The position numbers and the translations under genes were made by a program. A model generated the notes under the pieces. That model did no database searches, was not told the origin of the DNA, and saw nothing but the letters and a program-made list of their open reading frames with translations. This document shows positions 1 through 64,000 of a stretch of 64,000 nucleotides of DNA, one piece after another (positions within the stretch are counted from its first letter, which is position 1; every line of letters starts with the position of its first letter). The stretch comes from an uncultured Verrucomicrobiota bacterium (GTDB lineage Bacteria > Verrucomicrobiota > Verrucomicrobiia > Limisphaerales > J093). The stretch spans positions 233-64,232 of the forward strand of contig CAYXPA010000007.1 in the NCBI GenBank assembly GCA_964466945.1, in the 5' to 3' direction.

Positions 1-780
1 CAGCAATCGGCTGCCGAGCCGATTCGGCGAGCGCACGCGCCCCCGCGGGCTGCCGGTGGCGCCCGTAGCGAGGTTTCCAACCTGCTGTACCGCCGACTTC
101 CAGTCGGCCCCGGCGCGTGGTTCGCCCGGCCCCGGCGGGTTGGAAACCCGCGATACGGCAGACCAGAGGTCTGCGCTACGACGCCAGAGCGCCGCGCATA
201 AGCGCCGGCCAGCCGGCGCACTCCAAGCGCTCCGCGACTGACCGGGCGCTCGACTTGCGCGCCAGCGTGTGGAGTGCGGCCGCTTGCGGCCGCTTTTTCT
301 TTTCTACTCGGGTGGCACGGCCTACCCGGCCGTTGTCAGCGGCCACCTGCCGCCGACCCGGTTGGGGGAGCGCCCGCGCCCCCGCGGGCTGCCGGTGGCG
401 CCCGTAGCGAGGTTTCCAACCTGCTGTACCGCCGACTTCCAGTCGGCCCCGGCGCGTGGTTCGCCCGGCCCCGGCGGGTTGGAAACCCGCGATACGGCAG
501 ACCAGAGGTCTGCGCTACGACGCCAGAGCGCCGCGCATAAGCGCCGGCCAGCCGGCGCACTCCACACGCTTCGCGAGGTAGGGCGCCGCAGCCCCAGCGC
601 CGCCCCACGGCCGCGCCGCAGCGCGGCCCTACCGACTGCCGGTATCTGGCATCTGGTATCCGGTATCCGGCATCCGCATTCTCACTTCTGACTTCTGACT
701 CCTGTCTTCTCCAACAGCCCGCGCACTCCACACGCTCCGCGAGGTAGGCCGCCGCTGCGCCGGCGCCGTGGGCAGCGGCC
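1..780. repeat. Composite REP/REPIN array with a ~339-bp tandem duplication and heptamer repeats
   Basis: GTAGCGAGGTTTCCAACCTGC...CTGCGCTAC module at 65 and again at 404; GCACTCCA modules; GGGTGGCACGGCC module near 310; ATCTGGC/ATCCGGT and CTGACTT heptamers at ~640-700. Confidence 0.85.
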
Positions 781-905
781 CGCCGCATCCGGGGATTGTC
801 GCGCGATGCCGTTGCGGTATGCTTGTGGTCCGGCGCGCCCGCGTTGGCGCGGGTGGCGCCGGGCCGCGCCCGGGATGGGCCGCGACAATACGTCTGGAAA
901 CCATC

Positions 906-3617
906 GTGAAACCGACCGCCCTTGATTCTGCCCCGGTGTCCGCCCCGGCGGGCCCCGCGCCGGACCCGGCCACGGCCGGGGCCTGGTTCGAGGCTTACGG
1001 CCGCCTGCTGGAATTGACCCTGCGCACGCAGGACCCCCCGCAAGCGCGCCGGCGGCTGAGCGAGTTGTTGGTCCGCCTGCGCCGGGCCGGGTTGCCCGTG
1101 CCGGACATCACCAGCACGCCGTACGTGAACACCATCCCGCGGGCGGAACAACCGCCCATGCCCGGTGACCGCGAACTGGAACGGCGCATCAAGAGCCTGG
1201 TCCGCTGGAACGCCATGGCCATGGTGGTGCGGGCCAACTCGACCACCAATGTCGGCGGCCACATCTCGACCTACGCCTCGTGCGCGACGCTGTACGAGGT
1301 GGGCTTCAACCACTTTTTCCGCGGCGCCGGCGCCGGGCATCCGGCGGACGTGGTGTACTTCCAAGGGCACGCCTCGCCGGGCGTGTACGCGCGGGCCTTC
1401 CTCGAGGGCCGCTTGGACGAGCATCACTTGGAGCATTTCCGCCAGGAACTGGCCGAGGGCGGCGGGCTTTCCTCCTACCCGCATCCGTTTTTGATGCCGG
1501 GTTTCTGGCAGTTCCCCACCGTCTCGATGGGGCTGGGCCCGATCATGTCCATCTACCAGGCCCGGTTCATCCGCTACCTGCGGGCGCGCGGCTTCCTCTC
1601 CGGCCCGGAGCCGCGGGTGTGGTGTTTTGTGGGCGACGGCGAGACCGACGAGCCCGAGACGCTCGGCTCGTTGACGCTGGCGGCGCGGGAGCACCTGGAC
1701 AACCTGACCTGGGTGGTCAACTGCAACCTCCAGCGCCTGGACGGCCCGGTGCGCGGCAACGGCAAGATCATCCAGGAACTCGAGGCGGTCTTCCGCGGCG
1801 CCGGCTGGCACGTCATCAAGGTCATCTGGGGCAGCGACTGGGACCCGCTGCTGGAGGCCGATGCGACCGGCAGGCTGGTCCAGCGCATGGAAGAGGCCGT
1901 GGACGGCGATTACCAGAAGTACTCGGTCGAGCCGGGCAGTTACACCCGCAAACATTTCTTCGGCCGGTACCCCGAGTTGCTCGAGCTGGTGAACCACCTG
2001 ACCGATGAGCAAATCCGGCGCCTGACCCGTGGCGGGCATGACCCGGAGAAGGTCTATGCCGCCTACCGGGCGGCGGTCGAGCATCGCGGCCAGCCCACCG
2101 TGATCCTGGCCAAGACCATCAAGGGCTACGGCCTGGGCGAGGCGGGCGAGGGCCGCAACATCACCCACCAGCAGAAAAAACTGAACGAAAAAGAGCTGCG
2201 CGAGTTTCGCACCCGCTTCGGCGTTCCGATCAGCGACGAGGAAATCGCCGAGATGCCGTTCTACCGGCCGCCCGAGGACGCGCCGGAGATGATCTACCTC
2301 AAGGAACGCCGCCGCGAGTTGGGCGGCTTCCTTCCCGAGCGGCGGGTCACCGCCCCGCCCCTCGAGGTGCCGGGCGCGGACTTCTTCGCCGAGCTGGAAC
2401 GCGGCTCGGGCAAGATGGCAGTGTCCACCACCATGGCCTTCGTGCGGCTGTTGAGCATGTTGATCCGCCACCAGGGCGTGGGCCGGCACGTGGTGCCCAT
2501 CATTCCGGACGAGGCGCGCACCTTCGGCATGGACGCGTTGTTCCGGGAGGTGGGCATTTACGCGCCGCACGGCCAACTCTACGAGCCGGTGGACAGCAAG
2601 TCCCTGCTCTACTACCACGAAACGAAGGACGGCCAGATTCTCGAAGAAGGCATCACCGAAGCCGGCTCGATGGCCAGCTTCATCGCCGCCGGCACCGCCT
2701 ACGCCACGCACGGGGTGAACATGATCCCGTTCTACATCTACTACTCGATGTTCGGCTTCCAGCGCGTGGGCGACCTGATGTGGTTGAGCGGCGACATCCG
2801 GGCCAAGGGCTTCCTGCTCGGGGCCACCGCCGGCCGCACCACCCTCAACGGCGAGGGCCTCCAGCATCAGGACGGCCACAGTCTGCTCCACGCCAGCACC
2901 ATTCCCACCCTGCTGGCCTACGACCCGGCCTTCGCCTACGAACTGGCGGTCATCATCGCCGACGGCCTCGAACGCATGTTCGCCCGCGGCGAAGAGGTCT
3001 TTTACTACCTGGCCCTCTACAACGAAAACTACGCCATGCCGCCCCTGCCCGAGGGCGTGCGCGAGGGCATCCTCAAAGGGCTGTACCGCTTCAAGCCGGG
3101 CCCCGACGGCCTCCCGCACAAGGCGCATCTGCTGGGCAGCGGTCCGCTCCTCAACGAGGCCCTCCGCGCCCAAACCCTCCTGGCCGAGCACTACGGCGTC
3201 TCTGCGGATGTCTGGAGCGCCACCAGTTACAAGCTGCTCCGCTACGACGCGCTCGAGGCCGAACGCTGGAACCGCCTCCACCCCGAAGCCCCGCCCCGCC
3301 GGCCCTACGTCCAGACCCTGCTCGAGGCCGAGTCCGGCCCCTTCGTGGCCGTCTCGGACAACATCCGCGCCGTCCCCGACCAGATCGCCCCCTGGGTGCC
3401 CGGCGGCCTGACCACGCTGGGGACCGACGGCTTCGGGCGCAGCGACACCCGGCCGCGCCTGCGGCGCTTCTTCGAGGTGGACGCCGAGTGCATCACCGTG
3501 GCCACGCTCCACGCCCTGGTCCGCCGCGGCGCCGTGCCGCCCGCGCTGGTCACCCGCGCCCTCCGCGATCTGGACCTGAACCCGGAAAAAACCCATCCCG
3601 AACTGATCACCCTCTGA
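906..3617 (+). CDS. aceE: Pyruvate dehydrogenase E1 component (homodimeric AceE type)
   Basis: VGGHISTYAS, FQGHASPG, FPTVSMGLG, TPP-binding GDGE...N (VGDGETDEPE...NCNLQRLDG), LQHQDG, TDGFGRSD; GTG at 906 chosen as likely start inside ORF 768..3617. Confidence 0.95.
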   Translation: MKPTALDSAPVSAPAGPAPDPATAGAWFEAYGRLLELTLRTQDPPQARRRLSELLVRLRRAGLPVPDITSTPYVNTIPRAEQPPMPGDRELERRIKSLVRWNAMAMVVRANSTTNVGGHISTYASCATLYEVGFNHFFRGAGAGHPADVVYFQGHASPGVYARAFLEGRLDEHHLEHFRQELAEGGGLSSYPHPFLMPGFWQFPTVSMGLGPIMSIYQARFIRYLRARGFLSGPEPRVWCFVGDGETDEPETLGSLTLAAREHLDNLTWVVNCNLQRLDGPVRGNGKIIQELEAVFRGAGWHVIKVIWGSDWDPLLEADATGRLVQRMEEAVDGDYQKYSVEPGSYTRKHFFGRYPELLELVNHLTDEQIRRLTRGGHDPEKVYAAYRAAVEHRGQPTVILAKTIKGYGLGEAGEGRNITHQQKKLNEKELREFRTRFGVPISDEEIAEMPFYRPPEDAPEMIYLKERRRELGGFLPERRVTAPPLEVPGADFFAELERGSGKMAVSTTMAFVRLLSMLIRHQGVGRHVVPIIPDEARTFGMDALFREVGIYAPHGQLYEPVDSKSLLYYHETKDGQILEEGITEAGSMASFIAAGTAYATHGVNMIPFYIYYSMFGFQRVGDLMWLSGDIRAKGFLLGATAGRTTLNGEGLQHQDGHSLLHASTIPTLLAYDPAFAYELAVIIADGLERMFARGEEVFYYLALYNENYAMPPLPEGVREGILKGLYRFKPGPDGLPHKAHLLGSGPLLNEALRAQTLLAEHYGVSADVWSATSYKLLRYDALEAERWNRLHPEAPPRRPYVQTLLEAESGPFVAVSDNIRAVPDQIAPWVPGGLTTLGTDGFGRSDTRPRLRRFFEVDAECITVATLHALVRRGAVPPALVTRALRDLDLNPEKTHPELITL

Positions 3618-3642
3618 GGCCGTGCCCCGGCCGCTCCCACCC

Positions 3643-4491
3643 ATGCCCCCCCCCCGCACCGACGACGCCACCATGGCGGTGTTCCTGGACCTGGAAAACA
3701 TCGCCCTCGGCGCCCAGGACGCCCACTACCCGCGCTTCGACATCCGCAAGGTGCTTGAGCGCCTCCTGCTCAAGGGCCACATCGTGGTCAAAAAGGCTTA
3801 CTGCGACTTCGATCGCTACAAGGCCTTCAAACGCGACCTCCACGAGGCCGCCTTCGAACTCATCGAAATCCCCCACGTCCGCCAGTCCGGCAAAAACTCC
3901 GCCGACATCCGCATGGTCGTGGACGCCCTGGACCTCTGCTACACCAAGGGCCACGTGGACACCTTCGTCATCATCAGCGGCGACTCCGACTTCTCACCCC
4001 TGGTCTCCAAGCTGCGCGAAAACGCCAAAACCGTCATCGGCGTGGGCGTCAAAAACTCCACCGCCGACCTCTTCATCAGCAATTGCGACGAGTTCCTGTA
4101 CTACGACGACCTGGTGCGGGCCGAGCGTGCCCGGCCGCGGCGCCGCGAGCCGGCCGCCGCCACCCCCGCCGGCGGACGGCCCACCGCTCCCGCCGGGGCG
4201 GGCGAGGAAAGCGCCGCCGAGCCGCCCAAAAGCTCCAGCCTCTCGCCGGAAAAGGCCCTCGAACAGGTCCTCGAAACCTTCGAGGCCATCCGCGAAGAAC
4301 GCGACGAAGACGACCGCATCTGGGGCTCGATGATCAAACAGGCCCTCAAGCGCCGCAACCCGGGCTTCAACGAGCGCGCCCACGGCTTCCGCTCCTTCAA
4401 CGACATCCTCCTCGAGGCCCAAAAACGCGGCCTGCTCAAACTCGAGCACGACGAGAAATCCGGCGGCTACATCGTCTCGCCGGCCGAGTAA
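3643..4491 (+). CDS. NYN (LabA/DUF88, PIN-like) domain protein with C-terminal OST-HTH/LOTUS domain
   Basis: VFLDLEN, GKNSADIRMVVDA, IISGDSDF acidic motifs; C-terminal NPGFNERAHGFRSFNDIL. Confidence 0.9.
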   Translation: MPPPRTDDATMAVFLDLENIALGAQDAHYPRFDIRKVLERLLLKGHIVVKKAYCDFDRYKAFKRDLHEAAFELIEIPHVRQSGKNSADIRMVVDALDLCYTKGHVDTFVIISGDSDFSPLVSKLRENAKTVIGVGVKNSTADLFISNCDEFLYYDDLVRAERARPRRREPAAATPAGGRPTAPAGAGEESAAEPPKSSSLSPEKALEQVLETFEAIREERDEDDRIWGSMIKQALKRRNPGFNERAHGFRSFNDILLEAQKRGLLKLEHDEKSGGYIVSPAE

Positions 4492-4554
4492 GCGGCCCGG
4501 GCTTCGCAGCCTTGGGAGGCCGCGGGAGCTTGTCGGGCGGCGCGGGTGCCCGGC

Positions 4555-4992
4555 TCAGGCCGGCAGGTCCTGGCCGGTGGTGGTCACGGTCAACTTGCCG
4601 TGCTTGACGCCCCGGGCGGCGATGAGCTGGTCGGCGATGTGCTTGATCAGTCCGGCCCGCCCGCGCACGGCAAGCACCTCCAGGCAATTGTCGTGGTCCA
4701 GGTGCACGTGCAACGTGGCAAGGATTACCGCGTGATGGTCGTGCTGCAGGTCGGTGAGCGTGGCCTGGACGTGCGGCTGGTGGTGGTCGTACACCAGCGT
4801 GATGGTGCCGGCGATTTCCTGGTCGCCGTACTTCTGCCGGTGCTCGACCAGGTGGTCACGGACCATGTCCGCCACGGCCAGCGAACGGTTCGTGTACCCC
4901 TTCTCCCGCACCATCTGGTCAAGCTGGCGGGCCAGCAAGGCCGGCAAAGAGACACTGAAGCGCGTGACGGTCTCACGCCGCGGGCTTTTCAT
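4555..4992 (-). CDS. nikR: Nickel-responsive transcriptional regulator NikR
   Basis: Ribbon-helix-helix RFSVSL...GYTNRS; YDHH and HVHLDHDNCLEV nickel-binding residues. Confidence 0.93.
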   Translation of the reverse strand: MKSPRRETVTRFSVSLPALLARQLDQMVREKGYTNRSLAVADMVRDHLVEHRQKYGDQEIAGTITLVYDHHQPHVQATLTDLQHDHHAVILATLHVHLDHDNCLEVLAVRGRAGLIKHIADQLIAARGVKHGKLTVTTTGQDLPA

Positions 4993-5076
4993 GCCCCCAG
5001 CGTACCGGGGCGGCCGGCACCGTCAACGCGCCGGCCGGCGGTGCGCGCGGGCGCGCGGCGGGAGGGTCGCGCTGCG

Positions 5077-6480
5077 GAGGCGGCGATGGGTGCTGGCGTA
5101 GCGCAGACTTCCAGTCTGCCGTAGCGCGGGTTTCCAACCCGCCGGTGCGCGGCGTACCGCCCGCCGGGGCCGACTGGAAGTCCGCGATACAGCAGGTTGG
5201 AAACCTGCGCTACGAGGCCGGACCGACCGCGGGGGGCGCCGTCGGCAGCACGCGGGGGCGCGGGCGCTCCCCCGAACCGTGCGGCGGCAGGTGGCCGCTG
5301 CCTGCCGGCAGGCAGGCCGACAACGGCCGGGTTTGGCCGTGCCTCCCGCAGAAAAAAGCGGCAGCAAGCTGCCGCACTCCAAACGCTGGCGCGCGGGTCG
5401 AACGCCCGGTCAGTCGCGCAGCGTTTGGAATGCGCCGGCTTGCCGGCGCTGTCGGTAGGGCCGCGCTGCCGCGCGGCCGGGTGGGCGGCGCCGGCGCAGC
5501 GGCGCCCTACCTCGCGCAGCGTTTGGAGTGCGCCGACTGGTCGGCGCTGTGGGGTGGGGGCGGATGCCAGATGCCAGATACCAGATGCCGGATGCCGGAT
5601 GCCGGATGCCAGATACCGGATGCCGAATGCCGGAAGGCGGCGATGGGTGCTGGCGTAGCGCAGACTTCCAGTCTGCCGTAGCGCGGGTTTCCAACCCGCC
5701 GGTGCGCGGCGTACCGCCCGCCGGGGCCGACTGGAAGTCCGCGATACAGCAGGTTGGAAACCTGCGCTACGAGGCCGGACCGACCGCGGGGGGCGCCGTT
5801 GGCGGCGCGCGCGGGTGCGGGCGCTCGCCGAGCCGGGACGGTGGCAAGTTGCCGCTGAGGACGGCCTGGTAGGCCGTGCCTCCCGCAGAAAAAAGCGGCA
5901 GCAAGCTGCCGCACTCCACACGCTGGCGCGCGGGTCGAACGCCCGGTCAGTCGCGCAGCGTTTGGAATGCGCCGGCTTGCCGGCGCTGTCGGTAGGGCCG
6001 CGCTGCCGCGCGGCCGGGTGGGCGGCGCCGGCGCAGCGGCGCCCTACCTCGCGCAGCGTTTGGAGTGCGCCGACTGGTCGGCGCTGTGGGGTGGGGGCGG
6101 ATGCCAGATGCCAGATACCAGATGCCGGATGCCGGATGCCGGATGCCAGATACCGGATGCCGAATGCCGGAAGGCGGCGATGGGTGCTGGCGTAGCGCAG
6201 ACTTCCAGTCTGCCGTAGCGCGGGTTTCCAACCCGCCGGTGCGCGGCGTACCGCCCGCCGGGGCCGACTGGAAGTCCGCGATACAGCAGGTTGGAAACCT
6301 GCGCTACGAGGCCGGACCGACCGCGGGGGGCGCCGTCGGCAGCACGCGGGGGCGCGGGCGCTCCCCCGAACCGTGCGGCGGCAGGTGGCCGCTGCCTGCC
6401 GGCAGGCAGGCCGACAACGGCCGGGTTTGGCCGTGCCCCCGAGCAGAAAGCGGCAGCAAGCTGCCGCACTCCAAACGCTG
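5077..6480. repeat. Tandem REP mosaic array of ~2.5 units (557 bp, 537 bp, partial)
   Basis: GATGGGTGCTGGCGTAGCGCAGACTTCC anchor at 5085, 5642 and 6179; identical shadow ORFs 5410..5694 and 5947..6231 offset by 537. Confidence 0.92.
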
Positions 6481-6655
6481 ACGCGCCGGCAGGGCCGCGC
6501 TGCTTCCGGTGTCCGGTTTTTCAAACAGTCCGTTTGACAGTTTGGGCAGTTTGCCAGTCCGGGGCTTCTGGGCGCCGGCCGTGCGCCCGCCCGCCCCGGC
6601 CCCGGCCATTCACGAGTTATTCACCGCCCGCGGCGGGGTGCGGCGCGGCCGGGCG

Positions 6656-6695
6656 ATCGGGCGGATCCGACGGATCGGACGGATCCGACGGATCG
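6656..6695. repeat. 9-bp tandem repeat (ATCCGACGG/ATCGGACGG) x4
   Basis: ATCGGGCGG ATCCGACGG ATCGGACGG ATCCGACGG ATCG read directly. Confidence 0.9.
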
Positions 6696-6899
6696 CCAGC
6701 GCGGTGGATGGAGCGCGCGGTCCGCCGCGCAAGTCACGCGCTGCCAAGGGCTGCCACCGGCCAGGCCGCCGCCGCTGGTCGCGGGCGCGGCCCCGCCCCA
6801 AGCTGCGCCCGGGTCACGCCGGATGGCGGCGCGGGCGGCGCGGCGCGAGGGGCGGGCGGAGTTGTTCACCGGGGCATGGCGCGGGCAGGCGACCGCGGC

Positions 6900-6915
6900 T
6901 GGCATCGCCGCTGCT
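6900..6915 (+). promoter_or_regulatory. Putative sigma-54 -24/-12 promoter upstream of the pilin gene
   Basis: TGGCATCGCCGCTGCT = GG-N10-GC spacing, ~190 bp upstream of the pilin ATG; sigma-54 control of major pilins is common. Confidence 0.55.
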
Positions 6916-7103
6916 TGGGCTGGCAGGCGTTCCGCGGGCTGGGGCGAACCGCCGGTCGCGTGACCGGGCCGGTTGACCGCCGAGCCGGGCGGGACGGGAA
7001 AAAAATGTCTCCGGACCGGGGCCACGCCTTCCGCCGGGTGGCGGCGGGCGCCCACCATGGAAACCCGGCCGCGGTCAGGGGACGGAAACTACGGGAAACA
7101 CAC

Positions 7104-7694
7104 ATGAAGACAACCCAACGCCACAACAACCGGGCCGGCTTCACCCTCATCGAGATGGTGGGTGTGCTGGCGGTCATTGCCATCCTCGCGGCCCTCTTGG
7201 TGCCGAAAATCTTCGCGGCGATCAACGAGTCGCGGCTGAACAACGCCCTAGGCGGCATCAACACCTGCAAGACGGCGGCGATCCAGTACTTCACCAAGAA
7301 CGGATCCTTCCCCAGTGTAGACACTAGTGACTTTGACGGGACGCTCCTGACCCAAGGCTTTTTGGACAAGGAACTCGAAGTCAAATTGGGGACGGCGGCC
7401 GATTGCGAAATTGAAGCGACCACAAGTACTGGCGCTGCCGAGGGAGGGTCTGATGGCAACGGGCGTTTTGATCTGGACGGGGATGCGGCGGCAGATGTTC
7501 CGGAAAACGCCAGCGTGGTTCAAGTGGTACTCACGAACGTCAAGCCGGACGATGCGCGCGAACTGAGTTTGCGCCTTGATGGCTCGGACATGAGCGCGGG
7601 CGACACTTCCACAGCAGATAAAGAAGGCCGTGTGGCATACGCTACTCCCTCGGGTGGTTTGGCTACCGTGTACGTGTACCTCGCGCACAAGTAA
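7104..7694 (+). CDS. Type IV pilin, probable major subunit (196 aa precursor)
   Basis: Class III signal MKTTQRHNNRAG|FTLIEMVGVLAVIAILAALLVP with E at +5; own promoter and downstream terminator-like hairpin. Confidence 0.9.
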   Translation: MKTTQRHNNRAGFTLIEMVGVLAVIAILAALLVPKIFAAINESRLNNALGGINTCKTAAIQYFTKNGSFPSVDTSDFDGTLLTQGFLDKELEVKLGTAADCEIEATTSTGAAEGGSDGNGRFDLDGDAAADVPENASVVQVVLTNVKPDDARELSLRLDGSDMSAGDTSTADKEGRVAYATPSGGLATVYVYLAHK

Positions 7695-7855
7695 GCCGGA
7701 GGCGCCGGGGCGGGTCGGGTGACCGTTGGCCCCGGGCGCGCACCGGAATAACAACCCTCTCACAGAACGATGGAACAACGGCGGGCGGACGGGGCTAGCC
7801 GTCCGCCCGCCAAGTCCGCCCAGGGCCCCGCAAGGGGCGCTCACCTCACCATGAA

Positions 7856-7906
7856 CCCCCGGCCGGTCCATTCCGCCTCTGGCAACCGCGCCGGGGGATT
7901 GTTTTT
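7856..7906 (+). terminator. Putative intrinsic terminator between pilin and assembly ATPase
   Basis: CCCCCGGC...GCCGGGGG stem followed by ATTGTTTTT. Confidence 0.55.
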
Positions 7907-7909
7907 CAG

Positions 7910-8090
7910 GAGGCAGGAGGCCGGAGGCAGGAGGCCGGATGCCAGATACCGGATGCCAGATACCGGATGCCAGATACCGGATACCGGATACCGGATTCCG
8001 GAGGCCGGGGGACTGGCACACGGTAGGGCCGCGCTGCGGCGCGGCCGAGCAGGCGGCGCCGGCGCAGCGGCGCCCTACCCAAGCGCGGGC
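7910..8090. repeat. Heptamer run (GGAGGCC, GGATACC/AGATACC) plus GTAGGG REP doublet
   Basis: About 10 heptamers followed by GTAGGGCCGCGCTGC...GCAGCGGCGCCCTAC. Confidence 0.85.
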
Positions 8091-8111
8091 GGGCGTTAGG
8101 ATTTTGAGGCG

Positions 8112-9851
8112 ATGAGTCGCGGGTTGACCAAGACGCCGAGTCAGGCCGGCCCGGTCGTGCAGACCGGGCTGGGCGAGCGGCTGGTGCAGCGCGGGCTGTT
8201 GAGCCCGGCGCAGCTCGAGCTGGTGTACCGCGAGCAGCGGCAGCGCGGGGGCAGCCTGCCGCGGGTGGTCACGGACCTGGGTCTGGTGCCGCCGGACACG
8301 CTGGCGCGCGTGCTGGCCGAGGAGGCGCAGGCGCCGTTGGTGGACCTGAACAAGACGGTGGTGGACCAGGCGGCGTTGAACCTGGTGCCGATGGAGCTGT
8401 GCCGGAAGTACCGGGTGCTGCCGCTGACGCGCGTCAACGGCTCGGTGACGGTGGCGATGGCGGACCCGACGGATATCCGGGCGGTGGACACCTTGCAGCA
8501 GATCACCGGGCTGCACCTGGAGGTGGCCACGGCGCCGGAGCAGGACATTTTGGCGTACCTGGACAGCGTGCTGCAGGGCGGGGAAAGCATCCAGAGCTCG
8601 ATTGACGAGATCATTGATGAAACGGTGTCCCACGACGGGCAACTGGCGACCAAGGAGGAGGTGGACCTGGCGGCGGCCAGCCAGGATGAGGCGCCGGTGA
8701 TCCGGCTGGTGAACCAGATCATCGCCCGGGCGGTAAACATCGGCGCCAGCGACATCCACTTCGAGCCGGAGGAGAAGATGATGCGCATCCGGGTGCGGAT
8801 TGACGGGGTGTTGTTCCCGGACGTGCTCATCCCCAAGTCGCTGCAATCGGCGGTGAGCTCGCGGGTGAAGATTCTGGCGGACATGGACGTGGCGGAGTCG
8901 CGCCTGCCGCAGGACGGGCGGGCGACGGTGTACGTGGGGCGGCGGCAGGTGAACCTGCGGGTGTCGAGTCTGCCGGTGACGTTCGGGGAGAACGTGGTGG
9001 TGCGGATTTTGAACACGGGGACGGGGCTGCTTTCGATCTCGGCGCTGGGGATGGCGCCGGCGGTGGAGGCGCAGTTGCGGGCGGCGATCAACCGGCCGTA
9101 CGGGGTGTTCATCGTGACCGGGCCGACCGGCAGCGGGAAGTCCACCACGTTGTACGCGGTGTTGCGGGAGGTGTCGGGCGCGGACGTGAGCACGTTCACG
9201 CTCGAGGACCCGGTGGAGTACCGGATGCCGGGCATCCGGCAGACGCAGATCAAGGAGGAGATCGGGCTGACATTCAGCGCGGGGCTGCGGACGCTCCTGC
9301 GGCAGGACCCGGACATCATCCTGGTGGGGGAGACGCGGGACACGGAGACGGCGCAGTTGATGGTGCGGGCGGCGCTGACGGGGCACCTGGTGTTCACCAC
9401 GCTGCACACGAACGACGCGCCGGGGGCGATTCCGCGCTTGGTGGACATGGGGGTGGAGCCGTTTCTGTTGCCGGAGTCGCTCATCGGCGTGCTGGCGCAG
9501 CGGCTGGTGCGGCGCTTGTGCGAGAAGTGCAAGGAGCCGGTGCCGGAAGCGGCGGCGGTGTTCGAGCGGCTGGGGGTGCCGCTACCGGAAGGGCCGCCGC
9601 CGCAGTTGTGGCGGGGGCGGGGGTGCCCGGCGTGCAAGAACTCCGGGTACCGCGGGCGGATGGCGATCTTCGAGTTGATGATGGTGGACGAGCGGTTCCA
9701 CGAGCCGATCACCCGCCGGGCCGGCGCCCAGGAGTATGCGCGCCTGGCGCGCGAGGGCGGGATGCGGACGTTGTTCGAGGACGGTCTGCGCCGGGCGCTG
9801 GCCGGGGAGACCAGCCTGGACGAGGTGTTGAACATGACGCGGATCAAGTGA
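8112..9851 (+). CDS. pilB: Pilus/T2SS assembly ATPase (PilB/GspE/MshE family)
   Basis: Walker A GPTGSGKST, ASDIHFEP, RLPQDGR, LRQDPDIILVGE, TGHLVFTTLHTND, tetra-Cys CEKC...CPAC. Confidence 0.93.
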   Translation: MSRGLTKTPSQAGPVVQTGLGERLVQRGLLSPAQLELVYREQRQRGGSLPRVVTDLGLVPPDTLARVLAEEAQAPLVDLNKTVVDQAALNLVPMELCRKYRVLPLTRVNGSVTVAMADPTDIRAVDTLQQITGLHLEVATAPEQDILAYLDSVLQGGESIQSSIDEIIDETVSHDGQLATKEEVDLAAASQDEAPVIRLVNQIIARAVNIGASDIHFEPEEKMMRIRVRIDGVLFPDVLIPKSLQSAVSSRVKILADMDVAESRLPQDGRATVYVGRRQVNLRVSSLPVTFGENVVVRILNTGTGLLSISALGMAPAVEAQLRAAINRPYGVFIVTGPTGSGKSTTLYAVLREVSGADVSTFTLEDPVEYRMPGIRQTQIKEEIGLTFSAGLRTLLRQDPDIILVGETRDTETAQLMVRAALTGHLVFTTLHTNDAPGAIPRLVDMGVEPFLLPESLIGVLAQRLVRRLCEKCKEPVPEAAAVFERLGVPLPEGPPPQLWRGRGCPACKNSGYRGRMAIFELMMVDERFHEPITRRAGAQEYARLAREGGMRTLFEDGLRRALAGETSLDEVLNMTRIK

Positions 9852-9867
9852 GGCGGAGGGCGACTTG

Positions 9868-11085
9868 ATGAAGAGCTACCTGTATCGCGGCGTGGACAGT
9901 CAGGGCCGGAGCGTCTCGGGGCGGATGCTGGCGTTGAACGAGGAGGAGATGGAGGCGCGGCTGCGGGCGGCGGGGCTGTGGCTGGCCGAGGCCCACGAGG
10001 AGGGGGAGAAGGAGGCGGGGCTGTCGGCGCGGCGGTTGAGCCGGCGGCCGTCGCGGCGGGAGCTGATCAACTTCTGCGTGTTGATGAGCTTCCAGCTCAA
10101 GGTGGGCATTCCGATGGTGACGGCGCTGCGGGTGGCGGCGGAGGATTGCGAGAACAAGGCGTTTCGGGCGGTGCTCGAGGCGATGCGGCAGGACGTGGAG
10201 GCGGGATTGCAGTTGCACGAGACGATGCGGCGGCACCGGATTTTCTCGGAGCAGTTTGTGGCGCTGGTCGAGGCGGGGGAAGAGAGCGGCACGCTGCCGG
10301 ATTCGTTCATGGAATTGCGCCGCTACCTCGAGTGGCAGGAGCAGATCATTTCGGACGTGCGCCAGGCCACGATTTACCCGGCCATCGTACTGGCGGTGGT
10401 GATCCTGTTTGTGTTGATCCTGTTCACCTTCGTGGTGCCGCGGTTTGTGAGCCTGCTGACCGCGGCGAAGGTGGCGCTGCCGCTGCCGACGCGGATGGTT
10501 TTTGGGATCAGCGATTTCATCAAGAGCACCTGGTACCTCTGGTTCGGCCTGGCGCTGGGGGTGCCGGCGGTGATCACCGTGGGGCGGCGCGTGTCGCACC
10601 GCTTTGCGGTGTGGTTTGACCAGGTGAAGTTCCGCCTGCCGCTCTTCGGCAGCCTCAACCACATGCTCTGCATCGCCCGGTTCGCGCGCAACCTGGCCAT
10701 CCTGTATCGCGCGGGGGTGAACATCGTCGAGGCGCTCAAGCTCACCGCCAGCCTGGTGGGCAGCGTGTGGGTGGGGGATTGCGTGCGGGAGGTCAGCCAG
10801 CGCATCGAGCGGGGCGAGACGGTGAGCGGGGCGATGAAGGAATATCCGGTCTTTCCGGGCCTGCTGAACCGGATGGTGGTCATGGGCGAGAACACCGGGC
10901 AGTTGGACCAGGCCCTGGACAACGTGGCCGAGTACTACAACCTGGTCGTGCCCCGGGCCATCAAGCGCATTTTCAGCATCGCCGAGCCGGCCCTGATCCT
11001 GTTCCTGGTGGGGGTGGTCGGGCTGGTGGCGGTGGCCATCTTCATGCCCATCCTCGGCATGGTGACCGCGGTGGGCAAGAACTAG
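9868..11085 (+). CDS. pilC: Inner-membrane platform protein (PilC/GspF/MshG family)
   Basis: EAGEESGTL and MGENTGQLD repeats, EPALIL, three TM segments; GGAGGG RBS. Confidence 0.92.
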   Translation: MKSYLYRGVDSQGRSVSGRMLALNEEEMEARLRAAGLWLAEAHEEGEKEAGLSARRLSRRPSRRELINFCVLMSFQLKVGIPMVTALRVAAEDCENKAFRAVLEAMRQDVEAGLQLHETMRRHRIFSEQFVALVEAGEESGTLPDSFMELRRYLEWQEQIISDVRQATIYPAIVLAVVILFVLILFTFVVPRFVSLLTAAKVALPLPTRMVFGISDFIKSTWYLWFGLALGVPAVITVGRRVSHRFAVWFDQVKFRLPLFGSLNHMLCIARFARNLAILYRAGVNIVEALKLTASLVGSVWVGDCVREVSQRIERGETVSGAMKEYPVFPGLLNRMVVMGENTGQLDQALDNVAEYYNLVVPRAIKRIFSIAEPALILFLVGVVGLVAVAIFMPILGMVTAVGKN

Positions 11086-11111
11086 GAAAACCTCCAACCC
11101 GGGAACACCCC

Positions 11112-12239
11112 ATGAAACTCTCCAACCTACCCAAGCCGCGCCGGCACACCCGCCGGCCCGCGCGCGCGGCCCGCGCGTTCACCGTGGTCGAGCTGGTGGG
11201 CGTGCTGGCCATCGTGGCCATTATCGCCGCCCTCATGGCGGAAAACATCATCGAGAAGATGCGCCTGGCCGCCATTGATGCCGAGCGCACCTCGCTGGCC
11301 TCGCTGACCAAGACGCTCGAGCGCTACGTCGTTCGCACCAAAAGCATCCCGGCCCTCAACGACCTGTCCACCGCGCTGGCGGCGGACCTGGCCGTGGCGC
11401 AGGACCGGGTCACGCAAACCGCCCAGGGCAACCCACGCTGGTTCTGGGTGGACCCCGATCACCGGGTGGGCACCAACACGACCAGCACGCTGCCGTTTAC
11501 GCAGACCGGGCTGGGCAGCCTGCAGCCGCAGAAATTGCGGATGGTGGTCATTTCGAGCATCGGCGCGCCGTTACCCACCCCGGCCATCAACCCCAACGCC
11601 ACCCAGTTCCAGCAGGCGTGGAACGCCGTGGCGGGGTCGGTGCCGGCGTTTCTGACCTCGTCGTGGAACGGGCGGCCGGACGATCTGAACATTCAGCGCC
11701 TCGAGCTGGGGGCGCTCTTCTGCCGGGTGGTGCTCGAGAACCTCGACGCCAACTACGACGCCTGGTACTCGGTGGACACCACCAACACGCTCAGTTCGAT
11801 TCCCAAGCCCTCCGGCACCGCCAGCAACAGCAGCCGCATGTTCTGGTTGGTGCGCGGCACGGTGCTCAACTTCCACTATCCCGACACCGACCGGACCATC
11901 CAGGCCCGCGAGTACATCATGGAGGACGTGGGCTACACCTTCGAGAACGGCCGCTGGGGCCGCTACCTGCGCTACGGGCCGAACCGGAGCAACGGCTGGT
12001 TCGGCGAGATGGTGGACAAGTTCCTGGCCGCGCCGGCGCCGCCCGGGGCCACGCGGCGGTACTCGACCCAGCAATGGGTCGTGGATGCGATGTACCAGTT
12101 CCTGTACTGCTTCGGGCAGTGGTCGCTGGACAACTTCTACGGCGGCCCGCCCTGGCCGCACATCCCGGGTTACGAGCAGTCCAACGCCGGCGCCACCGGC
12201 CTGTCGGACTACTCGAGTGACCTGCTCATCGTGAACTGA
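11112..12239 (+). CDS. Large pilin-like protein 1 (375 aa)
   Basis: Basic leader then A|FTVVELVGVLAIVAIIAALM class III signal; paralogous to the next two genes. Confidence 0.82.
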   Translation: MKLSNLPKPRRHTRRPARAARAFTVVELVGVLAIVAIIAALMAENIIEKMRLAAIDAERTSLASLTKTLERYVVRTKSIPALNDLSTALAADLAVAQDRVTQTAQGNPRWFWVDPDHRVGTNTTSTLPFTQTGLGSLQPQKLRMVVISSIGAPLPTPAINPNATQFQQAWNAVAGSVPAFLTSSWNGRPDDLNIQRLELGALFCRVVLENLDANYDAWYSVDTTNTLSSIPKPSGTASNSSRMFWLVRGTVLNFHYPDTDRTIQAREYIMEDVGYTFENGRWGRYLRYGPNRSNGWFGEMVDKFLAAPAPPGATRRYSTQQWVVDAMYQFLYCFGQWSLDNFYGGPPWPHIPGYEQSNAGATGLSDYSSDLLIVN

Positions 12240-12249
12240 GGAGGCCGCC

Positions 12250-13407
12250 ATGCGCATCCCCGGAACATCCCAAAGGGCCGGTCCGCCCGGCGGGCGCGCG
12301 CCCCGGCGCGAAGCCGCCGGCGCCCTGGTGTGGGTGATGGCGATGCTGGCCACGCTTTCCATCCTGGCCGCCGTGCTGATGCCCAACCAAATCCGGTCGC
12401 TGAGCGAGGCCGACCTGGCGCGCGAGGCACAGGCATTGCAGCGGCTCAAGGAAGGCCTGCGCGAGTACATCCTCACCACCCGCTCGGTGCCCGCGGCCAG
12501 CACGGTCTTCACCAATCTGGCCGACACCCTGGGCTGGGAGATCGGCCTGACCCGCACCAACCACCGTGGCAACCCGCGCGTGTACCTGGTGGATCCGAAC
12601 TTCCGCCTGGGCGCCACGACCGCGAACAACCTGCCGTTTGTGCAGGGCGTGTACGGCATCACCAACACCAGCAACCTGCGCCTGGCCCTGGTCTCGAGCG
12701 TGGGCGAGCCCCTGCCGGCCATCCTCACCAACCCGGGCACCAACGCCGCGCAGGTGTTCTCGATGCTCTGGCACGCGCCCGAGGGCACCGAGCCGCCCGG
12801 CTGGACCTGGGGCGGCAACTGGGCGGACATCCGCGTGGCGCGCCTGGACCTCGAGCCGCTGCTGACCCGCATCCGGCTGATCAACAGCACCAACAACGCC
12901 GCCGGCGTGGTGGGCCGCTTCTCGGTGGACAACACCAACAGCCCGGTCGCACTGCCGACCAACGACTTCAGCGCCCTGTACTTCGTGCGCAGCGAGCTGG
13001 GCCTGCACAGCCACACCAGTCCCTATGCGTTACAGACCCGGCAGGTCCTTCAGGACGTGCCCCTAGCCACCAACGGCCCGCCCTATCTGCTCATGCCCAC
13101 CTTCGTTTACGAGGACGGCGTCTGGCGCGGCCGCTTCTACAAAGGCACCCAGGCCCAGAAGCACAACGGGGAAGACCTCCAGTGGGCCTACGAGATTTTC
13201 ATGTCCGGCCCGGCCAACGTGTACATGGTGGGGTCGGTCACGCAGACCTCGCTCACCCTGCGGATGTGGGAGTACATGAGCAACTACGTCCGGTGGACCG
13301 AGCAGGGGTTCAGTACGAGCTTCAAACAATCCGTGCTCCAGCCCTCGCAGCAGGCCATGGCCAGCGAGCTGAGCACCTACTGCAACAAGAAGGCCTCGGT
13401 CAATTAG
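12250..13407 (+). CDS. Large pilin-like protein 2 (385 aa; lacks E+5, PilX/GspK-like)
   Basis: REAAG|ALVWVMAMLATLSILAAVLMP; shares GNPRVYLVDP, LVSSVGEPLP, FSVDNTN, YEIFMSGP, TYCNKKAS with neighbours. Confidence 0.78.
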   Translation: MRIPGTSQRAGPPGGRAPRREAAGALVWVMAMLATLSILAAVLMPNQIRSLSEADLAREAQALQRLKEGLREYILTTRSVPAASTVFTNLADTLGWEIGLTRTNHRGNPRVYLVDPNFRLGATTANNLPFVQGVYGITNTSNLRLALVSSVGEPLPAILTNPGTNAAQVFSMLWHAPEGTEPPGWTWGGNWADIRVARLDLEPLLTRIRLINSTNNAAGVVGRFSVDNTNSPVALPTNDFSALYFVRSELGLHSHTSPYALQTRQVLQDVPLATNGPPYLLMPTFVYEDGVWRGRFYKGTQAQKHNGEDLQWAYEIFMSGPANVYMVGSVTQTSLTLRMWEYMSNYVRWTEQGFSTSFKQSVLQPSQQAMASELSTYCNKKASVN

Positions 13408-13419
13408 GAGCGGCCTGTC

Positions 13420-14601
13420 ATGAAAACCCGTTTTTCGCCTCCCCCACCCCGCCCGCGGACCCGCGCCGCGCGTGCCTGGCCGGCCGGGCCGCCGGGCGCG
13501 CGGGCCTTTCCGCCCCGCCGTCAGCGCGCCTTCAGCCTGCTGGAAATCGCCGGCGTGTTGAGCGTGCTGACCATCCTGGCTTCCCTGGCCCTGCCCTCGC
13601 TCCTGCAGCAACTGAGCGAACTGGCCCGCCGCCAGGAGCTCGAGCGCCTGAGCCAGATCGGCCAGGGCCTGCGCGAATACATCCTGCGCGCCCACCAGGT
13701 GCCCGCCCTGAACACCCTGGCCACAAACGTGGCCGAGGTGTTGGGCTGGCCGGTCCGGTGGGTGCTGGAAACCGCCGCTGGTCAGCCCCGGGTGTTTCTC
13801 TACGACCCGGAGTTGCAGATCGGGACCACCACGGCATCCACGCTGCCTTATGTGCAGACCACCAGCGGCGCCGCCGCGCTCAGTGGCGCGCGTTTCCTGA
13901 TCGTGTCCAGCCTGGGCGCGGCCCTGCCGAGTGTGATCGGGAACCCCGGCAGCAACGCCGTGACGGTTTTCAACCTCCTGTGGGACGCCCCGGACGGCAC
14001 GCCACCGCCGGGCTGGACCTGGGGCGGCGAGTGGCGGCAAATCCTGGTGCAGCGGGTGAACCTCCAGCCGTTGTTCACCCGGGTGGTGCTCAACAACAAC
14101 CACATCCGCTTCGGCCGTTACTCGGTGGACAACACCAACGCCCCGGTCGCGCTGACCACCAACAGCTTCACCGCCTTCTTCCTGGGCCGCACCCAACTGG
14201 GCCTGCACGGCGACGGCACCGGGCCGCTTCAGTCCGTGCAACTGGTGCCGAGCGCCGAGGCGGCCAGTCGGGACCCGACCTATGCCTGGTATCCCTCCTA
14301 CGTGTACGAACGCGGCATCTGGCGCGGCCGCCTGTTCATGGAGACGCCCCTGCCGCGGCGCTCCGGCAACGACCTCCAGGCCGCGTACGAGATTTTCATG
14401 TCCGGCCCGCCCAACGTGTACAAGGTGGGCAGCGTGACGCAGTCCAGCGTGACCTGGGCCATGTACAACTTCATGAGCAACTACGTGGTCTGGGCCAACA
14501 GCGGCTTTAGCACCTCGGCCAAAGTAAATGTCACCCTGTGGCAGAGCTCGATGGCCACCCAGGTCAAGACCTATTGCAACAAGAAGGCCTCGACCAAATA
14601 A
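13420..14601 (+). CDS. Large pilin-like protein 3 (393 aa)
   Basis: QRA|FSLLEIAGVLSVLTILASLALP class III signal; strong similarity to protein 2 (GLREYIL, PPGWTWGG, YEIFMSGP, TYCNKKAS). Confidence 0.82.
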   Translation: MKTRFSPPPPRPRTRAARAWPAGPPGARAFPPRRQRAFSLLEIAGVLSVLTILASLALPSLLQQLSELARRQELERLSQIGQGLREYILRAHQVPALNTLATNVAEVLGWPVRWVLETAAGQPRVFLYDPELQIGTTTASTLPYVQTTSGAAALSGARFLIVSSLGAALPSVIGNPGSNAVTVFNLLWDAPDGTPPPGWTWGGEWRQILVQRVNLQPLFTRVVLNNNHIRFGRYSVDNTNAPVALTTNSFTAFFLGRTQLGLHGDGTGPLQSVQLVPSAEAASRDPTYAWYPSYVYERGIWRGRLFMETPLPRRSGNDLQAAYEIFMSGPPNVYKVGSVTQSSVTWAMYNFMSNYVVWANSGFSTSAKVNVTLWQSSMATQVKTYCNKKASTK

Positions 14602-14618
14602 CCCCGCAACCCCGCGCC

Positions 14619-16169
14619 ATGCTTACCCTTCGCGCCCGCAGCTCCCCCGCCCGCCGCAGTCTGCCCGGCCACCACCACACGCTGAGCGTGTCTTGGTTGC
14701 GCAAGCACTTCCGCGCCGTGGCGGTGCATCGCGGCCAGGTCACCGGCGTCTGGGAATCGCCCGAGCCGGTCGAGGGCACCGACCGGTTTGCGGAGCTGCT
14801 GCAAAAGGCCATCGCCGCCACCGGGTACGCCGGCTCGACCGTGTCGCTGGTGCTGGTGCACCAACACCTGGTGCACCTGCTCATCGAGGTGCCGCCGGTC
14901 AAGCGGAGCATGTTGGACAAGGTGGTCAACCGCCAGGCCCAGCAACAACGGCTCTTCCCCGGCCAGGCCGTCTGGAGCATAGCCCCGGCCGAGAGCCCGA
15001 AGAAGGGCCCGCCGCAGTATCTGCTGAACCTCTTCCCGCAACTGCTCCTGGAGGAACTGCTGGCCGGTGCCCAGCGCGCGGGGTGTTACCTCACCGCCGT
15101 CATTCCCGCCACGGCGATCCTGCGCGAACAGTTGTTCGAGTTGCCCGTTCCCGAAAGCCAGGTGGCTATGATCGTGGCACTCACCGGCGAGAACACCACC
15201 GTGCTGGTCGGCCGCAGCGACGGCCGGTTGCTGCTGGCGCGCGTGCTCCCGGGCAACTGGGAGGACAGTTTCGCGCGTCTGGTGGTGGACCTCAAACGCA
15301 CCCTGCTCTTTGTCAACCAGCAGGAGGGCGTGAACGTGGACCACCTCTGGCTCTTCGGCCCCGGGGCCGAGGCCCAGGTGGCGCGCGTGCAGGAGCAGAC
15401 CGGCCTGCCCACCCAGCCCAGCCCCACGCCTTGGTCGGAGGATTACTGGGCCCTGGCCGCCCTGCGCCTGGAGCCCAATCAAAGCCAGAACCTGGTGCCG
15501 CCCGAACTCCGCCAGGCCCCGCAACGCCACATCTTCGCCAAGGTCGTGGGCACCATCACCGCCCTGGCGGTCCTGGCCTCAGCCATTTTCTCCTGGAAAC
15601 TCCACGGCATGTACCGGGACGAGCTGCAAAACGTGCGGCATCTCGAACAGGAGGTTGCGCGCCTCCAGGCCCGTCACCAGGAATTGCAACGCCTCGAGGC
15701 CGAGGCCGCGCACCGCCGCGGCCTGGTGGACCTGGTCAGCGCCAACCGCCCCGATCCCGTGCCACTGTGGCTGCTGGGCTACCTGGGCGAAGCCGTGCCG
15801 CCGGACCTGGTGGTCACCAACTTCCAGTGCGCCCGCGAAGGGCCTTACTGGCACCTGCGGTTGAGCGGACTGCCCCAGCCCCGCACCGGCCAGAGCCGGG
15901 ACCTGCTGGCCCTGGAGCGTGACCGGAACCTCCTCAGCAACCGGCTGATGAACGGCCCGTTCCACGTCCGCTTCACCCCGCCCGACACCAACACGCTGGC
16001 CGCCGCGGCCGCCAGTGCCGCGCCGACCAACGCCGCCCCAGCGGTCGCCACCGCGGCGCCCAGTTCGGCCGATCTATTGGCCTTCCTCAAACGGCTCCGG
16101 GCCGATACCGGCACCGCGCCCACCAACTCGCCGGCGGAATTTGCCCTTGAAGGCTGGATGCACCCATGA
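14619..16169 (+). CDS. Probable PilM/PilN-like (GspL/MshI-like) alignment protein
   Basis: Large cytoplasmic domain (LARLVVDLKRTLLFV, LWLFGPG), one TM helix, coiled coil, then VVTNFQC...WHLRLSG ferredoxin-like periplasmic part; position in the operon. Confidence 0.65.
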   Translation: MLTLRARSSPARRSLPGHHHTLSVSWLRKHFRAVAVHRGQVTGVWESPEPVEGTDRFAELLQKAIAATGYAGSTVSLVLVHQHLVHLLIEVPPVKRSMLDKVVNRQAQQQRLFPGQAVWSIAPAESPKKGPPQYLLNLFPQLLLEELLAGAQRAGCYLTAVIPATAILREQLFELPVPESQVAMIVALTGENTTVLVGRSDGRLLLARVLPGNWEDSFARLVVDLKRTLLFVNQQEGVNVDHLWLFGPGAEAQVARVQEQTGLPTQPSPTPWSEDYWALAALRLEPNQSQNLVPPELRQAPQRHIFAKVVGTITALAVLASAIFSWKLHGMYRDELQNVRHLEQEVARLQARHQELQRLEAEAAHRRGLVDLVSANRPDPVPLWLLGYLGEAVPPDLVVTNFQCAREGPYWHLRLSGLPQPRTGQSRDLLALERDRNLLSNRLMNGPFHVRFTPPDTNTLAAAAASAAPTNAAPAVATAAPSSADLLAFLKRLRADTGTAPTNSPAEFALEGWMHP

Positions 16170-16915
16170 GCACCGACAACGACAAATCCTGGCCGGCCAT
16201 CCCGCCCTCGCAGTTGAAGCTCAGCCGCGGCGAGTCGGGGACCGAGTCTGCCCCGCCGGAGACGCCGGCTCCACCTGCCCCAGCCGATGCGCCGGCTGGC
16301 GCGCCCGGCCTGCGCCGCCCGCCGCCGCCGAAGAAGGCTTCCCTCACCACCCGCGACTGGGTGATCCGCGGGGCGATGGTGGGCATTTTGCTGGCCGCTC
16401 TCGGTGTATTGGTCTGGAGCTACCAGCGGCTCATGCCCCTCCAGGCACAGGGCCGCCGCCTGACCGAACGCGTCAACAAACTCCAAGAAGAGGTCGCCCT
16501 GATGGAGCGGGGCTATACCCCGGCCGACCTCGAAAAGCTGGCCCGCGAGTTCCAGTTCGCCGGCGCGCAACTCTTCGGCGGCGAAGAGGCCCTGGCCGCC
16601 TGGTTCAACGGCCTGCGCCGACGCTCGGTGCCCCTGGCCCTGGAGGCCAATGCCGACTTCGGCCCGCCACGCACCCCCGCCACCAACTACTCCGTGGCCG
16701 TGGTCCCGGCCACGCTCACCCTCAACATCAAGCCCAGCGAAGACGCCACCTCGCCGCGCAGCCCGCACGTGCGGGTGTTGACCCTGCTCGATGAACTGGT
16801 GCGGCAGACCAACCGGGCGGACCTCCTGGCGCTGCACATCACCGCGGGCTCCAACTCGATCGCCCAGGTCCGGGCCGTCTTCGAGCTCTGGGCCGGACAG
16901 GAGGCCACCCCATGA
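16166..16915 (+). CDS. Probable PilO-like (GspM/MshJ-like) protein
   Basis: Single TM helix, coiled coil, periplasmic alpha/beta domain; ATGA overlaps with both neighbours. Confidence 0.55.
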   Translation: MSTDNDKSWPAIPPSQLKLSRGESGTESAPPETPAPPAPADAPAGAPGLRRPPPPKKASLTTRDWVIRGAMVGILLAALGVLVWSYQRLMPLQAQGRRLTERVNKLQEEVALMERGYTPADLEKLAREFQFAGAQLFGGEEALAAWFNGLRRRSVPLALEANADFGPPRTPATNYSVAVVPATLTLNIKPSEDATSPRSPHVRVLTLLDELVRQTNRADLLALHITAGSNSIAQVRAVFELWAGQEATP

Positions 16916-17520
16916 ACCGCTGGCGGGTGCAAGTCCTCATCGTGGCCGGCGCCCTGGTGGTGGTCGCCGTGGCCGCCCTGCTGCTCTGGCCCAAACTCAA
17001 GTCCTCGCCCGTGGCCGCCGCCGTCAACCGGAGCCAACAGGCCACCAATCTCACCGCGGCGGCGTCAACCCCGGGCGCCACCAACGTCGCGACCAACGCG
17101 TCGCCGGCCCCGGACAACCTGCCACGGTTGGACCGGCGCGCCATCCTCGAACGCTGGCCGGAGTGGGCGGAGGGACACTACCGCGATCCGTTCCAGGTGA
17201 TGTTTCCGGTGAGCACCGGAGCGGTCGCGCAGGCCGAGTTGACCCCCGCCCGGCACTTGAAACTCTCCGCCACGTGGGTACAGACCGGCAGCCGGCTGGC
17301 CGTCATTGATCAGCGCATCTATGGCGTGGGCGACAAGGTCGCCGGGTACACCGTGCTCCAGATCGAGCACGGCCAGGTGGACCTCCAAGGGCCGGAGCGC
17401 AACGAAACCATCACCTTCGCCACCTACGTGCCCCCGCCGCCGCCCGGCCAGGGCCGGCTCATCAGCACCAATCTCATCGAAAAATTGCTGGGTCCCGAAC
17501 AGGAAAAACTCCGCAACTGA
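16912..17520 (+). CDS. Probable PilP/MshK-like protein
   Basis: N-terminal TM, YRDPF motif, LKLSATW...RLAVID...YGVGDKVAGYTVLQIEHGQVDL beta domain; directly before the secretin. Confidence 0.6.
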   Translation: MNRWRVQVLIVAGALVVVAVAALLLWPKLKSSPVAAAVNRSQQATNLTAAASTPGATNVATNASPAPDNLPRLDRRAILERWPEWAEGHYRDPFQVMFPVSTGAVAQAELTPARHLKLSATWVQTGSRLAVIDQRIYGVGDKVAGYTVLQIEHGQVDLQGPERNETITFATYVPPPPPGQGRLISTNLIEKLLGPEQEKLRN

Positions 17521-17526
17521 GGCTTT

Positions 17527-19245
17527 ATGAGTCCGAACACCTCCTTGCTCCAATCCCAACCTGCTGTGTACGCCGCTCCGAACCGGTTTGGGCGCCGCTC
17601 GGGCGTGGCATCCCGGCCGCTGTCCAGCGCAGCGCGCGCACGCGGGCTGCTGGTGCTGGCCCTGAGCGGCGCGTGCCTGCTCGCAGGCGCCGCCGAGGCC
17701 AAACGCTCCGACCGCAACCAGTTTGTGCCGGACTGGAGCAAATTCGAGGCGCCGCCTTACCTGAACACGCCGGACCAACCCACGCCCGGCCCGGCTCCTG
17801 AACCGGAACCGCCGGCGCCGCCGCCTCCCGGCCCCGAGTCCCACGTCGCGGACAAAAAGTTGTACAGCTTCGCCGCGGACAACCTGGAGCTCAAGGCCGC
17901 CCTGGCCATGTTCGCCCGGGCCAATGACCTGAACATCGTGCCGGACAATGATGTCACCGGCACGGTCACGCTGGACGTACGCGGCCTGCCGTTGGACCAG
18001 ATGATGCGCGCCCTGCTCGAAGCGCACGACTGCACCTGGAGCGAGCAAGACGGCCTGATCCGCGTGCGCACCACCGAGACGCGGCTCTTCAAGGTGGATT
18101 ACCTGCGCCTGAGCCGCACCGGCCAGGGCCAGAGCTCGGCCATGCTGGCCGCGGGCAGCACCGGTGGCGGCATGGGTGGCGGGATGGGCGGTGGCATGGG
18201 TGGCGGCATGGGCGGCGGCATGGGCGGCGGCGGTGGCATGGGTGGCGGCATGGGCGGTGGCATGGGCGGGATGGGTGGCGGCATGGGCGGCGGTGGTGGC
18301 GGTGGCGGTTCGTCCATCAGCCTCACGGCGGACAACCCGGTGGATTTCTGGAAGGAACTCAAGGACGAACTGGGCGTACTGCTTACCGAGAAGGGCAAGA
18401 ACTCGATCGCCATCAACATGACCGCCGGGCTGATCCAGATCACTGACCGGCCCTCGGCGTTGCGCCGGGTCGAAGACTACCTGCAGGGCCTGCGGCAGAC
18501 CGTCCAGCGCCAGGTGGAAATCGAGGCCAACATCTACGACGTAACCCTCAACGACAACTTCCAGTTTGGCATTGACTGGGCGCGGGTCATGGAATCGGCC
18601 AGCCAACGATTCACTTATGGCAGCTCCACTCTCCCTGAGGTCATCGGCGGCGGAAGCCTGGGCGAATCCTCCCTCACCCTGAACTACCTGAGCGTGCCCC
18701 ACGGCACCCGCGTGGTGGTGGACGCGCTCCGCCTGCAAGGCGCGGTGGAAATCATTTCCAAACCGCGCATCCGTGCCCTGAACAACCAGACCGCGCTGAT
18801 CAAGGTGGGCACCGAAACGCCGTTTTTCGCGCAAACTTCCTCCTTTATGCAAAACGCCGGCGGCACGACCCAAACCCAGGGCGACCAGATCATGATGATC
18901 ACCGTGGGCGCCATTCTGGCCATCACGCCCCAAATCTCCGAAGACGGCCAGATCGCCCTGGACATCTCGCCCGTGTTGACCAGCCTCGTCGGCACCGAGC
19001 GGTCTCCCAGCGGCACGGCCACGGCGCCGATCCTCGACACCAAGCAGGCCTCGACCATGGTCCGGGTGCCCAGCGGCACCACCGTGGTCCTGGGCGGACT
19101 CATCCAGACCGAACGGGCTCGCAACAAACGCAAGGTACCGGTGGTCAGCGACATTCCCGGCCTGGGCGCGCTGTTCACCGGCCACTACGACGCCAAGCGC
19201 AAAAAGGAACTCGTCATCTTCCTGACACCACGATTGATCAACTAA
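17527..19245 (+). CDS. Outer-membrane secretin (MshL-like) with (GGGM)n loop
   Basis: STN-like N domain (LNIVPDNDVTGTVTL), N3 domain, RQVEIEANIYDV, SKPRIRALNNQTALIKVG, VPSGTTVVLGGLI, IPGLGALF, KELVIFLTPRLI. Confidence 0.92.
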   Translation: MSPNTSLLQSQPAVYAAPNRFGRRSGVASRPLSSAARARGLLVLALSGACLLAGAAEAKRSDRNQFVPDWSKFEAPPYLNTPDQPTPGPAPEPEPPAPPPPGPESHVADKKLYSFAADNLELKAALAMFARANDLNIVPDNDVTGTVTLDVRGLPLDQMMRALLEAHDCTWSEQDGLIRVRTTETRLFKVDYLRLSRTGQGQSSAMLAAGSTGGGMGGGMGGGMGGGMGGGMGGGGGMGGGMGGGMGGMGGGMGGGGGGGGSSISLTADNPVDFWKELKDELGVLLTEKGKNSIAINMTAGLIQITDRPSALRRVEDYLQGLRQTVQRQVEIEANIYDVTLNDNFQFGIDWARVMESASQRFTYGSSTLPEVIGGGSLGESSLTLNYLSVPHGTRVVVDALRLQGAVEIISKPRIRALNNQTALIKVGTETPFFAQTSSFMQNAGGTTQTQGDQIMMITVGAILAITPQISEDGQIALDISPVLTSLVGTERSPSGTATAPILDTKQASTMVRVPSGTTVVLGGLIQTERARNKRKVPVVSDIPGLGALFTGHYDAKRKKELVIFLTPRLIN

Positions 19246-19309
19246 CCCCGGTCGTTTGGCCGGGCGCCTCGTCGCAGGCGCCGGCCGGCGGCCCCAACCC
19301 CAAAACGCC

Positions 19310-20551
19310 ATGAAACTCAACCCCCTCACCATCCCCGCCCACGCGTGCGTGCTGGGCGCCCTGTGGCTGGCCACCCTGCCCGGCCGGAGCGAGGACTACG
19401 ATCAGTGGACCCTCCTGCAACCCTACGACCTGGGCGGGTGGAACCGCACCGTGTCCACGCCGGTGGCCAACGCCAGCCTCAATTCCTTCCTGCCCGAAAA
19501 CAGCGGCGAGTACGTGGCCGTGTGGGACCTCGAGGACGGCACGGCCCTGGTCGAACGCAGCAACATGGGCGGCCAGCAAGCCTGGGCCTGGAGCCCACCT
19601 CTGCCCAAACCTGACCCCCAGGAAACCACGCGCGCGGTCATCGCCGGTCCCACGCATCTGCTCTGGGCCAGTTCCCTGCGCTGGTATTATCTGAACCTTA
19701 CCAACGGCACGGTCGCCCGCAGCGGGACCTGGTCGTTGCCCTACCTGGATGCCACGCGGGTGGTGCCGCAAAACGACCTGCTCTACGTGATTTACCAGCC
19801 CGACAACCAGCTCGTTGCCTCCGTGTACAACACCAACATGGAGTCCCTGGGGACTCTTCAACTCTCCTGGCCCGAAGGTTTCTGGCGCGCCTACGCCGGC
19901 ACCTGGATGGTGGACCTGAGCCAGCGCACCACCCGCCGCCTGCGGGCCGCCCGGTTGGGGCCGAACCTGTCCGTCCTGGGCGTCACTCAGGTGGAATTCC
20001 AGCACACCCGCGAGGGCGGTTACCTCGAGCATGTGGTCCTGGGCGCAAACACCAACGGCCTGTTCCTGGCCTCGACCCTGATCTGGCCGGAGACCGCCAC
20101 GACCTACTTCACCTACCTCAACGCCGAGGGCAACGTCGCCTTCCAGCACCGGCTCACCGCCAACCAGATGATCACCGGCGCGGCCGTCCTCCCGGATGGC
20201 TGGGTCCTGAGCGCGCAATTCCTGGGCGAGCCGACCTCCCGGCACACGCTCTACCGGGTGGACACCTACGGCCGCCCGCACTGGCAGGTGCAATTTGCGG
20301 CCGACCCCACCCAGCAAAACGTCATCGTCAATACCACCCCGCCCCGCCTGCTGCGCTTCAACAACGCCACGCCCTTTGAACTGCGCGAGGTCACTCCCGT
20401 GAACTGGTGGAGCGTGTGGGATCGCCTGCTGTGGTACGGACCCTGGCACGGCGTCGAGCTGTTCTGGCACGGCGCCGCCTTCGACATCTCGGGCATTTGC
20501 GGCGACACGAACTACTTCTGGCGCGAGCCGGTCCGCCCGAACAACACCTGA
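19310..20551 (+). CDS. Secreted hypothetical protein (413 aa), last gene of the pilus cluster
   Basis: Signal-peptide-like N terminus, Trp/Tyr/Thr-rich beta-type sequence, GC-biased codon usage; no family recognised. Confidence 0.7.
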   Translation: MKLNPLTIPAHACVLGALWLATLPGRSEDYDQWTLLQPYDLGGWNRTVSTPVANASLNSFLPENSGEYVAVWDLEDGTALVERSNMGGQQAWAWSPPLPKPDPQETTRAVIAGPTHLLWASSLRWYYLNLTNGTVARSGTWSLPYLDATRVVPQNDLLYVIYQPDNQLVASVYNTNMESLGTLQLSWPEGFWRAYAGTWMVDLSQRTTRRLRAARLGPNLSVLGVTQVEFQHTREGGYLEHVVLGANTNGLFLASTLIWPETATTYFTYLNAEGNVAFQHRLTANQMITGAAVLPDGWVLSAQFLGEPTSRHTLYRVDTYGRPHWQVQFAADPTQQNVIVNTTPPRLLRFNNATPFELREVTPVNWWSVWDRLLWYGPWHGVELFWHGAAFDISGICGDTNYFWREPVRPNNT

Positions 20552-20619
20552 GCCGCAACTCGGTGCCGGGCGCTGGGCGGCGCGGCCCCCAGGCCGTCCT
20601 CGGCGGCCACCGGCACTGC

Positions 20620-21230
20620 TTTTTAATGGGTGGAACGGCCTACCAGGCCATCGCCGGCGGCAACTTGCCGCCGGCCCCGGAGCGCAGGTTTCCCACCTGC
20701 CGTATCGCCGACTTCCAGTCGGCCCCGGCGTGCGGTTCGCCCGGCCCCGGCGGGTTGGAAACCCGCGTTACAGCAGACCAGAGGTCTGCGCTACGCCAGC
20801 ACTCATCGCCGCCTCCCAAGCGCCGCCTTCGGGCCTCCGGTATCCGGCATCTGGCCTCCGGCCTCCGTCTTTTGGCGCCTCGCTTCTGACTTCTCGCTTC
20901 TGACTTCTGATAGGGTAGGGCGCCGCTGCGCCGGCGCCGCCCGCCCGGCCGCGCCGCAGCGCGGCCCTACCGCCCGCCGGCCCACCGGTATCGGGCCTCC
21001 GGCCTCCGGGCTCCGGCCTCCGTCTTTTGGCACCTCGCTTCTGACTTCTCGCTTCTGACTTCTGATAGGGTAGGGCGCCGCTGCGCCGGCGCCGCCTGCC
21101 CGGCCGCGCCGCAGCGCGGCCCTACCGACCGCCGGCCCACCGGTATCGGGCCTCCGGCATCCGGCATCTGGCATCCGGCATCTGCCCCCAGCCCCGCCAG
21201 CCGGCGCACTCCCCCCACTCCGCCCCCCGC
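20620..21230. repeat. Composite REP array with ~155-bp internal duplication and heptamer runs
   Basis: GGGTGG module, TTCCAGTC/TTGGAAAC module, and (CTGACTT)n-GTAGGGCGCC doublet repeated at 20881 and 21036. Confidence 0.85.
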
Positions 21231-21284
21231 GCCGACGGCGCCTTTTGCCTCGCCGCGGCCGCCCCGAGCTGGCAGGCTCCGGCC

Positions 21285-22388
21285 ATGCTCAAAGCCGGTA
21301 TCGTGGGGCTGCCGAACGTGGGCAAGTCCACCCTGTTCAACGCCCTGACCCGCTCCCACAAGGCCGCCGCCGAGAACTACCCCTTTTGCACCATCGAGCC
21401 GAATTTGGGCGTGGTGACCGTGCCGGACCCGCGCCTGGACGCGCTGGCCGCGGTGGTCAAGGCGCCGCAGCGCATCCCCGCCACGATCGAGTTTGTGGAC
21501 ATCGCCGGCCTGGTGCGCGGCGCCTCCCGGGGCGAGGGCCTGGGCAACCAGTTCCTCAGCCACATCCGCGAGGTGGACGCCCTCGTCCACGTGGTGCGCT
21601 GCTTCGAGGACCCGGACATCCACCACGTGACCGGCCAGCCCGACCCCGTGCGCGACATCGAGATCGTCAACACCGAACTGATCCTGGCCGACCTCGAGAC
21701 GGTGCGCCGGCGGCTCGAGCGCGTGGTCAAGGACGCCAAACGCGGCGACAAGCACGCCCAGCTCGAGCTCCATTGCTTGGAACGCCTGGAACCGCACCTC
21801 AACGCCGGCCAGCCCGCTCACCTGCTCCCGTTCACCGGCGAGGAGCAGACCGTGGTGCGCGGCCTGGGCCTGGTCACCAGTCACCCCACCCTCTACGTGG
21901 CCAACATCAAGGAGGCCGACCTGCCCCGGCCCGAGGCCAACCCGCACGTGCTCTGGGTACGCAAGTACGCCCAGGTCCACCAGGCTTGCGACACCGTGGT
22001 GGTGTGCGCCCAACTCGAAAGCGACCTGGCCGACCTGGCGCCCGACGAAGCCGCACAGTACCTGGCCGAACTGGGCGTGTCCGAAAGCGGCACCGCCGCG
22101 TTGATCCGCGCCACCTATCGCCTGCTGGGCCTGCGCACGTTTTTCACCTTCAACGAAAATGAGGTGCGCGCCTGGACCGTGCCGGCCGGCACCCCGGCGG
22201 CCCGGGCGGCCGGGCGCATCCACACCGACCTCGAGCGCGGGTTCATCAAGGCCGAGCGGGTCCACTGGGAGGCGCTGGTACAATGCGGCTCGGTCGCCCG
22301 CGCCCGCGAGCTGGGCCATTACTCCCACGAAGGTCGCGACTACGAAGTGCGCGACGGCGACGTGCTGCTGTTCAAGTTCCACGTCTGA
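21285..22388 (+). CDS. ychF: Redox-regulated ATPase YchF (Obg family)
   Basis: GIVGLPNVGKSTLFNALT, ENYPFCTIEP, DIAGLVRGASRGEGLGNQFL, TGS domain GRIHTDLERGFI. Confidence 0.96.
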   Translation: MLKAGIVGLPNVGKSTLFNALTRSHKAAAENYPFCTIEPNLGVVTVPDPRLDALAAVVKAPQRIPATIEFVDIAGLVRGASRGEGLGNQFLSHIREVDALVHVVRCFEDPDIHHVTGQPDPVRDIEIVNTELILADLETVRRRLERVVKDAKRGDKHAQLELHCLERLEPHLNAGQPAHLLPFTGEEQTVVRGLGLVTSHPTLYVANIKEADLPRPEANPHVLWVRKYAQVHQACDTVVVCAQLESDLADLAPDEAAQYLAELGVSESGTAALIRATYRLLGLRTFFTFNENEVRAWTVPAGTPAARAAGRIHTDLERGFIKAERVHWEALVQCGSVARARELGHYSHEGRDYEVRDGDVLLFKFHV

Positions 22389-22710
22389 GCCGACGGACCT
22401 CGGCTGCCACGGGCCTGCTTCCGCCCCCGGCACCCACCTCCGTCATCCGGCAACTGGCATCCGGCATCTGGCATCTGGTATCCGGCATCCGGTATCCGGC
22501 ATCTGGCATCCGGCATCCGGCATCCCCCTTCTCCCTCCTCACTCCCCGCTTCTGACTTCTGATTCGGTAGGGCGCCGCTGCGTCGGCGCCGTCCACCCGG
22601 CCGCGCCGCAGCGCGGCCCTACCACGCGCCTGCGTTTGGAGTGCGGCCGCTTGCTGCCGCTTTTTTTGTACCGTGCGGTACGGCCAACCTGGCCGTCCTC
22701 GGCCTGCCTG
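22388..22710. repeat. Composite REP array
   Basis: AGCCGAC..TCGGCTGCCAC hairpin at the ychF stop, (GGCATCC)n heptamers, GTAGGG doublet, TTTGGAGTGCGG module. Confidence 0.82.
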
Positions 22711-22738
22711 CCGTTTGTGGCGCACACGCTGCCAGCTT

Positions 22739-23224
22739 TTACCCGCAATGGCTGCCCGCTTGACCGCGGCGCCGATAATGCAGAATCGAAAATTCCGGCG
22801 TCTCCCGCAACCGGGCCACCAACTCGAAGTCCGCCTCGAACGGCGGAAAAAACGCATCGCCCGCCACCTCGCGCCGGACCAGCGTCAGGTACAACTCGCG
22901 GCATCGCGGCAGGGCCAGGGCGTACACCTGGGCGCCCCCGCAAACAAACACCGGCTCGGGCAACGCCAGGTCCGCCAGCGCCTCGAGCGATCCCACCGTC
23001 CGCACTCCGGGGAACTCGAAGCCGGCGCGGCTCAGCACCACCGTGGTGCGCCCCGGCAGGGGCCGGCCGATGGACTCGAAGGTCCGGCGGCCCATGACCA
23101 GCGTGCCGCCCCAGGTCACCTGCTTGAACCAACGGAAGTCTTCGGGCAGATGCCACGGAATCCGGCCCCCGGCGCCGATGACCCGGTTCAGCGACATCGC
23201 GGCAATGGCCCGGAGCGAGGTCAT
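22739..23224 (-). CDS. folA: Dihydrofolate reductase
   Basis: IAAMSLNRVIG, IPWHLPEDFRWFK, MGRRTFESIGRPLPGR, CGGAQVY, GDAFFP. Confidence 0.95.
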   Translation of the reverse strand: MTSLRAIAAMSLNRVIGAGGRIPWHLPEDFRWFKQVTWGGTLVMGRRTFESIGRPLPGRTTVVLSRAGFEFPGVRTVGSLEALADLALPEPVFVCGGAQVYALALPRCRELYLTLVRREVAGDAFFPPFEADFELVARLRETPEFSILHYRRRGQAGSHCG

Positions 23225-24342
23225 GGGCGGACCAGTTGGGCGCCCTTGGGCGAGTGCAAGGGCCGGGGGCGCGCGCGGTCCAGCAGCGCGCGGGCCTCGC
23301 GCACCAGACGCTCCCATTGAAAGGCCGGCCCCGGGTCCACCTTGTTGCGCTGTACGTGCCAATGGCCCAGGAGGCCCGTGAAGCGCGCCAGTTCATCCTC
23401 CGGCAATTGGCGCGGCACCACCGTCCCTTCGGGAGTACGCGGATAATCGCAACGCAGCCGCGGGAAGACCCGGCACAGCGTCGCGGTCAAGTGCGCCAGC
23501 GCCCGGTATTGCTCCGGGGTGAAGTCGTATTGCACCAACTCGACATCCTGCACCCGGCCGCGCACCGGCTCCGGCCGCGCGGGCCGACCCACAAACCCCG
23601 GCGTGCGCACCCCGCCGTCGCCGAAGCGCGGCGGAATGGTGAGGCGCGGACCGCGCGCGTCCCGGCCGTACCACTCGGCCAGCGGACCTGCCTTGTCGGG
23701 CGGGTACGCGCCGATGTGGGCGATTTCGATGCCCACCGAGCGGGTGTTGGCCGTCGTGGCGTGCCAGGCGCGCTCCTTCAGGTCGAGTGTCTGGTAAATC
23801 GTGCCGTCCACGTCCAGGAGGAAATGGACGCTCAAACCGCGCCGGTCGTGGAGCACCTCGAAGCACCGCCGGCTGGTGCCGCAGGCGTCGAAGTGGATCA
23901 CGAACTGGTCCACCAGATTCGTGAGCGCGGCCAACTCCCAGCCGCCGCCGCGGAACCGCTCGAGTTGCTCGGGCGTAAGCGGCTCGCTGCACAGCCCGTA
24001 GCGGTTGGGCGTCTCGAGGGCCTTCACCTCGCGCCGGGAAATTTCCCACGCGGCGTTGGTCCAGGGGCTGAACCGACGCTCGACCCGGTAGGCGTCGTAG
24101 CCGCCGGGGTCCAGCCAGGTGACCACCGGCGTGCCGGTGTGGAAGAAACGACCGGCCACGATGATTTCGTCGCCGGCGCGCGCGACGGGTCGGCCGGGCG
24201 GGGCGGGAGTGCGGCAGGCGCCCAGCAGCAACGCCGCCAGGCTCGTCTGTGCCAGCCCCGCGCGGCGACACGTCCGGACGGGGAGTGGTTCGGTGAATGC
24301 GGCGCAACGCACGGCGCCAGTCAAACAAATGGCACGCCGCAC
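23221..24342 (-). CDS. N-acetylmuramoyl-L-alanine amidase (Amidase_2), probable lipoprotein; start uncertain
   Basis: [39 protein letters not shown] zinc-amidase motifs; LLGA-C lipobox. Confidence 0.88.
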
Positions 24343-24369
24343 GGGAAGCCCGGCGGGACGGGCGGGGGA

Positions 24370-24650
24370 GAAGGCAGGGGTGAGGAGTCAGAAGTCAGAA
24401 GTCAAGAGTCGGAGGTCGGAGGTCGAAGGCTGGGGGTGGCGGATGAATGCTACGGGGTCATGGGGACCACAGGGGCGGGTGGGGCCGCGCGGCCGCGAGA
24501 GCGGCGCCGGCGCAGCGGCGCCCTACCGACTCAGAAGTGAGAAGCGAGGATGGAGGAGGGAGAAGGGGATGCCCGAGGCCGGATGCCGGATGCCCGATGC
24601 CGGATGCCAGATACCAGATACCAGATGCCGGATGCCGGGGGCGAAGCCCG
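24370..24650. repeat. Composite REP array
   Basis: (AGAAGTC)n, GCAGCGGCGCCCTAC half-doublet, (GGATGCC/AGATACC)n. Confidence 0.8.
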
Positions 24651-24709
24651 ATGCCGGCGCGACGTTGACGCGGCACCGACGCCCGTTACGCTGCCGCCAG
24701 CCGCCAGCC

Positions 24710-25738
24710 ATGCCTTCGCTCATTGACCTCCGCAGCGACACCGTCACGCAACCCACCCCCGCCATGCGCCGCGCGATGGCCGAGGCCGAGGTGGGCGATG
24801 ACGTGTTCGGCGACGACCCGACGGTGCAACGGCTCGAGGCGCGCGTGGCGGTGTTTCTCGGCAAGGAGGCCGCGCTGTTCGTGCCTTCCGGCACCATGGC
24901 CAACCAACTGGCCGTGCGCGTCCACACCCGGCCCGGGGACGAAATCCTGGTCGAGGCGCAGGCGCACCTCTACTACTACGAGGCCGGCGCTCCGGCGGCG
25001 CTCAGCGGCGTGATGTGCCGCTGCCTCGAGGGCCGGCGCGGGGTCTTCACCGCCGCGCAGGTGGAAATCGCGCTGCGCCCGCCCGATGTGCACTTCCCGC
25101 CCACCCGCCTGGTGTGCGTGGAAAACACCCACAACCGCGGCGGGGGAAAGGTCTGGCCGCTGGCAACGTTGCGCGAGGTGGCGGCGTGCGCCCGCCGTCA
25201 CGGCCTGGCGCTGCACCTGGATGGCGCGCGGCTCTGGAACGCAAGCGTGGCCAGCGGCGTGCCGGAGCGCGAGTACGCGGCGCTGTGCGACACGGTAAGC
25301 GTGTGTTTCTCGAAGGCCCTGGGCGCGCCGGTGGGTTCGGCACTGGCGGGCCCGGCGGAGTTCATCGGCGCGACGCGGCGGTTCCGCAAAATGTTCGGCG
25401 GCGGGATGCGGCAGGCGGGGGTGCTGGCGGCGGCGGCGCTGTACGCGCTGGAACATCACCGCGAGCGCCTGGCCGAGGACCACGCGCGGGCGCGACGCCT
25501 GGCCGAAGTACTGGCCGGGCTGCCGGGGGCGGCGATTGACCCCGCGGAGGTGGAGACCAACCTGGTCTATTTCCGCGTGACCCGCCGGCCGGCGGCGGAA
25601 GTGGTGGCCGCGCTCGCGGCCGAAGGCGTCCGCGTGTTGGCCAGCGGACCGGACACCGTGCGGGCGGTACCCAATCTGAACGTGACGGCGGCGGACTTCG
25701 AGCGCGCGCTGGAGGCGTTTCGCCGGGTGCTGGGCTGA
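24710..25738 (+). CDS. ltaE: Low-specificity L-threonine aldolase (PLP-dependent)
   Basis: [57 protein letters not shown]. Confidence 0.94.
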
Positions 25739-25759
25739 CGGGCGGTTCGGGCGGCGCCA

Positions 25760-26070
25760 GCCTCATGGCGCAACCGGCTGGGCTGCCGCGTCAGGGATTC
25801 GGAATCCGCCGAAGCGTAGCAGCGGACGTCCGTCCGCTCCAACCTCCTGCCGGCTCCCGGCGCTCGACTCCGGCCCGGAATTTTGGAGCCGACTGATGTC
25901 GGCTGCTACGGGTCTTCTTCCGACCGCAGCGCACACCTCCGATTTCCGGCATCTGGCATCAGGTATCTGGTATCCGGCATCCGGCATCCGAACCCGCCCC
26001 ACAGCGCCGGCAAGCCGGCCTGCCTGCGCCAAGCGAAGCGCGGCAGGCAGGCGCACGCCATACGCTTTGC
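25760..26070. repeat. Composite REP array including a GTAGCAGC family doublet
   Basis: GTAGCAGCGGACGTCCGTCCGCT ... AGCCGACTGATGTCGGCTGCTAC; heptamers at ~25945-25990. Confidence 0.8.
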
Positions 26071-26207
26071 GAGGCGGGGCCTCTGCGCCGGTGCCGCCGG
26101 TTCGTTGCTCATCGAGAGCCCTTCGTGTGGATTCGCGGTTGAACTGCGGTTTTTGGAATCCGGCCTTTGCCATTGAACCGCCCGCATCGCTTTGCCAAGG
26201 TCCGCCC

Positions 26208-26927
26208 ATGCCCGCCCACATCCGCATCAAGGACCTGCCCGAGGGCGAACGCCCCCGCGAACGCCTCCTCGCCAAGGGCGCCCAGGCGCTGGCAACCGAG
26301 GAGTTACTCGCCATCTTGCTGCGCACCGGCACGGCGGGGGTCTCGGCCCTGGACGCCGCGCGGCAAATGCTCACGCAGTTCGGCAGCCTCGACGCCCTGT
26401 CCCGCGCGCGGGTCGAGGACCTGGCCGCGGTCCGGGGCGTCGGGCGGGACAAGGCGCTGACCCTGAAGGCCGCCTTCACCCTGGCCCAGCGGCTGGCCCG
26501 GGAAGCCGCCCAAGCCGCGCCACTGCTGCAATCGCCCGAACAGGTGGCGGATTACCTGCGCGAGGATTGCCGGCAATACGAGGTGGAACATTTCCAGGTG
26601 CTGTTGCTCAACACCCGACGCCGCCTGATCCGCGTCGAGCCGGTGGCCATATCCCAAGGAACCTTGGACACCGTGCTGGTCCACCCGCGCGAAGTCTTCA
26701 AGGCCGCCATCGCCGCCAACGCCGCCGCCATCATCCTCGTCCACAACCACCCCAGCGGCGACCCCACCCCGAGCGACGCGGACCTCCGGGTGACCCGCGA
26801 CCTCGTCCAAGCCGGGCAGTTGCTCAAGATCGAGGTGCTCGACCACGTCATCCTCGGCCGTCGCACCGCCGAGCGGGACAAAGACTTCGTCTCGCTGCGC
26901 GAACTGGGCTGCTGGCCCGGCACTTGA
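26208..26927 (+). CDS. radC: RadC family JAB-domain protein
   Basis: ERPRERL, ELLAILLRTG, VHPREVFK, HNHPSGDPTPSDAD, VLDHVILG. Confidence 0.94.
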   Translation: MPAHIRIKDLPEGERPRERLLAKGAQALATEELLAILLRTGTAGVSALDAARQMLTQFGSLDALSRARVEDLAAVRGVGRDKALTLKAAFTLAQRLAREAAQAAPLLQSPEQVADYLREDCRQYEVEHFQVLLLNTRRRLIRVEPVAISQGTLDTVLVHPREVFKAAIAANAAAIILVHNHPSGDPTPSDADLRVTRDLVQAGQLLKIEVLDHVILGRRTAERDKDFVSLRELGCWPGT

Positions 26928-27029
26928 AGCGGAACGATGCGTCTTGCCGCGGGTGGAAGCACCGCTGGCCCGGGTCGGCGGAGCACCCGCCTGTCGCGGC
27001 GCGGCGAAATCGGTCGCACTTCCGGGTGC

Positions 27030-27130
27030 AGCGTCTTGGAAACCCGAAGTCGGCAGCAGGTTGCTGCCTGCCTACCCGCAAGCAGGCCGACCACGGCCAG
27101 GTTGGCAGCGCCTCTTGGCACCAACCTATT
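27030..27130. repeat. REP-like element (GGCAGCAGGTTGCTGCC / CAGGCCGACCACGGCCA family)
   Basis: Same motifs as at 42480-42545 and in the 5077-6480 array. Confidence 0.65.
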
Positions 27131-27375
27131 CGTTCCGGCTCAAACCGGCCTCCGCGGGGCTGGGACGCCAAGAACCTGAGGCGACGCAGCATGACCTGCG
27201 CCGGCTCGCCCGTCGCGCCACTCAGAATCCGGCCCCCTCCCCTGCAATCCGTCCCCGGCCGAGCCTCAACCGCCTCATTTCGGCTCTGGCAGAAGTGCTT
27301 TCCCAGGTCCCCGCTCCGGACCGCGCCTGCTTTTCCTCCGCTTGCGCCCGGCGGCGGGTCTGATTGACTGCCCGC

Positions 27376-28304
<929 letters not shown>

Positions 28305-28308
<4 letters not shown>

Positions 28309-29564
28309 ACCTGTGGGGCACACTGCTGGCCAAGGACCTCCGCCGGGTGACCCGGAATCCCTGGCCCTGGCTCATCCACCTGGCCCTGCCGCTGGCCATC
28401 ACCGCGTTGCTCGGGCTGGCGTTTGGTCGCGGGGACGCTTCGGGCACGGAATTGGGACGCATCCGTTTCGCGTTGGTGGACGAGGATGACTCGGCCCTCA
28501 GCCGGCTCCTGCGCGGCGGCCTGGGCCAGGGCGAAGGCGGCAAGTACCTTGAACCGGTGGTGCTGGACCGCGCCACGGCGCTGGCCCGCCTGCAAGCCGA
28601 CGAACTGGCGGCCGTGGTCGTGCTCCCGCGGCATTTCACCCGCGATTACCTCACCGGTCGGGCGCCGGTCACGCTCGAGCTGATCAAGAATCCGGCCCGG
28701 TCCATTCAGCCCGCCGTGCTCGAGGAACTGCTGGGCGCGCTGGTCACCGGCCTCAACGCGCTGGCGCGCAACCTGGCCGCCGAATTCCCCGCCTGGCGCG
28801 CCGCGCTCGAGGAGGGCGCCGACTACCGCCGCGTGGCCGACCTGATCGTGCGCACCGGCGAAAAGCTCGACACGCTGCGGCGGTATCTGGACCCGCCGCT
28901 GATCAACTACATCCGCGAAGTCCGCCCCGGCGAGGCCAAAGCCGGGCGGGCGCTGAACCTGTTCGGTTACCTCCTGGCCGGATTGGGCACGATGTTTCTG
29001 CTGTTTCAAGCCAACACCGCGATGGGCGATCTGTACCGCGAGGTGGCCGGCCGGACCTTCGCGCGCTATCACACGCTGCACGCGCGCCTGAGTCCGTTTC
29101 TGGCCGCCAAGGGGCTGTTTGTGATGGTCATGGTGCTGGCGGGCGCGGCCATCCTGCTGGGCGGGGGTGCCCGGCTCTTCGGCATCCGCTGGCAGCATCC
29201 CGGCACCCTGGCGCTGCTGGTTTTCGGCTATGCGGTGTTCGCCGCGGGCTACACGGCCCTGTTTGCGGCGCTGGTCCCGGAGGCCCGCGCCGCCGATGCC
29301 CTGAGCAACCTCGTGGGCATGGCGCTGGGGCTGGCCGGAGGGTGCGCGTTTCCGCCGCAGGCGCTGCCCGCGTTTCTGCGCGAGCACATCACCCCGCTGC
29401 TGCCCACCGCCTGGCTGGCCGAGGGCATCCGCGAACTCGAGTTCGGCAGCGCGCCGGTGGACTGGCCGTGGATTCTGCTCCGGCTGACGGCGCTGGGCGC
29501 GGGGCTGCTGGGCCTGGCGGCGTGGCGGTTCCGGCGGCGGTTCGCGCGCGGGCAAATGCTCTGA
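28305..29564 (+). CDS. ABC-2 type exporter permease
   Basis: N-terminal TM, large extracytoplasmic loop (ALVDEDDS), C-terminal TM bundle with LGLAGGCAFP. Confidence 0.88.
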
Positions 29565-29570
29565 AAGTCC

Positions 29571-30701
29571 ATGAACGCCGCCCTGGTCATCGGCCACAAC
29601 GACCTGCGGGTGTTTCTCCGCACGCGCCTGGCCTGGGTCTGGCTGTTTATCGTGCCGCTGGCCTTTGTGTATTTCATGGGCTTCGCCAACCGCGCCCCGG
29701 GCGACCCCGCCAACCCGCGTCCGCCCGTGCAGGTCGAGAACCACGACTCGGGCCTGCTGAGCCGCGTGTTGCTCGAGGAGCTGGGCGCGCAGGGCATGCA
29801 GGTGGTGGACCCCGCCCGGGGCGGCGCGACCCGCGGATTGCGCATCCCGCCGGATTTCACGGCGCGGGTGCTCCGCCACGAACCGGCCCGCGTGGAGTTT
29901 TTCCAGGTCGAGGGCTCCGGCGCGGGCGAAGCGGCGTTGATCGAGCTGCGCCTGGTGCGCACGATCATCGCCCTCAACTCGCACCTGATCGAACTGGTCA
30001 CGAGCCGGGGCGAAGCGGCGTTGACGAATGCCGCCGCGTGGGAAGCGGTGCGCGCCCGCGAAAACCCGGTGCGGTTGGACGCGCGTTTCGCCGGGCGCAA
30101 GCCGGTGCCGGCCGGATTCAGCTTCTCGCTGCCGGGCAACCTGGTGATGTACCTGATGATGAACCTGACGGTGTTCGGCGGGGCGACGCTGGCGGCGGAG
30201 CGGCGCAACGGGGTGTTGCGGCGTTGCCGCGCGCAGGCGGTGCGCCGGGGCGAGTTGGTGGCGGGCAAACTGTACGGGCTGCTCCTGTTGGGAGCGGTGC
30301 AGACCGCGTTTTTGCAGCTGATCGGCCGGTTCGTTTTCGGCGTGCCGCTGGGCGCGAACCTGCCGGCGGTGCTGGTCACGTTGCTGGTGTTTGCCTGGGT
30401 GGCGGCCGCGTTGGGCGTGCTGGCCGGCAGCACGGTGACGAGCGAAGACCGCGTGGTGGGCCTGTGCGTGCTGGCCAGCATGTTGATGGCGGCGCTGGGC
30501 GGGTGCTGGTGGCCGTTGGAGCTGGCGCCGGCCTGGCTGCGCACCGCGGCCCACGTTTTCCCCACCGGCTGGGCCATGGACGCGCTGCATCAACTGATCA
30601 GCTTCGGCGCGGGCTGGGCCGCCGTGGCGAAACCGCTGGGCGTGCTGGCGGCCTTCGGCACGGCCGCCACCGTGCTGGCCGCGCGCGGGTTTCGCGCGTG
30701 A
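29571..30701 (+). CDS. ABC-2 type exporter permease
   Basis: Same architecture; ERRNGVLRR, LGGCWWPLE, FPTGWAMDA. Confidence 0.9.
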   Translation: MNAALVIGHNDLRVFLRTRLAWVWLFIVPLAFVYFMGFANRAPGDPANPRPPVQVENHDSGLLSRVLLEELGAQGMQVVDPARGGATRGLRIPPDFTARVLRHEPARVEFFQVEGSGAGEAALIELRLVRTIIALNSHLIELVTSRGEAALTNAAAWEAVRARENPVRLDARFAGRKPVPAGFSFSLPGNLVMYLMMNLTVFGGATLAAERRNGVLRRCRAQAVRRGELVAGKLYGLLLLGAVQTAFLQLIGRFVFGVPLGANLPAVLVTLLVFAWVAAALGVLAGSTVTSEDRVVGLCVLASMLMAALGGCWWPLELAPAWLRTAAHVFPTGWAMDALHQLISFGAGWAAVAKPLGVLAAFGTAATVLAARGFRA

Positions 30702-30813
30702 GCGTTCCGCCCGGACCGCGTGCGCTCTCCGGGCCGTGCGGTTTTTTCGGGTTCAGTTTCCGCGTGCCGCGCGGCAAACTGGCCGACCGCGCCGACGCAC
30801 GAGTCGGCGGATC

Positions 30814-32958
30814 ATGGCAAAACGACGCAAAAACCCCTCGAGTCAACCGGAACTGCCCGTGATGGGCTCGCCCGAGGCGCCGCCCGCGGCGGGCCAGCCG
30901 CCGGCGCAGGCCCCGGCGGCGCCGGCATCCGGCAACGGCGAGCAGCACGTCCAGGCCGAGGCCGTGCCCACACCGCCGGGCGGGACGCCGCGGCCGTTTG
31001 ACCCGAAGCGGGTCGAGGCGCCGCTGCACCGGCGCGTGGACCGCAATTTCCTGGACTACGCCTCGTACGTCATCCGCGACCGCGCCATCCCGAACCTGGC
31101 CGACGGGCTCAAGCCGGTGCAGCGGCGCATCCTCTGGGCGATGCACCTGAGCGACGACGGCCGGTTTACCAAGGTGGCCAACGTGGTGGGCGACACGATG
31201 AAGTTCCACCCGCACGGCGACGCGGCCATCGGGGAGGCGCTGGTCGTGCTGGCCAACAAGCGCTACCTCATCGAGGGTCAGGGCAATTTCGGCAACCTCT
31301 TCACCGGCGATCCCCCGGCGGCGCCGCGCTACATCGAGTGCCGGCTCACCGAGCTGGCGCGCACCGAGCTGTTCCACGACGAGATCACCGAGTTCGTGCC
31401 CAGCTACGACGGGCGCAACCGCGAGCCGGTCGCCCTGCCCAGCAAACTGCCCCTGGCGTTGATGCTCGGCACCGAGGGCATTGCCGTGGGCCTGGCCGCG
31501 CGCATCTTGCCGCACAATTTCCCCGAGCTGCTCCGCGCGCAGATCGCCATCCTGCAAAACCAGCCCTTCAAGTGCCTGCCGGACTTTCCCACCGGCGGCC
31601 TGATGGACGCCCGCGACTACCGCGACGGCCGCGGCACGGTAAAGGTGCGCGCCCGCATCCGGGTCAAGGACGAGTCCACCGTGGTCATCACGGAAATCCC
31701 GCCCACCACCACCACCGAGTCGCTCATCGCTTCGATCGAGGACGCCGCCCGCCAGGGCAAGATCAAGGTGCGCTCGGTCAGCGACTTCACCTCCGACGCG
31801 GTCGAGATCGAGGTCAAGGCCCCGCCGGGCGTGGACCCGGAGCGCCTGGTGGACGCGCTCTACGCCTTCACCGACTGCGAGGTCACGCTGACCAGCCGCA
31901 TCATCGTCATCCGCGACCACCGGCCGGTGGAGCTCACGGTGAGCGAGGTCCTGCGCCACAACACCGAGCAACTGGTGGCCGTCCTCAAGCGCGAGCTCGA
32001 GCTCAAGGCGCAAAAACTCCAGGACGAACTGCACTTCCGCACCCTCGAACGCATCTTCATCGAGGAGCGGCTCTATCAGCGCCTGGAGACCTGCAAGACC
32101 AACGAGGCGGTCTTCGCCGCGGTGTACGCCGGCTTCAAACCGTTCGCCCGCGAACTGGTCCGGCCACTTTCCGACGCCGACGTCGAACGCCTGCTCCAGG
32201 TGCGCATCCGCCGCATCTCGCTCTTCGACATCGCCCAGCACCGCGCCGAACTCGAGCGGGTGAAGGCGGAGCTGGCCGAGACGAGGCGGCACCTCAAAAA
32301 CCTGGTCGCCTACGCCATCCGCCACCTCGAGGGCCTGCTGGAAAAATACGGCCCGCTCTACCCGCGCCGCACCCGGAGCAGCCGGCACGATGAGATTGAC
32401 GCGCGCGAGGTGGCCTTCAAGGCCTTCAAGGTCGCCTACGACCGCGAAAGCGGCTACCTGGGCCACAAGGTCAACGGCGAGGAGTTCAAGACCGAGTGCA
32501 CGCGCTACGACCGCCTCCTGCTGGTCTTCCGCGACGGCCGCTACAAGGTCATCGAACTGCCGGAGAAACTCTTTGTCGGGCCGGACCTCGTTTACGCCGG
32601 GCTGCCGGAGCGGGACCGCGTGTTCACCCTCGCCTACAGCACCCGCGACGCGGTGTACCTCAAGCGTTTCACCTTTGGCGGGACCATCCTCGACAAGGAA
32701 TACACCTGCGTGCCCCCGGGCGAAAAATGCCGCGTGCACTTCCTCGCTCCCGACACCCCGGCCACGCTCTACATCCGCTACAAGCCGGCGCCACGGCAAA
32801 AGATCAACCAACAGACCTGCGCCCCCGGCGAGATCGAAGTGCGCGGCCCCAAGACGCGCGGCCGGCAAATCTCGATCAAGGAAGTGGCCAGCATCACCGC
32901 CGAACCCACGCGCGGCTGGGACCCCGAAGCGCCCACCACCCGGGTGGTGCTGGTCTGA
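30814..32958 (+). CDS. parC: DNA topoisomerase IV subunit A (ParC/GyrA family)
   Basis: YASYVIRDRAIP..DGLKPVQRRIL, FHPHGD, GQGNFG, catalytic AAPRYIE; short C-terminal domain without a recognisable GyrA box. Confidence 0.88.
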   Translation: MAKRRKNPSSQPELPVMGSPEAPPAAGQPPAQAPAAPASGNGEQHVQAEAVPTPPGGTPRPFDPKRVEAPLHRRVDRNFLDYASYVIRDRAIPNLADGLKPVQRRILWAMHLSDDGRFTKVANVVGDTMKFHPHGDAAIGEALVVLANKRYLIEGQGNFGNLFTGDPPAAPRYIECRLTELARTELFHDEITEFVPSYDGRNREPVALPSKLPLALMLGTEGIAVGLAARILPHNFPELLRAQIAILQNQPFKCLPDFPTGGLMDARDYRDGRGTVKVRARIRVKDESTVVITEIPPTTTTESLIASIEDAARQGKIKVRSVSDFTSDAVEIEVKAPPGVDPERLVDALYAFTDCEVTLTSRIIVIRDHRPVELTVSEVLRHNTEQLVAVLKRELELKAQKLQDELHFRTLERIFIEERLYQRLETCKTNEAVFAAVYAGFKPFARELVRPLSDADVERLLQVRIRRISLFDIAQHRAELERVKAELAETRRHLKNLVAYAIRHLEGLLEKYGPLYPRRTRSSRHDEIDAREVAFKAFKVAYDRESGYLGHKVNGEEFKTECTRYDRLLLVFRDGRYKVIELPEKLFVGPDLVYAGLPERDRVFTLAYSTRDAVYLKRFTFGGTILDKEYTCVPPGEKCRVHFLAPDTPATLYIRYKPAPRQKINQQTCAPGEIEVRGPKTRGRQISIKEVASITAEPTRGWDPEAPTTRVVLV

Positions 32959-32989
32959 GCCGGAACGACTCGGCGGGCTCCGGCGTGGC

Positions 32990-33410
32990 ACGGCTCATCT
33001 GGCCGCGGCCGGCCTACCTGGCCGTCCCCGGCGGCAACTTGCCGCCGACCGATCCGGGGAGCGCCCGCGCCTCGCGTGCGGCCGACGGCGCCCCCGCCGT
33101 CGGCCTCTTATCGCAGGCTGCCAGCCTGCCGTATCGCCGACTGCCAGTCGGCCCCGGCGGTCGGTACGCCGAGTGCCGGCGGGTTGGAAACCCGCGGTAC
33201 AGCAGACCAGAGGTCTGCGCTACGTCCGCACCCGGCGCCGCCTGTCCCAGCACCGGCCTCCGACCTCCGGTGTCTGGTATCCGGCCTCGGGCATCCGGCA
33301 TCCGAACCCGCCCCCCAGCGCCGGCCAGCCGGCGCACTCCATGCGCTTCGCGCGGTAGGGCGCCGCTGCGCCGGCGCCGCCCACCCGGCCGCGCCGCAGC
33401 GCGGCGGACC
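32990..33410. repeat. Composite REP array
   Basis: GGCGGCAACTTGCCGCC, TTGGAAAC module ending CTGCGCTAC, heptamers, GCACTCCA, GTAGGG doublet. Confidence 0.85.
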
Positions 33411-33583
33411 GAATCGTGCAGAGGTTGCCCTCACCCGAACCGTGGAGACAAGGCATTCCCGCCGGGCCTGGATGCTTGAGCGCCTTGAATTTCGGCGCCG
33501 TTGACTGAGCAAGATTAATTTCAGACTTGCCTCCGCACCGCCCGGCCCGAAAACTCGCCCTCGAACGTTAACCTCACCCTGCC

Positions 33584-35218
33584 ATGATTGCCTGGCCTAA
33601 ATCCAACGACGCCATCGGCTCCGCCAACCGCGGCAACCCCTGTGAATCCGGCCTGTGCACGCTCTGCCAGTCGGACTGCAAAGGCCGTTGTGAAACCTGG
33701 CTCGCCTCGTTGCGCGGGCGCGAGATTCTTTACCCGCGAGATTTCGGGGAGGTCACCGCGGGCGCCTCGAATCTATGCGCCGTGGGCGTAGGTTACCACA
33801 GCCTCCGCATCAACGGCTACGCCTACGGCGCGCGGGGCCTGAACGGCAACTGCGAGGCAGAGGCCTGTCTGTTCCCGAACGTCAACGTCGAAACCAGCTT
33901 CGGCGTGCACGTCCCCACCCGCTGCCGGTTGCCCCTCATGACCGGCGCGCTGGGCTCGACCTTTGTGGCGGCCAAGTACTGGAACGCCTTCGCCGTCGGC
34001 GCCGCGTTGTGCGGGTTCCCCATCGTAATCGGGGAAAACGTGGTGGGCGTGGACCGCGACTCGACCTTCCGCAACGGCCGGCTGACCTCCTCGCCCGAGC
34101 TGGACCGCCGCATCGCCATCTACCAGCGCTACCACGACGGTTACGGGGCGATCATCGTCCAGATGAACGTCGAGGACACCCGCAACGGCGTGGCCGAGTA
34201 CCTTATCGAGAAATACGGTGACCAGGTGGTCCTCGAGCTCAAGTGGGGTCAGGGCGCCAAAAACATCGGCGGCGAAATCCAGGTCACCTCCCTCGAATAC
34301 GCCCGCTTCCTGGCCGACCGCGGCTACATCCTCGACCCGGACCCCTACCGTCCCGAGGTCGAGCAGGCCTTCCGCGAGGGCGCCATCAAGGCCTTCGCCC
34401 GCCACAGCCGGCTGGGCGCCACGCACCTGCAAACCGAGGCGGCCGTGCGCGACGATTTCCTGAAAACCATCGCCCACCTGCGCCAACTGGGCTTCAAACG
34501 CATCTCCCTCAAGACCGGCAGCTACGGCATGGAAGCCCTGGCCATGGCCCTGCGTTACGCCGCCGAGACCGAACTGGACCTCTTGACCATTGACGGCTCC
34601 GGCGGCGGCACCGGCATGAGCCCCTGGAACATGATGGAACATTGGGGCATCCCTTCCCTGCCCCTGCACGCCAAGGCCTACGAGTATGCCACCCTGCTGC
34701 GCGCCCGCGGCTTTCGCGTACCGGACCTGGCCTTCGGCGGGGGCCTGGCCCGCGAGGACCACCTGTTCAAGGCGCTGGCCCTGGGCGCGCCGTTTGTGAA
34801 ACTGGTCTGCATGGGCCGCGCCCCCATGATCCCCGGCTTTCTGGGCAGCAACATCGAGGGCGCCCTCCGGCCCGAGCGCCGGGCGGACGTACACGGGCAC
34901 TGGGACACCCTCCCGGCCAGCGTCAAATGCTACGGCGAGAAACCCGAGGAAATCTTCATCTGCTGGGAAGAGGTCGCCGCCAAGGTCGGTCGCGAGGAGA
35001 TGAAACACATCCCTTGGGGCGCGGTGGCGCTCTACTGCTACGCCGACAAACTCAAGGCCGGGCTCCAACAATTCATGGCCGGCGCGCGCAAGTTCCGCCT
35101 CGCCGACCTCAGCCGCACCGATCTGCTCTCCGCCAACCGCGAGACCGCCGAGGTCACTGGCATCCCCTACCTGACCGACTGGCAGGACGACGTGGCCAAG
35201 ACCATTCTGACTTCCTGA
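33584..35218 (+). CDS. Stand-alone FMN-binding glutamate synthase family protein with N-terminal Cys cluster
   Basis: ELKWGQGAKNIGGE, IDGSGGGTGMSP, FGGGL, KALALGA; N-terminal CxxxxCxxCxxxCxxxC. Confidence 0.85.
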   Translation: MIAWPKSNDAIGSANRGNPCESGLCTLCQSDCKGRCETWLASLRGREILYPRDFGEVTAGASNLCAVGVGYHSLRINGYAYGARGLNGNCEAEACLFPNVNVETSFGVHVPTRCRLPLMTGALGSTFVAAKYWNAFAVGAALCGFPIVIGENVVGVDRDSTFRNGRLTSSPELDRRIAIYQRYHDGYGAIIVQMNVEDTRNGVAEYLIEKYGDQVVLELKWGQGAKNIGGEIQVTSLEYARFLADRGYILDPDPYRPEVEQAFREGAIKAFARHSRLGATHLQTEAAVRDDFLKTIAHLRQLGFKRISLKTGSYGMEALAMALRYAAETELDLLTIDGSGGGTGMSPWNMMEHWGIPSLPLHAKAYEYATLLRARGFRVPDLAFGGGLAREDHLFKALALGAPFVKLVCMGRAPMIPGFLGSNIEGALRPERRADVHGHWDTLPASVKCYGEKPEEIFICWEEVAAKVGREEMKHIPWGAVALYCYADKLKAGLQQFMAGARKFRLADLSRTDLLSANRETAEVTGIPYLTDWQDDVAKTILTS

Positions 35219-35388
35219 AAGGCCCGCCGCACGCAGGCCCAATGCGAAGGGCGCACTCGCTTTCCCACCGGGGGCATCTTGCGGATGGTGTTCCCGTATC
35301 TCTGAGCCCCTTCCCAAAGGCTCCCGTCCCGCGGCCGCTGCGACCACGGGACGGGATGTGCTTCACGCGGAAGTAACGGGGTGTCGTC

Positions 35389-38223
35389 CTATGGCGAGAT
35401 CATGGGCGGGTCGGTGGTTTGACCCAGGGGGTCTTCCGCCCAGACCAGCGCCTGACCTTTCACCGTGATGATTGCCGCCACGCACGTGGTGGTACCCGGC
35501 CGCGAAGAGGCGGTCGAGGCTTTGCTGATGCGAACAACGTCCCCGTACTTGAAGGGCCCGGCCTTGAAGCCCGGCGTGCCGGTATCACCGACCCAGATTT
35601 TCAGTTGCATCCGCCCGAAGCAATCACTCGAAGCGGTCAACTCCCGATAATACCGCGCCAGGTTCGAGCACTTGTTCGTCGGGACGGAATTCACCTGCGG
35701 TGGTGCACAACGAGGGGTAGCCTCCACTTCGTTGGACTGGCACAACTCGTCCCCATTGAGGGCCGTGGGCCGGACCACGTAGTAGTAGGTGGTGTGGGAG
35801 ACAACCGAACCGTCGTCATACGCGGTGCCGGGCACCGTGGCGATCCACAGGTAGGGTCCTCCGGCAACGGTGCCGCGGTACACGTTGTAGGCGGCCGCGC
35901 CGGGCTGAACTGTCCAGGTCAGCTTGACGAGCTTGCCGGCAACGGTGGCAGTCAGTTGCACACACGCGCACGCGGGATCAGTCGCGGCCAGAACATGCAC
36001 TTCCGCCCGCGCCGTGGAGGAAAGGTCTCCCTGACCACTGCTGGGGAAGGAGGTGGCCGTGGTGTCGGTCACGCGCAGTTGCACCAGGTAGTCTCCCGGA
36101 CCTGCCGCCTCGAACCAGGCCGTCACGTCCGGTGTCGGGCCGAAGGCGTCGTCGAACTGCCCGTCTCCATCGAGATCCCAGGCGTATTCCTGGATGGTGT
36201 CACCCGGCTTGCCGGGTTCGCTGCGGCCCTCGTCCGGGTTGCGGGACCAGCGCCCGTCCAAGAACCAGGGTTTCGCCTGCGGGCAGAAGACATACGGGCC
36301 GTCGGCATCTGCGGTTGGGGCCACGGGAGGCTCGGTGATGCGCACCACCAAGATGGTCTCAGCCGACTTTTCCGGCACCCCGTTGTCCGTAACGCGCAAG
36401 CGGACGGGATAATTGCCCACAGCGGCAAAAGTGGCCGCCACCACAGGACCGCTGGCATCCATGGTGCCGTCGCTGTCCAGGTCCCATTCCCACGAATCAA
36501 TAATCAGTCCCGGGGTCTGGTGATACGAGTCTGAACCGTCCAGGGTGATTACTTGGCCCGCCACCCCGGGGTTGGGAATGGCCTTGGCTACGGCCACCGG
36601 AGCCCCCGGGTCCACGATCGTGCGATTGAGCATCTGAATCGCCCAAGCCGTTTCGAAGGGATATTGGTCGCCGCTGGCGTTGTGGCCATACCAGTACCCC
36701 CAATAGGTCGCACCAAAAGACTGGTCGCCTACCAGCGTGCGCGCGACGCCGTCGGTGGGATCCCCCTTGCTCACCTGCGCGCCATACCAGTCCAGCGGCG
36801 GCACACCAGCCGTTTGGGAGCGCAACCATTTGATCGGAGTCGGATCTGGCGTGGCCGGGTCCTCGTCCCCGTCAAACGGATAGAGCAGCATGGACTTCAC
36901 AAACGACAGCAGCCCGTAGTAGTAGTCCTTGATGGCGTTTCCCGGGCCGCCGGTATTCCCAAACCGGTCGCGGATGAAGGTTTCGGCCTTGTCCCAGCTC
37001 GGTGCACCGGTGGGGCCGATCATCCCGCGGCCAATCCCGTCCATGACCATTTGCACCATGCCGGAGGGGGTCGTGGCATACGGCCCCCAAACGGTAGTAG
37101 TGCTGGTGTAACCAAACGCCCCGGCAGACGACCCGGTACCTACTTGGGTGTAAGCCAGCCAGGGCACGTTCCAGTTCTTTACCCACTGCGGCACGGTCAG
37201 ACCCCAGTTGCGCTCGGCTGGAATCATGCCGATGGCCGCCCATTGGCAGGCGGAGTTGTCGGGATATTGGTTGGCGCTGTAACGCCAGCCGCCTCCGGGG
37301 TTACCGTCATATTGAGCCCAAGCGTAGCCATCCACCATGTCCTGGATGATGTCCAGATAAGTCCGGCCCCGGATGCCCGGGTTGCTCCCCGAAGGAGCGG
37401 GTCCGGCAACGGCCACCGCCATGGGTGTGCCGCTGGCGATGATGGCATCCATCAACATGCCCCCTTGATAAAACGGGTAGCTGCTGTTGACGAAAACGCC
37501 GTAACCGTTCCCATTGCTGTCCGGATTCACGCCACCGGGGTACATCGGGTTCGACTGCATGCCGATGGTGGCGGCGTTCAAGTACTGAAAGAGCCGGCGC
37601 AGACCCCGCTGAACAGTCTCCGTGTACGGATTGTCGGGGCTGCCGCTTTCCAAATGGCCGTTCACCTCGAAGGCGTTCACGTTGGCCGCCCAGACACTGG
37701 GCCATCCGGAATACACGTAGCCCCCGTATTTACTCTGCGCCCAGTCCCCGACATCAACGCCGTCCACCACCAGTCGGCGCTGGGTCTTGTGGAGGTACCA
37801 CAGGCCTTCATCAATGGCCACGTTCACCTCGAACGGCAGTTCCTGCGGCTCGAGCTTGATGAAGTACGGCTTGCTGGCGCTCTCGCCCGTGGTCTTGTCC
37901 CGTACCGTCAGCCGGGCGGTGAAAATGGTCCCGACCGGACCGCTGTAGGCGTGGCGGGCTTCGACCACGTATTGGTCGGACACGGTGCCGACCGCGGGGG
38001 GAGACCCGTCACCGAAGTCCCAAATCCACTCGAAGTTGGCGCCCTGCTGATCGCAGGTGCCCTTGAGCGTGATCAATTTACCGTCATACGTGTCGTGCGG
38101 TATCAGCGGATTGCTGGCAACCCAGGGCACCACTTTGACTGTCGGCATTACAGCCTGCGTCGTGGCGCACATGACTCCCAGGGCGGCCAAGGTGGACAAA
38201 AAAGAAGCGTATTTGGCTTTCAT
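35389..38223 (-). CDS. Secreted multidomain protein: PKD, prenyltransferase/squalene-cyclase-like repeat region, two PKD domains, Fn3-like domain
   Basis: Signal peptide; WDFGDGS and YAWDLDGDG PKD motifs; GGWRY..DNSACQWA and GAFGY repeats; VKLTW..YNVYRG..YYYVV Fn3. Confidence 0.75.
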   Translation of the reverse strand: MKAKYASFLSTLAALGVMCATTQAVMPTVKVVPWVASNPLIPHDTYDGKLITLKGTCDQQGANFEWIWDFGDGSPPAVGTVSDQYVVEARHAYSGPVGTIFTARLTVRDKTTGESASKPYFIKLEPQELPFEVNVAIDEGLWYLHKTQRRLVVDGVDVGDWAQSKYGGYVYSGWPSVWAANVNAFEVNGHLESGSPDNPYTETVQRGLRRLFQYLNAATIGMQSNPMYPGGVNPDSNGNGYGVFVNSSYPFYQGGMLMDAIIASGTPMAVAVAGPAPSGSNPGIRGRTYLDIIQDMVDGYAWAQYDGNPGGGWRYSANQYPDNSACQWAAIGMIPAERNWGLTVPQWVKNWNVPWLAYTQVGTGSSAGAFGYTSTTTVWGPYATTPSGMVQMVMDGIGRGMIGPTGAPSWDKAETFIRDRFGNTGGPGNAIKDYYYGLLSFVKSMLLYPFDGDEDPATPDPTPIKWLRSQTAGVPPLDWYGAQVSKGDPTDGVARTLVGDQSFGATYWGYWYGHNASGDQYPFETAWAIQMLNRTIVDPGAPVAVAKAIPNPGVAGQVITLDGSDSYHQTPGLIIDSWEWDLDSDGTMDASGPVVAATFAAVGNYPVRLRVTDNGVPEKSAETILVVRITEPPVAPTADADGPYVFCPQAKPWFLDGRWSRNPDEGRSEPGKPGDTIQEYAWDLDGDGQFDDAFGPTPDVTAWFEAAGPGDYLVQLRVTDTTATSFPSSGQGDLSSTARAEVHVLAATDPACACVQLTATVAGKLVKLTWTVQPGAAAYNVYRGTVAGGPYLWIATVPGTAYDDGSVVSHTTYYYVVRPTALNGDELCQSNEVEATPRCAPPQVNSVPTNKCSNLARYYRELTASSDCFGRMQLKIWVGDTGTPGFKAGPFKYGDVVRISKASTASSRPGTTTCVAAIITVKGQALVWAEDPLGQTTDPPMISP

Positions 38224-38387
38224 GGTGTTTCGTTTCGCGGTTGGGCCGGAAACCGGGCACTGGCTCGGCGTCCAGCCAATTTGGGGTTTTTTCAGTTCAA
38301 GAAACAGCCGGACCGCCGGCGTACTGCTTCAACACCCTGTCCACCTTGGCTGAGGCAAAGAGCCGGCTTTGGCCGGCACAATCAAGG

Positions 38388-39047
38388 TCACAACAAGGCT
38401 CGCCTCATTCCCGCCAGGGCGCACAAGCCCAGACACAATTCCAGCGCACCAAACCCCGCGTCCGGGACACCGACCCCGTTGATCATAAACTCCCCAACGG
38501 CAAAGCCATCCGAGCTTCCCGGGTCTTGCGTAACCCGGATTGTGATCAGCGGATCGCTGGTATCGTCGGTGTAAAAACCGAAATAGCTCGCACCCCCTTT
38601 ACCTTCGATTTGTGTGGTCACTGAGGCTGAGGCCGATTGAACGGTGAATGTAAACGGACCAAAAAGGTTGGGCTCGACGTATAGCGAGAACGCGTATGTC
38701 TCCGATGGCAACGTCAAGGTAAGTGCGTCACCAGCGGTGTAGTAAACGCTTCCCGAGTAACCATGACTCCACGTCGCCCACCACGAGCCCACCTTGAGGT
38801 GTTCCAGTTCGACATCGAATGTGAGTTTCCCCGAGCCGGCAAAGCCGGACGGGGGTGTCAGTTCTGTCAGCATGGTGCCCTCGGCCGACGGGTCATCGAG
38901 GAACGCAGTCATGGAGTAGCCTCCCAAGGTTGCCGGAGGACTTCCCGTTCCAGGTGAGGTATCCACGATGACCCGCGCCGCACACAGGGGGCAGGCACAC
39001 AGGCCCACGGTCCAAAGACCGGGTTTCACGAACTGTCTTTTCTTCAT
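38388..39047 (-). CDS. Exosortase-target surface protein with VPDSG-type (VPDAG) C-terminal sorting signal
   Basis: Signal peptide; ends GVPDAG-hydrophobic helix-MRRALL. Confidence 0.8.
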   Translation of the reverse strand: MKKRQFVKPGLWTVGLCACPLCAARVIVDTSPGTGSPPATLGGYSMTAFLDDPSAEGTMLTELTPPSGFAGSGKLTFDVELEHLKVGSWWATWSHGYSGSVYYTAGDALTLTLPSETYAFSLYVEPNLFGPFTFTVQSASASVTTQIEGKGGASYFGFYTDDTSDPLITIRVTQDPGSSDGFAVGEFMINGVGVPDAGFGALELCLGLCALAGMRRALL

Positions 39048-39314
39048 GGGACTCCTTTCGGTTATTGCTTTGATGTTGCTGTACTCCCCACTTTCCTTTC
39101 TCCCTTCAGTGGGAAACTTTTTATGAGTCTTGCAGTGGAATCAACTATTTTCTTACAGGAGAAGTTACTTTTTAATCCCGTTTAGCCTTTGGGGTTCTGC
39201 TCCTTATGAATGGGGTGCCCTACGGGCTGGGTATGCCTTTGGCAACGCGAGCCTTCCGCGTGCGCTTGCGGCTCGACGCTCGACTTCCCCCCGCGGCTTT
39301 GCTACCCAAGGCCC

Positions 39315-40391
39315 ATGCGACGCAAGTGGCTCCGGGACGTCTCCCGCCTGGTCGTCAAGCTCGGCACCGGCGTGCTCACCGACGCCCGCAAACAGCCGGA
39401 CTTCCTGCAACTGGTCCAACTGGTGGCCCAGCTCGCCCGGCAACGCCAGGCCGGCCGCGAGGTCGTGCTGGTCACCTCGGGCGCGGTGGGCGCGGGCATG
39501 GGCGTGCTCGGCCTCACCCGCCGCCCCACCCGCCTCCACGAGCTCCAGGCCTGCGCCGCCATCGGCCAGTCCCGCCTCATGGCCACGTACGCCGACCTGT
39601 TCGGCAAGTTCGGCCTCCACGTCGGCCAGGTCCTGCTCACCCACGCCGACCTCGAGGACCACGACCGCCACCTCAACGCCCGCAACACCCTGCTCACCCT
39701 GCTCGAACGCGGCGTCGTGCCCATCATCAACGAAAACGACGTCGTCTCGGTCGAGGAACTGCGCTTCGGGGACAACGACCGCCTCTCCGCCCTGGTCGCC
39801 AGCCTCCTGCCCGCCCGGTTGCTGGTGATCCTCACCTCGGTGGACGGCGTGCTCGACGGCTTCGGCGGCGATCATCCCCGCGTCATCCCGCTGGTCGAGC
39901 GCGTGGACGCGGCGCTCGAACAACTCGCCCACGGCACCCGCAGCGAAACCGCCGTCGGCGGCATGACCTCCAAACTCGCCGCCGCCCGCATCGTGATGCG
40001 CGCCGGCATCCCGGCCGTCATTGCCAACGGCCGCAAGCACGACGTGATCGAGCGCATCCTCGCCGGCGAAGACGAAGGCACGCTCTTTGTCCCGCAGGGC
40101 GAACTGCTCCCCGGCCGCAAACGTTGGATCGCCTTCTTCCACCACCCCAAGGGCACCCTCATCGTGGACGACGGCGCCCGCCGCGCCCTCTGCGAACAGG
40201 GCCGCAGCCTGCTTCGCCCCGGCGTGCTCCGCGTCGAGGGCGACTTCGTCCGCGGCGACGTCGTGCGCATTTGCGACCCCGCCGGGCGGGAATTCGCCCG
40301 CGGCCAGGTCGGTTGCGACGCCGCCGCCCTGCGCGCCGGGCCGGCGCCCGACCGCGAAGTCGTGCACCGCGACAACCTCGTCGTGTTGTGA
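39315..40391 (+). CDS. proB: Glutamate 5-kinase with PUA domain
   Basis: VVKLGTGVLT, VTSGAVGAG, PIINENDVVS..FGDNDRLS, GGMTSKL, EGTLF. Confidence 0.95.
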   Translation: MRRKWLRDVSRLVVKLGTGVLTDARKQPDFLQLVQLVAQLARQRQAGREVVLVTSGAVGAGMGVLGLTRRPTRLHELQACAAIGQSRLMATYADLFGKFGLHVGQVLLTHADLEDHDRHLNARNTLLTLLERGVVPIINENDVVSVEELRFGDNDRLSALVASLLPARLLVILTSVDGVLDGFGGDHPRVIPLVERVDAALEQLAHGTRSETAVGGMTSKLAAARIVMRAGIPAVIANGRKHDVIERILAGEDEGTLFVPQGELLPGRKRWIAFFHHPKGTLIVDDGARRALCEQGRSLLRPGVLRVEGDFVRGDVVRICDPAGREFARGQVGCDAAALRAGPAPDREVVHRDNLVVL

Positions 40392-41161
40392 AACGCTCCG
40401 CCACTCCACGCCCCGGCCGCGCTGCTGCGCGCGCTACTTCCCGGGCGGCCAACGTCGGGACCACCCCCGCGCGCCGGCGTCCCCCGCCCCGACGGGGCCG
40501 CGCGTTGGACCAATTGCTCGACGTCATGGCCCGCCTGCGCGCGCCGGACGGCTGCCCTTGGGACCGCGCTCAAGACCATCGCACGCTCCGCCACCACGCG
40601 GTCGAGGAGGTGTACGAGCTGCTCGACGCCATCGAGGCCGGCGACGACGCCGAAATGGCCGAGGAACTGGGCGACCTGCTGCTCCAAATCGTCTTTCACT
40701 GCCAAATGGCCGCCGAGCGCGGCGCCTTTGATTTTGAGACCGTCGCCCGCCGCCTGGTGGACAAACTCATCCACCGCCATCCCCACGTCTTCGGCGACGC
40801 CCGCGCCCGCACCGCCGCCGCCGTCTGGGAGCAATGGGACCGCCTCAAGCACGCCGAGAAAGCCGGCACGCCCCGCCAGCGCGCCTCCGCCCTGGACGGC
40901 ATCCCGCGGCACCTGCCCGCGTTGATGCGCGCCCAGAAGCTGTGGAAAAAGGCCCGCCGCGCCGGCCTGGCCGAACCACCGCCCCGACGAGTGGAACGCT
41001 GGACGCGCCTCCGCCTGGCCCGGGAACTGTTCGAGCTGGCCGCGCTGTGCCAGGAGCGCGGCTGGACGGCCGAAGAACTGCTCCGCGCCGAGGCCCGGCG
41101 GCGCGAGCGTGCCTGGCGTCGCGCCGAACAGCGGCGCCGCGCGGCGTCCCCTGCCCCGTGA
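40388..41161 (+). CDS. mazG: MazG family nucleoside triphosphate pyrophosphohydrolase (start uncertain; second domain reduced)
   Basis: LRAPDGCPWDRAQ, EEVYELLDAI, EELGDLLLQ, KLIHRHPHVF; GTGA overlap with proB. Confidence 0.88.
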   Translation: MKRSATPRPGRAAARATSRAANVGTTPARRRPPPRRGRALDQLLDVMARLRAPDGCPWDRAQDHRTLRHHAVEEVYELLDAIEAGDDAEMAEELGDLLLQIVFHCQMAAERGAFDFETVARRLVDKLIHRHPHVFGDARARTAAAVWEQWDRLKHAEKAGTPRQRASALDGIPRHLPALMRAQKLWKKARRAGLAEPPPRRVERWTRLRLARELFELAALCQERGWTAEELLRAEARRRERAWRRAEQRRRAASPAP

Positions 41162-42312
41162 CCGCGCGCCCGCTTTCACCCCGGCGCGGCCCGTTGCGCG
41201 TGTTGGGCCTGATGTCCGGCACCAGTCTGGACGGCGTGGACTGCGCGGTCTGCGACTGCACGCCCCGGAGCGTGCGGTTTGTGCGCCACTGGCGGGTGAA
41301 TTTCTCCCCCCGGCTCCGCGCCCGGCTCGAGGCCGCCGCGCGCAACGCCGCCGGCACCTGGGAACTGGGCCAGCTCCACCACGACCTGGGCCGCTTCTAC
41401 GCCCGCGCTGCGCAGGCCGGGCCGGGGCGGCTGCGGGTGGCCGCGGTGGGGCTGCACGGGCAGACCGTCTTTCACCAGCCGCGCCCGCCCGCGGCCACGT
41501 GGCAAATCGGCGAGCCGGCCTGGCTGGCCGAGGCGTTGCGCGTGCCGGTGGTCAGCAACTTTCGCGCGGCCGACCTCGCGGCCGGCGGTCAGGGCGCGCC
41601 GCTGGCCACGCTCTTTCACCAGGTGGCCTTTGGCCGACCGGGCGAGTGGGTGTGCGTGAACAATCTGGGCGGCATCAGCAACGTGACCTCGCTCGACTGG
41701 CGCCGGCGCGGTCGCGCGCCGCGCGTGCGGGCCTTCGACACCGGCCCCGCGAACGTGTTGCTCGACCTGGCCGCACGCCATTTTTCCGGCGGCCGGCGGG
41801 CGTGTGATCGCGACGGGCGCCTGGCCGCGCGCGGTCGGGTGTGCGAGCCGCTGCTGGCGCGCTGGCTGGCGCATCCGTTTTTCCACCGGCCCCCGCCCAA
41901 AAGCACGGGGCGGGAGGAATTCGGCGAGCCGTTTTGGCGGGAGGTGCTCGCGGCGGCGCGGCGGCGCGGGCTGACGCCCGAAGACGTGCTGGCCACGCTC
42001 ACCGAGTTCACCGCGCGCTCGCTGGTCCTGAACTACCGGCTGCACCTGGGCGGCCGCCCGGACCGCGTGGTGTTGACCGGCGGCGGCGCGGCCAACCCGG
42101 AGCTGGTGCGCCGCATCACGGCGCACCTCCACGCCTGGCATCCGGCGATCGCGGTCACGGACTCCGCGGCGCTGGGCTGGCCCCTGGCGGCGGTCGAGGC
42201 GGCGGCCTTTGCGCTCCTGGCCGCGTACCGGCTCTGGAACCTGCCCGCCAACCTGCCGGCCACGACCGGCGCGCGGCGCGCGGTGCGGCTGGGGCAGGTC
42301 AGCCAGCCTTGA
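41158..42312 (+). CDS. anmK: Anhydro-N-acetylmuramic acid kinase
   Basis: GLMSGTSLDGVD, HGQTVFH, DLAAGGQGAPL, NLGGISN, FDTGPAN, PPKSTGREEF. Confidence 0.95.
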   Translation: MTARPLSPRRGPLRVLGLMSGTSLDGVDCAVCDCTPRSVRFVRHWRVNFSPRLRARLEAAARNAAGTWELGQLHHDLGRFYARAAQAGPGRLRVAAVGLHGQTVFHQPRPPAATWQIGEPAWLAEALRVPVVSNFRAADLAAGGQGAPLATLFHQVAFGRPGEWVCVNNLGGISNVTSLDWRRRGRAPRVRAFDTGPANVLLDLAARHFSGGRRACDRDGRLAARGRVCEPLLARWLAHPFFHRPPPKSTGREEFGEPFWREVLAAARRRGLTPEDVLATLTEFTARSLVLNYRLHLGGRPDRVVLTGGGAANPELVRRITAHLHAWHPAIAVTDSAALGWPLAAVEAAAFALLAAYRLWNLPANLPATTGARRAVRLGQVSQP

Positions 42313-42429
42313 GCTGGAGCGATTCAGTCTAACGGGGGAAGAACGGGCCACTGGCCCGTGGTGACGAGCTCTGGCTAGGGCACCGCTGTGTCGGCGCCGC
42401 CCACCTCGGCCGCGCGGCGGCGCGGCCCC

Positions 42430-42610
42430 CAATCCCGGCTCGAGCGCCCCTGGCGAAGTGGCGGCTTGAAAACCGGAGTCAGTGGCAGGTTGCCGCCGAT
42501 CTGCCGGCAGGCAGGCCGACCACGGCCAAGTGGGCCGTGCCACCCGGAATCAACCGAGTCCTTCCGGCTGCGCCAAAACCACGGGCCGCCTCGTCCGACC
42601 TGGCCGGCTC
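42430..42610. repeat. REP-like element (GGCAGGTTGCCGCC / CAGGCCGACCACGGCCA, GTGG family)
   Basis: Reverse strand reads GGGTGGCACGGCCCACTTGGCCGT, matching the motif near position 310. Confidence 0.7.
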
Positions 42611-42613
42611 GAT

Positions 42614-45600
42614 TCACGGCACCCAGACCACGCGATAGAACTGCGTGCGTGCGCCGCCGACGCCGGTATCGGTCAGCACGGCCTCGGTGCCGGTGGCGGT
42701 GAGCTGGCCGGCGTTGCGCCAGACACCGCTGGCCAGCGCGGCGGTGGCTTCAACGCGGTAGGTGCGGCCGGGCTGGGTGCTCCAGCGCAAGGTGACCTGG
42801 CCGGTCGGGCTCACGCTCAGTCCGAGCAGTTGCGGCGCCGGCGGCGGGGCGGCGGTGTTGGCGGCGCCGGGCGTGGGAGTGGCGAGCACCTGCGGCAGAG
42901 TGTCCTCGCCGCGCGGTTCGGGATAACCGAACGCTTGGTCGGCGCTCAGGCCGGTGTATTCGAGGAAGTCCACGACCGCCGGCTGCCCGTCCTGGAGGCG
43001 GGCGAGCACCACCACGCCGTTGGGCGCGCTCAGGCGGAAGAGGGTGTGCCAGTGCGGGCCGGTGGTTTGCCCGGCCTGGGCGTCGGCCCAGACCACCTTG
43101 TACTCGCCGGGGGCAAGCGTGGCGCCGGCCGGGAAGGCCCACCGGGTGAGGTTGCTGAAGTTGTCGGAGAGGTACCAACCGGCCAACGGCAGCGGCGCGG
43201 CGCCCAGGTGGGCCAGCTCGAGCCACGGGTCGGCCTCGCCGGCGTTGTCGCGCGGGCCGGTCCGGTTCACGGGCTGGACTTCGTTGATCCAGAGGTTGGG
43301 GAAAGGCTCGAGCGTGCCGCGCACGGAGTTGACGTAACCGGGGGTGTAGCCTTCGCGGCGCAGCTCGATGACGTCCACGCTCACGCCCATGACGATGTCA
43401 GAGCTGGTCGGGTTGGTTTGGTGCACTTCGACGGCCAGCACGTTGGTGCCGGCGCGCAGATTGTCCACCGGGACATCGAAGGGGCCTTCGTACGCGGCAT
43501 CGCTCACGGTGCGGAGGGCGGTGTCGCCACGGTCAGGCAGGACGCCTTCGGTCATGCCCAGCCAGAAGATGGGTTGGCCGTTGAGGTAGAAGACGGCGCC
43601 ATCATCAATCACGGGACGGAGGCTCAGCGTGGCGCCGGCGGGATTGCCGGTGAAGGTGAAGGTGTGGCGGAATAGGTAACTCATCTGGCCCAGGGTCAGC
43701 GGCGTGTTCTTGGGCGCGGGCAGCGCGGCGTTCTCGACGTAGAGCAGCGCCTTGCCCCCGGGCCAGGAGCTGTCGTTGTAGTTGAGGTTGGTCCAGCCGG
43801 GCGCGGGGTCTTCGGCGGCCTGCCAGTAGCGCCAGGTGGCGTCAATGGGAACGAGGTTGCGAGGGGCGTTGGTGGTCTGTTGGACCACGGCCGTCCAGTT
43901 GGCCACGCGCGCGTTGTCCTGGCGCGGGTCAATCAACTGGAGCGAGGCCTGGCCGGTGCCGGCCGCGGCGGGCCAGGGCGGGGTGCTGCGGAAGGCCACG
44001 CGGTCCACCAGCGCCTCCGGGTCCGGCGTGGCGGCGCGGTAGAGGGCGATGACGCCGCCGTCGGGGGACAGTTCGTTGACGTAGTTGCCCAGCACGTTGG
44101 TGGGCGAGCCGTAGGTGCTGTTGAAGGCGGTCAGGTTGCGCGCGACCACGAGGTAACCGCCCGGCTCCAAGCGCGTGCCGGCAGGGAAGAGGTAACGCGC
44201 GCCGGTCAACAGCCAGCCCGACAGGTCCCAGGTCCGGTTGGTCGAGACGTTGTGCAGCTCGACAAACTCGGCCCCCGGCGCCGGGGGACTGTACATGATT
44301 TCGTTGATGACCACCCGCGGCACGCCGAGCACCGTGATGGCGAAAGTGCGCGCGGCGGTGAGCGGATGGCGCAGGTCGTTGTCGGTCACCCGCACGGTGA
44401 CGGGATAAACCGCGCCCGCCTCGTCGTCGCCGGCGCGCCAGGTGAACACGCCGGTGTCGGGATCAATCACCGCCCCGACCGGCGCGCCCGGGCCCAGGCT
44501 GAAGGTCAGCCGTTGGGCGGGCCGGTCCGCATCCGTGGCCACGGCTGTGAATTGCAAGATTTCGCCGGCCCGCACCTGGCGATCGGCCAGCGGGGCCAGC
44601 TCTGGCGCCTGGTTGCGCTCGAGCACTTCCACGCCGAAGACCCGGGTGGTGCTCAGGTGCGGCGGCAGCGTCTCGGTGGCGCGGACCTCGAAGATGAAGT
44701 TGCCCGGGCCGTCGTCCTCGGTGGTCGGCCAGGTGATGAGGCCGGTGAGCGGGTCCAGCGTGGCGCCAGCCGGGGCGCGGACCAGCGAGAAGGTGATCGG
44801 CGAATTGGCGGCGTCGGGGTCGCGCGCCTCGAGGCGGAGGGTGAACTGGTCCATTTCCTCGACCGTCTGCGGCGGGATGAAGGCCATCTCCGGCGGGTTG
44901 TTCACCTCGTTGACCGTGACGCGGAAGGTGCGCGTGTGGCTCAGCGGCGGCGTGCCGTCGTCGGTCACGCGCACGGTGATCGGGTACACGCCCGGGCCCT
45001 GGGCCTCGGCGGGCGTCCAGACCAACGCCGGGCCTTCGGGGTCAATGTCCGCGCCCTCGGGCGCGCCCGGCTCGAGGCTGAAGGTCAGGCGTTGCGGCGG
45101 CAAATCGGGGTCCGTGGCGGCCAAGGGGACGGCCAGCAAGAAGCCTTCATCCGCGACCTGGTCCGCGATCGGGTCCAGCACCGGCGGCGCGTTCACTTCG
45201 CTCACCGTGATCGTCACGGTGCGGGACGCGGCGCGGGGCGGCGTGCCGTTGTCGGTGACGCGCACCGTGAAGGTGTACTCGCCCGGGCCCTGGGCCTCGG
45301 CAGGCGTCCAGGCAAACACGCCGGTGTCCGGCTCGAGGCTGGCGCCGGCGGGAGCGTCGGCGCCCAAGCTGAAGGTCAGTTGCTGGCCGGCGTCGGGGTC
45401 GCTGGCGGTGACGGTGAACCGGAGCGGGCTCAATTCGGGCGCGGTGCGGTCGGCGATGGGATCGAGCACCGGCGGGCGGTTGCCGCCGACCAGGTCGTTG
45501 GGCGCGCCGGGGGTGGGCCGGTCCAGCGTCACCAGCGGCAGCGGCCCGCTGTCGGGGTAGCGGCCCTGGCTGACGTCGTTGGTCTGGGCGCCGAAGGTGA

Positions 45601-48600
45601 AGCCGTCCACCAGCGAGCCGTCCGGGGCGAAGAGGCCCAGCGCCTCCCCCGCCGCGCTGAGCTTGAAGTTCGCGTGCAACGGGCCGCCGGGCTGGGTCTG
45701 GTTGCCCTCCTCGTCCGCCCAGACCAGCAGGAAGCCACCCGGCGGGACGATCGAGCCCGGAGGGATGAGGTACTTGGCCGGGTTGGCCAGCTCGTCGGTG
45801 AGCGTGTACCCGGAGAGGTCCACCGGCGCGTTGCCGGCGTTGTGCAGCTCGAACCAGTCGTCGAAATCGCCGTCCGCCGGGTCGGGGAGGGTGGTGTTGG
45901 CCGCCATGAATTCGTTGAGCGTGACCTGAATGGCCGGCATGGTCGGATCGTTCGGCGCGCCGGGGGTCACCCGGTGGAACGGCCGGCGCTTGCGCGGCTC
46001 GCCGTCCGGGTAGGAGCCGTAGCTGCGGTCGGCCGCCAGCAGGACGTAGTCGAGGTAATCCATCACGGCCGGTTGGGCCGGGCTGCCCTGGAGGCGCACC
46101 AAGGCCACCGCGCCGGTGTCGGGCGCGAGGCGGAAGTTGGTGTGGGGCGCGCCGGGCGCGGACTGGCCGGGCTCGCCATCGGCCCAGACGCGCAGGAACT
46201 GGCGCGGGCCGATTACGGTGCCGGCCGGGAACTGCCAGCGGGTGAGGTTGGTGTAGGTGTCGGTGAGGTAAAAGGCGGAGAGGTCCACCGCGGTGTCACC
46301 GGCGTTGTAGAGCTCGATCCAGGGCTCATGCCGGCCGCTGGCGTCGGTGGGCCCGGTGAGGTTGTTGGGCTGGACCTCGTTGATCCACACCGGCGGGAAG
46401 GCGGGCAGGGTCTGGCGGGCGGCGTTGGCGCGACCCGGGGTGACGCGGTTGACGTCGTTGGTGGCCGTGGCCGTCCAGTTGCCGACGCGCCACGCGCCGA
46501 GGGCGGGGTCGAGGAGTTGGAGCGAAGGGCCCAGGCCGTCGGCCGCGGGCGGCCAGGGCAGGCGGTCGTCGTAACGCACGTCGCTGATGACCGTGTCCTG
46601 GTCCGGCGAGGCGCCGGGGCGGACCAGAGCGAGGGACTCACCGCCGTTGTCAAGGGTGCCGGGGTATTCGTCGAAGACGGGGATGGTCTGGCCGTATAGG
46701 TTGGCGAAGGCCTGCCGGTCCTGGGCCAACACCAAGAAACCGCCGGGGGGCAGGATGGCCCCGGGCGGGAAGGTGTAACCCACGCCGTCCAGGCGCCAGC
46801 CGGACAGGTCGAAGGGCGTGGTGGTCGAGCGGTTGTGCAGCTCGAGGAAGTCGCCCCCCGGTTGGTCGGCATTGTACTGGACCTCGTTGAGGACCACGAA
46901 ATCCTGCGGGCGTTCCAGCTCGCCGGTGTAGGTCACGGTGATGCTGCTGGAAGCGCCGGGGACGGGGTTGCCGCGGCGGTCCTTGCCCACCAGGGCCAGC
47001 ACGTTGGTGCGCTGGGTCAGGGGCACGGTCAGGCGGAAGCTGCGCTGGTCGGTCCACGTGACCGGGTACGGGACGCCGTTGACCTCGATCGTGGCCACGG
47101 CGAAGGGCGCGCGGCCGGTGAGCGCGGTCGTGGCGGTGGTGGAGGTGTAATCCTGGCCGCCGTTGGTGGTGATGACGAAGTTGGTGGCGTCGTTGAGGCG
47201 AATCTGGTTGGTGATGTAGCCGCGGCGGCTGTTGATGTAGCTGGTGATGGTGCTCGGCGAGGACAATCCGGTGATGCCGTTTTTGAGCAGCACGCTGCGC
47301 CGGGCGTCAATCTGCGGCTGGAAACGCTCGGGCAGGAGCGGGCCGTTGACCGCGTCCAGGTAGGCGCGCCAGAGCATCCGGCGGAAGGCGGGGTTGTCGT
47401 ACATGCGGTTGACCACCGGGTCCTGCCCGCCCCAGAGCGCGGTGGTGGCGCCGTCGCCCAGGCCGAAAGTGAAGTCAATGTCCCAGCGCATGAGCACCGA
47501 GCGCAGGCCGGGTTGCTTGTAGAGAAACATGTTCTGACCCACGCGATAGCTCCACATGTCCCAGTCGCCCATGATCCAGCCGCAACTGAAGGTGCGCATC
47601 CACTGGTCCATGTCGGCAATCGTCAACAGGCCGTCCACGTAGCCGGTGCCGGTGACGTTGGCGGCGTTCACCAGGTCGAAGATGGTGGCGTAGTTGGTGG
47701 CCGTGCCGTCGTTCGAGCGGCGCTGGAAGGTCCAGCGGTAGCGGGCCAGCTTGAGGGCGCTGCCGCTCAAAAATCGCTCGAGCGTGGCGCTGACGGCGTT
47801 GAACTGGCTGTTGTCGTCCTGGAACTCGAACCACATGGCGACCTTGTACAGGTCGCCCGCCCCGCCGTCCGGGAACCAGCGCTCGGCGTAGGCGTGGTCC
47901 GGTTGTTCGAGGTCCTCCATCACGTTGTAAGGCATGTTGCCGTTCCGGTACAGGCGCAGGTAGTGGGCGTGCAGGTAGGGCACGCCCTGCTGCTGGTGCA
48001 ACCAGGCGGCCAGTTGGCTGCGAATGGCCGTCGGCTCGTTGCCGGCGTTGCCGGTCGAGGCGAAAATCCGTTCATCCGTCCCGAGCAACGGGTCGTCTTT
48101 GGGGACCTGCACCGCGAAATCGCCCCGGCCGCCGTGCCAGGGGCTGGCCTTGTCGCGGAAGCCCACGTTGTAGAGGACCCGGTCGGTGTTATAGACCAGT
48201 GTGGCGTCGCGGTAGGTGTTGTCCAACCCGGCCGTGCGCGATTGCTCGGTCGCCTGCGTATTCCAAAGGTGGTAGTGGGCAAACGTCCCGAACGGCACGG
48301 GGTCGCCCCACCGGATCAGGCATTCCTGGCCCGGGCTGGCCTCGGTGAATTCGCCGGAGGGGAAGACCGACGTGGCCGGCGAAGCCGCCGCATCCGAGGC
48401 CTCGACGCGAAAGGCCACGAGGTTGCCCGCCGCCCGGCCGGTCAATTGCGCGGACCAGACGCCGTCCCCGGCCACGGCGTCCCCGGACGAGCCGTCGTCG
48501 CGCATGACCAGCGTGGTGTAGGTGCTCGCGGGGTCCACGCGGTAGCGCAACCGCACCTGGCCGATGCCATCGGGGTCGCTCACCCGGCAGGTGACCACCA

Positions 48601-51600
48601 CGGGCTCGTTGGCCTGGGGCACCGCGGGCGAGTGGGTCACGTCGGAAACGGCCGGGCCGGCATTAGCGGCGCGGCGGCTGTTGACCTGGCCGGGGGTGCC
48701 GAGGTTTTTGGGGATTGCCATGCGGGCGGGGAACTCGATCCAGTTGCCCTGGGCGCGGAAGAGCACCTCCGGCCAGCCGGCCAGCCAGCGGACCTTGGCA
48801 CGGATGGTGGCGTTTTGGTTTTGCGCGACGGAGGTGGCGAGGGTGTTCCGGATGCTGTTGATGCCGGTGTCGCCGTCGCCCTGGGCGCGCACGTGCAGGC
48901 AGCGGCTGCCGCTGAAGGCGCCGGTGGTGTCAATGGTCGAGCGGCTGTGGTTGCCGGTGCGCGTCCAATAGGTGGGCGCGGCCAACGTGCCTTCCTCAAA
49001 GCCGCCGTTGCGGACCACGTTGGTGCTGCCCACGCGGAAGAACTCGACGTCGTCCACCAGACACTCGCCGGGGCCGAGCATCGAGATGCGCAGTCGGTTG
49101 GCGGGGAAACTGGTGTTGCCGTTGTCCAGGCGGCCGGTGAACTCGACGGTGGTCCAGGGAGCCTTCTGGGTCTCGTCGCTGTCGGCCCAGTTCATGGGTT
49201 GGAGCGGGTCGGCGCGCGGGTCAATGCGCTCGAGGCTCGAGCCGCCGCCATCGCTCCAGCGCCCCCAGCGGCCGCCGTCCCGGTACCGGACCTCGTCCAC
49301 GGTGATGTAGATCGTATTGGTGGTCACCTGCCCGTTGGCGTTGGTGCGCACGAGCTGGTCCGGCTTGGCCAGGGCGAGGCGTTCGCCGTCGTTGGCCAGG
49401 CGGCCGGAGAAGTTGCCCACGGTGTTGGCGGTATTGAGCTGGGGGTAATTGGCCCGCAGGCGCGCGGCGTCCGCCGCCACCACCAGATAGCCGCCGGGCG
49501 GCAGGGTCGTGCCGGCGGGGATTTCAAAGTCAATCCCGTCCACGAACCGCCAGCCGGACAGGTCCACGGGCGTGAGGCCGACGTTGTGCAATTCCACGTA
49601 CTCGTCCGCGTCGTCCTCGCTGATCGGGTGGTACATGATTTCGTTGATGACCACCGGCTCGATCCGTCGCGGAGTGTTGGCGCTGCCCGGCGTGGGCAGC
49701 AACAAGCGCCGCCAGCCCGGCGCGCCGTCCGGGGTGCGGCCCAGGGCCACGCCATTTTCCTGGGGGCCGAACCGCACCGCGTCCAGCACCCGCGCGGCCT
49801 CGGGGTCCAGCAAGTAAACCGTCTCCCCGGCAGAATCGAGGGCGAAGCCGAGCTGGCTTTGGTCGAAGGCCAGGAAGCCGCGCGCCGGCAGGCGCGTGCC
49901 GGCCGGGATGCGAAAGCGGTTGGTGGCCGGGTCGTCGGTCAGGATGCAGCCGGAGAGGTCCACCTCGACGGCGCCGGTGTTGAACAGCTCCACAAAGTCC
50001 AGCACGGGGTCGTCGGTGTGGGCCAGGATTTCATTGAGCACCACCGCGCTCAGGGGCGTGGGCCGCCAGGCATCGGGCGTGCCGGGCGAACCGCCCCGCA
50101 GTTCGCTGGCTGCCCAGGCGCGCGGGTCGTCCTCGCCGTAGCTGGGGCGGGCCAGCACCAGTGAATGCCCTGCGCCGTCGGCCGCCGCCGGCCAGGGGGG
50201 TTGGTCGGAGTAATTCACCTCGAGCCGGATGGCGTCCAGGTTGTTGCGCAGCCGCACCCGGCCGGCGTCGTTGGGCAGGCTGCCGGTGTACGGCCCCAGG
50301 ACGTTGGTGAGGCCGTACACGGCCTTCACGTCCTCCGGCGCCGCGGCCACGACCACCAATTCCCCGGCCTGGAGGATGAAGCCCTCGGGGAAGGTGAAGG
50401 CGATGTCGCCAGACAGCCGCCAGCCGCTGAGGTCCTCGAACACCGAGCGGGCGTTGTACAACTCGACGAACTCGAGGTTCCGGCCGTCGGCCCGCGGCGC
50501 GGGGTGGTACATGATTTCGCTGAAGATCATGCCGGTGGCGCGGCTGGACGGCCCCAGCGGCTCGCAGGGAAATGCCAGGGCGGGTACGGTGACCGGATTG
50601 ACCGCCGGGCCGAGCTCGCGGAAGCGGGCGGTGGCCAGGCTGTTGGTGTTGCCGCTGGCCACGGCCAGGCCCAGGTAGAGCGTGTTGCTCAGGCCGCTGA
50701 AGGTCTGCGTGCCCAGTTGCACCCAGGTCTGCCCGTCCACGCCCGCAAAGCCGGTCAACGTCTGCCCCTGCCGCCGCAGCCGCAGCCAGGTCTGCGGGTA
50801 ATTGGCCCGGAAGCCGCCGCGCGGCGCGGCCGTGGTCGTGGCGCCGCCCGCCGTGGCGCGCGCCTCGAAGAAGCAGCCCAACTGCATGGACGAAGCCAGG
50901 GCGGCAGCGAACCGCGCGTTGGCGTCCGTCGTTTCCCGCGCCATCAGCCCGGCGTGCAGGAAGGGGTCGCTCACCGTCACGCCGTCCAAGCGGGCGCGTA
51001 GGTCGAAGTCGCCGGTCAGGGGCTTCCAGGCGAACTGGAGCCGGTCGCTGGTGCCGCCGATGTCGCCGGCGCCGCTCACGTCCACGCCGCCGGGCACCGG
51101 TTGGGCAGCGCCGGCCAGGGGCGGATTGCCGATGTCCCAGGGCAGGTACTCGACGGGGGTGAACCGGGCGGTCGAGTTGGGCGGGATAGTGTTGGCATTT
51201 TGGGCGCGGTCTTTGACGTGGTTGACGGTCAATGTGTACGTGACGCCCAGGGTCAGGGGCGAGGTGGTGAGGATCACCACGTCCGGCGTGGCGCCGAAGG
51301 CCGCGTTCGAGATGGTGACCCCGCCGTCGAGCCGGTAGTTGGCCGGCGTCGTGGCCGAGGGCGCGGCTACCGGCTCGCTATAGGTGACCTCGACCTGGTT
51401 GGTGCCCAGGTTGCGCGCGCCCAAGAGCGCGGGCGGGGTGGTGTCGGGCAACACGGTCAGTACCGCCTCGTCGCTGGTAGCGGAGCCGAGCTCGTTGGTC
51501 ACCACGCAGCGAAACCGGGCGTTGTGGTCCGCCAGCGTGACCGGACCATAGACCAGCTCCGGGCCATCCGCGCCCAACAGGGCGCCGCCGTTGCGCAGCC

Positions 51601-52279
51601 AGCGGTAGTGGTAAAAGCCCACCGCGGCCATTTCGATGCGGAAACGGGCCAGTTGCCCCTCGACGACGGTGGTGTTGGTGGGCTGGACGGCGATGACCGG
51701 CGGGCCGAACGACACGCCGTAAGGCACCAGGTTGGTGGCCACGATGGGAGCCTGGTCTGTACCGTCGGGCATGAGCCAGCGCACCGCCAGGTTGTCGCCG
51801 CCGCCGCCCTCCTTCATCAGGGCCGCCACGTAGTACGGCCGGCCGGCGGTCAGCAGGATGGGGGCGGATTGTTGCTGCGGATACTTGCCCCACTCGCGGC
51901 TGGAGGTCCATTCCGGCACCGAGGCGACGAGGCGGATATTGGCCGGGTTTTCGTCCGTGCTCAGGAACAACGCCCCGTTGTCGTCGCTGGCCAGCCAGAA
52001 GGTGTAATTGCCGGTCAGCGGAGGGACGATGTACCCGTGCAGGCGCTGACCGTAGTTGTCCAGCACGTCGGTAGGCGCCTCGAAGAGGTCGGTGACGTAG
52101 TTGGTACTGGTGGGGTTGTTGGGCCAGGCGGGCGAATTGGTCAGCGAGCCCAGGTCGGTCCCGCCGATGCCTTCCCAGACCTCGCGCAAGAGGCCGCGGG
52201 CCGGCGGGGCGGCCCCCGCAGAAAACAGGCTCGTCCACAACACCAACCCGCTCGTCAGCAAGCAATTGAGTCGTTTCAT
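42614..52279 (-). CDS. Giant secreted protein (~3,220 aa): PA14, Ig-like domains, ~8 lamin-tail domains, CotH kinase domain, 4 cadherin-like repeats, C-terminal FYRV domain
   Basis: Signal peptide MKRLNCLL...AGA; YTFWLASDD PA14; repeated I/LNEI/V..(D/E)FVEL.N lamin-tail motifs; DWD..N.FLY..RWDIDFTFG CotH; four N.PP.L..IAD..LTFSL..AP.GA repeats; start at 52279 chosen inside ORF ending at 52477. Confidence 0.88.
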   Translation of the reverse strand: MKRLNCLLTSGLVLWTSLFSAGAAPPARGLLREVWEGIGGTDLGSLTNSPAWPNNPTSTNYVTDLFEAPTDVLDNYGQRLHGYIVPPLTGNYTFWLASDDNGALFLSTDENPANIRLVASVPEWTSSREWGKYPQQQSAPILLTAGRPYYVAALMKEGGGGDNLAVRWLMPDGTDQAPIVATNLVPYGVSFGPPVIAVQPTNTTVVEGQLARFRIEMAAVGFYHYRWLRNGGALLGADGPELVYGPVTLADHNARFRCVVTNELGSATSDEAVLTVLPDTTPPALLGARNLGTNQVEVTYSEPVAAPSATTPANYRLDGGVTISNAAFGATPDVVILTTSPLTLGVTYTLTVNHVKDRAQNANTIPPNSTARFTPVEYLPWDIGNPPLAGAAQPVPGGVDVSGAGDIGGTSDRLQFAWKPLTGDFDLRARLDGVTVSDPFLHAGLMARETTDANARFAAALASSMQLGCFFEARATAGGATTTAAPRGGFRANYPQTWLRLRRQGQTLTGFAGVDGQTWVQLGTQTFSGLSNTLYLGLAVASGNTNSLATARFRELGPAVNPVTVPALAFPCEPLGPSSRATGMIFSEIMYHPAPRADGRNLEFVELYNARSVFEDLSGWRLSGDIAFTFPEGFILQAGELVVVAAAPEDVKAVYGLTNVLGPYTGSLPNDAGRVRLRNNLDAIRLEVNYSDQPPWPAAADGAGHSLVLARPSYGEDDPRAWAASELRGGSPGTPDAWRPTPLSAVVLNEILAHTDDPVLDFVELFNTGAVEVDLSGCILTDDPATNRFRIPAGTRLPARGFLAFDQSQLGFALDSAGETVYLLDPEAARVLDAVRFGPQENGVALGRTPDGAPGWRRLLLPTPGSANTPRRIEPVVINEIMYHPISEDDADEYVELHNVGLTPVDLSGWRFVDGIDFEIPAGTTLPPGGYLVVAADAARLRANYPQLNTANTVGNFSGRLANDGERLALAKPDQLVRTNANGQVTTNTIYITVDEVRYRDGGRWGRWSDGGGSSLERIDPRADPLQPMNWADSDETQKAPWTTVEFTGRLDNGNTSFPANRLRISMLGPGECLVDDVEFFRVGSTNVVRNGGFEEGTLAAPTYWTRTGNHSRSTIDTTGAFSGSRCLHVRAQGDGDTGINSIRNTLATSVAQNQNATIRAKVRWLAGWPEVLFRAQGNWIEFPARMAIPKNLGTPGQVNSRRAANAGPAVSDVTHSPAVPQANEPVVVTCRVSDPDGIGQVRLRYRVDPASTYTTLVMRDDGSSGDAVAGDGVWSAQLTGRAAGNLVAFRVEASDAAASPATSVFPSGEFTEASPGQECLIRWGDPVPFGTFAHYHLWNTQATEQSRTAGLDNTYRDATLVYNTDRVLYNVGFRDKASPWHGGRGDFAVQVPKDDPLLGTDERIFASTGNAGNEPTAIRSQLAAWLHQQQGVPYLHAHYLRLYRNGNMPYNVMEDLEQPDHAYAERWFPDGGAGDLYKVAMWFEFQDDNSQFNAVSATLERFLSGSALKLARYRWTFQRRSNDGTATNYATIFDLVNAANVTGTGYVDGLLTIADMDQWMRTFSCGWIMGDWDMWSYRVGQNMFLYKQPGLRSVLMRWDIDFTFGLGDGATTALWGGQDPVVNRMYDNPAFRRMLWRAYLDAVNGPLLPERFQPQIDARRSVLLKNGITGLSSPSTITSYINSRRGYITNQIRLNDATNFVITTNGGQDYTSTTATTALTGRAPFAVATIEVNGVPYPVTWTDQRSFRLTVPLTQRTNVLALVGKDRRGNPVPGASSSITVTYTGELERPQDFVVLNEVQYNADQPGGDFLELHNRSTTTPFDLSGWRLDGVGYTFPPGAILPPGGFLVLAQDRQAFANLYGQTIPVFDEYPGTLDNGGESLALVRPGASPDQDTVISDVRYDDRLPWPPAADGLGPSLQLLDPALGAWRVGNWTATATNDVNRVTPGRANAARQTLPAFPPVWINEVQPNNLTGPTDASGRHEPWIELYNAGDTAVDLSAFYLTDTYTNLTRWQFPAGTVIGPRQFLRVWADGEPGQSAPGAPHTNFRLAPDTGAVALVRLQGSPAQPAVMDYLDYVLLAADRSYGSYPDGEPRKRRPFHRVTPGAPNDPTMPAIQVTLNEFMAANTTLPDPADGDFDDWFELHNAGNAPVDLSGYTLTDELANPAKYLIPPGSIVPPGGFLLVWADEEGNQTQPGGPLHANFKLSAAGEALGLFAPDGSLVDGFTFGAQTNDVSQGRYPDSGPLPLVTLDRPTPGAPNDLVGGNRPPVLDPIADRTAPELSPLRFTVTASDPDAGQQLTFSLGADAPAGASLEPDTGVFAWTPAEAQGPGEYTFTVRVTDNGTPPRAASRTVTITVSEVNAPPVLDPIADQVADEGFLLAVPLAATDPDLPPQRLTFSLEPGAPEGADIDPEGPALVWTPAEAQGPGVYPITVRVTDDGTPPLSHTRTFRVTVNEVNNPPEMAFIPPQTVEEMDQFTLRLEARDPDAANSPITFSLVRAPAGATLDPLTGLITWPTTEDDGPGNFIFEVRATETLPPHLSTTRVFGVEVLERNQAPELAPLADRQVRAGEILQFTAVATDADRPAQRLTFSLGPGAPVGAVIDPDTGVFTWRAGDDEAGAVYPVTVRVTDNDLRHPLTAARTFAITVLGVPRVVINEIMYSPPAPGAEFVELHNVSTNRTWDLSGWLLTGARYLFPAGTRLEPGGYLVVARNLTAFNSTYGSPTNVLGNYVNELSPDGGVIALYRAATPDPEALVDRVAFRSTPPWPAAAGTGQASLQLIDPRQDNARVANWTAVVQQTTNAPRNLVPIDATWRYWQAAEDPAPGWTNLNYNDSSWPGGKALLYVENAALPAPKNTPLTLGQMSYLFRHTFTFTGNPAGATLSLRPVIDDGAVFYLNGQPIFWLGMTEGVLPDRGDTALRTVSDAAYEGPFDVPVDNLRAGTNVLAVEVHQTNPTSSDIVMGVSVDVIELRREGYTPGYVNSVRGTLEPFPNLWINEVQPVNRTGPRDNAGEADPWLELAHLGAAPLPLAGWYLSDNFSNLTRWAFPAGATLAPGEYKVVWADAQAGQTTGPHWHTLFRLSAPNGVVVLARLQDGQPAVVDFLEYTGLSADQAFGYPEPRGEDTLPQVLATPTPGAANTAAPPPAPQLLGLSVSPTGQVTLRWSTQPGRTYRVEATAALASGVWRNAGQLTATGTEAVLTDTGVGGARTQFYRVVWVP

Positions 52280-52505
52280 GACCAAGGCGAACTGCCCAGA
52301 GCACCCCACCGCCACGCGTTCAGGCCGCGCGTTCAGGCCGGAGGCGTCACGCAGGCGTAACACGCCCCCGCTAAACAGCAAGTCAGAAGCCAGCCCCGTT
52401 GCCTGGTCAGGCCGCACAGTCCAGGAAAACGACCGGCGGCGCGGCGGGTGTTCCGGCTTCCGACTACCTTCGAGCACCTATTTCAAAAAATTCAAAAAAA
52501 AGTTC

Positions 52506-52533
52506 TTGCCTGCCTTGCGAGGGCTGGTATAAA
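52506..52533 (+). promoter_or_regulatory. Putative strong sigma-70 promoter of PEP-CTERM copy 1
   Basis: TTGCCT-N16-TATAAA with TG extension, preceded by A-tracts (UP-element-like). Confidence 0.6.
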
Positions 52534-52621
52534 TGCGCCGTGAATTGGCCCGGGTGGGCCAGTTCGTTTCGGCCGAAACGAAACAACGTAGGGAAAAACC
52601 AAACAACAGAACAACGCCGTT

Positions 52622-53164
52622 ATGAAACACCAACTCAGTCTCGCCGTCGCCCTGGCCCTCGCGGCCGGTGCGATGAGCCATCGGGCGCTGGCCCAAATCC
52701 CCAGCGCGCTTACGCCGTCCCTGACGATGGACCCCATCTGCTTCGACCTGACGATCGGGTACATCCCGTCGGGCAACTACGAAGTGTACTTCGTCCCGGG
52801 CGGCCCCAATGCGTGGGAAATCCGGATTGACTTCAACAGCTTGGTCAGCCCGGCGACCGTTGACGGTTACGCGCAGCATTACGTGGCGCCGCATCCGGGT
52901 GAAGTTGTGCCCAACACTGCGTGGGCGTTTAGCTTCACCACCGCGGTGGTGCCGGACAGCGCGGGCCCGACCGATGTGAAGCATCCGTTGATTCGCGGTG
53001 GCGGTGACCACTTCGACCGGTTCTACGCCGAGATCAGCGCGGTGCCGGGTGGCTACTTGGTCAACGTCTCCGGCTGCCACATTCCCGAGCCGGCGGATTA
53101 CGCCGCGTTGGCCGGGTTGGGCCTGGTGGGCTTCGGCGCCTATCGCCGTTTCCGCAAGGCCTGA
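52622..53164 (+). CDS. PEP-CTERM surface protein, copy 1 (180 aa)
   Basis: Signal peptide ending ALA; C terminus IPEPADYAALAGLGLVGFGAYRRFRKA. Confidence 0.9.
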   Translation: MKHQLSLAVALALAAGAMSHRALAQIPSALTPSLTMDPICFDLTIGYIPSGNYEVYFVPGGPNAWEIRIDFNSLVSPATVDGYAQHYVAPHPGEVVPNTAWAFSFTTAVVPDSAGPTDVKHPLIRGGGDHFDRFYAEISAVPGGYLVNVSGCHIPEPADYAALAGLGLVGFGAYRRFRKA

Positions 53165-53195
53165 ACCTCGGGTCAACAGACCTGAACCCTTCCAC

Positions 53196-53226
53196 GGCGC
53201 GGGCTTCGGCCCGCGCCTTTTGTTTT
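53196..53226 (+). terminator. Intrinsic terminator
   Basis: GGCGCGGGC-TTCG-GCCCGCGCC-TTTTGTTTT. Confidence 0.9.
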
Positions 53227-53318
53227 CAGGAGAACGTTCCATTAGAGGTAGCCGGGAGCCGGCCAGCGGGCGTTCCAAGTGAGGGTTCGGAGAAAAGTCT
53301 TACTTTCTCAAAAAAAGC

Positions 53319-53347
53319 TTGCTGACCCTTGGGCGGCTGCCAAAACT
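53319..53347 (+). promoter_or_regulatory. Putative sigma-70 promoter of PEP-CTERM copy 2
   Basis: A7 tract then TTGCTG-N17-AAAACT; a similar TTGCCT-N17-AAAACT lies at 33527-33555. Confidence 0.45.
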
Positions 53348-53435
53348 AGCCACGTGAATTGGCCCGGGTGGGCCAGTTCGTTTCGGCCGAAACGAAACAA
53401 CGTAGGGAAAAACCAAACAACAGAACAACGCCGTT

Positions 53436-53978
53436 ATGAAACACCAACTCAGTCTCGCCGTCGCCCTGGCCCTCGCGGCCGGTGCGATGAGCCATCGGGC
53501 GCTGGCCCAAATCCCCAGCGCGCTTACGCCGTCCCTGACGATGGACCCCATCTGCTTCGACCTGACGATCGGGTACATCCCGTCGGGCAACTACGAAGTG
53601 TACTTCGTCCCGGGCGGCCCCAATGCGTGGGAAATCCGGATTGACTTCAACAGCTTGGTCAGCCCGGCGACCGTTGACGGTTACGCGCAGCATTACGTGG
53701 CGCCGCATCCGGGTGAAGTTGTGCCCAACACTGCGTGGGCGTTTAGCTTCACCACCGCGGTGGTGCCGGACAGCGCGGGCCCGACCGATGTGAAGCATCC
53801 GTTGATTCGCGGTGGCGGTGACCACTTCGACCGGTTCTACGCCGAGATCAGCGCGGTGCCGGGTGGCTACTTGGTCAACGTCTCCGGCTGCCACATTCCC
53901 GAGCCGGCGGATTACGCCGCGTTGGCCGGGTTGGGCCTGGTGGGCTTCGGCGCCTATCGCCGTTTCCGCAAGGCCTGA
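53436..53978 (+). CDS. PEP-CTERM surface protein, copy 2 (identical protein)
   Basis: Translation identical to 52622..53164. Confidence 0.9.
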   Translation: MKHQLSLAVALALAAGAMSHRALAQIPSALTPSLTMDPICFDLTIGYIPSGNYEVYFVPGGPNAWEIRIDFNSLVSPATVDGYAQHYVAPHPGEVVPNTAWAFSFTTAVVPDSAGPTDVKHPLIRGGGDHFDRFYAEISAVPGGYLVNVSGCHIPEPADYAALAGLGLVGFGAYRRFRKA

Positions 53979-54009
53979 ACCTCGGGTCACCAGACCTGAA
54001 CCCTTCCAC

Positions 54010-54040
54010 GGCGCGGGCTTCGGCCCGCGCCTTTTGTTTT
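54010..54040 (+). terminator. Intrinsic terminator
   Basis: Identical hairpin and T-tract to 53196-53226. Confidence 0.9.
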
Positions 54041-54205
54041 CGGGGGAACGTTCAGCCGCCCCTGGCCCCTCTTTCGCGCGCCTCGCCCGTGGACTTTTGC
54101 TCGCCGGGAACGGCCGCTTCGGCCATGCTTGCGGACCCGGCGCCGAGTCCGGGCGGGCTCTAGCCGGAAACGGACCCGCCCGGCCCGCGCGCCGCCGAAG
54201 AAACG

Positions 54206-56953
<2,748 letters not shown>

Positions 56954-56976
56954 GGCCGTCGCGCGATGCTGACGCC

Positions 56977-57180
56977 ATGCTGCCGGACGAAAAACCCGAT
57001 CCGAGGCAGATCGAAATTTACCGCCGGATGCCCCCGGAAAAGCGGTGGGAGCTGGCGGAGCAACTGTACTGGACGGCCCGGGAACTCAAGGCCAGCGCCC
57101 TGCGCGCCGAACATCCGGACTGGACCGAGGCCCAGGTAGCCGCCGAAGTCCGCCGCCTCTTCCTCCATGCCCGCACCTGA
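56977..57180 (+). CDS. Small helical hypothetical protein (67 aa), antitoxin-like partner of nucleotidyltransferase genes
   Basis: QIEIYRRMPPEKRWELAEQL...ALRAEHPDWTEAQV pattern, recalled as typical of small genes preceding nucleotidyltransferase ORFs. Confidence 0.6.
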   Translation: MLPDEKPDPRQIEIYRRMPPEKRWELAEQLYWTARELKASALRAEHPDWTEAQVAAEVRRLFLHART

Positions 57181-57214
57181 CCTGGCGCTGTTGTTTGTGC
57201 GGCCGATGACCTGA
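57167..57214 (+). pseudogene. Possible 15-codon remnant of a nucleotidyltransferase gene
   Basis: MPAPDLALLFVRPMT* overlaps the upstream stop as a coupled partner would; family resemblance is from recall only. Confidence 0.4.
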
Positions 57215-57257
57215 CCGGCGGCTTGGCGCAGAACACCGCCGCACTGCGAAGTTCTTC

Positions 57258-57671
57258 ATGCCCACCCTTACCTACCGCCTCGGCAATGACCTGGACCTGG
57301 ACGCGGTGATTGACCTGTACCGGGACTCGACCCTGGGCGCGCGCCGCCCCGTGCAGGACCGCGCCCGCATGGCCGCCATGCTCGCCCATGCCAACCTGGT
57401 CGTCTCGGCCTGGGACGGCCCGCACCTGGTCGGCCTGGCCCGCAGCCTGAGCGACTTCGCCTTTTGCACGTACCTCTCCGACCTGGTCGTGCGCGCCAGC
57501 CACCAACGCCGCGGCATCGGCCGCGAACTCCTGCGCCGCACCCAACGGGCCGGCGCGCCGGCGCAAATCATCCTGCTGGCGGCGCCCCAGGCGGTGGACT
57601 ACTACCCGCGGGTGGGGTTCACGCACCACCCGCAGGCCTGGGTGCTCGGGCCGGACGAGCCGGTGCGCTGA
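57258..57671 (+). CDS. GNAT family N-acetyltransferase
   Basis: LVGLARSLSDFAFCTYLSDLVV..HQRRGIGRELL acetyl-CoA motif; AVDYYPRVGF. Confidence 0.92.
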   Translation: MPTLTYRLGNDLDLDAVIDLYRDSTLGARRPVQDRARMAAMLAHANLVVSAWDGPHLVGLARSLSDFAFCTYLSDLVVRASHQRRGIGRELLRRTQRAGAPAQIILLAAPQAVDYYPRVGFTHHPQAWVLGPDEPVR

Positions 57672-57770
57672 AAAAGCGCCAGCGTCGCACGGCTTCCCGT
57701 CCCGCCCGCGCGCCACGCGCGTCCTTTGCGTTCGTGACTTTCCCGGCCACCCGGGCAGACTGGGGCTCCG

Positions 57771-59486
57771 ATGAGTCAGAAACCGTTCACCGAACTCGGC
57801 CTTGCCCCGGAACTGCTCCGCGCGCTCGAGCGCATGGGCTTCGAGCAGGCCACGCCCGTCCAGGCCGAGGCCATCCCGCCTCTGCTGGCCGGGCGCGACC
57901 TGGTGGGCCAGTCGCAAACCGGCTCCGGCAAGACCGTGGCCTTCGGCGCGCCCGCCGTGCAGCTCGCCGACCCGCACCAGCGCGCGGTGCAGGCGCTGGT
58001 GCTCTGCCCCACGCGCGAGCTGGCCACGCAAGTGGCGGAGGAAATCGCCAAGCTCGCCCATTTCAAGCGCGGCGTGCGCGAGCTGCCCATCTACGGCGGA
58101 CAAAGCTATGACCGCCAGTTCCGCGGGCTCCAGGCCGGCCCGCAAATCGTCATCGGCACCCCCGGCCGCGTGATGGACCACCTCGAGCGCGGCACCCTGC
58201 GCCTGGACGCCGTGCGGCTGGTGGTGTTGGACGAGGCGGACCGGATGCTCGACATGGGGTTCCGCGAGGACATCGAGCGCATCCTCTCCGCCGTGCCCGC
58301 CGCGCGCCAGACCGTCCTGTTCTCCGCCACGCTGCCCCCGCCCATTCGCCGGTTGGTGACGCAATACACCCGCGACCCGGTGCAGGTGCGCATCACCCCC
58401 GGCCAGGTCACCGTGCCGAGCATCGAGCAGTTCTACGTGGAAGTGGATTGGCGCTCGAAGACCGAAGTGCTCGCCCGGCTGATTGATCTGCACGACGTAC
58501 GGTATGGCCTCGTCTTCGGCGCGACCAAACTCCAGGTGGACGACCTGCACGAGGCCCTGTTGGCCCGCGGCTACAACGCCGACAAGCTCCACGGCGACAT
58601 GCCCCAGGCCCTGCGCGAGCGCGTGATGCGCCGCTTCCGCGAACGCAAAATCGAATTGCTCGTGGCCACGGACGTCGCCGCGCGCGGCCTGGACGTGGAC
58701 GACCTGGAGGTGGTCTTCAACTACGAACTGCCGCACGACCCCGAGGACTACGTCCACCGCATCGGACGCACCGGCCGGGCCGGCAAGAGCGGCCGCGCCA
58801 TCAGCCTGGTCAGCGGCCGCGAATTCGGCCGGCTGATCCAAATCCAGCGCTTCACCGGCGTGCGCCTTCAGCCGCAACCGGTGCCGCGGGTCGAGGAGCT
58901 CGAAGAAAAATCCGCCGGTCGGCTGGTCGAAATCCTCCGGCGCACGCTCGAAGCAGGCGCCTACAAAAGCCAGGAGGCCCTCTACAACGAGCTGCTCCAA
59001 GCCGGCCACGCCCCCGGCGCCATCGTCTCGGCGCTCATCCACCTGCTTCAGGCCGAGAGCGGGCGAACACCCGAGCGCATCCTCGAGGACGAACCGCGCG
59101 CCGCGCGGCCGGCGGGCCGACTGGCACCACCGCGCGAACCCCAGGGCCGAACCCCGTTCGCGCCGCGCGCCTACGAACGCCCCGGCGCGGGCGGCGACAC
59201 CGTGTGGCTCAAGTTCAACCTCGGCGCCAACGCGGGCGTGCAGCCCGGAGATTTTGTCGGCTGCATCGCCGGCGAGACCGGCCTGCCGCGCGAGGTGGTG
59301 GGCGCCATTCGCGTGCTGCCAGCCGTGACGCTGGTGGAAGTGGCGCGGGCGCACGCGCCGCAGATTCTCGACGCGGTCAACCGCACGCGTCTCAAGGGCC
59401 GCCGCGTGCAGGCCCTGCCCGGCGCGCCTCCGACCGCGCCCGGGCCGCGGCCGTTCCGCCCCGGCCCGCCGTGGCGGCGGCGCTGA
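57771..59486 (+). CDS. deaD: DEAD-box RNA helicase (DeaD/CsdA-like) with DbpA RNA-binding domain
   Basis: Q motif, QTGSGKT, PTRELA, DEAD, SAT, ATDVAARGLD, HRIGRTGR; C-terminal GANAGVQPGDFVGCI. Confidence 0.92.
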   Translation: MSQKPFTELGLAPELLRALERMGFEQATPVQAEAIPPLLAGRDLVGQSQTGSGKTVAFGAPAVQLADPHQRAVQALVLCPTRELATQVAEEIAKLAHFKRGVRELPIYGGQSYDRQFRGLQAGPQIVIGTPGRVMDHLERGTLRLDAVRLVVLDEADRMLDMGFREDIERILSAVPAARQTVLFSATLPPPIRRLVTQYTRDPVQVRITPGQVTVPSIEQFYVEVDWRSKTEVLARLIDLHDVRYGLVFGATKLQVDDLHEALLARGYNADKLHGDMPQALRERVMRRFRERKIELLVATDVAARGLDVDDLEVVFNYELPHDPEDYVHRIGRTGRAGKSGRAISLVSGREFGRLIQIQRFTGVRLQPQPVPRVEELEEKSAGRLVEILRRTLEAGAYKSQEALYNELLQAGHAPGAIVSALIHLLQAESGRTPERILEDEPRAARPAGRLAPPREPQGRTPFAPRAYERPGAGGDTVWLKFNLGANAGVQPGDFVGCIAGETGLPREVVGAIRVLPAVTLVEVARAHAPQILDAVNRTRLKGRRVQALPGAPPTAPGPRPFRPGPPWRRR

Positions 59487-59567
59487 GGCGGGCGGCTGGC
59501 GCGACCTGCGTCCCGGTAGGGGCGACCTCGAAGCAAGAAAACGCGGCCGGAAAAAAGCGCACCCGGC

Positions 59568-60074
59568 TTACCGGGTCCCGGCCGGGAGGACCAGTTGGCG
59601 CTCCAGCGAGTAGGTCTCGTCGGCCACGGTCCATTCGACGCGGACGCGCCAGAGGCCGGGGGCCAGGTCGCGGGCGTCCAGTTCCTGGCGGCCTTCGGCG
59701 TCGGGCGCCAGTGCCACGCGGCGGTCCGCGCTGGCCGCGGCGGGGCGGTAAAGGTGGATGGCGCCCGCGGGCCGCAACGCCGCGTGGCGCGGGGGCAGGG
59801 TCACGCGAATGCGGCGCGCGGCTTCATCGAGGGTGACCGCGGCCTCCGCGCCCAGGGCCGCGGTGCGGGCGCGGCTGTCGTAGGTCTGCTGGTAACGCAG
59901 TTCCTGCTCGTAGTAGTCGGCGGTGACCAGCTCCGGGCGGTGGAACGCGGCCAGCACGATCAGTCCCGCGGTGCCGGCGATGAACAGGACAAAGGCCGCC
60001 ACGATGCCGTAGGGCCAGAGGTTGCGGCCCGGAACGCGGGGTTCGGATGCGGGGACTTTAGCGGGCGCGGTCAT
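59568..60074 (-). CDS. fixH: FixH/CcoH family protein
   Basis: N-terminal TM, LVTADYYEQELRYQ, HLYRPA..D, GLWRVRVEW; follows ccoG. Confidence 0.85.
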   Translation of the reverse strand: MTAPAKVPASEPRVPGRNLWPYGIVAAFVLFIAGTAGLIVLAAFHRPELVTADYYEQELRYQQTYDSRARTAALGAEAAVTLDEAARRIRVTLPPRHAALRPAGAIHLYRPAAASADRRVALAPDAEGRQELDARDLAPGLWRVRVEWTVADETYSLERQLVLPAGTR

Positions 60075-61521
60075 TGCGGGGGCCGATGAAGCCGGTCTTG
60101 ACCCGGTCCAGTCGGCGACCGTTCGAGTAGAGGGACACCACGACCTCGCGCCGGCCGCGGGCGACCTCGGGTTCGAGCTCGACGATGACCGAGCTTTGGA
60201 GGAGCCGGCCGGCGGGCACGGTCAGGGGCGCGCCGGCCACGGTGAGCCGGCCCGGGGGCTCTTCCAGGCGGAGCTCGACGGGCAGGTCGTGGTTGGCCTT
60301 GTTGACGAGTTTGAGGATGTAGAGGTTGCTGATGCGGCCTTCCGGGGTCTGCTGGAAAAGGGCCCCGGGCGCGCGCAGCAGCGTGGCGTCCACCGCGGAG
60401 CGGGTGAAGAGCACAGCGGTGAGCAGGCCGCCCAGCAGGAGCAGGACGGCCACGTAACCCAGGATGCGCGGGGTCACGCGCAGGGGCTGGCCCTTTTCGA
60501 TGCCGTTGAGGGAGGCGTAACGGATGAGGCCGCGCGGCCGGCCGATCCGGGTCATGATCTCGTCGCAGGCGTCCATGCAGGCGGTGCAGTGGACGCATTC
60601 CATCTGGGTGCCGTTGCGGATGTCTATGCCGGTGGGGCAGACGGCCACGCACTGGCGGCAGTCTATGCAGTCGCCCGCGCCGCGGGCCGCGCGGGCGGCG
60701 AAGGTTTCGCCGCGGTGGAGGTGGTCGCGCTTTTCGCCCCGCTTGTAATCGTAGGCGACCACGATGGTGTTTTCGTCAATGAGCGTGGACTGGAAGCGGC
60801 CGTAGGGGCAGATGAAGGTGCAGGCTTGTTCGCGGAACCGGGCAAAGATGAGGTAAAAGACCAGCGTGAACAGGAGCATGAAGGTCAGCCCGGTCAGGTG
60901 GTGGGCCGGGGAGTCGGTGATGATGCGCAAGAGCGCGTCCGAGCCGATGATGTAGGCCAGGAGGGTGTTGCCGATGACGAAGGACAGCCCGAAGAACAGG
61001 CCGTGCTTGAGGAGTTTCTTGCCGAGCTTGCGGGCGGTCCACGGCGCGGTGGCCAGGGCGCGCTGCGCGGCCACATCGCCTTCGATCCAGTATTCGAGGC
61101 GGCGGAAGACCATTTCCATGAGCACGGTCTGGGGGCAGGTCCAGCCGCACCACAAGCGCCCAAAGGCGGCGGTGAACACGGCGATGCCGGTGATGAACAG
61201 GAGCAGGCTCAGCGCCAGCACGAAGCCGTCCTGGGGCCAGAAGACCTGGCCGAGCACAGAGAACTTGCGCTCGACCACGTTGACCAGGAGCAGCGGATTG
61301 CCCTGGATGCGGATGAACGGGCCCGCGAACATAATGGCCAGCAGGACGTAGCTGACCCACTTGCGCGCGGTGTAATAGCGGCCGCGCGGTTGCTTGGCGT
61401 AAATCCACAGCCGCCGCCCCTCCTTGTCCGCCGTGGCCAGGTGGTCGCGGAAATCCTGCCAGTCCACCTCGCGGACGGGGCCGCCGGGCGGTGGCTGGGT
61501 GGGAGGAGGCGCAGCACTCAC
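60058..61521 (-). CDS. ccoG: Cytochrome c oxidase accessory protein CcoG (FixG)
   Basis: GRLWCGWTCPQT, REQACTFICPYGRFQ, CIDCRQCVAVCPTGIDIRNG..CVHCTACMDAC. Confidence 0.95.
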   Translation of the reverse strand: MSAAPPPTQPPPGGPVREVDWQDFRDHLATADKEGRRLWIYAKQPRGRYYTARKWVSYVLLAIMFAGPFIRIQGNPLLLVNVVERKFSVLGQVFWPQDGFVLALSLLLFITGIAVFTAAFGRLWCGWTCPQTVLMEMVFRRLEYWIEGDVAAQRALATAPWTARKLGKKLLKHGLFFGLSFVIGNTLLAYIIGSDALLRIITDSPAHHLTGLTFMLLFTLVFYLIFARFREQACTFICPYGRFQSTLIDENTIVVAYDYKRGEKRDHLHRGETFAARAARGAGDCIDCRQCVAVCPTGIDIRNGTQMECVHCTACMDACDEIMTRIGRPRGLIRYASLNGIEKGQPLRVTPRILGYVAVLLLLGGLLTAVLFTRSAVDATLLRAPGALFQQTPEGRISNLYILKLVNKANHDLPVELRLEEPPGRLTVAGAPLTVPAGRLLQSSVIVELEPEVARGRREVVVSLYSNGRRLDRVKTGFIGPRNDRAR

Positions 61522-61594
61522 GGTTACCGGGAGCCAATGGAGCCGCCAGCCGGCCGCGGGTTACGCGGGACGGCCGGAAACGGGGCGCCGTGCA

Positions 61595-62194
61595 TCACTC
61601 GTATTCGCTGGGCCCGGTGGCGGCCGGGACCTGGTCCTCGCGCGGCTTGGGGTTGGGCGGGTTGGTGCCGCGCAGGGTGTAGATGTAGCTGCCCACGGCG
61701 TGGATTTCGGCGGGCTTGAGCAGGGTCTTCCAGGTCACCATGCCCTTGTCGGGCACGCCGTTGTAGATGGTGCGGAGGTTGTCTTTGAACTCGGCGCCGT
61801 GAATCCAGTAGTCATCGGTGAGGTTGGGCCCCACCAGCCCGCCGCCGTCGGGGCGGTGGCAGGGGGCGCACATCTGCTCGAAGATGCGTTTGCCCTCGGC
61901 CAGCACGGCGGGGTCTTGCGACGGCGTGAGGGTTTCCATGTCCTTCTCGAAGCGGGCCAGCGCGGCGGCCTTGAGGGCCTCGCCGACGGCCATTTCGCGC
62001 TCGTACTCGTAGAGCATTTGGCCCTTGGCGGCGAGGTCGCCCCGGGCCAGGACGTGGTAGTAACCCAGGTAGAGGACGCCGAAGATATTGCAGCCCCAGA
62101 ACAGCCACACCCACCAGCGGGGGAGTTTGTTGTCCAGCTCGCGGATGCCGTCGGCGTCGTGGTCCAGCAACAGGGGGTCTTGCGGTTCATTCAT
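61595..62194 (-). CDS. ccoP: cbb3-type cytochrome c oxidase subunit III, short monoheme form
   Basis: DHDADGIRELDNKLPRWW, single CAPCH, GPNLTDDYWIHG. Confidence 0.92.
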   Translation of the reverse strand: MNEPQDPLLLDHDADGIRELDNKLPRWWVWLFWGCNIFGVLYLGYYHVLARGDLAAKGQMLYEYEREMAVGEALKAAALARFEKDMETLTPSQDPAVLAEGKRIFEQMCAPCHRPDGGGLVGPNLTDDYWIHGAEFKDNLRTIYNGVPDKGMVTWKTLLKPAEIHAVGSYIYTLRGTNPPNPKPREDQVPAATGPSEYE

Positions 62195-62384
62195 GGCGGG
62201 TCTCCTCGGAGGAAGTTTCGGGGGAATCGGGTTCGAGCGGCTTGGCAGCCATGTGGTGGAGGTAGGGTTTCTTGAGCAGGCACGCCCAAACCAGCATGCC
62301 CGCGTAACAGGCAAAGAAGATCAGGATCGAGAGGATCCCGTAGCGTTCGATGCCGCCGATGTGTTCGAGCACGTTGCGGATCAT
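62187..62384 (-). CDS. ccoQ: Probable cbb3 oxidase subunit CcoQ-like protein
   Basis: 65 aa, single TM, lies between ccoNO and ccoP; ends KPLE.. Confidence 0.7.
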   Translation of the reverse strand: MIRNVLEHIGGIERYGILSILIFFACYAGMLVWACLLKKPYLHHMAAKPLEPDSPETSSEETRHE

Positions 62385-62388
62385 GGCG

Positions 62389-64000
62389 TCAGGGGCCGGC
62401 CAGTTTGGGAGCCGTGCTGGCCGGGCTGCCTTTGATGTCGGTGCCCAGGCGCTGGAGGTAGGCGATCAGGGCGATGATCTCGCGGTCGGGGTCGGCCTCG
62501 ACCATGCCGACCTTGAGGTTTTGCACGATGCGCAGTTGCTGGGCGGCCATGTTCTCGTACGCCTTGGCGATGTCGTCGTCGGTGTAGGGCACGCCCAGCC
62601 GCCGCAGGGTCTTCATGCGGACCTGGACGACGTTGGTGTCGAGCTTGCGGGTGAGCAACCAGGGATACCGGGGCATGATCGAGCGGGGCGAGGTGTTCAC
62701 CGGGTTTTCCATGTGATTGTAGTGCCAGGCGTCGGGGTACTTGCCGCCCACGCGGTGGAGGTCCGGCCCGGTGCGCTTGGAGCCCCAGAGGAACGGGTGG
62801 TCATAAACGTACTCGCCCACCTTCGAGTACTCGCCGTAGCGCTCGGTCTCGGAGCGGAACGGCCGGACCATCTGCGAATGGCAGGCCACGCAACCCTCGC
62901 GGATGTAGAGGTCGCGCCCGAGCAGCTCGAGGGGCGTGTAGGGCTTGACCGCGGCGATGGTCGGCACGTTGCTTTTGATCAGGTACATCGGGATGATCTC
63001 GACCAGGCCGCCGATGAGAATGGCGATGGTGACCAGCACGGTGAAGGTGACCGGCACGCCCTCGAGCCAGCGGTGTCCGTGCCAGCCGCCGAGCTTCTTC
63101 TCCGGCGCCGCGGGCCGGGCGCTCAGGGCGGGCGCCTGGGCTTCGGTCTCGGGCACGAATTGCCCGCTCTTGGCTGTCTTGTAGAGGTTCACCCACATCA
63201 AAACGATGCCCACCACGTAGAGCGTGCCGCCGACCGCCCGGAGCATGTGCATGGGGATGATGCGGATGGTGGTTTCGAGGAAGTTGCCGTACTGCAGGAA
63301 GCCATCCGCGGTGAATTGCTTCCACATCAGGCCCTGGGTGACGCCGCTCACGTAGATGGGCACCACGTAGAACATCATCCCCAGCAGCCCGATCCAGAAG
63401 TGGTAATTCGCCAGCTTGGTGGACCAGAGCCGGGTGTTGTACAGGCGGGGGAACAGCCAGTAGAGCATCCCGAAGGTCAGGAACCCGTTCCATCCCAGCG
63501 CGCCGGTGTGGACGTGGGCGATGGTCCAGTCCGTGTAGTGCGAGAGCGCGTTGACGCTCTTGACCGCCAACGTGGGCCCCTCGAGCGTGGCCATGCCGTA
63601 GGCAGTGACGGCCACGACCAGAAACTTGAGCACCGGCTCCTGCCGCACCTTATCCCAGGCCCCGCGCAGGGTCAGCAACCCGTTCAACATCCCGCCCCAG
63701 CTCGGCGCCACGAGCATCACGCTGAAGACCATGCCCAGCGACTGCGCCCAGTCCGGCAGCGCGGTGTACAAGAGGTGATGCGGCCCGGCCCAGATGTACA
63801 CGAAGATCAACGCCCAGAAATGAATGATGGAGAGCCGGTAGCTGAACACGGGGCGTTCCGAGGCCTTGGGCAGAAAGTAGTACATCAGGCCCAGGTAGGG
63901 CGTGGTCAGGAAGAACGCCACGGCGTTGTGCCCGTACCACCACTGCACCAGCGCGTCCTGCACCCCGGCGTAAATCGAGTAGCTCTTGAACGCCCCGGCC
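62389..64000 (-). CDS. ccoN: cbb3-type cytochrome c oxidase fused subunits I/II (CcoNO), 5' end outside the window
   Basis: [18 protein letters not shown] then Cco[19 protein letters not shown] in one frame; frame stays open to the window edge. Confidence 0.95.

What the first reader, a model, noticed from the sequence alone, without database searches (positions are those of the whole stretch)
7104..20551. Type IV filament locus with three paralogous ~380-aa pilin-like subunits
Seen: the order is small pilin, ATPase, platform, three large pilin-like genes, PilM/N-like, PilO-like, PilP-like, secretin, unknown secreted protein. The three large proteins (11112-14601) are clearly paralogous (G.PR....DP, .SS.G.PLP, (Y/F)SVD.TN, (F/Y)E.G.W). 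Two have E+5 with Ala at -1 and one lacks E+5. No PilT or prepilin peptidase is in the cluster. Established: T2SS and T4aP tips use a set of dissimilar minor pilins with one E5-less member. Inference: here the tip complex is built from three copies of one large unrecognised fold, possibly a pseudo-trimeric adhesin or substrate platform, so this may be an undescribed verrucomicrobial type IV filament subtype. The secretin and PilP-like genes look most MSHA-like.
Basis: partly seen in the sequence, partly recalled or inferred. Interest (0 to 1): 0.75.

Follow-up and report, generated by a model that had tools for sequence, protein, structure and literature searches.

The report
Divergent verrucomicrobial pilus operon, three big pilins
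This is a complete one-operon type IV filament (pilus or secretion) machine from an uncultured verrucomicrobium, and its three large "minor pilin" subunits are copies of one protein with a previously unseen head fold; the set recurs, with a dedicated beta-propeller protein, in many related environmental genomes.

Summary
Window 7104-20551 (+) is a tightly packed operon. It encodes a 196-aa pilin, a PilB/MshE-type ATPase with an MshE-type c-di-GMP motif, a PilC/GspF platform and three ~380-aa pilin-like paralogues. These are followed by three bitopic membrane proteins, an MshL-like secretin and a secreted protein.

P2 and P3 are 49% identical. P1 is 29-33% identical to each. P1 and P3 keep Glu5 and P2 lacks it, and this pattern holds in every three-copy related locus checked.

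The ~300-aa heads match no Pfam or NCBIfam family and no PDB sequence. A confident AlphaFold model has no Foldseek match. The family has about 513 clusters at 50% identity. All named genomes are Verrucomicrobiota, except one short contig from an Omnitrophota MAG.

New here: the "unknown secreted protein" is a beta-propeller that travels with the large pilins. This recalls PilY1 with the minor pilins.

No curated cut-off for T2SS or T4aP is reached. MshL is reached only marginally, and MshM, MshN, PilT and a prepilin peptidase are absent.

Most likely this is a divergent MSH/T4aP-like filament machine whose priming/tip complex is a P1-P2-P3 heterotrimer plus the propeller. The complex itself is inferred. 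The PilM/N and PilO labels are unverified.

Verdict: new variant of a known kind.

The parts
7104..7694 (+). Major pilin candidate, 196 aa, MKTTQRHNNRAG|FTLIEMVGVLAVIAILAALLVP
   Evidence: N_methyl PF07963 scores 30.6 bits (cut-off 21.2). GspG and PilA models match the N-terminal helix only. Orthologues in 10 loci share the N-terminus, and L004 has six tandem copies. GC is ~59% against a window mean of ~70%.
8112..9851 (+). Extension ATPase of the PilB/MshE/GspE family, 579 aa, with an N-terminal MshEN domain
   Evidence: T2SSE 4.5e-127 and MshEN 1.1e-21. The MshE-related c-di-GMP motif NF053729 scores 43.6 bits (cut-off 38). GspE scores 569.6 (cut-off 630.25) and PilB 565.1 (cut-off 675.65). 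The closest solved structures are Thermus PilF (506.6 bits) and PilB (460.4), ahead of GspE (396.8), although the GspE matches cover only query residues ~183-577.
9868..11085 (+). Inner-membrane platform protein of the PilC/GspF family, 405 aa
   Evidence: T2SSF 5.4e-54 with two repeats. GspF scores 298.2, below its cut-off of 424.
11112..12239 (+). P1: large pilin-like protein, 375 aa, A|FTVVE with Glu5 present. The most divergent paralogue and always first in the set.
   Evidence: Orthologues at 45-86% identity occupy the same position in all related loci, with Glu5 in 49 of 50 P1-like family members.
12250..13407 (+). P2: large pilin-like protein, 385 aa, without Glu5
   Evidence: The P2 orthologues in all 7 three-copy loci have V, H, G or I at +5. 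Across the family, 24 of 44 P2-like members lack Glu at +5.
13420..14601 (+). P3: large pilin-like protein, 393 aa, A|FSLLE with Glu5 present
   Evidence: The AlphaFold2 model has mean pLDDT 82.9, with a helix at 40-91, a beta-rich head and a C-terminal three-helix bundle. No Foldseek PDB match reaches E<=1e-3. Glu5 is present in 108 of 110 P3-like members.
14619..16169 (+). Bitopic assembly-platform candidate, 516 aa: a ~300-aa cytoplasmic domain, a TM segment at 305-323, a coiled coil and a periplasmic domain. By position it resembles MshI, GspL or a PilM-PilN fusion.
   Evidence: One TM segment. No Pfam or PDB-sequence match, even with a 63-sequence profile. hhalign of its C-terminal part against the next protein gives probability 80%, E 1.4e-5. 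JGI names 2 of 120 homologues 'PilN'.
16166..16915 (+). Bitopic protein, 249 aa, TM at 65-83 followed by a coiled coil. PilO/GspM/MshJ-like by position and topology only.
   Evidence: with no family match. The gene overlaps its neighbours by 4 nt.
16912..17520 (+). Bitopic protein, 202 aa, N-terminal TM and a C-terminal beta domain. A PilP/GspC/GspB-like candidate for binding the secretin.
   Evidence: GspC_delta NF041515 gives 5.6e-6 at 26.3 bits, far below its cut-off of 150. Six of 11 orthologues hit T2SSB PF16537 weakly and one hits T2SSC.
17527..19245 (+). Outer-membrane secretin, 572 aa, MshL-like, with a Gly/Met-rich low-complexity linker
   Evidence: Secretin 1.4e-43, Secretin_N_2 and STN. 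MshL TIGR02519 scores 250.9 (cut-off 250.2). PilQ scores 174 (cut-off 284.35) and GspD 162.7 (cut-off 351.35). The closest solved structure is V. cholerae PilQ 6w6m.
19310..20551 (+). Secreted beta-propeller protein, 413 aa, co-conserved with the large pilins
   Evidence: AlphaFold2 gives pLDDT 79.4 and pTM 0.81, all-beta with ~28 strands. Foldseek finds 268 PDB matches at E<=1e-3, all propellers among those listed (BamB 1.4e-8, RACK1; TM 0.4-0.47). No Pfam family matches in 8 of 8 orthologues. It is present in 7 related loci, and in L004 it is duplicated together with P1-like and P2/3-like genes.

Best explanation
The region is a self-contained type IV filament operon of a divergent MSH/T4aP-like lineage. 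So far this lineage is seen almost only in Verrucomicrobiota.

Shown:
- The operon encodes a PilB/MshE-type ATPase carrying an MshE-type c-di-GMP-binding motif, a PilC/GspF platform, one ordinary pilin, three paralogous large pilins, three bitopic membrane proteins, an MshL-like secretin and a secreted beta-propeller.

Inferred mechanism:
- A prepilin peptidase encoded elsewhere cleaves the four pilins.
- P1, P2 and P3 assemble through their N-terminal helices into a heterotrimeric priming complex that ends up at the filament tip.
- The E5-less P2 sits at the apex, because the first subunit needs no Glu5. P3 and P1 sit below it.
- The propeller docks on this complex in the way PilY1 docks on PilX and the other minor pilins.
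- The ATPase, probably switched on by c-di-GMP, then adds the 196-aa pilin underneath and pushes the filament through the secretin.
- The 516-, 249- and 202-aa proteins connect the platform to the secretin, as MshI/J/K, GspL/M/C or PilMN/O/P do.
- The most probable output is an adhesive, surface-attachment pilus.
For: - Core machine: family matches, and the closest solved structures.
- Paralogy of the three pilins.
- Pilin nature of P1-P3: the family profile matches the alpha1 helix of GspG, PilA, PilE and MshA in the PDB, and the model has a 52-residue N-terminal helix.
- Three stable orthogroups in a fixed order P1-P2-P3 across about 12 loci. Glu5 is kept in P1 (49/50) and P3 (108/110) and lost in the P2 orthologues of all 7 three-copy loci.
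- Published logic: the first subunit needs no Glu5, and the bulky GspK has a hydrophobic residue at that position (PMC5207764). PilX homologues lack Glu5 and are modelled next to PilY1, whose C-terminal domain is a beta-propeller preceded by a type I signal peptide (PMC7541494).
- The last gene encodes a propeller.
- In L004 a P1-like gene, a P2/3-like gene and a propeller-like gene are duplicated together after the secretin. This points to a functional module.
- A single locus without a peptidase matches the MSH pattern (PMC6668835).
- Pointers to a pilus rather than a pseudopilus: the pilin is long (196 aa), has low GC and is present as six tandem paralogues in L004.
Against: - No direct or modelled evidence exists that P1, P2 and P3 bind each other or the propeller.
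- Loci L013, L015 and L016 have only two large pilins, with Glu5 in the P2/3-like copy. L018 has four. A strict trimer is therefore not universal.
- The propeller has no sequence relationship to the PilY1 domain, and PilY1 is not among the top 50 Foldseek hits.
- The cytoplasmic domain of the 516-aa protein could not be shown to be PilM/GspL-like.
- No PilT was found, so retraction is unknown.
- Nothing distinguishes adhesion from secretion or DNA uptake.
Confidence: 0.6

Rival explanations
1. The operon is a T2SS-like protein secretion machine. The 196-aa pilin forms a periplasmic pseudopilus, and P1-P3 form its tip, as GspI-J-K do. The tip engages exoproteins and pushes them through the secretin. 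The propeller would be a substrate or a pilotin-like accessory.
For: - The best NCBIfam hits are GspG for the pilin (9.7e-10) and GspE for the ATPase (4.9e-171). GspF is the best hit for the platform. The 202-aa protein hits GspC_delta weakly, and its orthologues hit T2SSB and T2SSC weakly.
- No PilT is present in the window.
- The genes form a single operon.
- One large minor pilin lacks Glu5, as GspK does (PMC5207764).
Against: - Every T2SS equivalog cut-off is missed by a wide margin, and the GspG hit covers the N-terminal helix only.
- The secretin scores far better as MshL or PilQ than as GspD (250.9 and 174 against 162.7).
- Full-length PilF and PilB are the closest solved ATPases. The solved GspE chains match only the C-terminal two-thirds of the query, so their lower scores are not like for like.
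- The pilin is long, and L004 carries six tandem paralogues of it.
- No GspH, I, J, K, L or M signatures were found.
- The Foldseek search of the P3 model returned no significant PDB match of any kind, so no GspK-like fold was detected.
Confidence: 0.2
2. P1-P3 are not a tip or priming complex. They are modular adhesive pilins interspersed along the filament, or pilin-like cargo that is processed by the peptidase and released or displayed. In that case the three copies simply diversify binding specificity.
For: - Large heads grafted onto a pilin helix are typical of modular pilins, as titles and abstracts returned by the literature search describe for S. sanguinis PilB (PMC8179133, listing).
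- Copy number varies from 2 to 4 or more between loci.
- The family is large, at about 513 clusters.
Against: - The orthogroups are conserved one-to-one in a fixed order next to the platform gene.
- Glu5 is lost systematically in just one orthogroup. That pattern is expected of an initiating subunit and not of shaft subunits or cargo.
- The heads are conserved (mean column identity 35% over 58 sequences). The major pilin C-terminus, by contrast, has low GC and weak codon bias.
Confidence: 0.12
3. The locus is an ordinary MSH, T4aP or T2SS system. Its minor pilins and alignment proteins are the usual families, diverged beyond the reach of the searches used. On this reading nothing is structurally new.
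For: - MshL reaches its curated cut-off, and the MshE-type c-di-GMP motif is present.
- A single locus without a peptidase matches MSH (PMC6668835).
- Gene order from the 516-aa protein to the secretin mirrors mshI-J-K-L. This rests on my own knowledge of the Vibrio locus.
- PVC-group proteins are often highly divergent.
Against: - A confident model of P3 (210 residues with pLDDT >=90) has no PDB neighbour at all. The best TM-score is 0.16, with nothing at E<=1e-3. Solved GspK, PilW/X-type and CofB structures should have been hit if the fold were shared.
- The three heads are recognisably homologous to each other, unlike canonical minor pilin sets.
- MshM, which is mandatory in the MSH model, and MshN are missing (PMC6668835).
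Confidence: 0.08

Closest known systems
T4aP PilY1 / minor-pilin (FimU-PilV-PilW-PilX) priming and tip complex (M. xanthus, P. aeruginosa; PMC7541494)
   Same: A set of minor pilins is encoded together, and one of them lacks Glu5. A Sec-exported beta-propeller protein is co-encoded. The predicted role is to prime extension and then remain at the tip.
   Different: - There are three minor pilins here, not four, and they are clear paralogues of one ~380-aa protein rather than dissimilar small pilins.
- The propeller is a bare 413-aa protein with no PilY1-domain sequence match and no vWFA N-terminal domain.
- The operon is a single locus, and no PilT or recognisable PilMNOP was found.
T2SS pseudopilus tip GspI-GspJ-GspK
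   Same: Three subunits would form a quasi-helical cap, and the large apical one (GspK) has a hydrophobic residue instead of Glu5 (PMC5207764). The genes form a single operon and there is no retraction ATPase.
   Different: GspI, J and K differ from each other in size and fold elaboration. P1-P3 share one head that has no significant PDB structural match. No T2SS equivalog cut-off is reached.
T4bP initiator minor pilins CofB and TcpB (the CofB homotrimer at the pilus tip, Kawahara et al. 2016, is cited in PMC5207764)
   Same: Three copies of one large pilin with an extended C-terminal region would sit at the tip and initiate assembly. The system lacks a retraction ATPase.
   Different: CofB is a homotrimer of a single gene product that keeps Glu5. 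Here three differentiated paralogues would form a heterotrimer, and one has lost Glu5. No CofB entry appears in the Foldseek list shown. The ATPase and secretin are T4a/MSH-like, not T4b-like (BfpD scores only 117.5 bits).
MSHA (MSH) pilus system of Vibrio and Shewanella, as modelled by Denise et al. 2019 (PMC6668835)
   Same: The system is a single locus without a prepilin peptidase. The ATPase carries an MshEN c-di-GMP motif. The secretin is of the MshL type, with Secretin_N_2. The order of the bitopic proteins and the secretin matches.
   Different: MshM (mandatory in the model) and MshN are absent. The minor pilins are not of the MshB/C/D/O/P type. MshI/J/K homology is undetectable. MSH had been reported only in Proteobacteria (Gamma and Epsilon) and Chrysiogenetes.

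Membership tests
Type IV filament superfamily (TFF-SF) | GspE/PilB-family AAA+ ATPase | tested here: met
   PF00437 T2SSE scores 4.5e-127, 424 bits.
Type IV filament superfamily (TFF-SF) | Polytopic PilC/GspF platform protein | tested here: met
   PF00482 T2SSF scores 5.4e-54 with two repeats.
Type IV filament superfamily (TFF-SF) | Subunits with a class III signal peptide and a hydrophobic alpha1 helix | tested here: met
   The pilin scores 30.6 bits on N_methyl, above the 21.2 cut-off. P1 and P3 are sub-threshold (14.3 and 19 bits), but the family profile matches the alpha1 helix of solved pilins (GspG 2e-6).
Type IV filament superfamily (TFF-SF) | Prepilin peptidase (PilD/GspO) | tested here: not met
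   No Peptidase_A24 hit was found in any window gene scanned. The rest of the genome cannot be searched. MSH loci also lack one (PMC6668835).
MSH (MSHA-type) pilus | MshL secretin | tested here: met
   TIGR02519 scores 250.9 bits against a cut-off of 250.2, which is marginal.
MSH (MSHA-type) pilus | MshE ATPase with a c-di-GMP-binding MshEN motif | tested here: met
   NF053729 scores 43.6 bits against a cut-off of 38. PF05157 MshEN scores 1.1e-21. The domain also occurs in PilB and GspE, so it is not specific to MSH.
MSH (MSHA-type) pilus | MshM (mandatory in the MacSyFinder model) and MshN | tested here: not met
   No AAA_22/ExeA-like or TPR protein is in the operon or among the window genes scanned. 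The model definition is from PMC6668835.
MSH (MSHA-type) pilus | MshI/J/K alignment proteins and MshB/C/D/O/P minor pilins | tested here: inconclusive
   Position and topology fit, but there is no profile match. The MSH-specific HMMs from MacSyFinder were not available.
Type II secretion system | GspD, E, F and G at equivalog level | tested here: not met
   GspE 569.6 (cut-off 630.25), GspF 298.2 (424), GspD 162.7 (351.35), GspG 38.6 (88.85).
Type II secretion system | Minor pseudopilins GspH/I/J/K and GspL/M/C | tested here: not met
   P1-P3 give no hit beyond the N-terminal helix. GspC_delta scores 26.3 against a cut-off of 150. No T2SSL, T2SSM or T2SSK Pfam hit was found. The Foldseek search of the P3 model returned no significant PDB match.
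Type IVa pilus | PilB and PilQ at curated level | tested here: not met
   PilB 565.1 (cut-off 675.65) and PilQ 174 (cut-off 284.35).
Type IVa pilus | PilT retraction ATPase and recognisable PilM/N/O/P | tested here: not met
   There is no second T2SSE-family gene among the window genes scanned. The three bitopic proteins and their orthologues give no PilM_2, PilN, PilO or PilP Pfam hits. A PilT elsewhere in the genome cannot be excluded.
PilY1 family | PilY1/PilC C-terminal domain (modified beta-propeller) detectable by profile | tested here: not met
   None of the 8 orthologues gives any Pfam hit at E<=10. The fold is a generic propeller, closest to BamB and RACK1, and PilY1 is not in the top 50.
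CofB/TcpB large T4b minor pilins | Pilin domain plus beta-repeat and beta-sandwich domains, forming a homotrimer | tested here: not met
   No PDB match for the P3 model reaches E<=1e-3. The profile search against PDB sequences matches only alpha1 helices. The oligomeric state cannot be tested with these tools.

The most novel reading that the evidence does not exclude
This may be a distinct, so far unnamed class of type IV filament machine, characteristic of Verrucomicrobiota (Verrucomicrobiales and Pedosphaerales). On this reading:

- The cap is partnered with a dedicated minimal beta-propeller.
- The alignment proteins have diverged beyond recognition.
- The machine may be the main surface-attachment or exoprotein-delivery organelle of these abundant soil and freshwater bacteria.
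Probability: 0.35. Interest if true: 0.7.

Novelty: new variant of a known kind. Interest (0 to 1): 0.55.

Why it matters
How the tip of a type IV filament is built is a central open question in the field, because the tip controls initiation, adhesion and substrate choice. All well-studied systems use either four dissimilar minor pilins with or without PilY1 (T4aP, T2SS) or one large homotrimeric pilin (T4b).

A heterotrimer of three recent paralogues would be an evolutionary intermediate between these two solutions. The duplication order is still readable in the sequences: P1 diverged first, then P2 and P3 separated, and Glu5 was then lost in P2. Such a system would be convenient for studying how a homotrimeric cap becomes differentiated.

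The finding also assigns a role to a family of about 500 clusters of 'hypothetical' or 'PulG-like' proteins, and to an orphan propeller family, in Verrucomicrobiota, a phylum whose surface organelles are almost unstudied. The head domain is a candidate new fold.

Tried and rejected
- Pfam and NCBIfam scans of all eleven products found no family for the P1-P3 heads, the 516-aa protein, the 249-aa protein or the propeller.
- Scanning every orthologue at E<=10 gave only coiled-coil and TM noise for the 516-aa and 249-aa proteins. The 202-aa protein gave weak T2SSB and T2SSC hits. The propeller gave nothing.
- Profile searches against PDB sequences were run for the P family, the 516-aa family (12 and then 63 sequences), the propeller, and the 249-aa and 202-aa proteins. 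They returned only alpha1-helix matches for the P family and noise for the rest.
- Foldseek of the P3 model against the PDB gave its best hits to cholesterol-dependent cytolysins, at E 0.015-0.1 and TM 0.11-0.14. I rejected these as non-significant. Against viral BFVD there was one hit at 9e-4 with TM 0.17, also rejected.
- The idea that the heptamer arrays and palindromes flanking the operon are pilus-specific phase-variation elements was rejected. The same elements occur in at least ten intergenic sites across the window.
- The terminator-like hairpin after the pilin gene is not above chance expectation.
- The ORF at 7770-8099 and the ARAGORN tRNA-Arg at 9486-9582 are treated as spurious. 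The first lies in a repeat array and the second lies inside the ATPase gene.
- A conserved lone C-terminal Cys (TYCNKKA) in P2 and P3 was considered as an intersubunit disulfide. It is conserved only in the closer relatives (34 of 52 P2-like and 37 of 121 P3-like), so it is left as an observation.

Full report
**What is in the sequence**

The window is ~70% GC with very strong third-position GC bias in genes. On the + strand, 7104-20551 holds eleven co-directional genes separated by 4-nt overlaps (the 516/249/202-aa trio) or gaps of up to ~65 nt. The one exception is a 417-nt repeat-filled gap after the first gene. The same gene calls exist on a 79-kb JGI metagenome contig carrying the identical locus.

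The products are:

| Coordinates | Product | Key evidence |
|---|---|---|
| 7104-7694 | 196-aa pilin, G\|FTLIE | N_methyl above cut-off |
| 8112-9851 | 579-aa ATPase | T2SSE 4.5e-127, MshEN, MshE-type c-di-GMP motif 43.6 bits vs 38 |
| 9868-11085 | 405-aa platform | T2SSF |
| 11112-12239 | P1, 375 aa | large pilin-like |
| 12250-13407 | P2, 385 aa | large pilin-like |
| 13420-14601 | P3, 393 aa | large pilin-like |
| 14619-16169 | 516-aa bitopic protein | one TM segment |
| 16166-16915 | 249-aa bitopic protein | one TM segment |
| 16912-17520 | 202-aa bitopic protein | one TM segment |
| 17527-19245 | 572-aa secretin | Secretin 1.4e-43; MshL 250.9 vs cut-off 250.2 |
| 19310-20551 | 413-aa exported protein | see below |

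Family matches are, and the membrane topology. Flanking genes are housekeeping: PDH E1, NYN, NikR on one side and YchF, DHFR on the other. No window gene scanned encodes PilT, a prepilin peptidase, MshM or MshN.

**The three large proteins**

They are unquestionably paralogues. P2-P3 are 49% identical (E 2e-120), P1-P3 33% (1e-39) and P1-P2 29% (2e-34).

Each protein has a basic leader, a class III-type cleavage site and a hydrophobic helix. P1 and P3 have Ala at -1 and Glu at +5. P2 has no Glu5; it has Val or Trp at +5, depending on the register.

Only the N-terminal ~65 residues resemble anything known. A 58-sequence profile matches the alpha1 helices of GspG, PilA, PilE and MshA in the PDB and nothing else. 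Pfam and NCBIfam see only the N-terminal helix.

AlphaFold2 on that alignment gives a confident model, with mean pLDDT 82.9 and 210 residues at 90 or above. It shows a 52-residue alpha1 helix, a beta-rich head and a C-terminal three-helix bundle. Foldseek finds no PDB structure at E<=1e-3, and the best TM-score is 0.16. It finds nothing meaningful among viral models either. So the heads are not recognisable as GspK, PilW/X, CofB or any other solved minor pilin.

**Conservation**

- A word-indexed search found 78 clusters at 90% identity, all from metagenomes or MAGs and none carrying a Pfam domain.
- An exhaustive profile search of 1.84 billion representatives found 513 clusters (50% identity) at E<=1e-30. 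The top 150 listed are nearly all full-length matches.
- In GTDB species representatives, 13 of 14 loci are Verrucomicrobiota (Verrucomicrobiales, Pedosphaerales). The other is a short contig from an Omnitrophota MAG.
- The closest relative is a Verrucomicrobiales MAG, with P3 at 86% and the ATPase at 96% identity.

Synteny mapping across about 12 distinct loci shows the same order everywhere: pilin(s), ATPase, platform, P1, P2, P3, then the alignment proteins and secretin. The 202-aa protein and the exported protein take either of two positions.

P1, P2 and P3 are separate orthogroups. Glu5 is kept in P1-like members (49/50) and P3-like members (108/110). It is replaced by V, H, G or I in the P2 orthologue of all seven three-copy loci. 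Three loci have only P1 plus one P2/3-like copy, which keeps Glu5. One distant locus has four copies. The likely history is P1 versus the P2/3 ancestor first, then the P2/P3 duplication, then loss of Glu5 in P2.

**The last gene**

AlphaFold2 with 21 sequences gives an all-beta model of ~28 strands, with pTM 0.81. Foldseek returns 268 PDB matches at E<=1e-3. All of those listed are beta-propellers, led by BamB at 1.4e-8 and RACK1, with TM 0.4-0.47.

The protein has a hydrophobic, signal-peptide-like N-terminus. This is my reading of the sequence, and the model shows a low-confidence helix at residues 10-20. It has no Pfam family and only 20 clusters in the word-indexed search.

The protein is present in seven related loci. 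In L004 a second module of P1-like, P2/3-like and propeller-like genes follows the secretin. This argues that the propeller works with the large pilins.

**The alignment proteins**

The 516-aa protein has a ~300-aa cytoplasmic part, one TM segment, a coiled coil and a periplasmic domain. Its C-terminal part aligns to the next protein by hhalign (probability 80%, E 1.4e-5). Part of that signal comes from the TM and coiled-coil regions.

No profile or PDB-sequence match supports PilM, GspL, MshI, PilN or PilO, even with 63 sequences. JGI of 120 homologues PilN.

The 202-aa protein has weak, recurring hits to secretin-binding GspB/GspC-type domains.

These labels are therefore plausible by position and topology but unverified.

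**Classification**

- T2SS: the equivalog cut-offs are all missed. GspE scores 569.6 (cut-off 630.25), GspF 298.2 (424), GspD 162.7 (351.35) and GspG 38.6 (88.85).
- T4aP: the cut-offs are missed too. PilB scores 565.1 (675.65) and PilQ 174 (284.35).
- The closest solved ATPases are full-length Thermus PilF and PilB. GspE scores lower, but its solved chains match only query residues ~183-577, so the comparison is not like for like.
- The closest solved secretin is V. cholerae PilQ.
- MSH-like traits: the MshL hit, the MshE-type c-di-GMP motif, Secretin_N_2, single-locus organisation and the absence of a peptidase. Denise et al. describe the last two as typical of MSH (PMC6668835).
- Against MSH: MshM, which is mandatory in their model, and MshN are absent. 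That paper reports MSH only in Gamma- and Epsilon-proteobacteria and Chrysiogenetes.

I conclude that the locus is a divergent MSH/T4aP-like system that fits no canonical class. A MacSyFinder run and marker phylogenies are still needed.

**Mechanism**

Shown: all parts of a secretin-dependent type IV filament machine are present and conserved as a unit.

Inferred: P1, P2 and P3 form the priming complex that becomes the filament tip, with P2 at the apex. The reasoning comes from two papers.
- Glu5 of an incoming subunit neutralises the N-terminal amine of the previously added subunit, so only the very first subunit can do without it. GspK, the bulky apical T2SS pseudopilin, has a hydrophobic residue at that position (PMC5207764).
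- PilX homologues also lack Glu5. They are modelled at the top of the minor-pilin stack, contacting PilY1, a Sec-exported protein with a C-terminal beta-propeller (PMC7541494).

The present locus has the same logic with different parts: one E5-less large pilin, two E5-bearing paralogues, and a co-segregating propeller. The nearest analogue for three copies of one large pilin at the tip is the CofB homotrimer of type IVb pili (cited in PMC5207764). Here the trimer would be a differentiated heterotrimer.

The c-di-GMP motif suggests that assembly is switched on by c-di-GMP, as it is for MSHA pili (my own knowledge of V. cholerae MshE).

The function could be adhesion, secretion or DNA uptake. 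I favour an adhesive pilus because the pilin is long, has low GC with weak codon bias in its C-terminal half, and is multiplied to six tandem paralogues in L004. A T2SS-like role remains a serious rival.

**Verdict**

Novelty of the heads and the non-canonical class are supported, while the tip-trimer model is a reasonable but untested inference.

This is a new variant of a known kind of machine, with a candidate new fold and a sizeable uncharacterised family behind it. It is of moderate to good interest to specialists in type IV filaments and in PVC bacteria.

Noticed in passing
window 4992-7100: About 2.1 kb upstream of the pilin gene is GC-rich and shows no codon periodicity. It is built from a 537-557-bp unit repeated ~2.5 times (copies 100% and 83% identical). 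Each unit carries a (CGGATGC)n heptamer array, 47-nt hairpin arms and a 59-nt palindrome, CGGTAGGGCCGCGC...GCGGCGCCCTACC.
   Followed up: partly
window 641-675, 5561-5634, 6098-6171, 7916-8008, 20839-21183, 22449-22525, 24581-24636, 25948-25989, 33290-33369: The same heptamer arrays and palindrome recur in many intergenic regions. The heptamer pattern matches 49 times against 0.1 expected, and the palindrome core 19 times against 0.24 expected. This looks like a genome-wide REP/MITE-like element and is not specific to the pilus locus. No Rfam family matches.
   Followed up: partly
window 7104-7694: The major pilin gene has ~59% GC against ~70% for the window, and weak third-position bias in its C-terminal half. 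This is compatible with diversifying selection or with horizontal exchange of the pilin gene.
   Followed up: no
window 9486-9582: ARAGORN calls a 97-nt tRNA-Arg (gcg) inside the ATPase coding sequence. It is almost certainly a false positive.
   Followed up: no
window 18163-18293 (secretin residues ~224-272): A Gly/Met-rich low-complexity linker, (GGGM)n followed by poly-Gly, lies between the N-terminal domains and the secretin core. At the DNA level it is encoded by a 12-nt tandem repeat.
   Followed up: no
P2 378 and P3 386 (window ~13381-13383 and ~14575-14577); orthologues in L004-L016: P2 and P3 end in a conserved TYCNKKA(S/T) motif. Its Cys is often the only Cys of the mature protein, which suggests a possible intersubunit disulfide. 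It is conserved in 34 of 52 P2-like and 37 of 121 P3-like family members, and not in P1, which ends ...IPGYEQSxAGATGLxDYSSDLLI.
   Followed up: partly
L004 1-4236 and 17458-21152: The related locus on a 3.5-Mb contig has six tandem pilin paralogues upstream of the ATPase. After the secretin it has a second module of P1-like, P2/3-like and propeller-like genes.
   Followed up: partly
window 42614-52417 (-): A giant 3267-aa protein carries 8 lamin-tail domains, He_PIG/cadherin-like Ig repeats, and CotH and PA14 domains. It is probably a surface adhesin or glycan-binding protein.
   Followed up: no
window 52622-53164 and 53436-53978: Two 543-nt genes, 100% identical, encode a 180-aa PEP-CTERM protein. 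Identity extends ~50-100 nt upstream. This is either a very recent tandem duplication or an assembly artefact.
   Followed up: partly
window 35389-38223 (-): A 944-aa ORF with a signal-peptide-like N-terminus lies in a lower-GC stretch of the window (62-65% GC; GC3 0.78). It was not characterised.
   Followed up: no

Follow-up and report, generated by a model that had tools for sequence, protein, structure and literature searches.

Two adjacent genes encoding the same 180-aa protein were detected in an uncultured Verrucomicrobiota bacterium (Limisphaerales; J093; assembly GCA_964466945.1, contig CAYXPA010000007.1), and they are probably tandem paralogues whose transcribed part is held nearly or fully identical by repeated gene conversion, with either a recent overwrite of one copy or homogenisation by the assembler having completed the identity in the window, that is, the whole stretch of 64,000 nt that was analysed. 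A repeat search followed by exact comparison exposed a direct repeat of 701 nt in each copy with a period of 814 nt (Table 1), which agrees with the repeat of about 700 bp described in an earlier sequence-only reading. The limits given in that reading, just after the predicted -10 elements and just past the terminator, were likewise confirmed, as the repeat begins 5 nt past TATAAAT in copy 1 and 6 nt past AAAACT in copy 2. The few differences that it had placed in the 3' flank amount to three mismatches (53176, 53228 and 53231), every one 3' of the stop codon, so that 3 differences fall in the 64 nt at the 3' end versus 0 in 637 nt. The identity between copy 1 and copy 2 was 48% for the upstream 100 nt, 100% for the leader, 100% for the CDS with synonymous sites included, 90% for the 3'UTR and 37% for the downstream sequence, and the chance expectation for a 20-mer from the common leader is 0.00 occurrences in the window.

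Table 1. Positions of the repeat pair, its parts and its neighbours in the window.
Feature	Positions	Strand	Description and basis
Giant secreted protein, conserved left neighbour	42614..52279	-	about 3221 aa from ATG 52279; PA14, LTD, CotH and He_PIG domains
Copy 1 promoter region (predicted)	52485..52534	+	A-tract 52485-52501, -35-like TTGCCT 52506-52511, -10-like TATAAAT 52528-52534
Repeat copy 1	52539..53239	+	701 nt, from about the predicted transcription start to just beyond the terminator
5' leader, copy 1	52542..52621	+	80 nt; MFE fold, covariation, RNAalifold
CDS copy 1	52622..53164	+	ORF, 180 aa: signal peptide, all-beta domain, PEP-CTERM tail
Signal peptide	about residues 1-25	+	inspection; conserved across the family alignment
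Hypervariable loop codons	52979..53005	+	residues 120-128, KHPLIRGGG; entropy, strain comparison
Minimal tract, window copy 1 equal to copy 2 but not to copy 1 of L001/L002	52979..53098	+	loop patch and three synonymous SNPs
PEP-CTERM tail	residues 154-180, 53081-53161 (copy 1)	+	ORF, sub-cut-off HMM matches
Intrinsic terminator, copy 1	53196..53227	+	9-bp G+C stem, loop TTCG, T-tract
Inter-copy spacer including copy 2 promoter	53240..53352	+	sequence reading, promoter homology, junction contig
Copy 2 promoter elements (predicted)	within 53240..53352	+	A-tract 53310-53316, -35-like TTGCTG 53319-53324, -10-like AAAACT 53342-53347
Repeat copy 2	53353..54053	+	leader 53356-53435, CDS 53436-53978, terminator 54010-54041
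alaS (alanyl-tRNA synthetase), conserved right neighbour	54206..56953	+	ORF and conservation in relatives

Each copy is best explained as a separate monocistronic unit with its own promoter, 80-nt leader, CDS and intrinsic terminator, the transcription starts being predicted from the promoter elements. The terminator hairpins are identical in both copies (53196-53217 and 54010-54031), with TTTTGTTTTC directly after each of them, and the giant-protein gene on the left is transcribed divergently from the pair. A mobile element or MITE was ruled out, the repeat being devoid of inverted repeats and of a transposase, with conserved housekeeping genes as its neighbours. The promoter elements were read by eye from the sequence, their backing being conservation in relatives, and no promoter was called by a stricter sigma-70 consensus scan; on this reading the repeat would begin about where transcription should start. 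The sequence-only reading had taken the two upstream promoters to be unrelated apart from an A-tract and a TTGC -35, which was not borne out, since the -60 to -1 segments of the two copies align with a score of 11 (z 5.7) that was reached by 0 of 300 shuffles, and judged by this alignment the two promoters are diverged homologues. A match to the promoter of L011, L013 and L004, all single-copy relatives, was also found for both (z 6.7-11.4). The promoter of the nearest relatives resembles both window copies, and the copy 1 promoter is homologous also to the promoter of one copy (L003A) of the three-copy relative L003. Among the promoters, window copy 1 is similar to L003A (z 7.2) and window copy 2 to L003C (z 4.3), which is only suggestive of orthology, and no significant similarity (z 0.7) links the distal spacer 53240-53305 with the sequence upstream of copy 1. 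The duplication would at first have taken in the core promoter, and the promoters would have diverged afterwards, leaving copy 1 with a near-consensus -10 (TATAAAT) and copy 2 with a weak one (AAAACT); the sequence-only reading had suggested that the two promoters may provide two regulatory inputs.

Copy number among the relatives ranges from 1 to 3. A single copy adjoining alaS is shown by the closest relatives (L004, L011, L012 and L013), which allows more than one age for the duplication. Three diverged copies, each with its own promoter and the conserved leader, were observed in L003, and these are mosaic, with different segments 98-100% identical in different pairs. The comparison of paralogue with orthologue divergence, which had been proposed earlier as a check, was run in these relatives and gave 75-92% nucleotide identity for the orthologous CDSs (8-25% differing) versus 100% between the window copies; identity at synonymous sites needs conversion because the orthologous CDSs are this divergent. 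The proposal of an older duplication with its transcribed part homogenised by gene conversion was thus supported, as the promoters have diverged next to a leader and CDS with 100% identity, L003 is mosaic, and strain haplotypes differ by a tract that matches copy 2 exactly. Overall, the evidence speaks for concerted evolution of the tandem pair.

Differential states of copy 1 were observed in L001 and L002, which represent essentially the same strain as the window in two further assemblies and were compared with it at assembly level. Over 20.5 kb, L001 and the window differ in 26 alignment columns, 23 of them in copy 1 at 52979-53098 and the other 3 being alaS SNPs. The loop of copy 1 reads PHLRNDQTG in L001 and L002 versus KHPLIRGGG in the window, a patch of 27 nt in which over half of the bases are changed, inside a gene that is otherwise identical, and three synonymous SNPs (53057, 53068 and 53098) also set copy 1 of L001 and L002 apart. 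At the differing sites copy 1 of the window agrees with copy 2 of the window, and copy 2 is the same in the window, L001 and L002. The tract could reach across 52539-53175, which gives a size range of 120-637 bp. Because near-identical strain assemblies carry a divergent copy 1, the perfect identity seen here represents, on these assembly-level data, either a very recent conversion tract of that size from copy 2 to copy 1 or homogenisation by the assembly. The absence of CDS differences noted in the sequence-only reading thus holds for this sequence record (0 differences) and may not hold for the organism.

An assembly or polishing artefact, in which the true genome is of the L001 type and the copy 2 variant was threaded into both positions, with the tandem pair and its near-identity still real, has a serious claim that falls somewhat short of an even chance, and the sequence-only reading had already raised a scenario of this kind. 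It accords with the divergent copy 1 of L001 and L002, which belong to the same strain-level population, and with the Logan contigs, bubble-popped mosaics that hold the divergent patch in run X1 and divergent SNPs in run X2; moreover, assemblers demonstrably mishandle this repeat, because in L027, a JGI assembly, the pair is collapsed into a single copy of the copy 2 type, on a contig of 79,079 nt versus 79,903 nt for L001. Against it, copy 1 of the window, together with its flanks on either side, recurs without change in L028, an independent contig of 1223 nt from another sample with a 100% match to window positions 52245-53467. The window also keeps the copy-1-specific 3'UTR variants, the first of which lies 78 nt from the converted SNP 53098, and a link from 53098 to 53176 would be expected in a graph of k=127 or in 150-nt reads. 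In addition, three alaS sites set the window apart from L001 and L027, and it may therefore derive from a population distinct from theirs, a search of the indexed runs for these window-specific SNPs having returned none that was convincing.

A young tandem duplication, too recent to have diverged and with no part played by gene conversion, is improbable. The complete identity of leader and CDS and the single copy beside alaS in the closest relatives would suit such an origin, but the promoters are heavily diverged with indels while the adjoining leader and CDS are identical, and youth would leave both alike. The crowding of the three mismatches into the 3' end, the heavily changed 27-nt patch of the sister haplotypes and the mosaic copies of L003 also argue against it. 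Still less credible is a single real gene with a false (haplotype) duplication made by the assembler, for which the shorter, single-copy contig of L027 would speak, as the repeat contig has about twice the flank depth in both runs (19.9 in X1 and 24.9 in X2 versus 7.6-12.8 and 9.6-14.8 for the flanks) and the inter-copy junction contig of 185 nt (53198-53382) was found at single depth in X1 and X2, the junction being present independently in L001, L002 and L028. The two copies are real. Purifying selection alone, on protein and mRNA, can hardly be what holds the copies identical, strongly conserved as leader, signal peptide and PEP-CTERM tail are in the family, given that synonymous sites are identical too while orthologues differ at up to a quarter of their CDS nucleotides, and that the protein evolves faster than alaS (89% versus 96.7% identity to L011).

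Under concerted evolution of the pair, repeated non-reciprocal recombination between the copies would keep the transcribed part nearly or fully identical, the strongly conserved leader and terminator probably serving as homology anchors. The 9-residue hypervariable loop would be the one segment escaping homogenisation in the sister haplotypes, and in the window the copy 2 version would have overwritten even the loop of copy 1.

The leader is predicted to be a structured RNA. Hairpin 1 at 52542-52565 has 10 bp and the loop GGGU in the MFE fold, and the same hairpin is predicted by RNAalifold. Compensatory changes were observed at 3 of its 10 pairs, in 3 lineages, with 99.4% of cells paired, a level reached by 0 of 500 shuffles, and slid controls gave 0. 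Hairpin 2 lies inside a 20-bp palindrome (52563-52582) that is kept in 10 related loci; it has two possible pairing registers and an overlap with the base of hairpin 1. The 3' part of the leader is an unstructured A/C-rich tract, with no Shine-Dalgarno adjoining the ATG. An Rfam scan of 51500-55000 (E up to 10) returned nothing on the leader and only sub-threshold sRNA models on the terminators. Hairpin 1 was rejected as an attenuator terminator, there being no U-tract after it, and the palindrome is less likely to be a DNA operator than an RNA structure, because the changes in L012 pair as G-U wobbles on the + strand only. In relatives, RNA contigs start at 52558, within hairpin 1, and never reach the promoter or the spacer; such transcripts assemble in small hot-spring metatranscriptomes and are the sole hint of expression. 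The leader would most likely stabilise the mRNA of an abundant envelope protein and make its translation efficient, and it may also act as a switch or bind a protein, given the two registers of the second hairpin.

The encoded protein begins with a signal peptide, MKHQLSLAVALALAAGAMSHRALA-Q, in which a basic N-terminus, a hydrophobic core and an A-x-A-like site were recognised by inspection. PEP-CTERM proteins as substrates of exosortase are reportedly the subject of Haft et al. 2006. The tail, IPEPADYAALAGLGLVGFGAYRRFRKA with its stop codon at 53081-53164 and 53895-53978, carries all three parts of the signal, its residues 157-179 being modelled as a helix (AF2), and PEP-CTERM proteins are characterised by a C-terminal Pro-Glu-Pro motif, a transmembrane helix and a terminal basic cluster (PMC3237569). 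The HMM scores of the tail lie just under the curated cut-offs (PF07589, 17.9 versus 20.7; TIGR02595, 15.6 versus 16), whereas proteins matching it in the profile search exceed the TIGR02595 cut-off (P0062, 17.7; P0105, 20.5). Anchoring at the cell surface via exosortase is probable from these features; no exosortase gene was detected among the window genes scanned (64 kb of genome). The mature domain is all-beta in the AF2 model (pLDDT 68), to which no fold was assigned by Foldseek against the PDB (best TM 0.30), and a Pfam/NCBIfam scan found nothing besides the PEP-CTERM tail. The suggestion of the sequence-only reading that this may be the major surface-layer protein found no backing, as there was no match to S-layer/SLH families and no PDB fold above TM 0.3. 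The profile search of 1.84 billion representatives exposed a narrow family of about a dozen full-length relatives, beyond which only PEP-CTERM tails match, and a literature search on the family found nothing. The family entropy reaches its maximum at residues 122-130, coinciding with the loop patch, and the diversity of this loop may be under selection. A diversity-generating retroelement was rejected as its source, as the loop differences hit all four bases and a scan of neighbouring genes showed no reverse transcriptase.

Concerted evolution by gene conversion is familiar from tufA/tufB of Salmonella and E. coli and from flagellin and other surface-protein pairs. As in tuf-type pairs, the paralogues are far closer to each other than to orthologues, synonymous sites included, the putative conversion tracts are below 1 kb, and the identity stops sharply at diverged flanks, with its left end at 52539 and its right end at 53239; the core promoters are homologous but diverged. 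The copies described here differ from such pairs in being adjacent and direct rather than distant, in having a structured leader and a terminator as their boundaries, in holding one short hypervariable loop that resists homogenisation in sister haplotypes, and in their variable number among relatives. The E. coli ompA 5' UTR carries a 5'-terminal stem-loop stabilising the mRNA of an abundant envelope protein, and the present leader similarly has a stable hairpin that lies at the predicted 5' end or only a few nt from it, followed by an unstructured A/C-rich tract, belongs to a gene for a predicted envelope protein and keeps its structure with compensatory changes; unlike ompA, to which it bears no sequence relation, it belongs to no Rfam family, has a 5' end predicted from the -10 spacing, and contains a second hairpin with two pairing registers overlapping the base of the first. 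The signal peptide, the tail (IPEP, hydrophobic helix and RRFRK), the small size, the lineage-specific paralogous family and the Gram-negative environmental host (Verrucomicrobiota) are shared with PEP-CTERM substrates such as the FxDxF and PepA families, but no named PEP-CTERM family and no solved fold shows detectable similarity to the mature domain, and the tail falls just short of the cut-off. In Neisseria pilE/pilS and opa and in Borrelia vlsE, surface proteins vary by recombination between tandem or silent copies. A short, hypervariable and probably exposed loop, a probable non-reciprocal transfer of sequence between paralogues and haplotypes varying within one population are features in common with these systems; in contrast to them, both copies here are predicted expressed units with no silent cassettes, only 2-3 donors are available, no specialised recombination signals were seen, and the single putative event lowers diversity.

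The evolution of this gene pair is of a familiar kind, its new parts being the conserved RNA hairpin leader and the hypervariable protein loop. The leader adds a structured RNA that shows covariation and has no Rfam counterpart, and the protein represents a small, uncharacterised PEP-CTERM family in which the motif HxVAPHxGExxPN is conserved. For the same locus, four assemblies gave three answers, namely two different copies, two identical copies and one copy, and the identity of paralogues in metagenome contigs is therefore not to be trusted at face value. The locus offers a clean, strain-resolved case of probable concerted evolution in an uncultured lineage of Verrucomicrobiota, in which the conversion boundaries appear to coincide with the transcript boundaries and the sole segment staying different is the hypervariable loop of a probable cell-surface protein. 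A more speculative and rather unlikely extension is that the pair or triplet forms a surface-variation module, in which an abundant PEP-CTERM-anchored beta-protein would expose a single loop under diversifying selection, loop cassettes would be swapped by short conversion tracts so that cells show one or two loop types, and expression would be driven by the clade-conserved, undescribed structured 5' leader RNA setting mRNA stability or translation. If this were true, the loop might serve, e.g., as the receptor of a phage or a predator in hot-spring and freshwater mats.

The direct repeat recovered by a repeat search of the window has a period of 814 nt, and its two tandem units, copy 1 and copy 2, are 701 nt long and differ at 3 mismatches on exact base-by-base comparison, all of them 3' of the stop codon (53176, 53228 and 53231), which confirms the repeat of about 700 bp with identical coding sequences and a few 3' differences described by the sequence-only reading. 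Both open reading frames encode identical 180-aa proteins, and the G+C hairpin and T-tract downstream of them are likewise the same, while the chance expectation for a 20-mer of the shared leader is 0.00 occurrences.

Features of the tandem pair and its surroundings, in window coordinates
Feature	Position	Strand	Details
Prepilin-type N-methylation motif	6291-7694		
Type II secretion / type IV pilus-like cluster	8112-19245		GspE-like ATPase, GspF-like platform
Secretin	17527-19245		within the cluster
Giant secreted protein	42614-52279	-	~3221 aa; PA14, several LTD (lamin-tail), CotH, He_PIG, Big_9 domains
Copy 1 upstream elements	A-tract 52485-52501; TTGCCT 52506-52511; TATAAAT 52528-52534	+	read from sequence
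Copy 1 repeat unit	52539-53239		
Leader hairpin 1	52542-52565	+	GAAUUGGCCC-GGGU-GGGCCAGUUC
Copy 1 ORF	52622-53164		
Motif H-x-V-A-P-H-x-G-E-x-x-P-N	52877-52918		residues 86-99
Copy 1 3' hairpin	53196-53217		
Copy 2 upstream elements	A-tract 53310-53316; TTGCTG 53319-53324; AAAACT 53342-53347	+	read from sequence
Copy 2 repeat unit	53353-54053		
Copy 2 ORF	53436-53978		
Copy 2 3' hairpin	54010-54031		

The protein comprises a typical N-terminal signal peptide (MKHQLSLAVALALAAGAMSHRALA/Q), a middle domain of ~128 residues predicted to be all-beta with nine strands (structure model, pLDDT 68, pTM 0.64) and the C-terminal tail IPEPADYAALAGLGLVGFGAYRRFRKA, whose three-part layout is that of PEP-CTERM tails as described in PMC3237569. 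By this architecture the protein fits the PEP-CTERM class, with borderline HMM scores slightly below the cut-offs (PF07589, 17.9 vs 20.7; TIGR02595, 15.6 vs 16); proteins with the same tail from the profile search pass the PEP-CTERM cut-off. No further domain was found in the protein, and no PDB fold matched it (TM at most 0.30). The 20 close homologues (70-92% identity) all derive from metagenomes or MAGs, the latter labelled Verrucomicrobiales, Verrucomicrobiae and Pedosphaerales, and about a dozen full-length distant relatives were recovered among 1.84 billion representatives, so that the family is narrow; the runs in which relatives occur are metagenomes of hot springs, microbial mats and freshwater. 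The motif at residues 86-99, with instances HYVAPHPGEVVPNT, HLVAPHANELAPNP, HNVAPHAGELAPNP and HVKAPHAGEVAPNT, is kept even in relatives of 33-40% identity (loci L007 and L008) and may be a functional or metal-binding site in this uncharacterised domain. Some homologues, such as the relative locus L003 (10200-10225) and proteins P0005, P0008, P0010 and P0016, carry an in-frame 7-residue duplication, IPSGLGP beside IPSALTP, directly past the signal-peptide cleavage site.

Near-identical strains were compared with the window at this locus. The exact 180-aa protein is also encoded on JGI metagenome contigs, and the 79.9-kb assembly L001 differs from window 43436-63978 at only 26 columns over 20.5 kb, of which copy 1 accounts for 23 (within 52979-53098) and alaS for 3 (55008, 55033 and 55036). 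Copy 1 of L001 contains a different 27-nt segment, encoding PHLRNDQTG where the window encodes KHPLIRGGG, together with three synonymous SNPs (53057, 53068 and 53098); at all these variant sites the two window copies agree, and the copy-1-specific 3'UTR variants are still present in window copy 1. In L002, from another sample, copy 1 is divergent as in L001, whereas L028, a 1223-nt contig from a third sample, equals window 52245-53467 at 100% and backs copy 1 as it reads in the window, set between copy 1 flanks. L027 (JGI 3300037501, Ga0394875_0000408; 79,079 nt), assembled from the same population, has one copy only at 2867-3567, with the copy 1 promoter, then the copy 2 3' end, then alaS, which is probably an assembly collapse and possibly a real deletion variant through unequal crossing-over. 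The freshwater runs X1 and X2, examined as Logan contigs, contain the repeat as a single contig of 689 nt whose depth is roughly double that of the flanks (19.9 vs 7.6-12.8 and 24.9 vs 9.6-14.8, respectively) and the inter-copy junction contig (53198-53382) at single depth; two tandem copies therefore exist there, and the pair is genuine. The repeat contig of X1 has the divergent patch and that of X2 the divergent SNPs, as expected of popped bubbles from an L001-type genome. The perfect identity in the window has one of two origins: conversion of copy 1 by copy 2 in the very recent past, which is slightly favoured, or homogenisation by the assembler. A conversion tract, if real, would measure no less than 120 bp (52979-53098) and no more than 637 bp (52539-53175). 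The three alaS SNPs all fall within 29 nt, at least one being non-synonymous, and may form a second small recombination patch; their window alleles were found in no indexed run, and the alaS-side alignment of L027 shows three mismatches to the window, so that by their number it apparently shares the L001 alleles.

Relatives keep the locus in the same place, flanked by the giant gene and alaS. L003 has three tandem copies (A, B and C), each with its own A-tract/-35/-10 region, conserved leader and terminator; one copy each is found in L004, L011, L012 and L013, possibly through assembly collapse, and a tandem pair occurs again in the distant relatives L008 and L016. The L003 coding sequences are mutually 75-83% identical, yet mosaic, with 98-100% identity between A and B at unit positions 258-340, and 100% identity between A and C at 119-158 and between B and C at 529-570 and 609-646, a pattern expected of partial conversion. 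Column entropy in the family is maximal at residues 122-130 (1.82 bits vs ~0.5 elsewhere), exactly the segment by which the two L001 copies are told apart, which lies between predicted strands E112-120 and E131-141 (structure model), and in the family alignment different genomes repeatedly show the same loop types, such as PHLRxDQTG and xHPxxxGGG. In the microbial-mat metagenomes X3 and X4, which hold relatives at a depth of 50-100, locus 52300-54300 is split into dozens of short contigs, with 35 of 50 and 20 of 29, respectively, fitting both copies, which suggests that the gene is highly micro-diverse within each of these mat samples.

Repeat identity begins 5-6 nt past the -10-like elements of both copies, the position at which transcription would be expected to start from their spacing. 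No promoter was called upstream of either copy by a strict sigma-70 scan; the -10-like element of copy 1 is near consensus and that of copy 2 weak. The upstream regions had been described as unrelated apart from an A-tract and a TTGC -35, which proved wrong, as segments -60 to -1 align significantly (score 11, z 5.7, 0/300 shuffles) and both promoters align with the single promoter of L011, L013 and L004 (z 6.7-11.4); farther upstream no similarity between the copies was demonstrable (z 0.7). The proposal of an older duplication kept alike by gene conversion is supported by these diverged homologous promoters and by the L003 mosaic. An old duplication including the core promoter, followed by promoter divergence and repeated conversion of the transcript region between conserved leader and terminator, is the probable history, and the hypervariable loop would be the last remaining island of difference. 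That this island was erased by assembly homogenisation, for which the popped bubbles speak and against which the L028 contig speaks, is a substantial though lesser possibility, and is compatible with the general conversion model. A young duplication without conversion would account for near-identical units and is improbable beside promoters that have diverged; a false duplication, for all the single copy of L027, is very improbable given the depth and junction contigs of X1 and X2. Selection alone, as the keeper of identical coding sequences, is scarcely credible.

The 80-nt 5' UTR is much more conserved than the coding sequence, and 10 loci share, without any change, the perfect 20-bp palindrome TTCGTTTCGGCCGAAACGAA. 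In hairpin 1, three lineages each show a compensatory double change (L005, C-G to U-A; L006, G-C to A-U; L012, C-G to U-A), and there is one U-G wobble besides, with 99.4% of alignment cells paired; the 3 pairs changed on both sides compare with 0.5 in shuffles, none of 500 shuffles reaches 3, slid controls of the hairpin give zero such pairs, and RNAalifold yields the same hairpin. Hairpin 2 of L012 has two G-U wobbles instead, functional only as + strand RNA. The leader matches no Rfam family, and the ATG, which has no Shine-Dalgarno sequence next to it, follows an A/C-rich tract. The tandem doubling of GAAAC (GAAACGAAAC, window 52562-52587) gives hairpin 2 two possible pairing registers, and GUUC is contested between the base of hairpin 1 and the long form of hairpin 2, so that the leader can adopt alternative conformations; a switch or protein-binding site is possible. 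The ompA leader combines a 5'-terminal stabilising stem-loop with an unstructured, efficiently translated stretch, and from the similar terminal stem-loop and unstructured tract we infer a comparable function here.

Contigs of relatives are present in several small hot-spring and mat metatranscriptomes, where they span leader and coding sequence and never enter promoter or spacer, and the alaS start has no RNA coverage in 3 of 4 runs; this weak evidence fits separate, well-expressed monocistronic transcripts and says nothing about an S-layer. An RNA contig starts at 52558 in two independent metatranscriptomes, X11 (adapter-joined) and X28, a position inside the 3' arm of hairpin 1, where either reverse transcriptase may have stopped at the hairpin or the 5' end may have been processed.

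The window represents ordinary chromosomal DNA, with aceE, a type II secretion/pilus-like cluster, ychF, gyrA-like, proB, anmK, the giant LTD/CotH protein, alaS, a DEAD helicase and cbb3 oxidase accessory genes. The giant gene is divergent from copy 1 and is the conserved left neighbour in relatives. Within the 64 kb no exosortase and no PEP-CTERM tail outside the pair were found, and Pfam gave no match for five ORFs inside the secretion cluster (12250-17520).

In its behaviour the pair resembles tuf-type concerted evolution and, to some extent, recombinational surface variation; high dosage or two regulatory inputs, as the sequence-only reading proposed, would be plausible from the unequal -10 elements, and a module for surface variation by loop cassettes, with a new leader RNA, is a tentative, rather unlikely reading. 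The phenomenon itself is already known, and the novelty lies in the protein family, the leader motif and a tract resolved at strain level.
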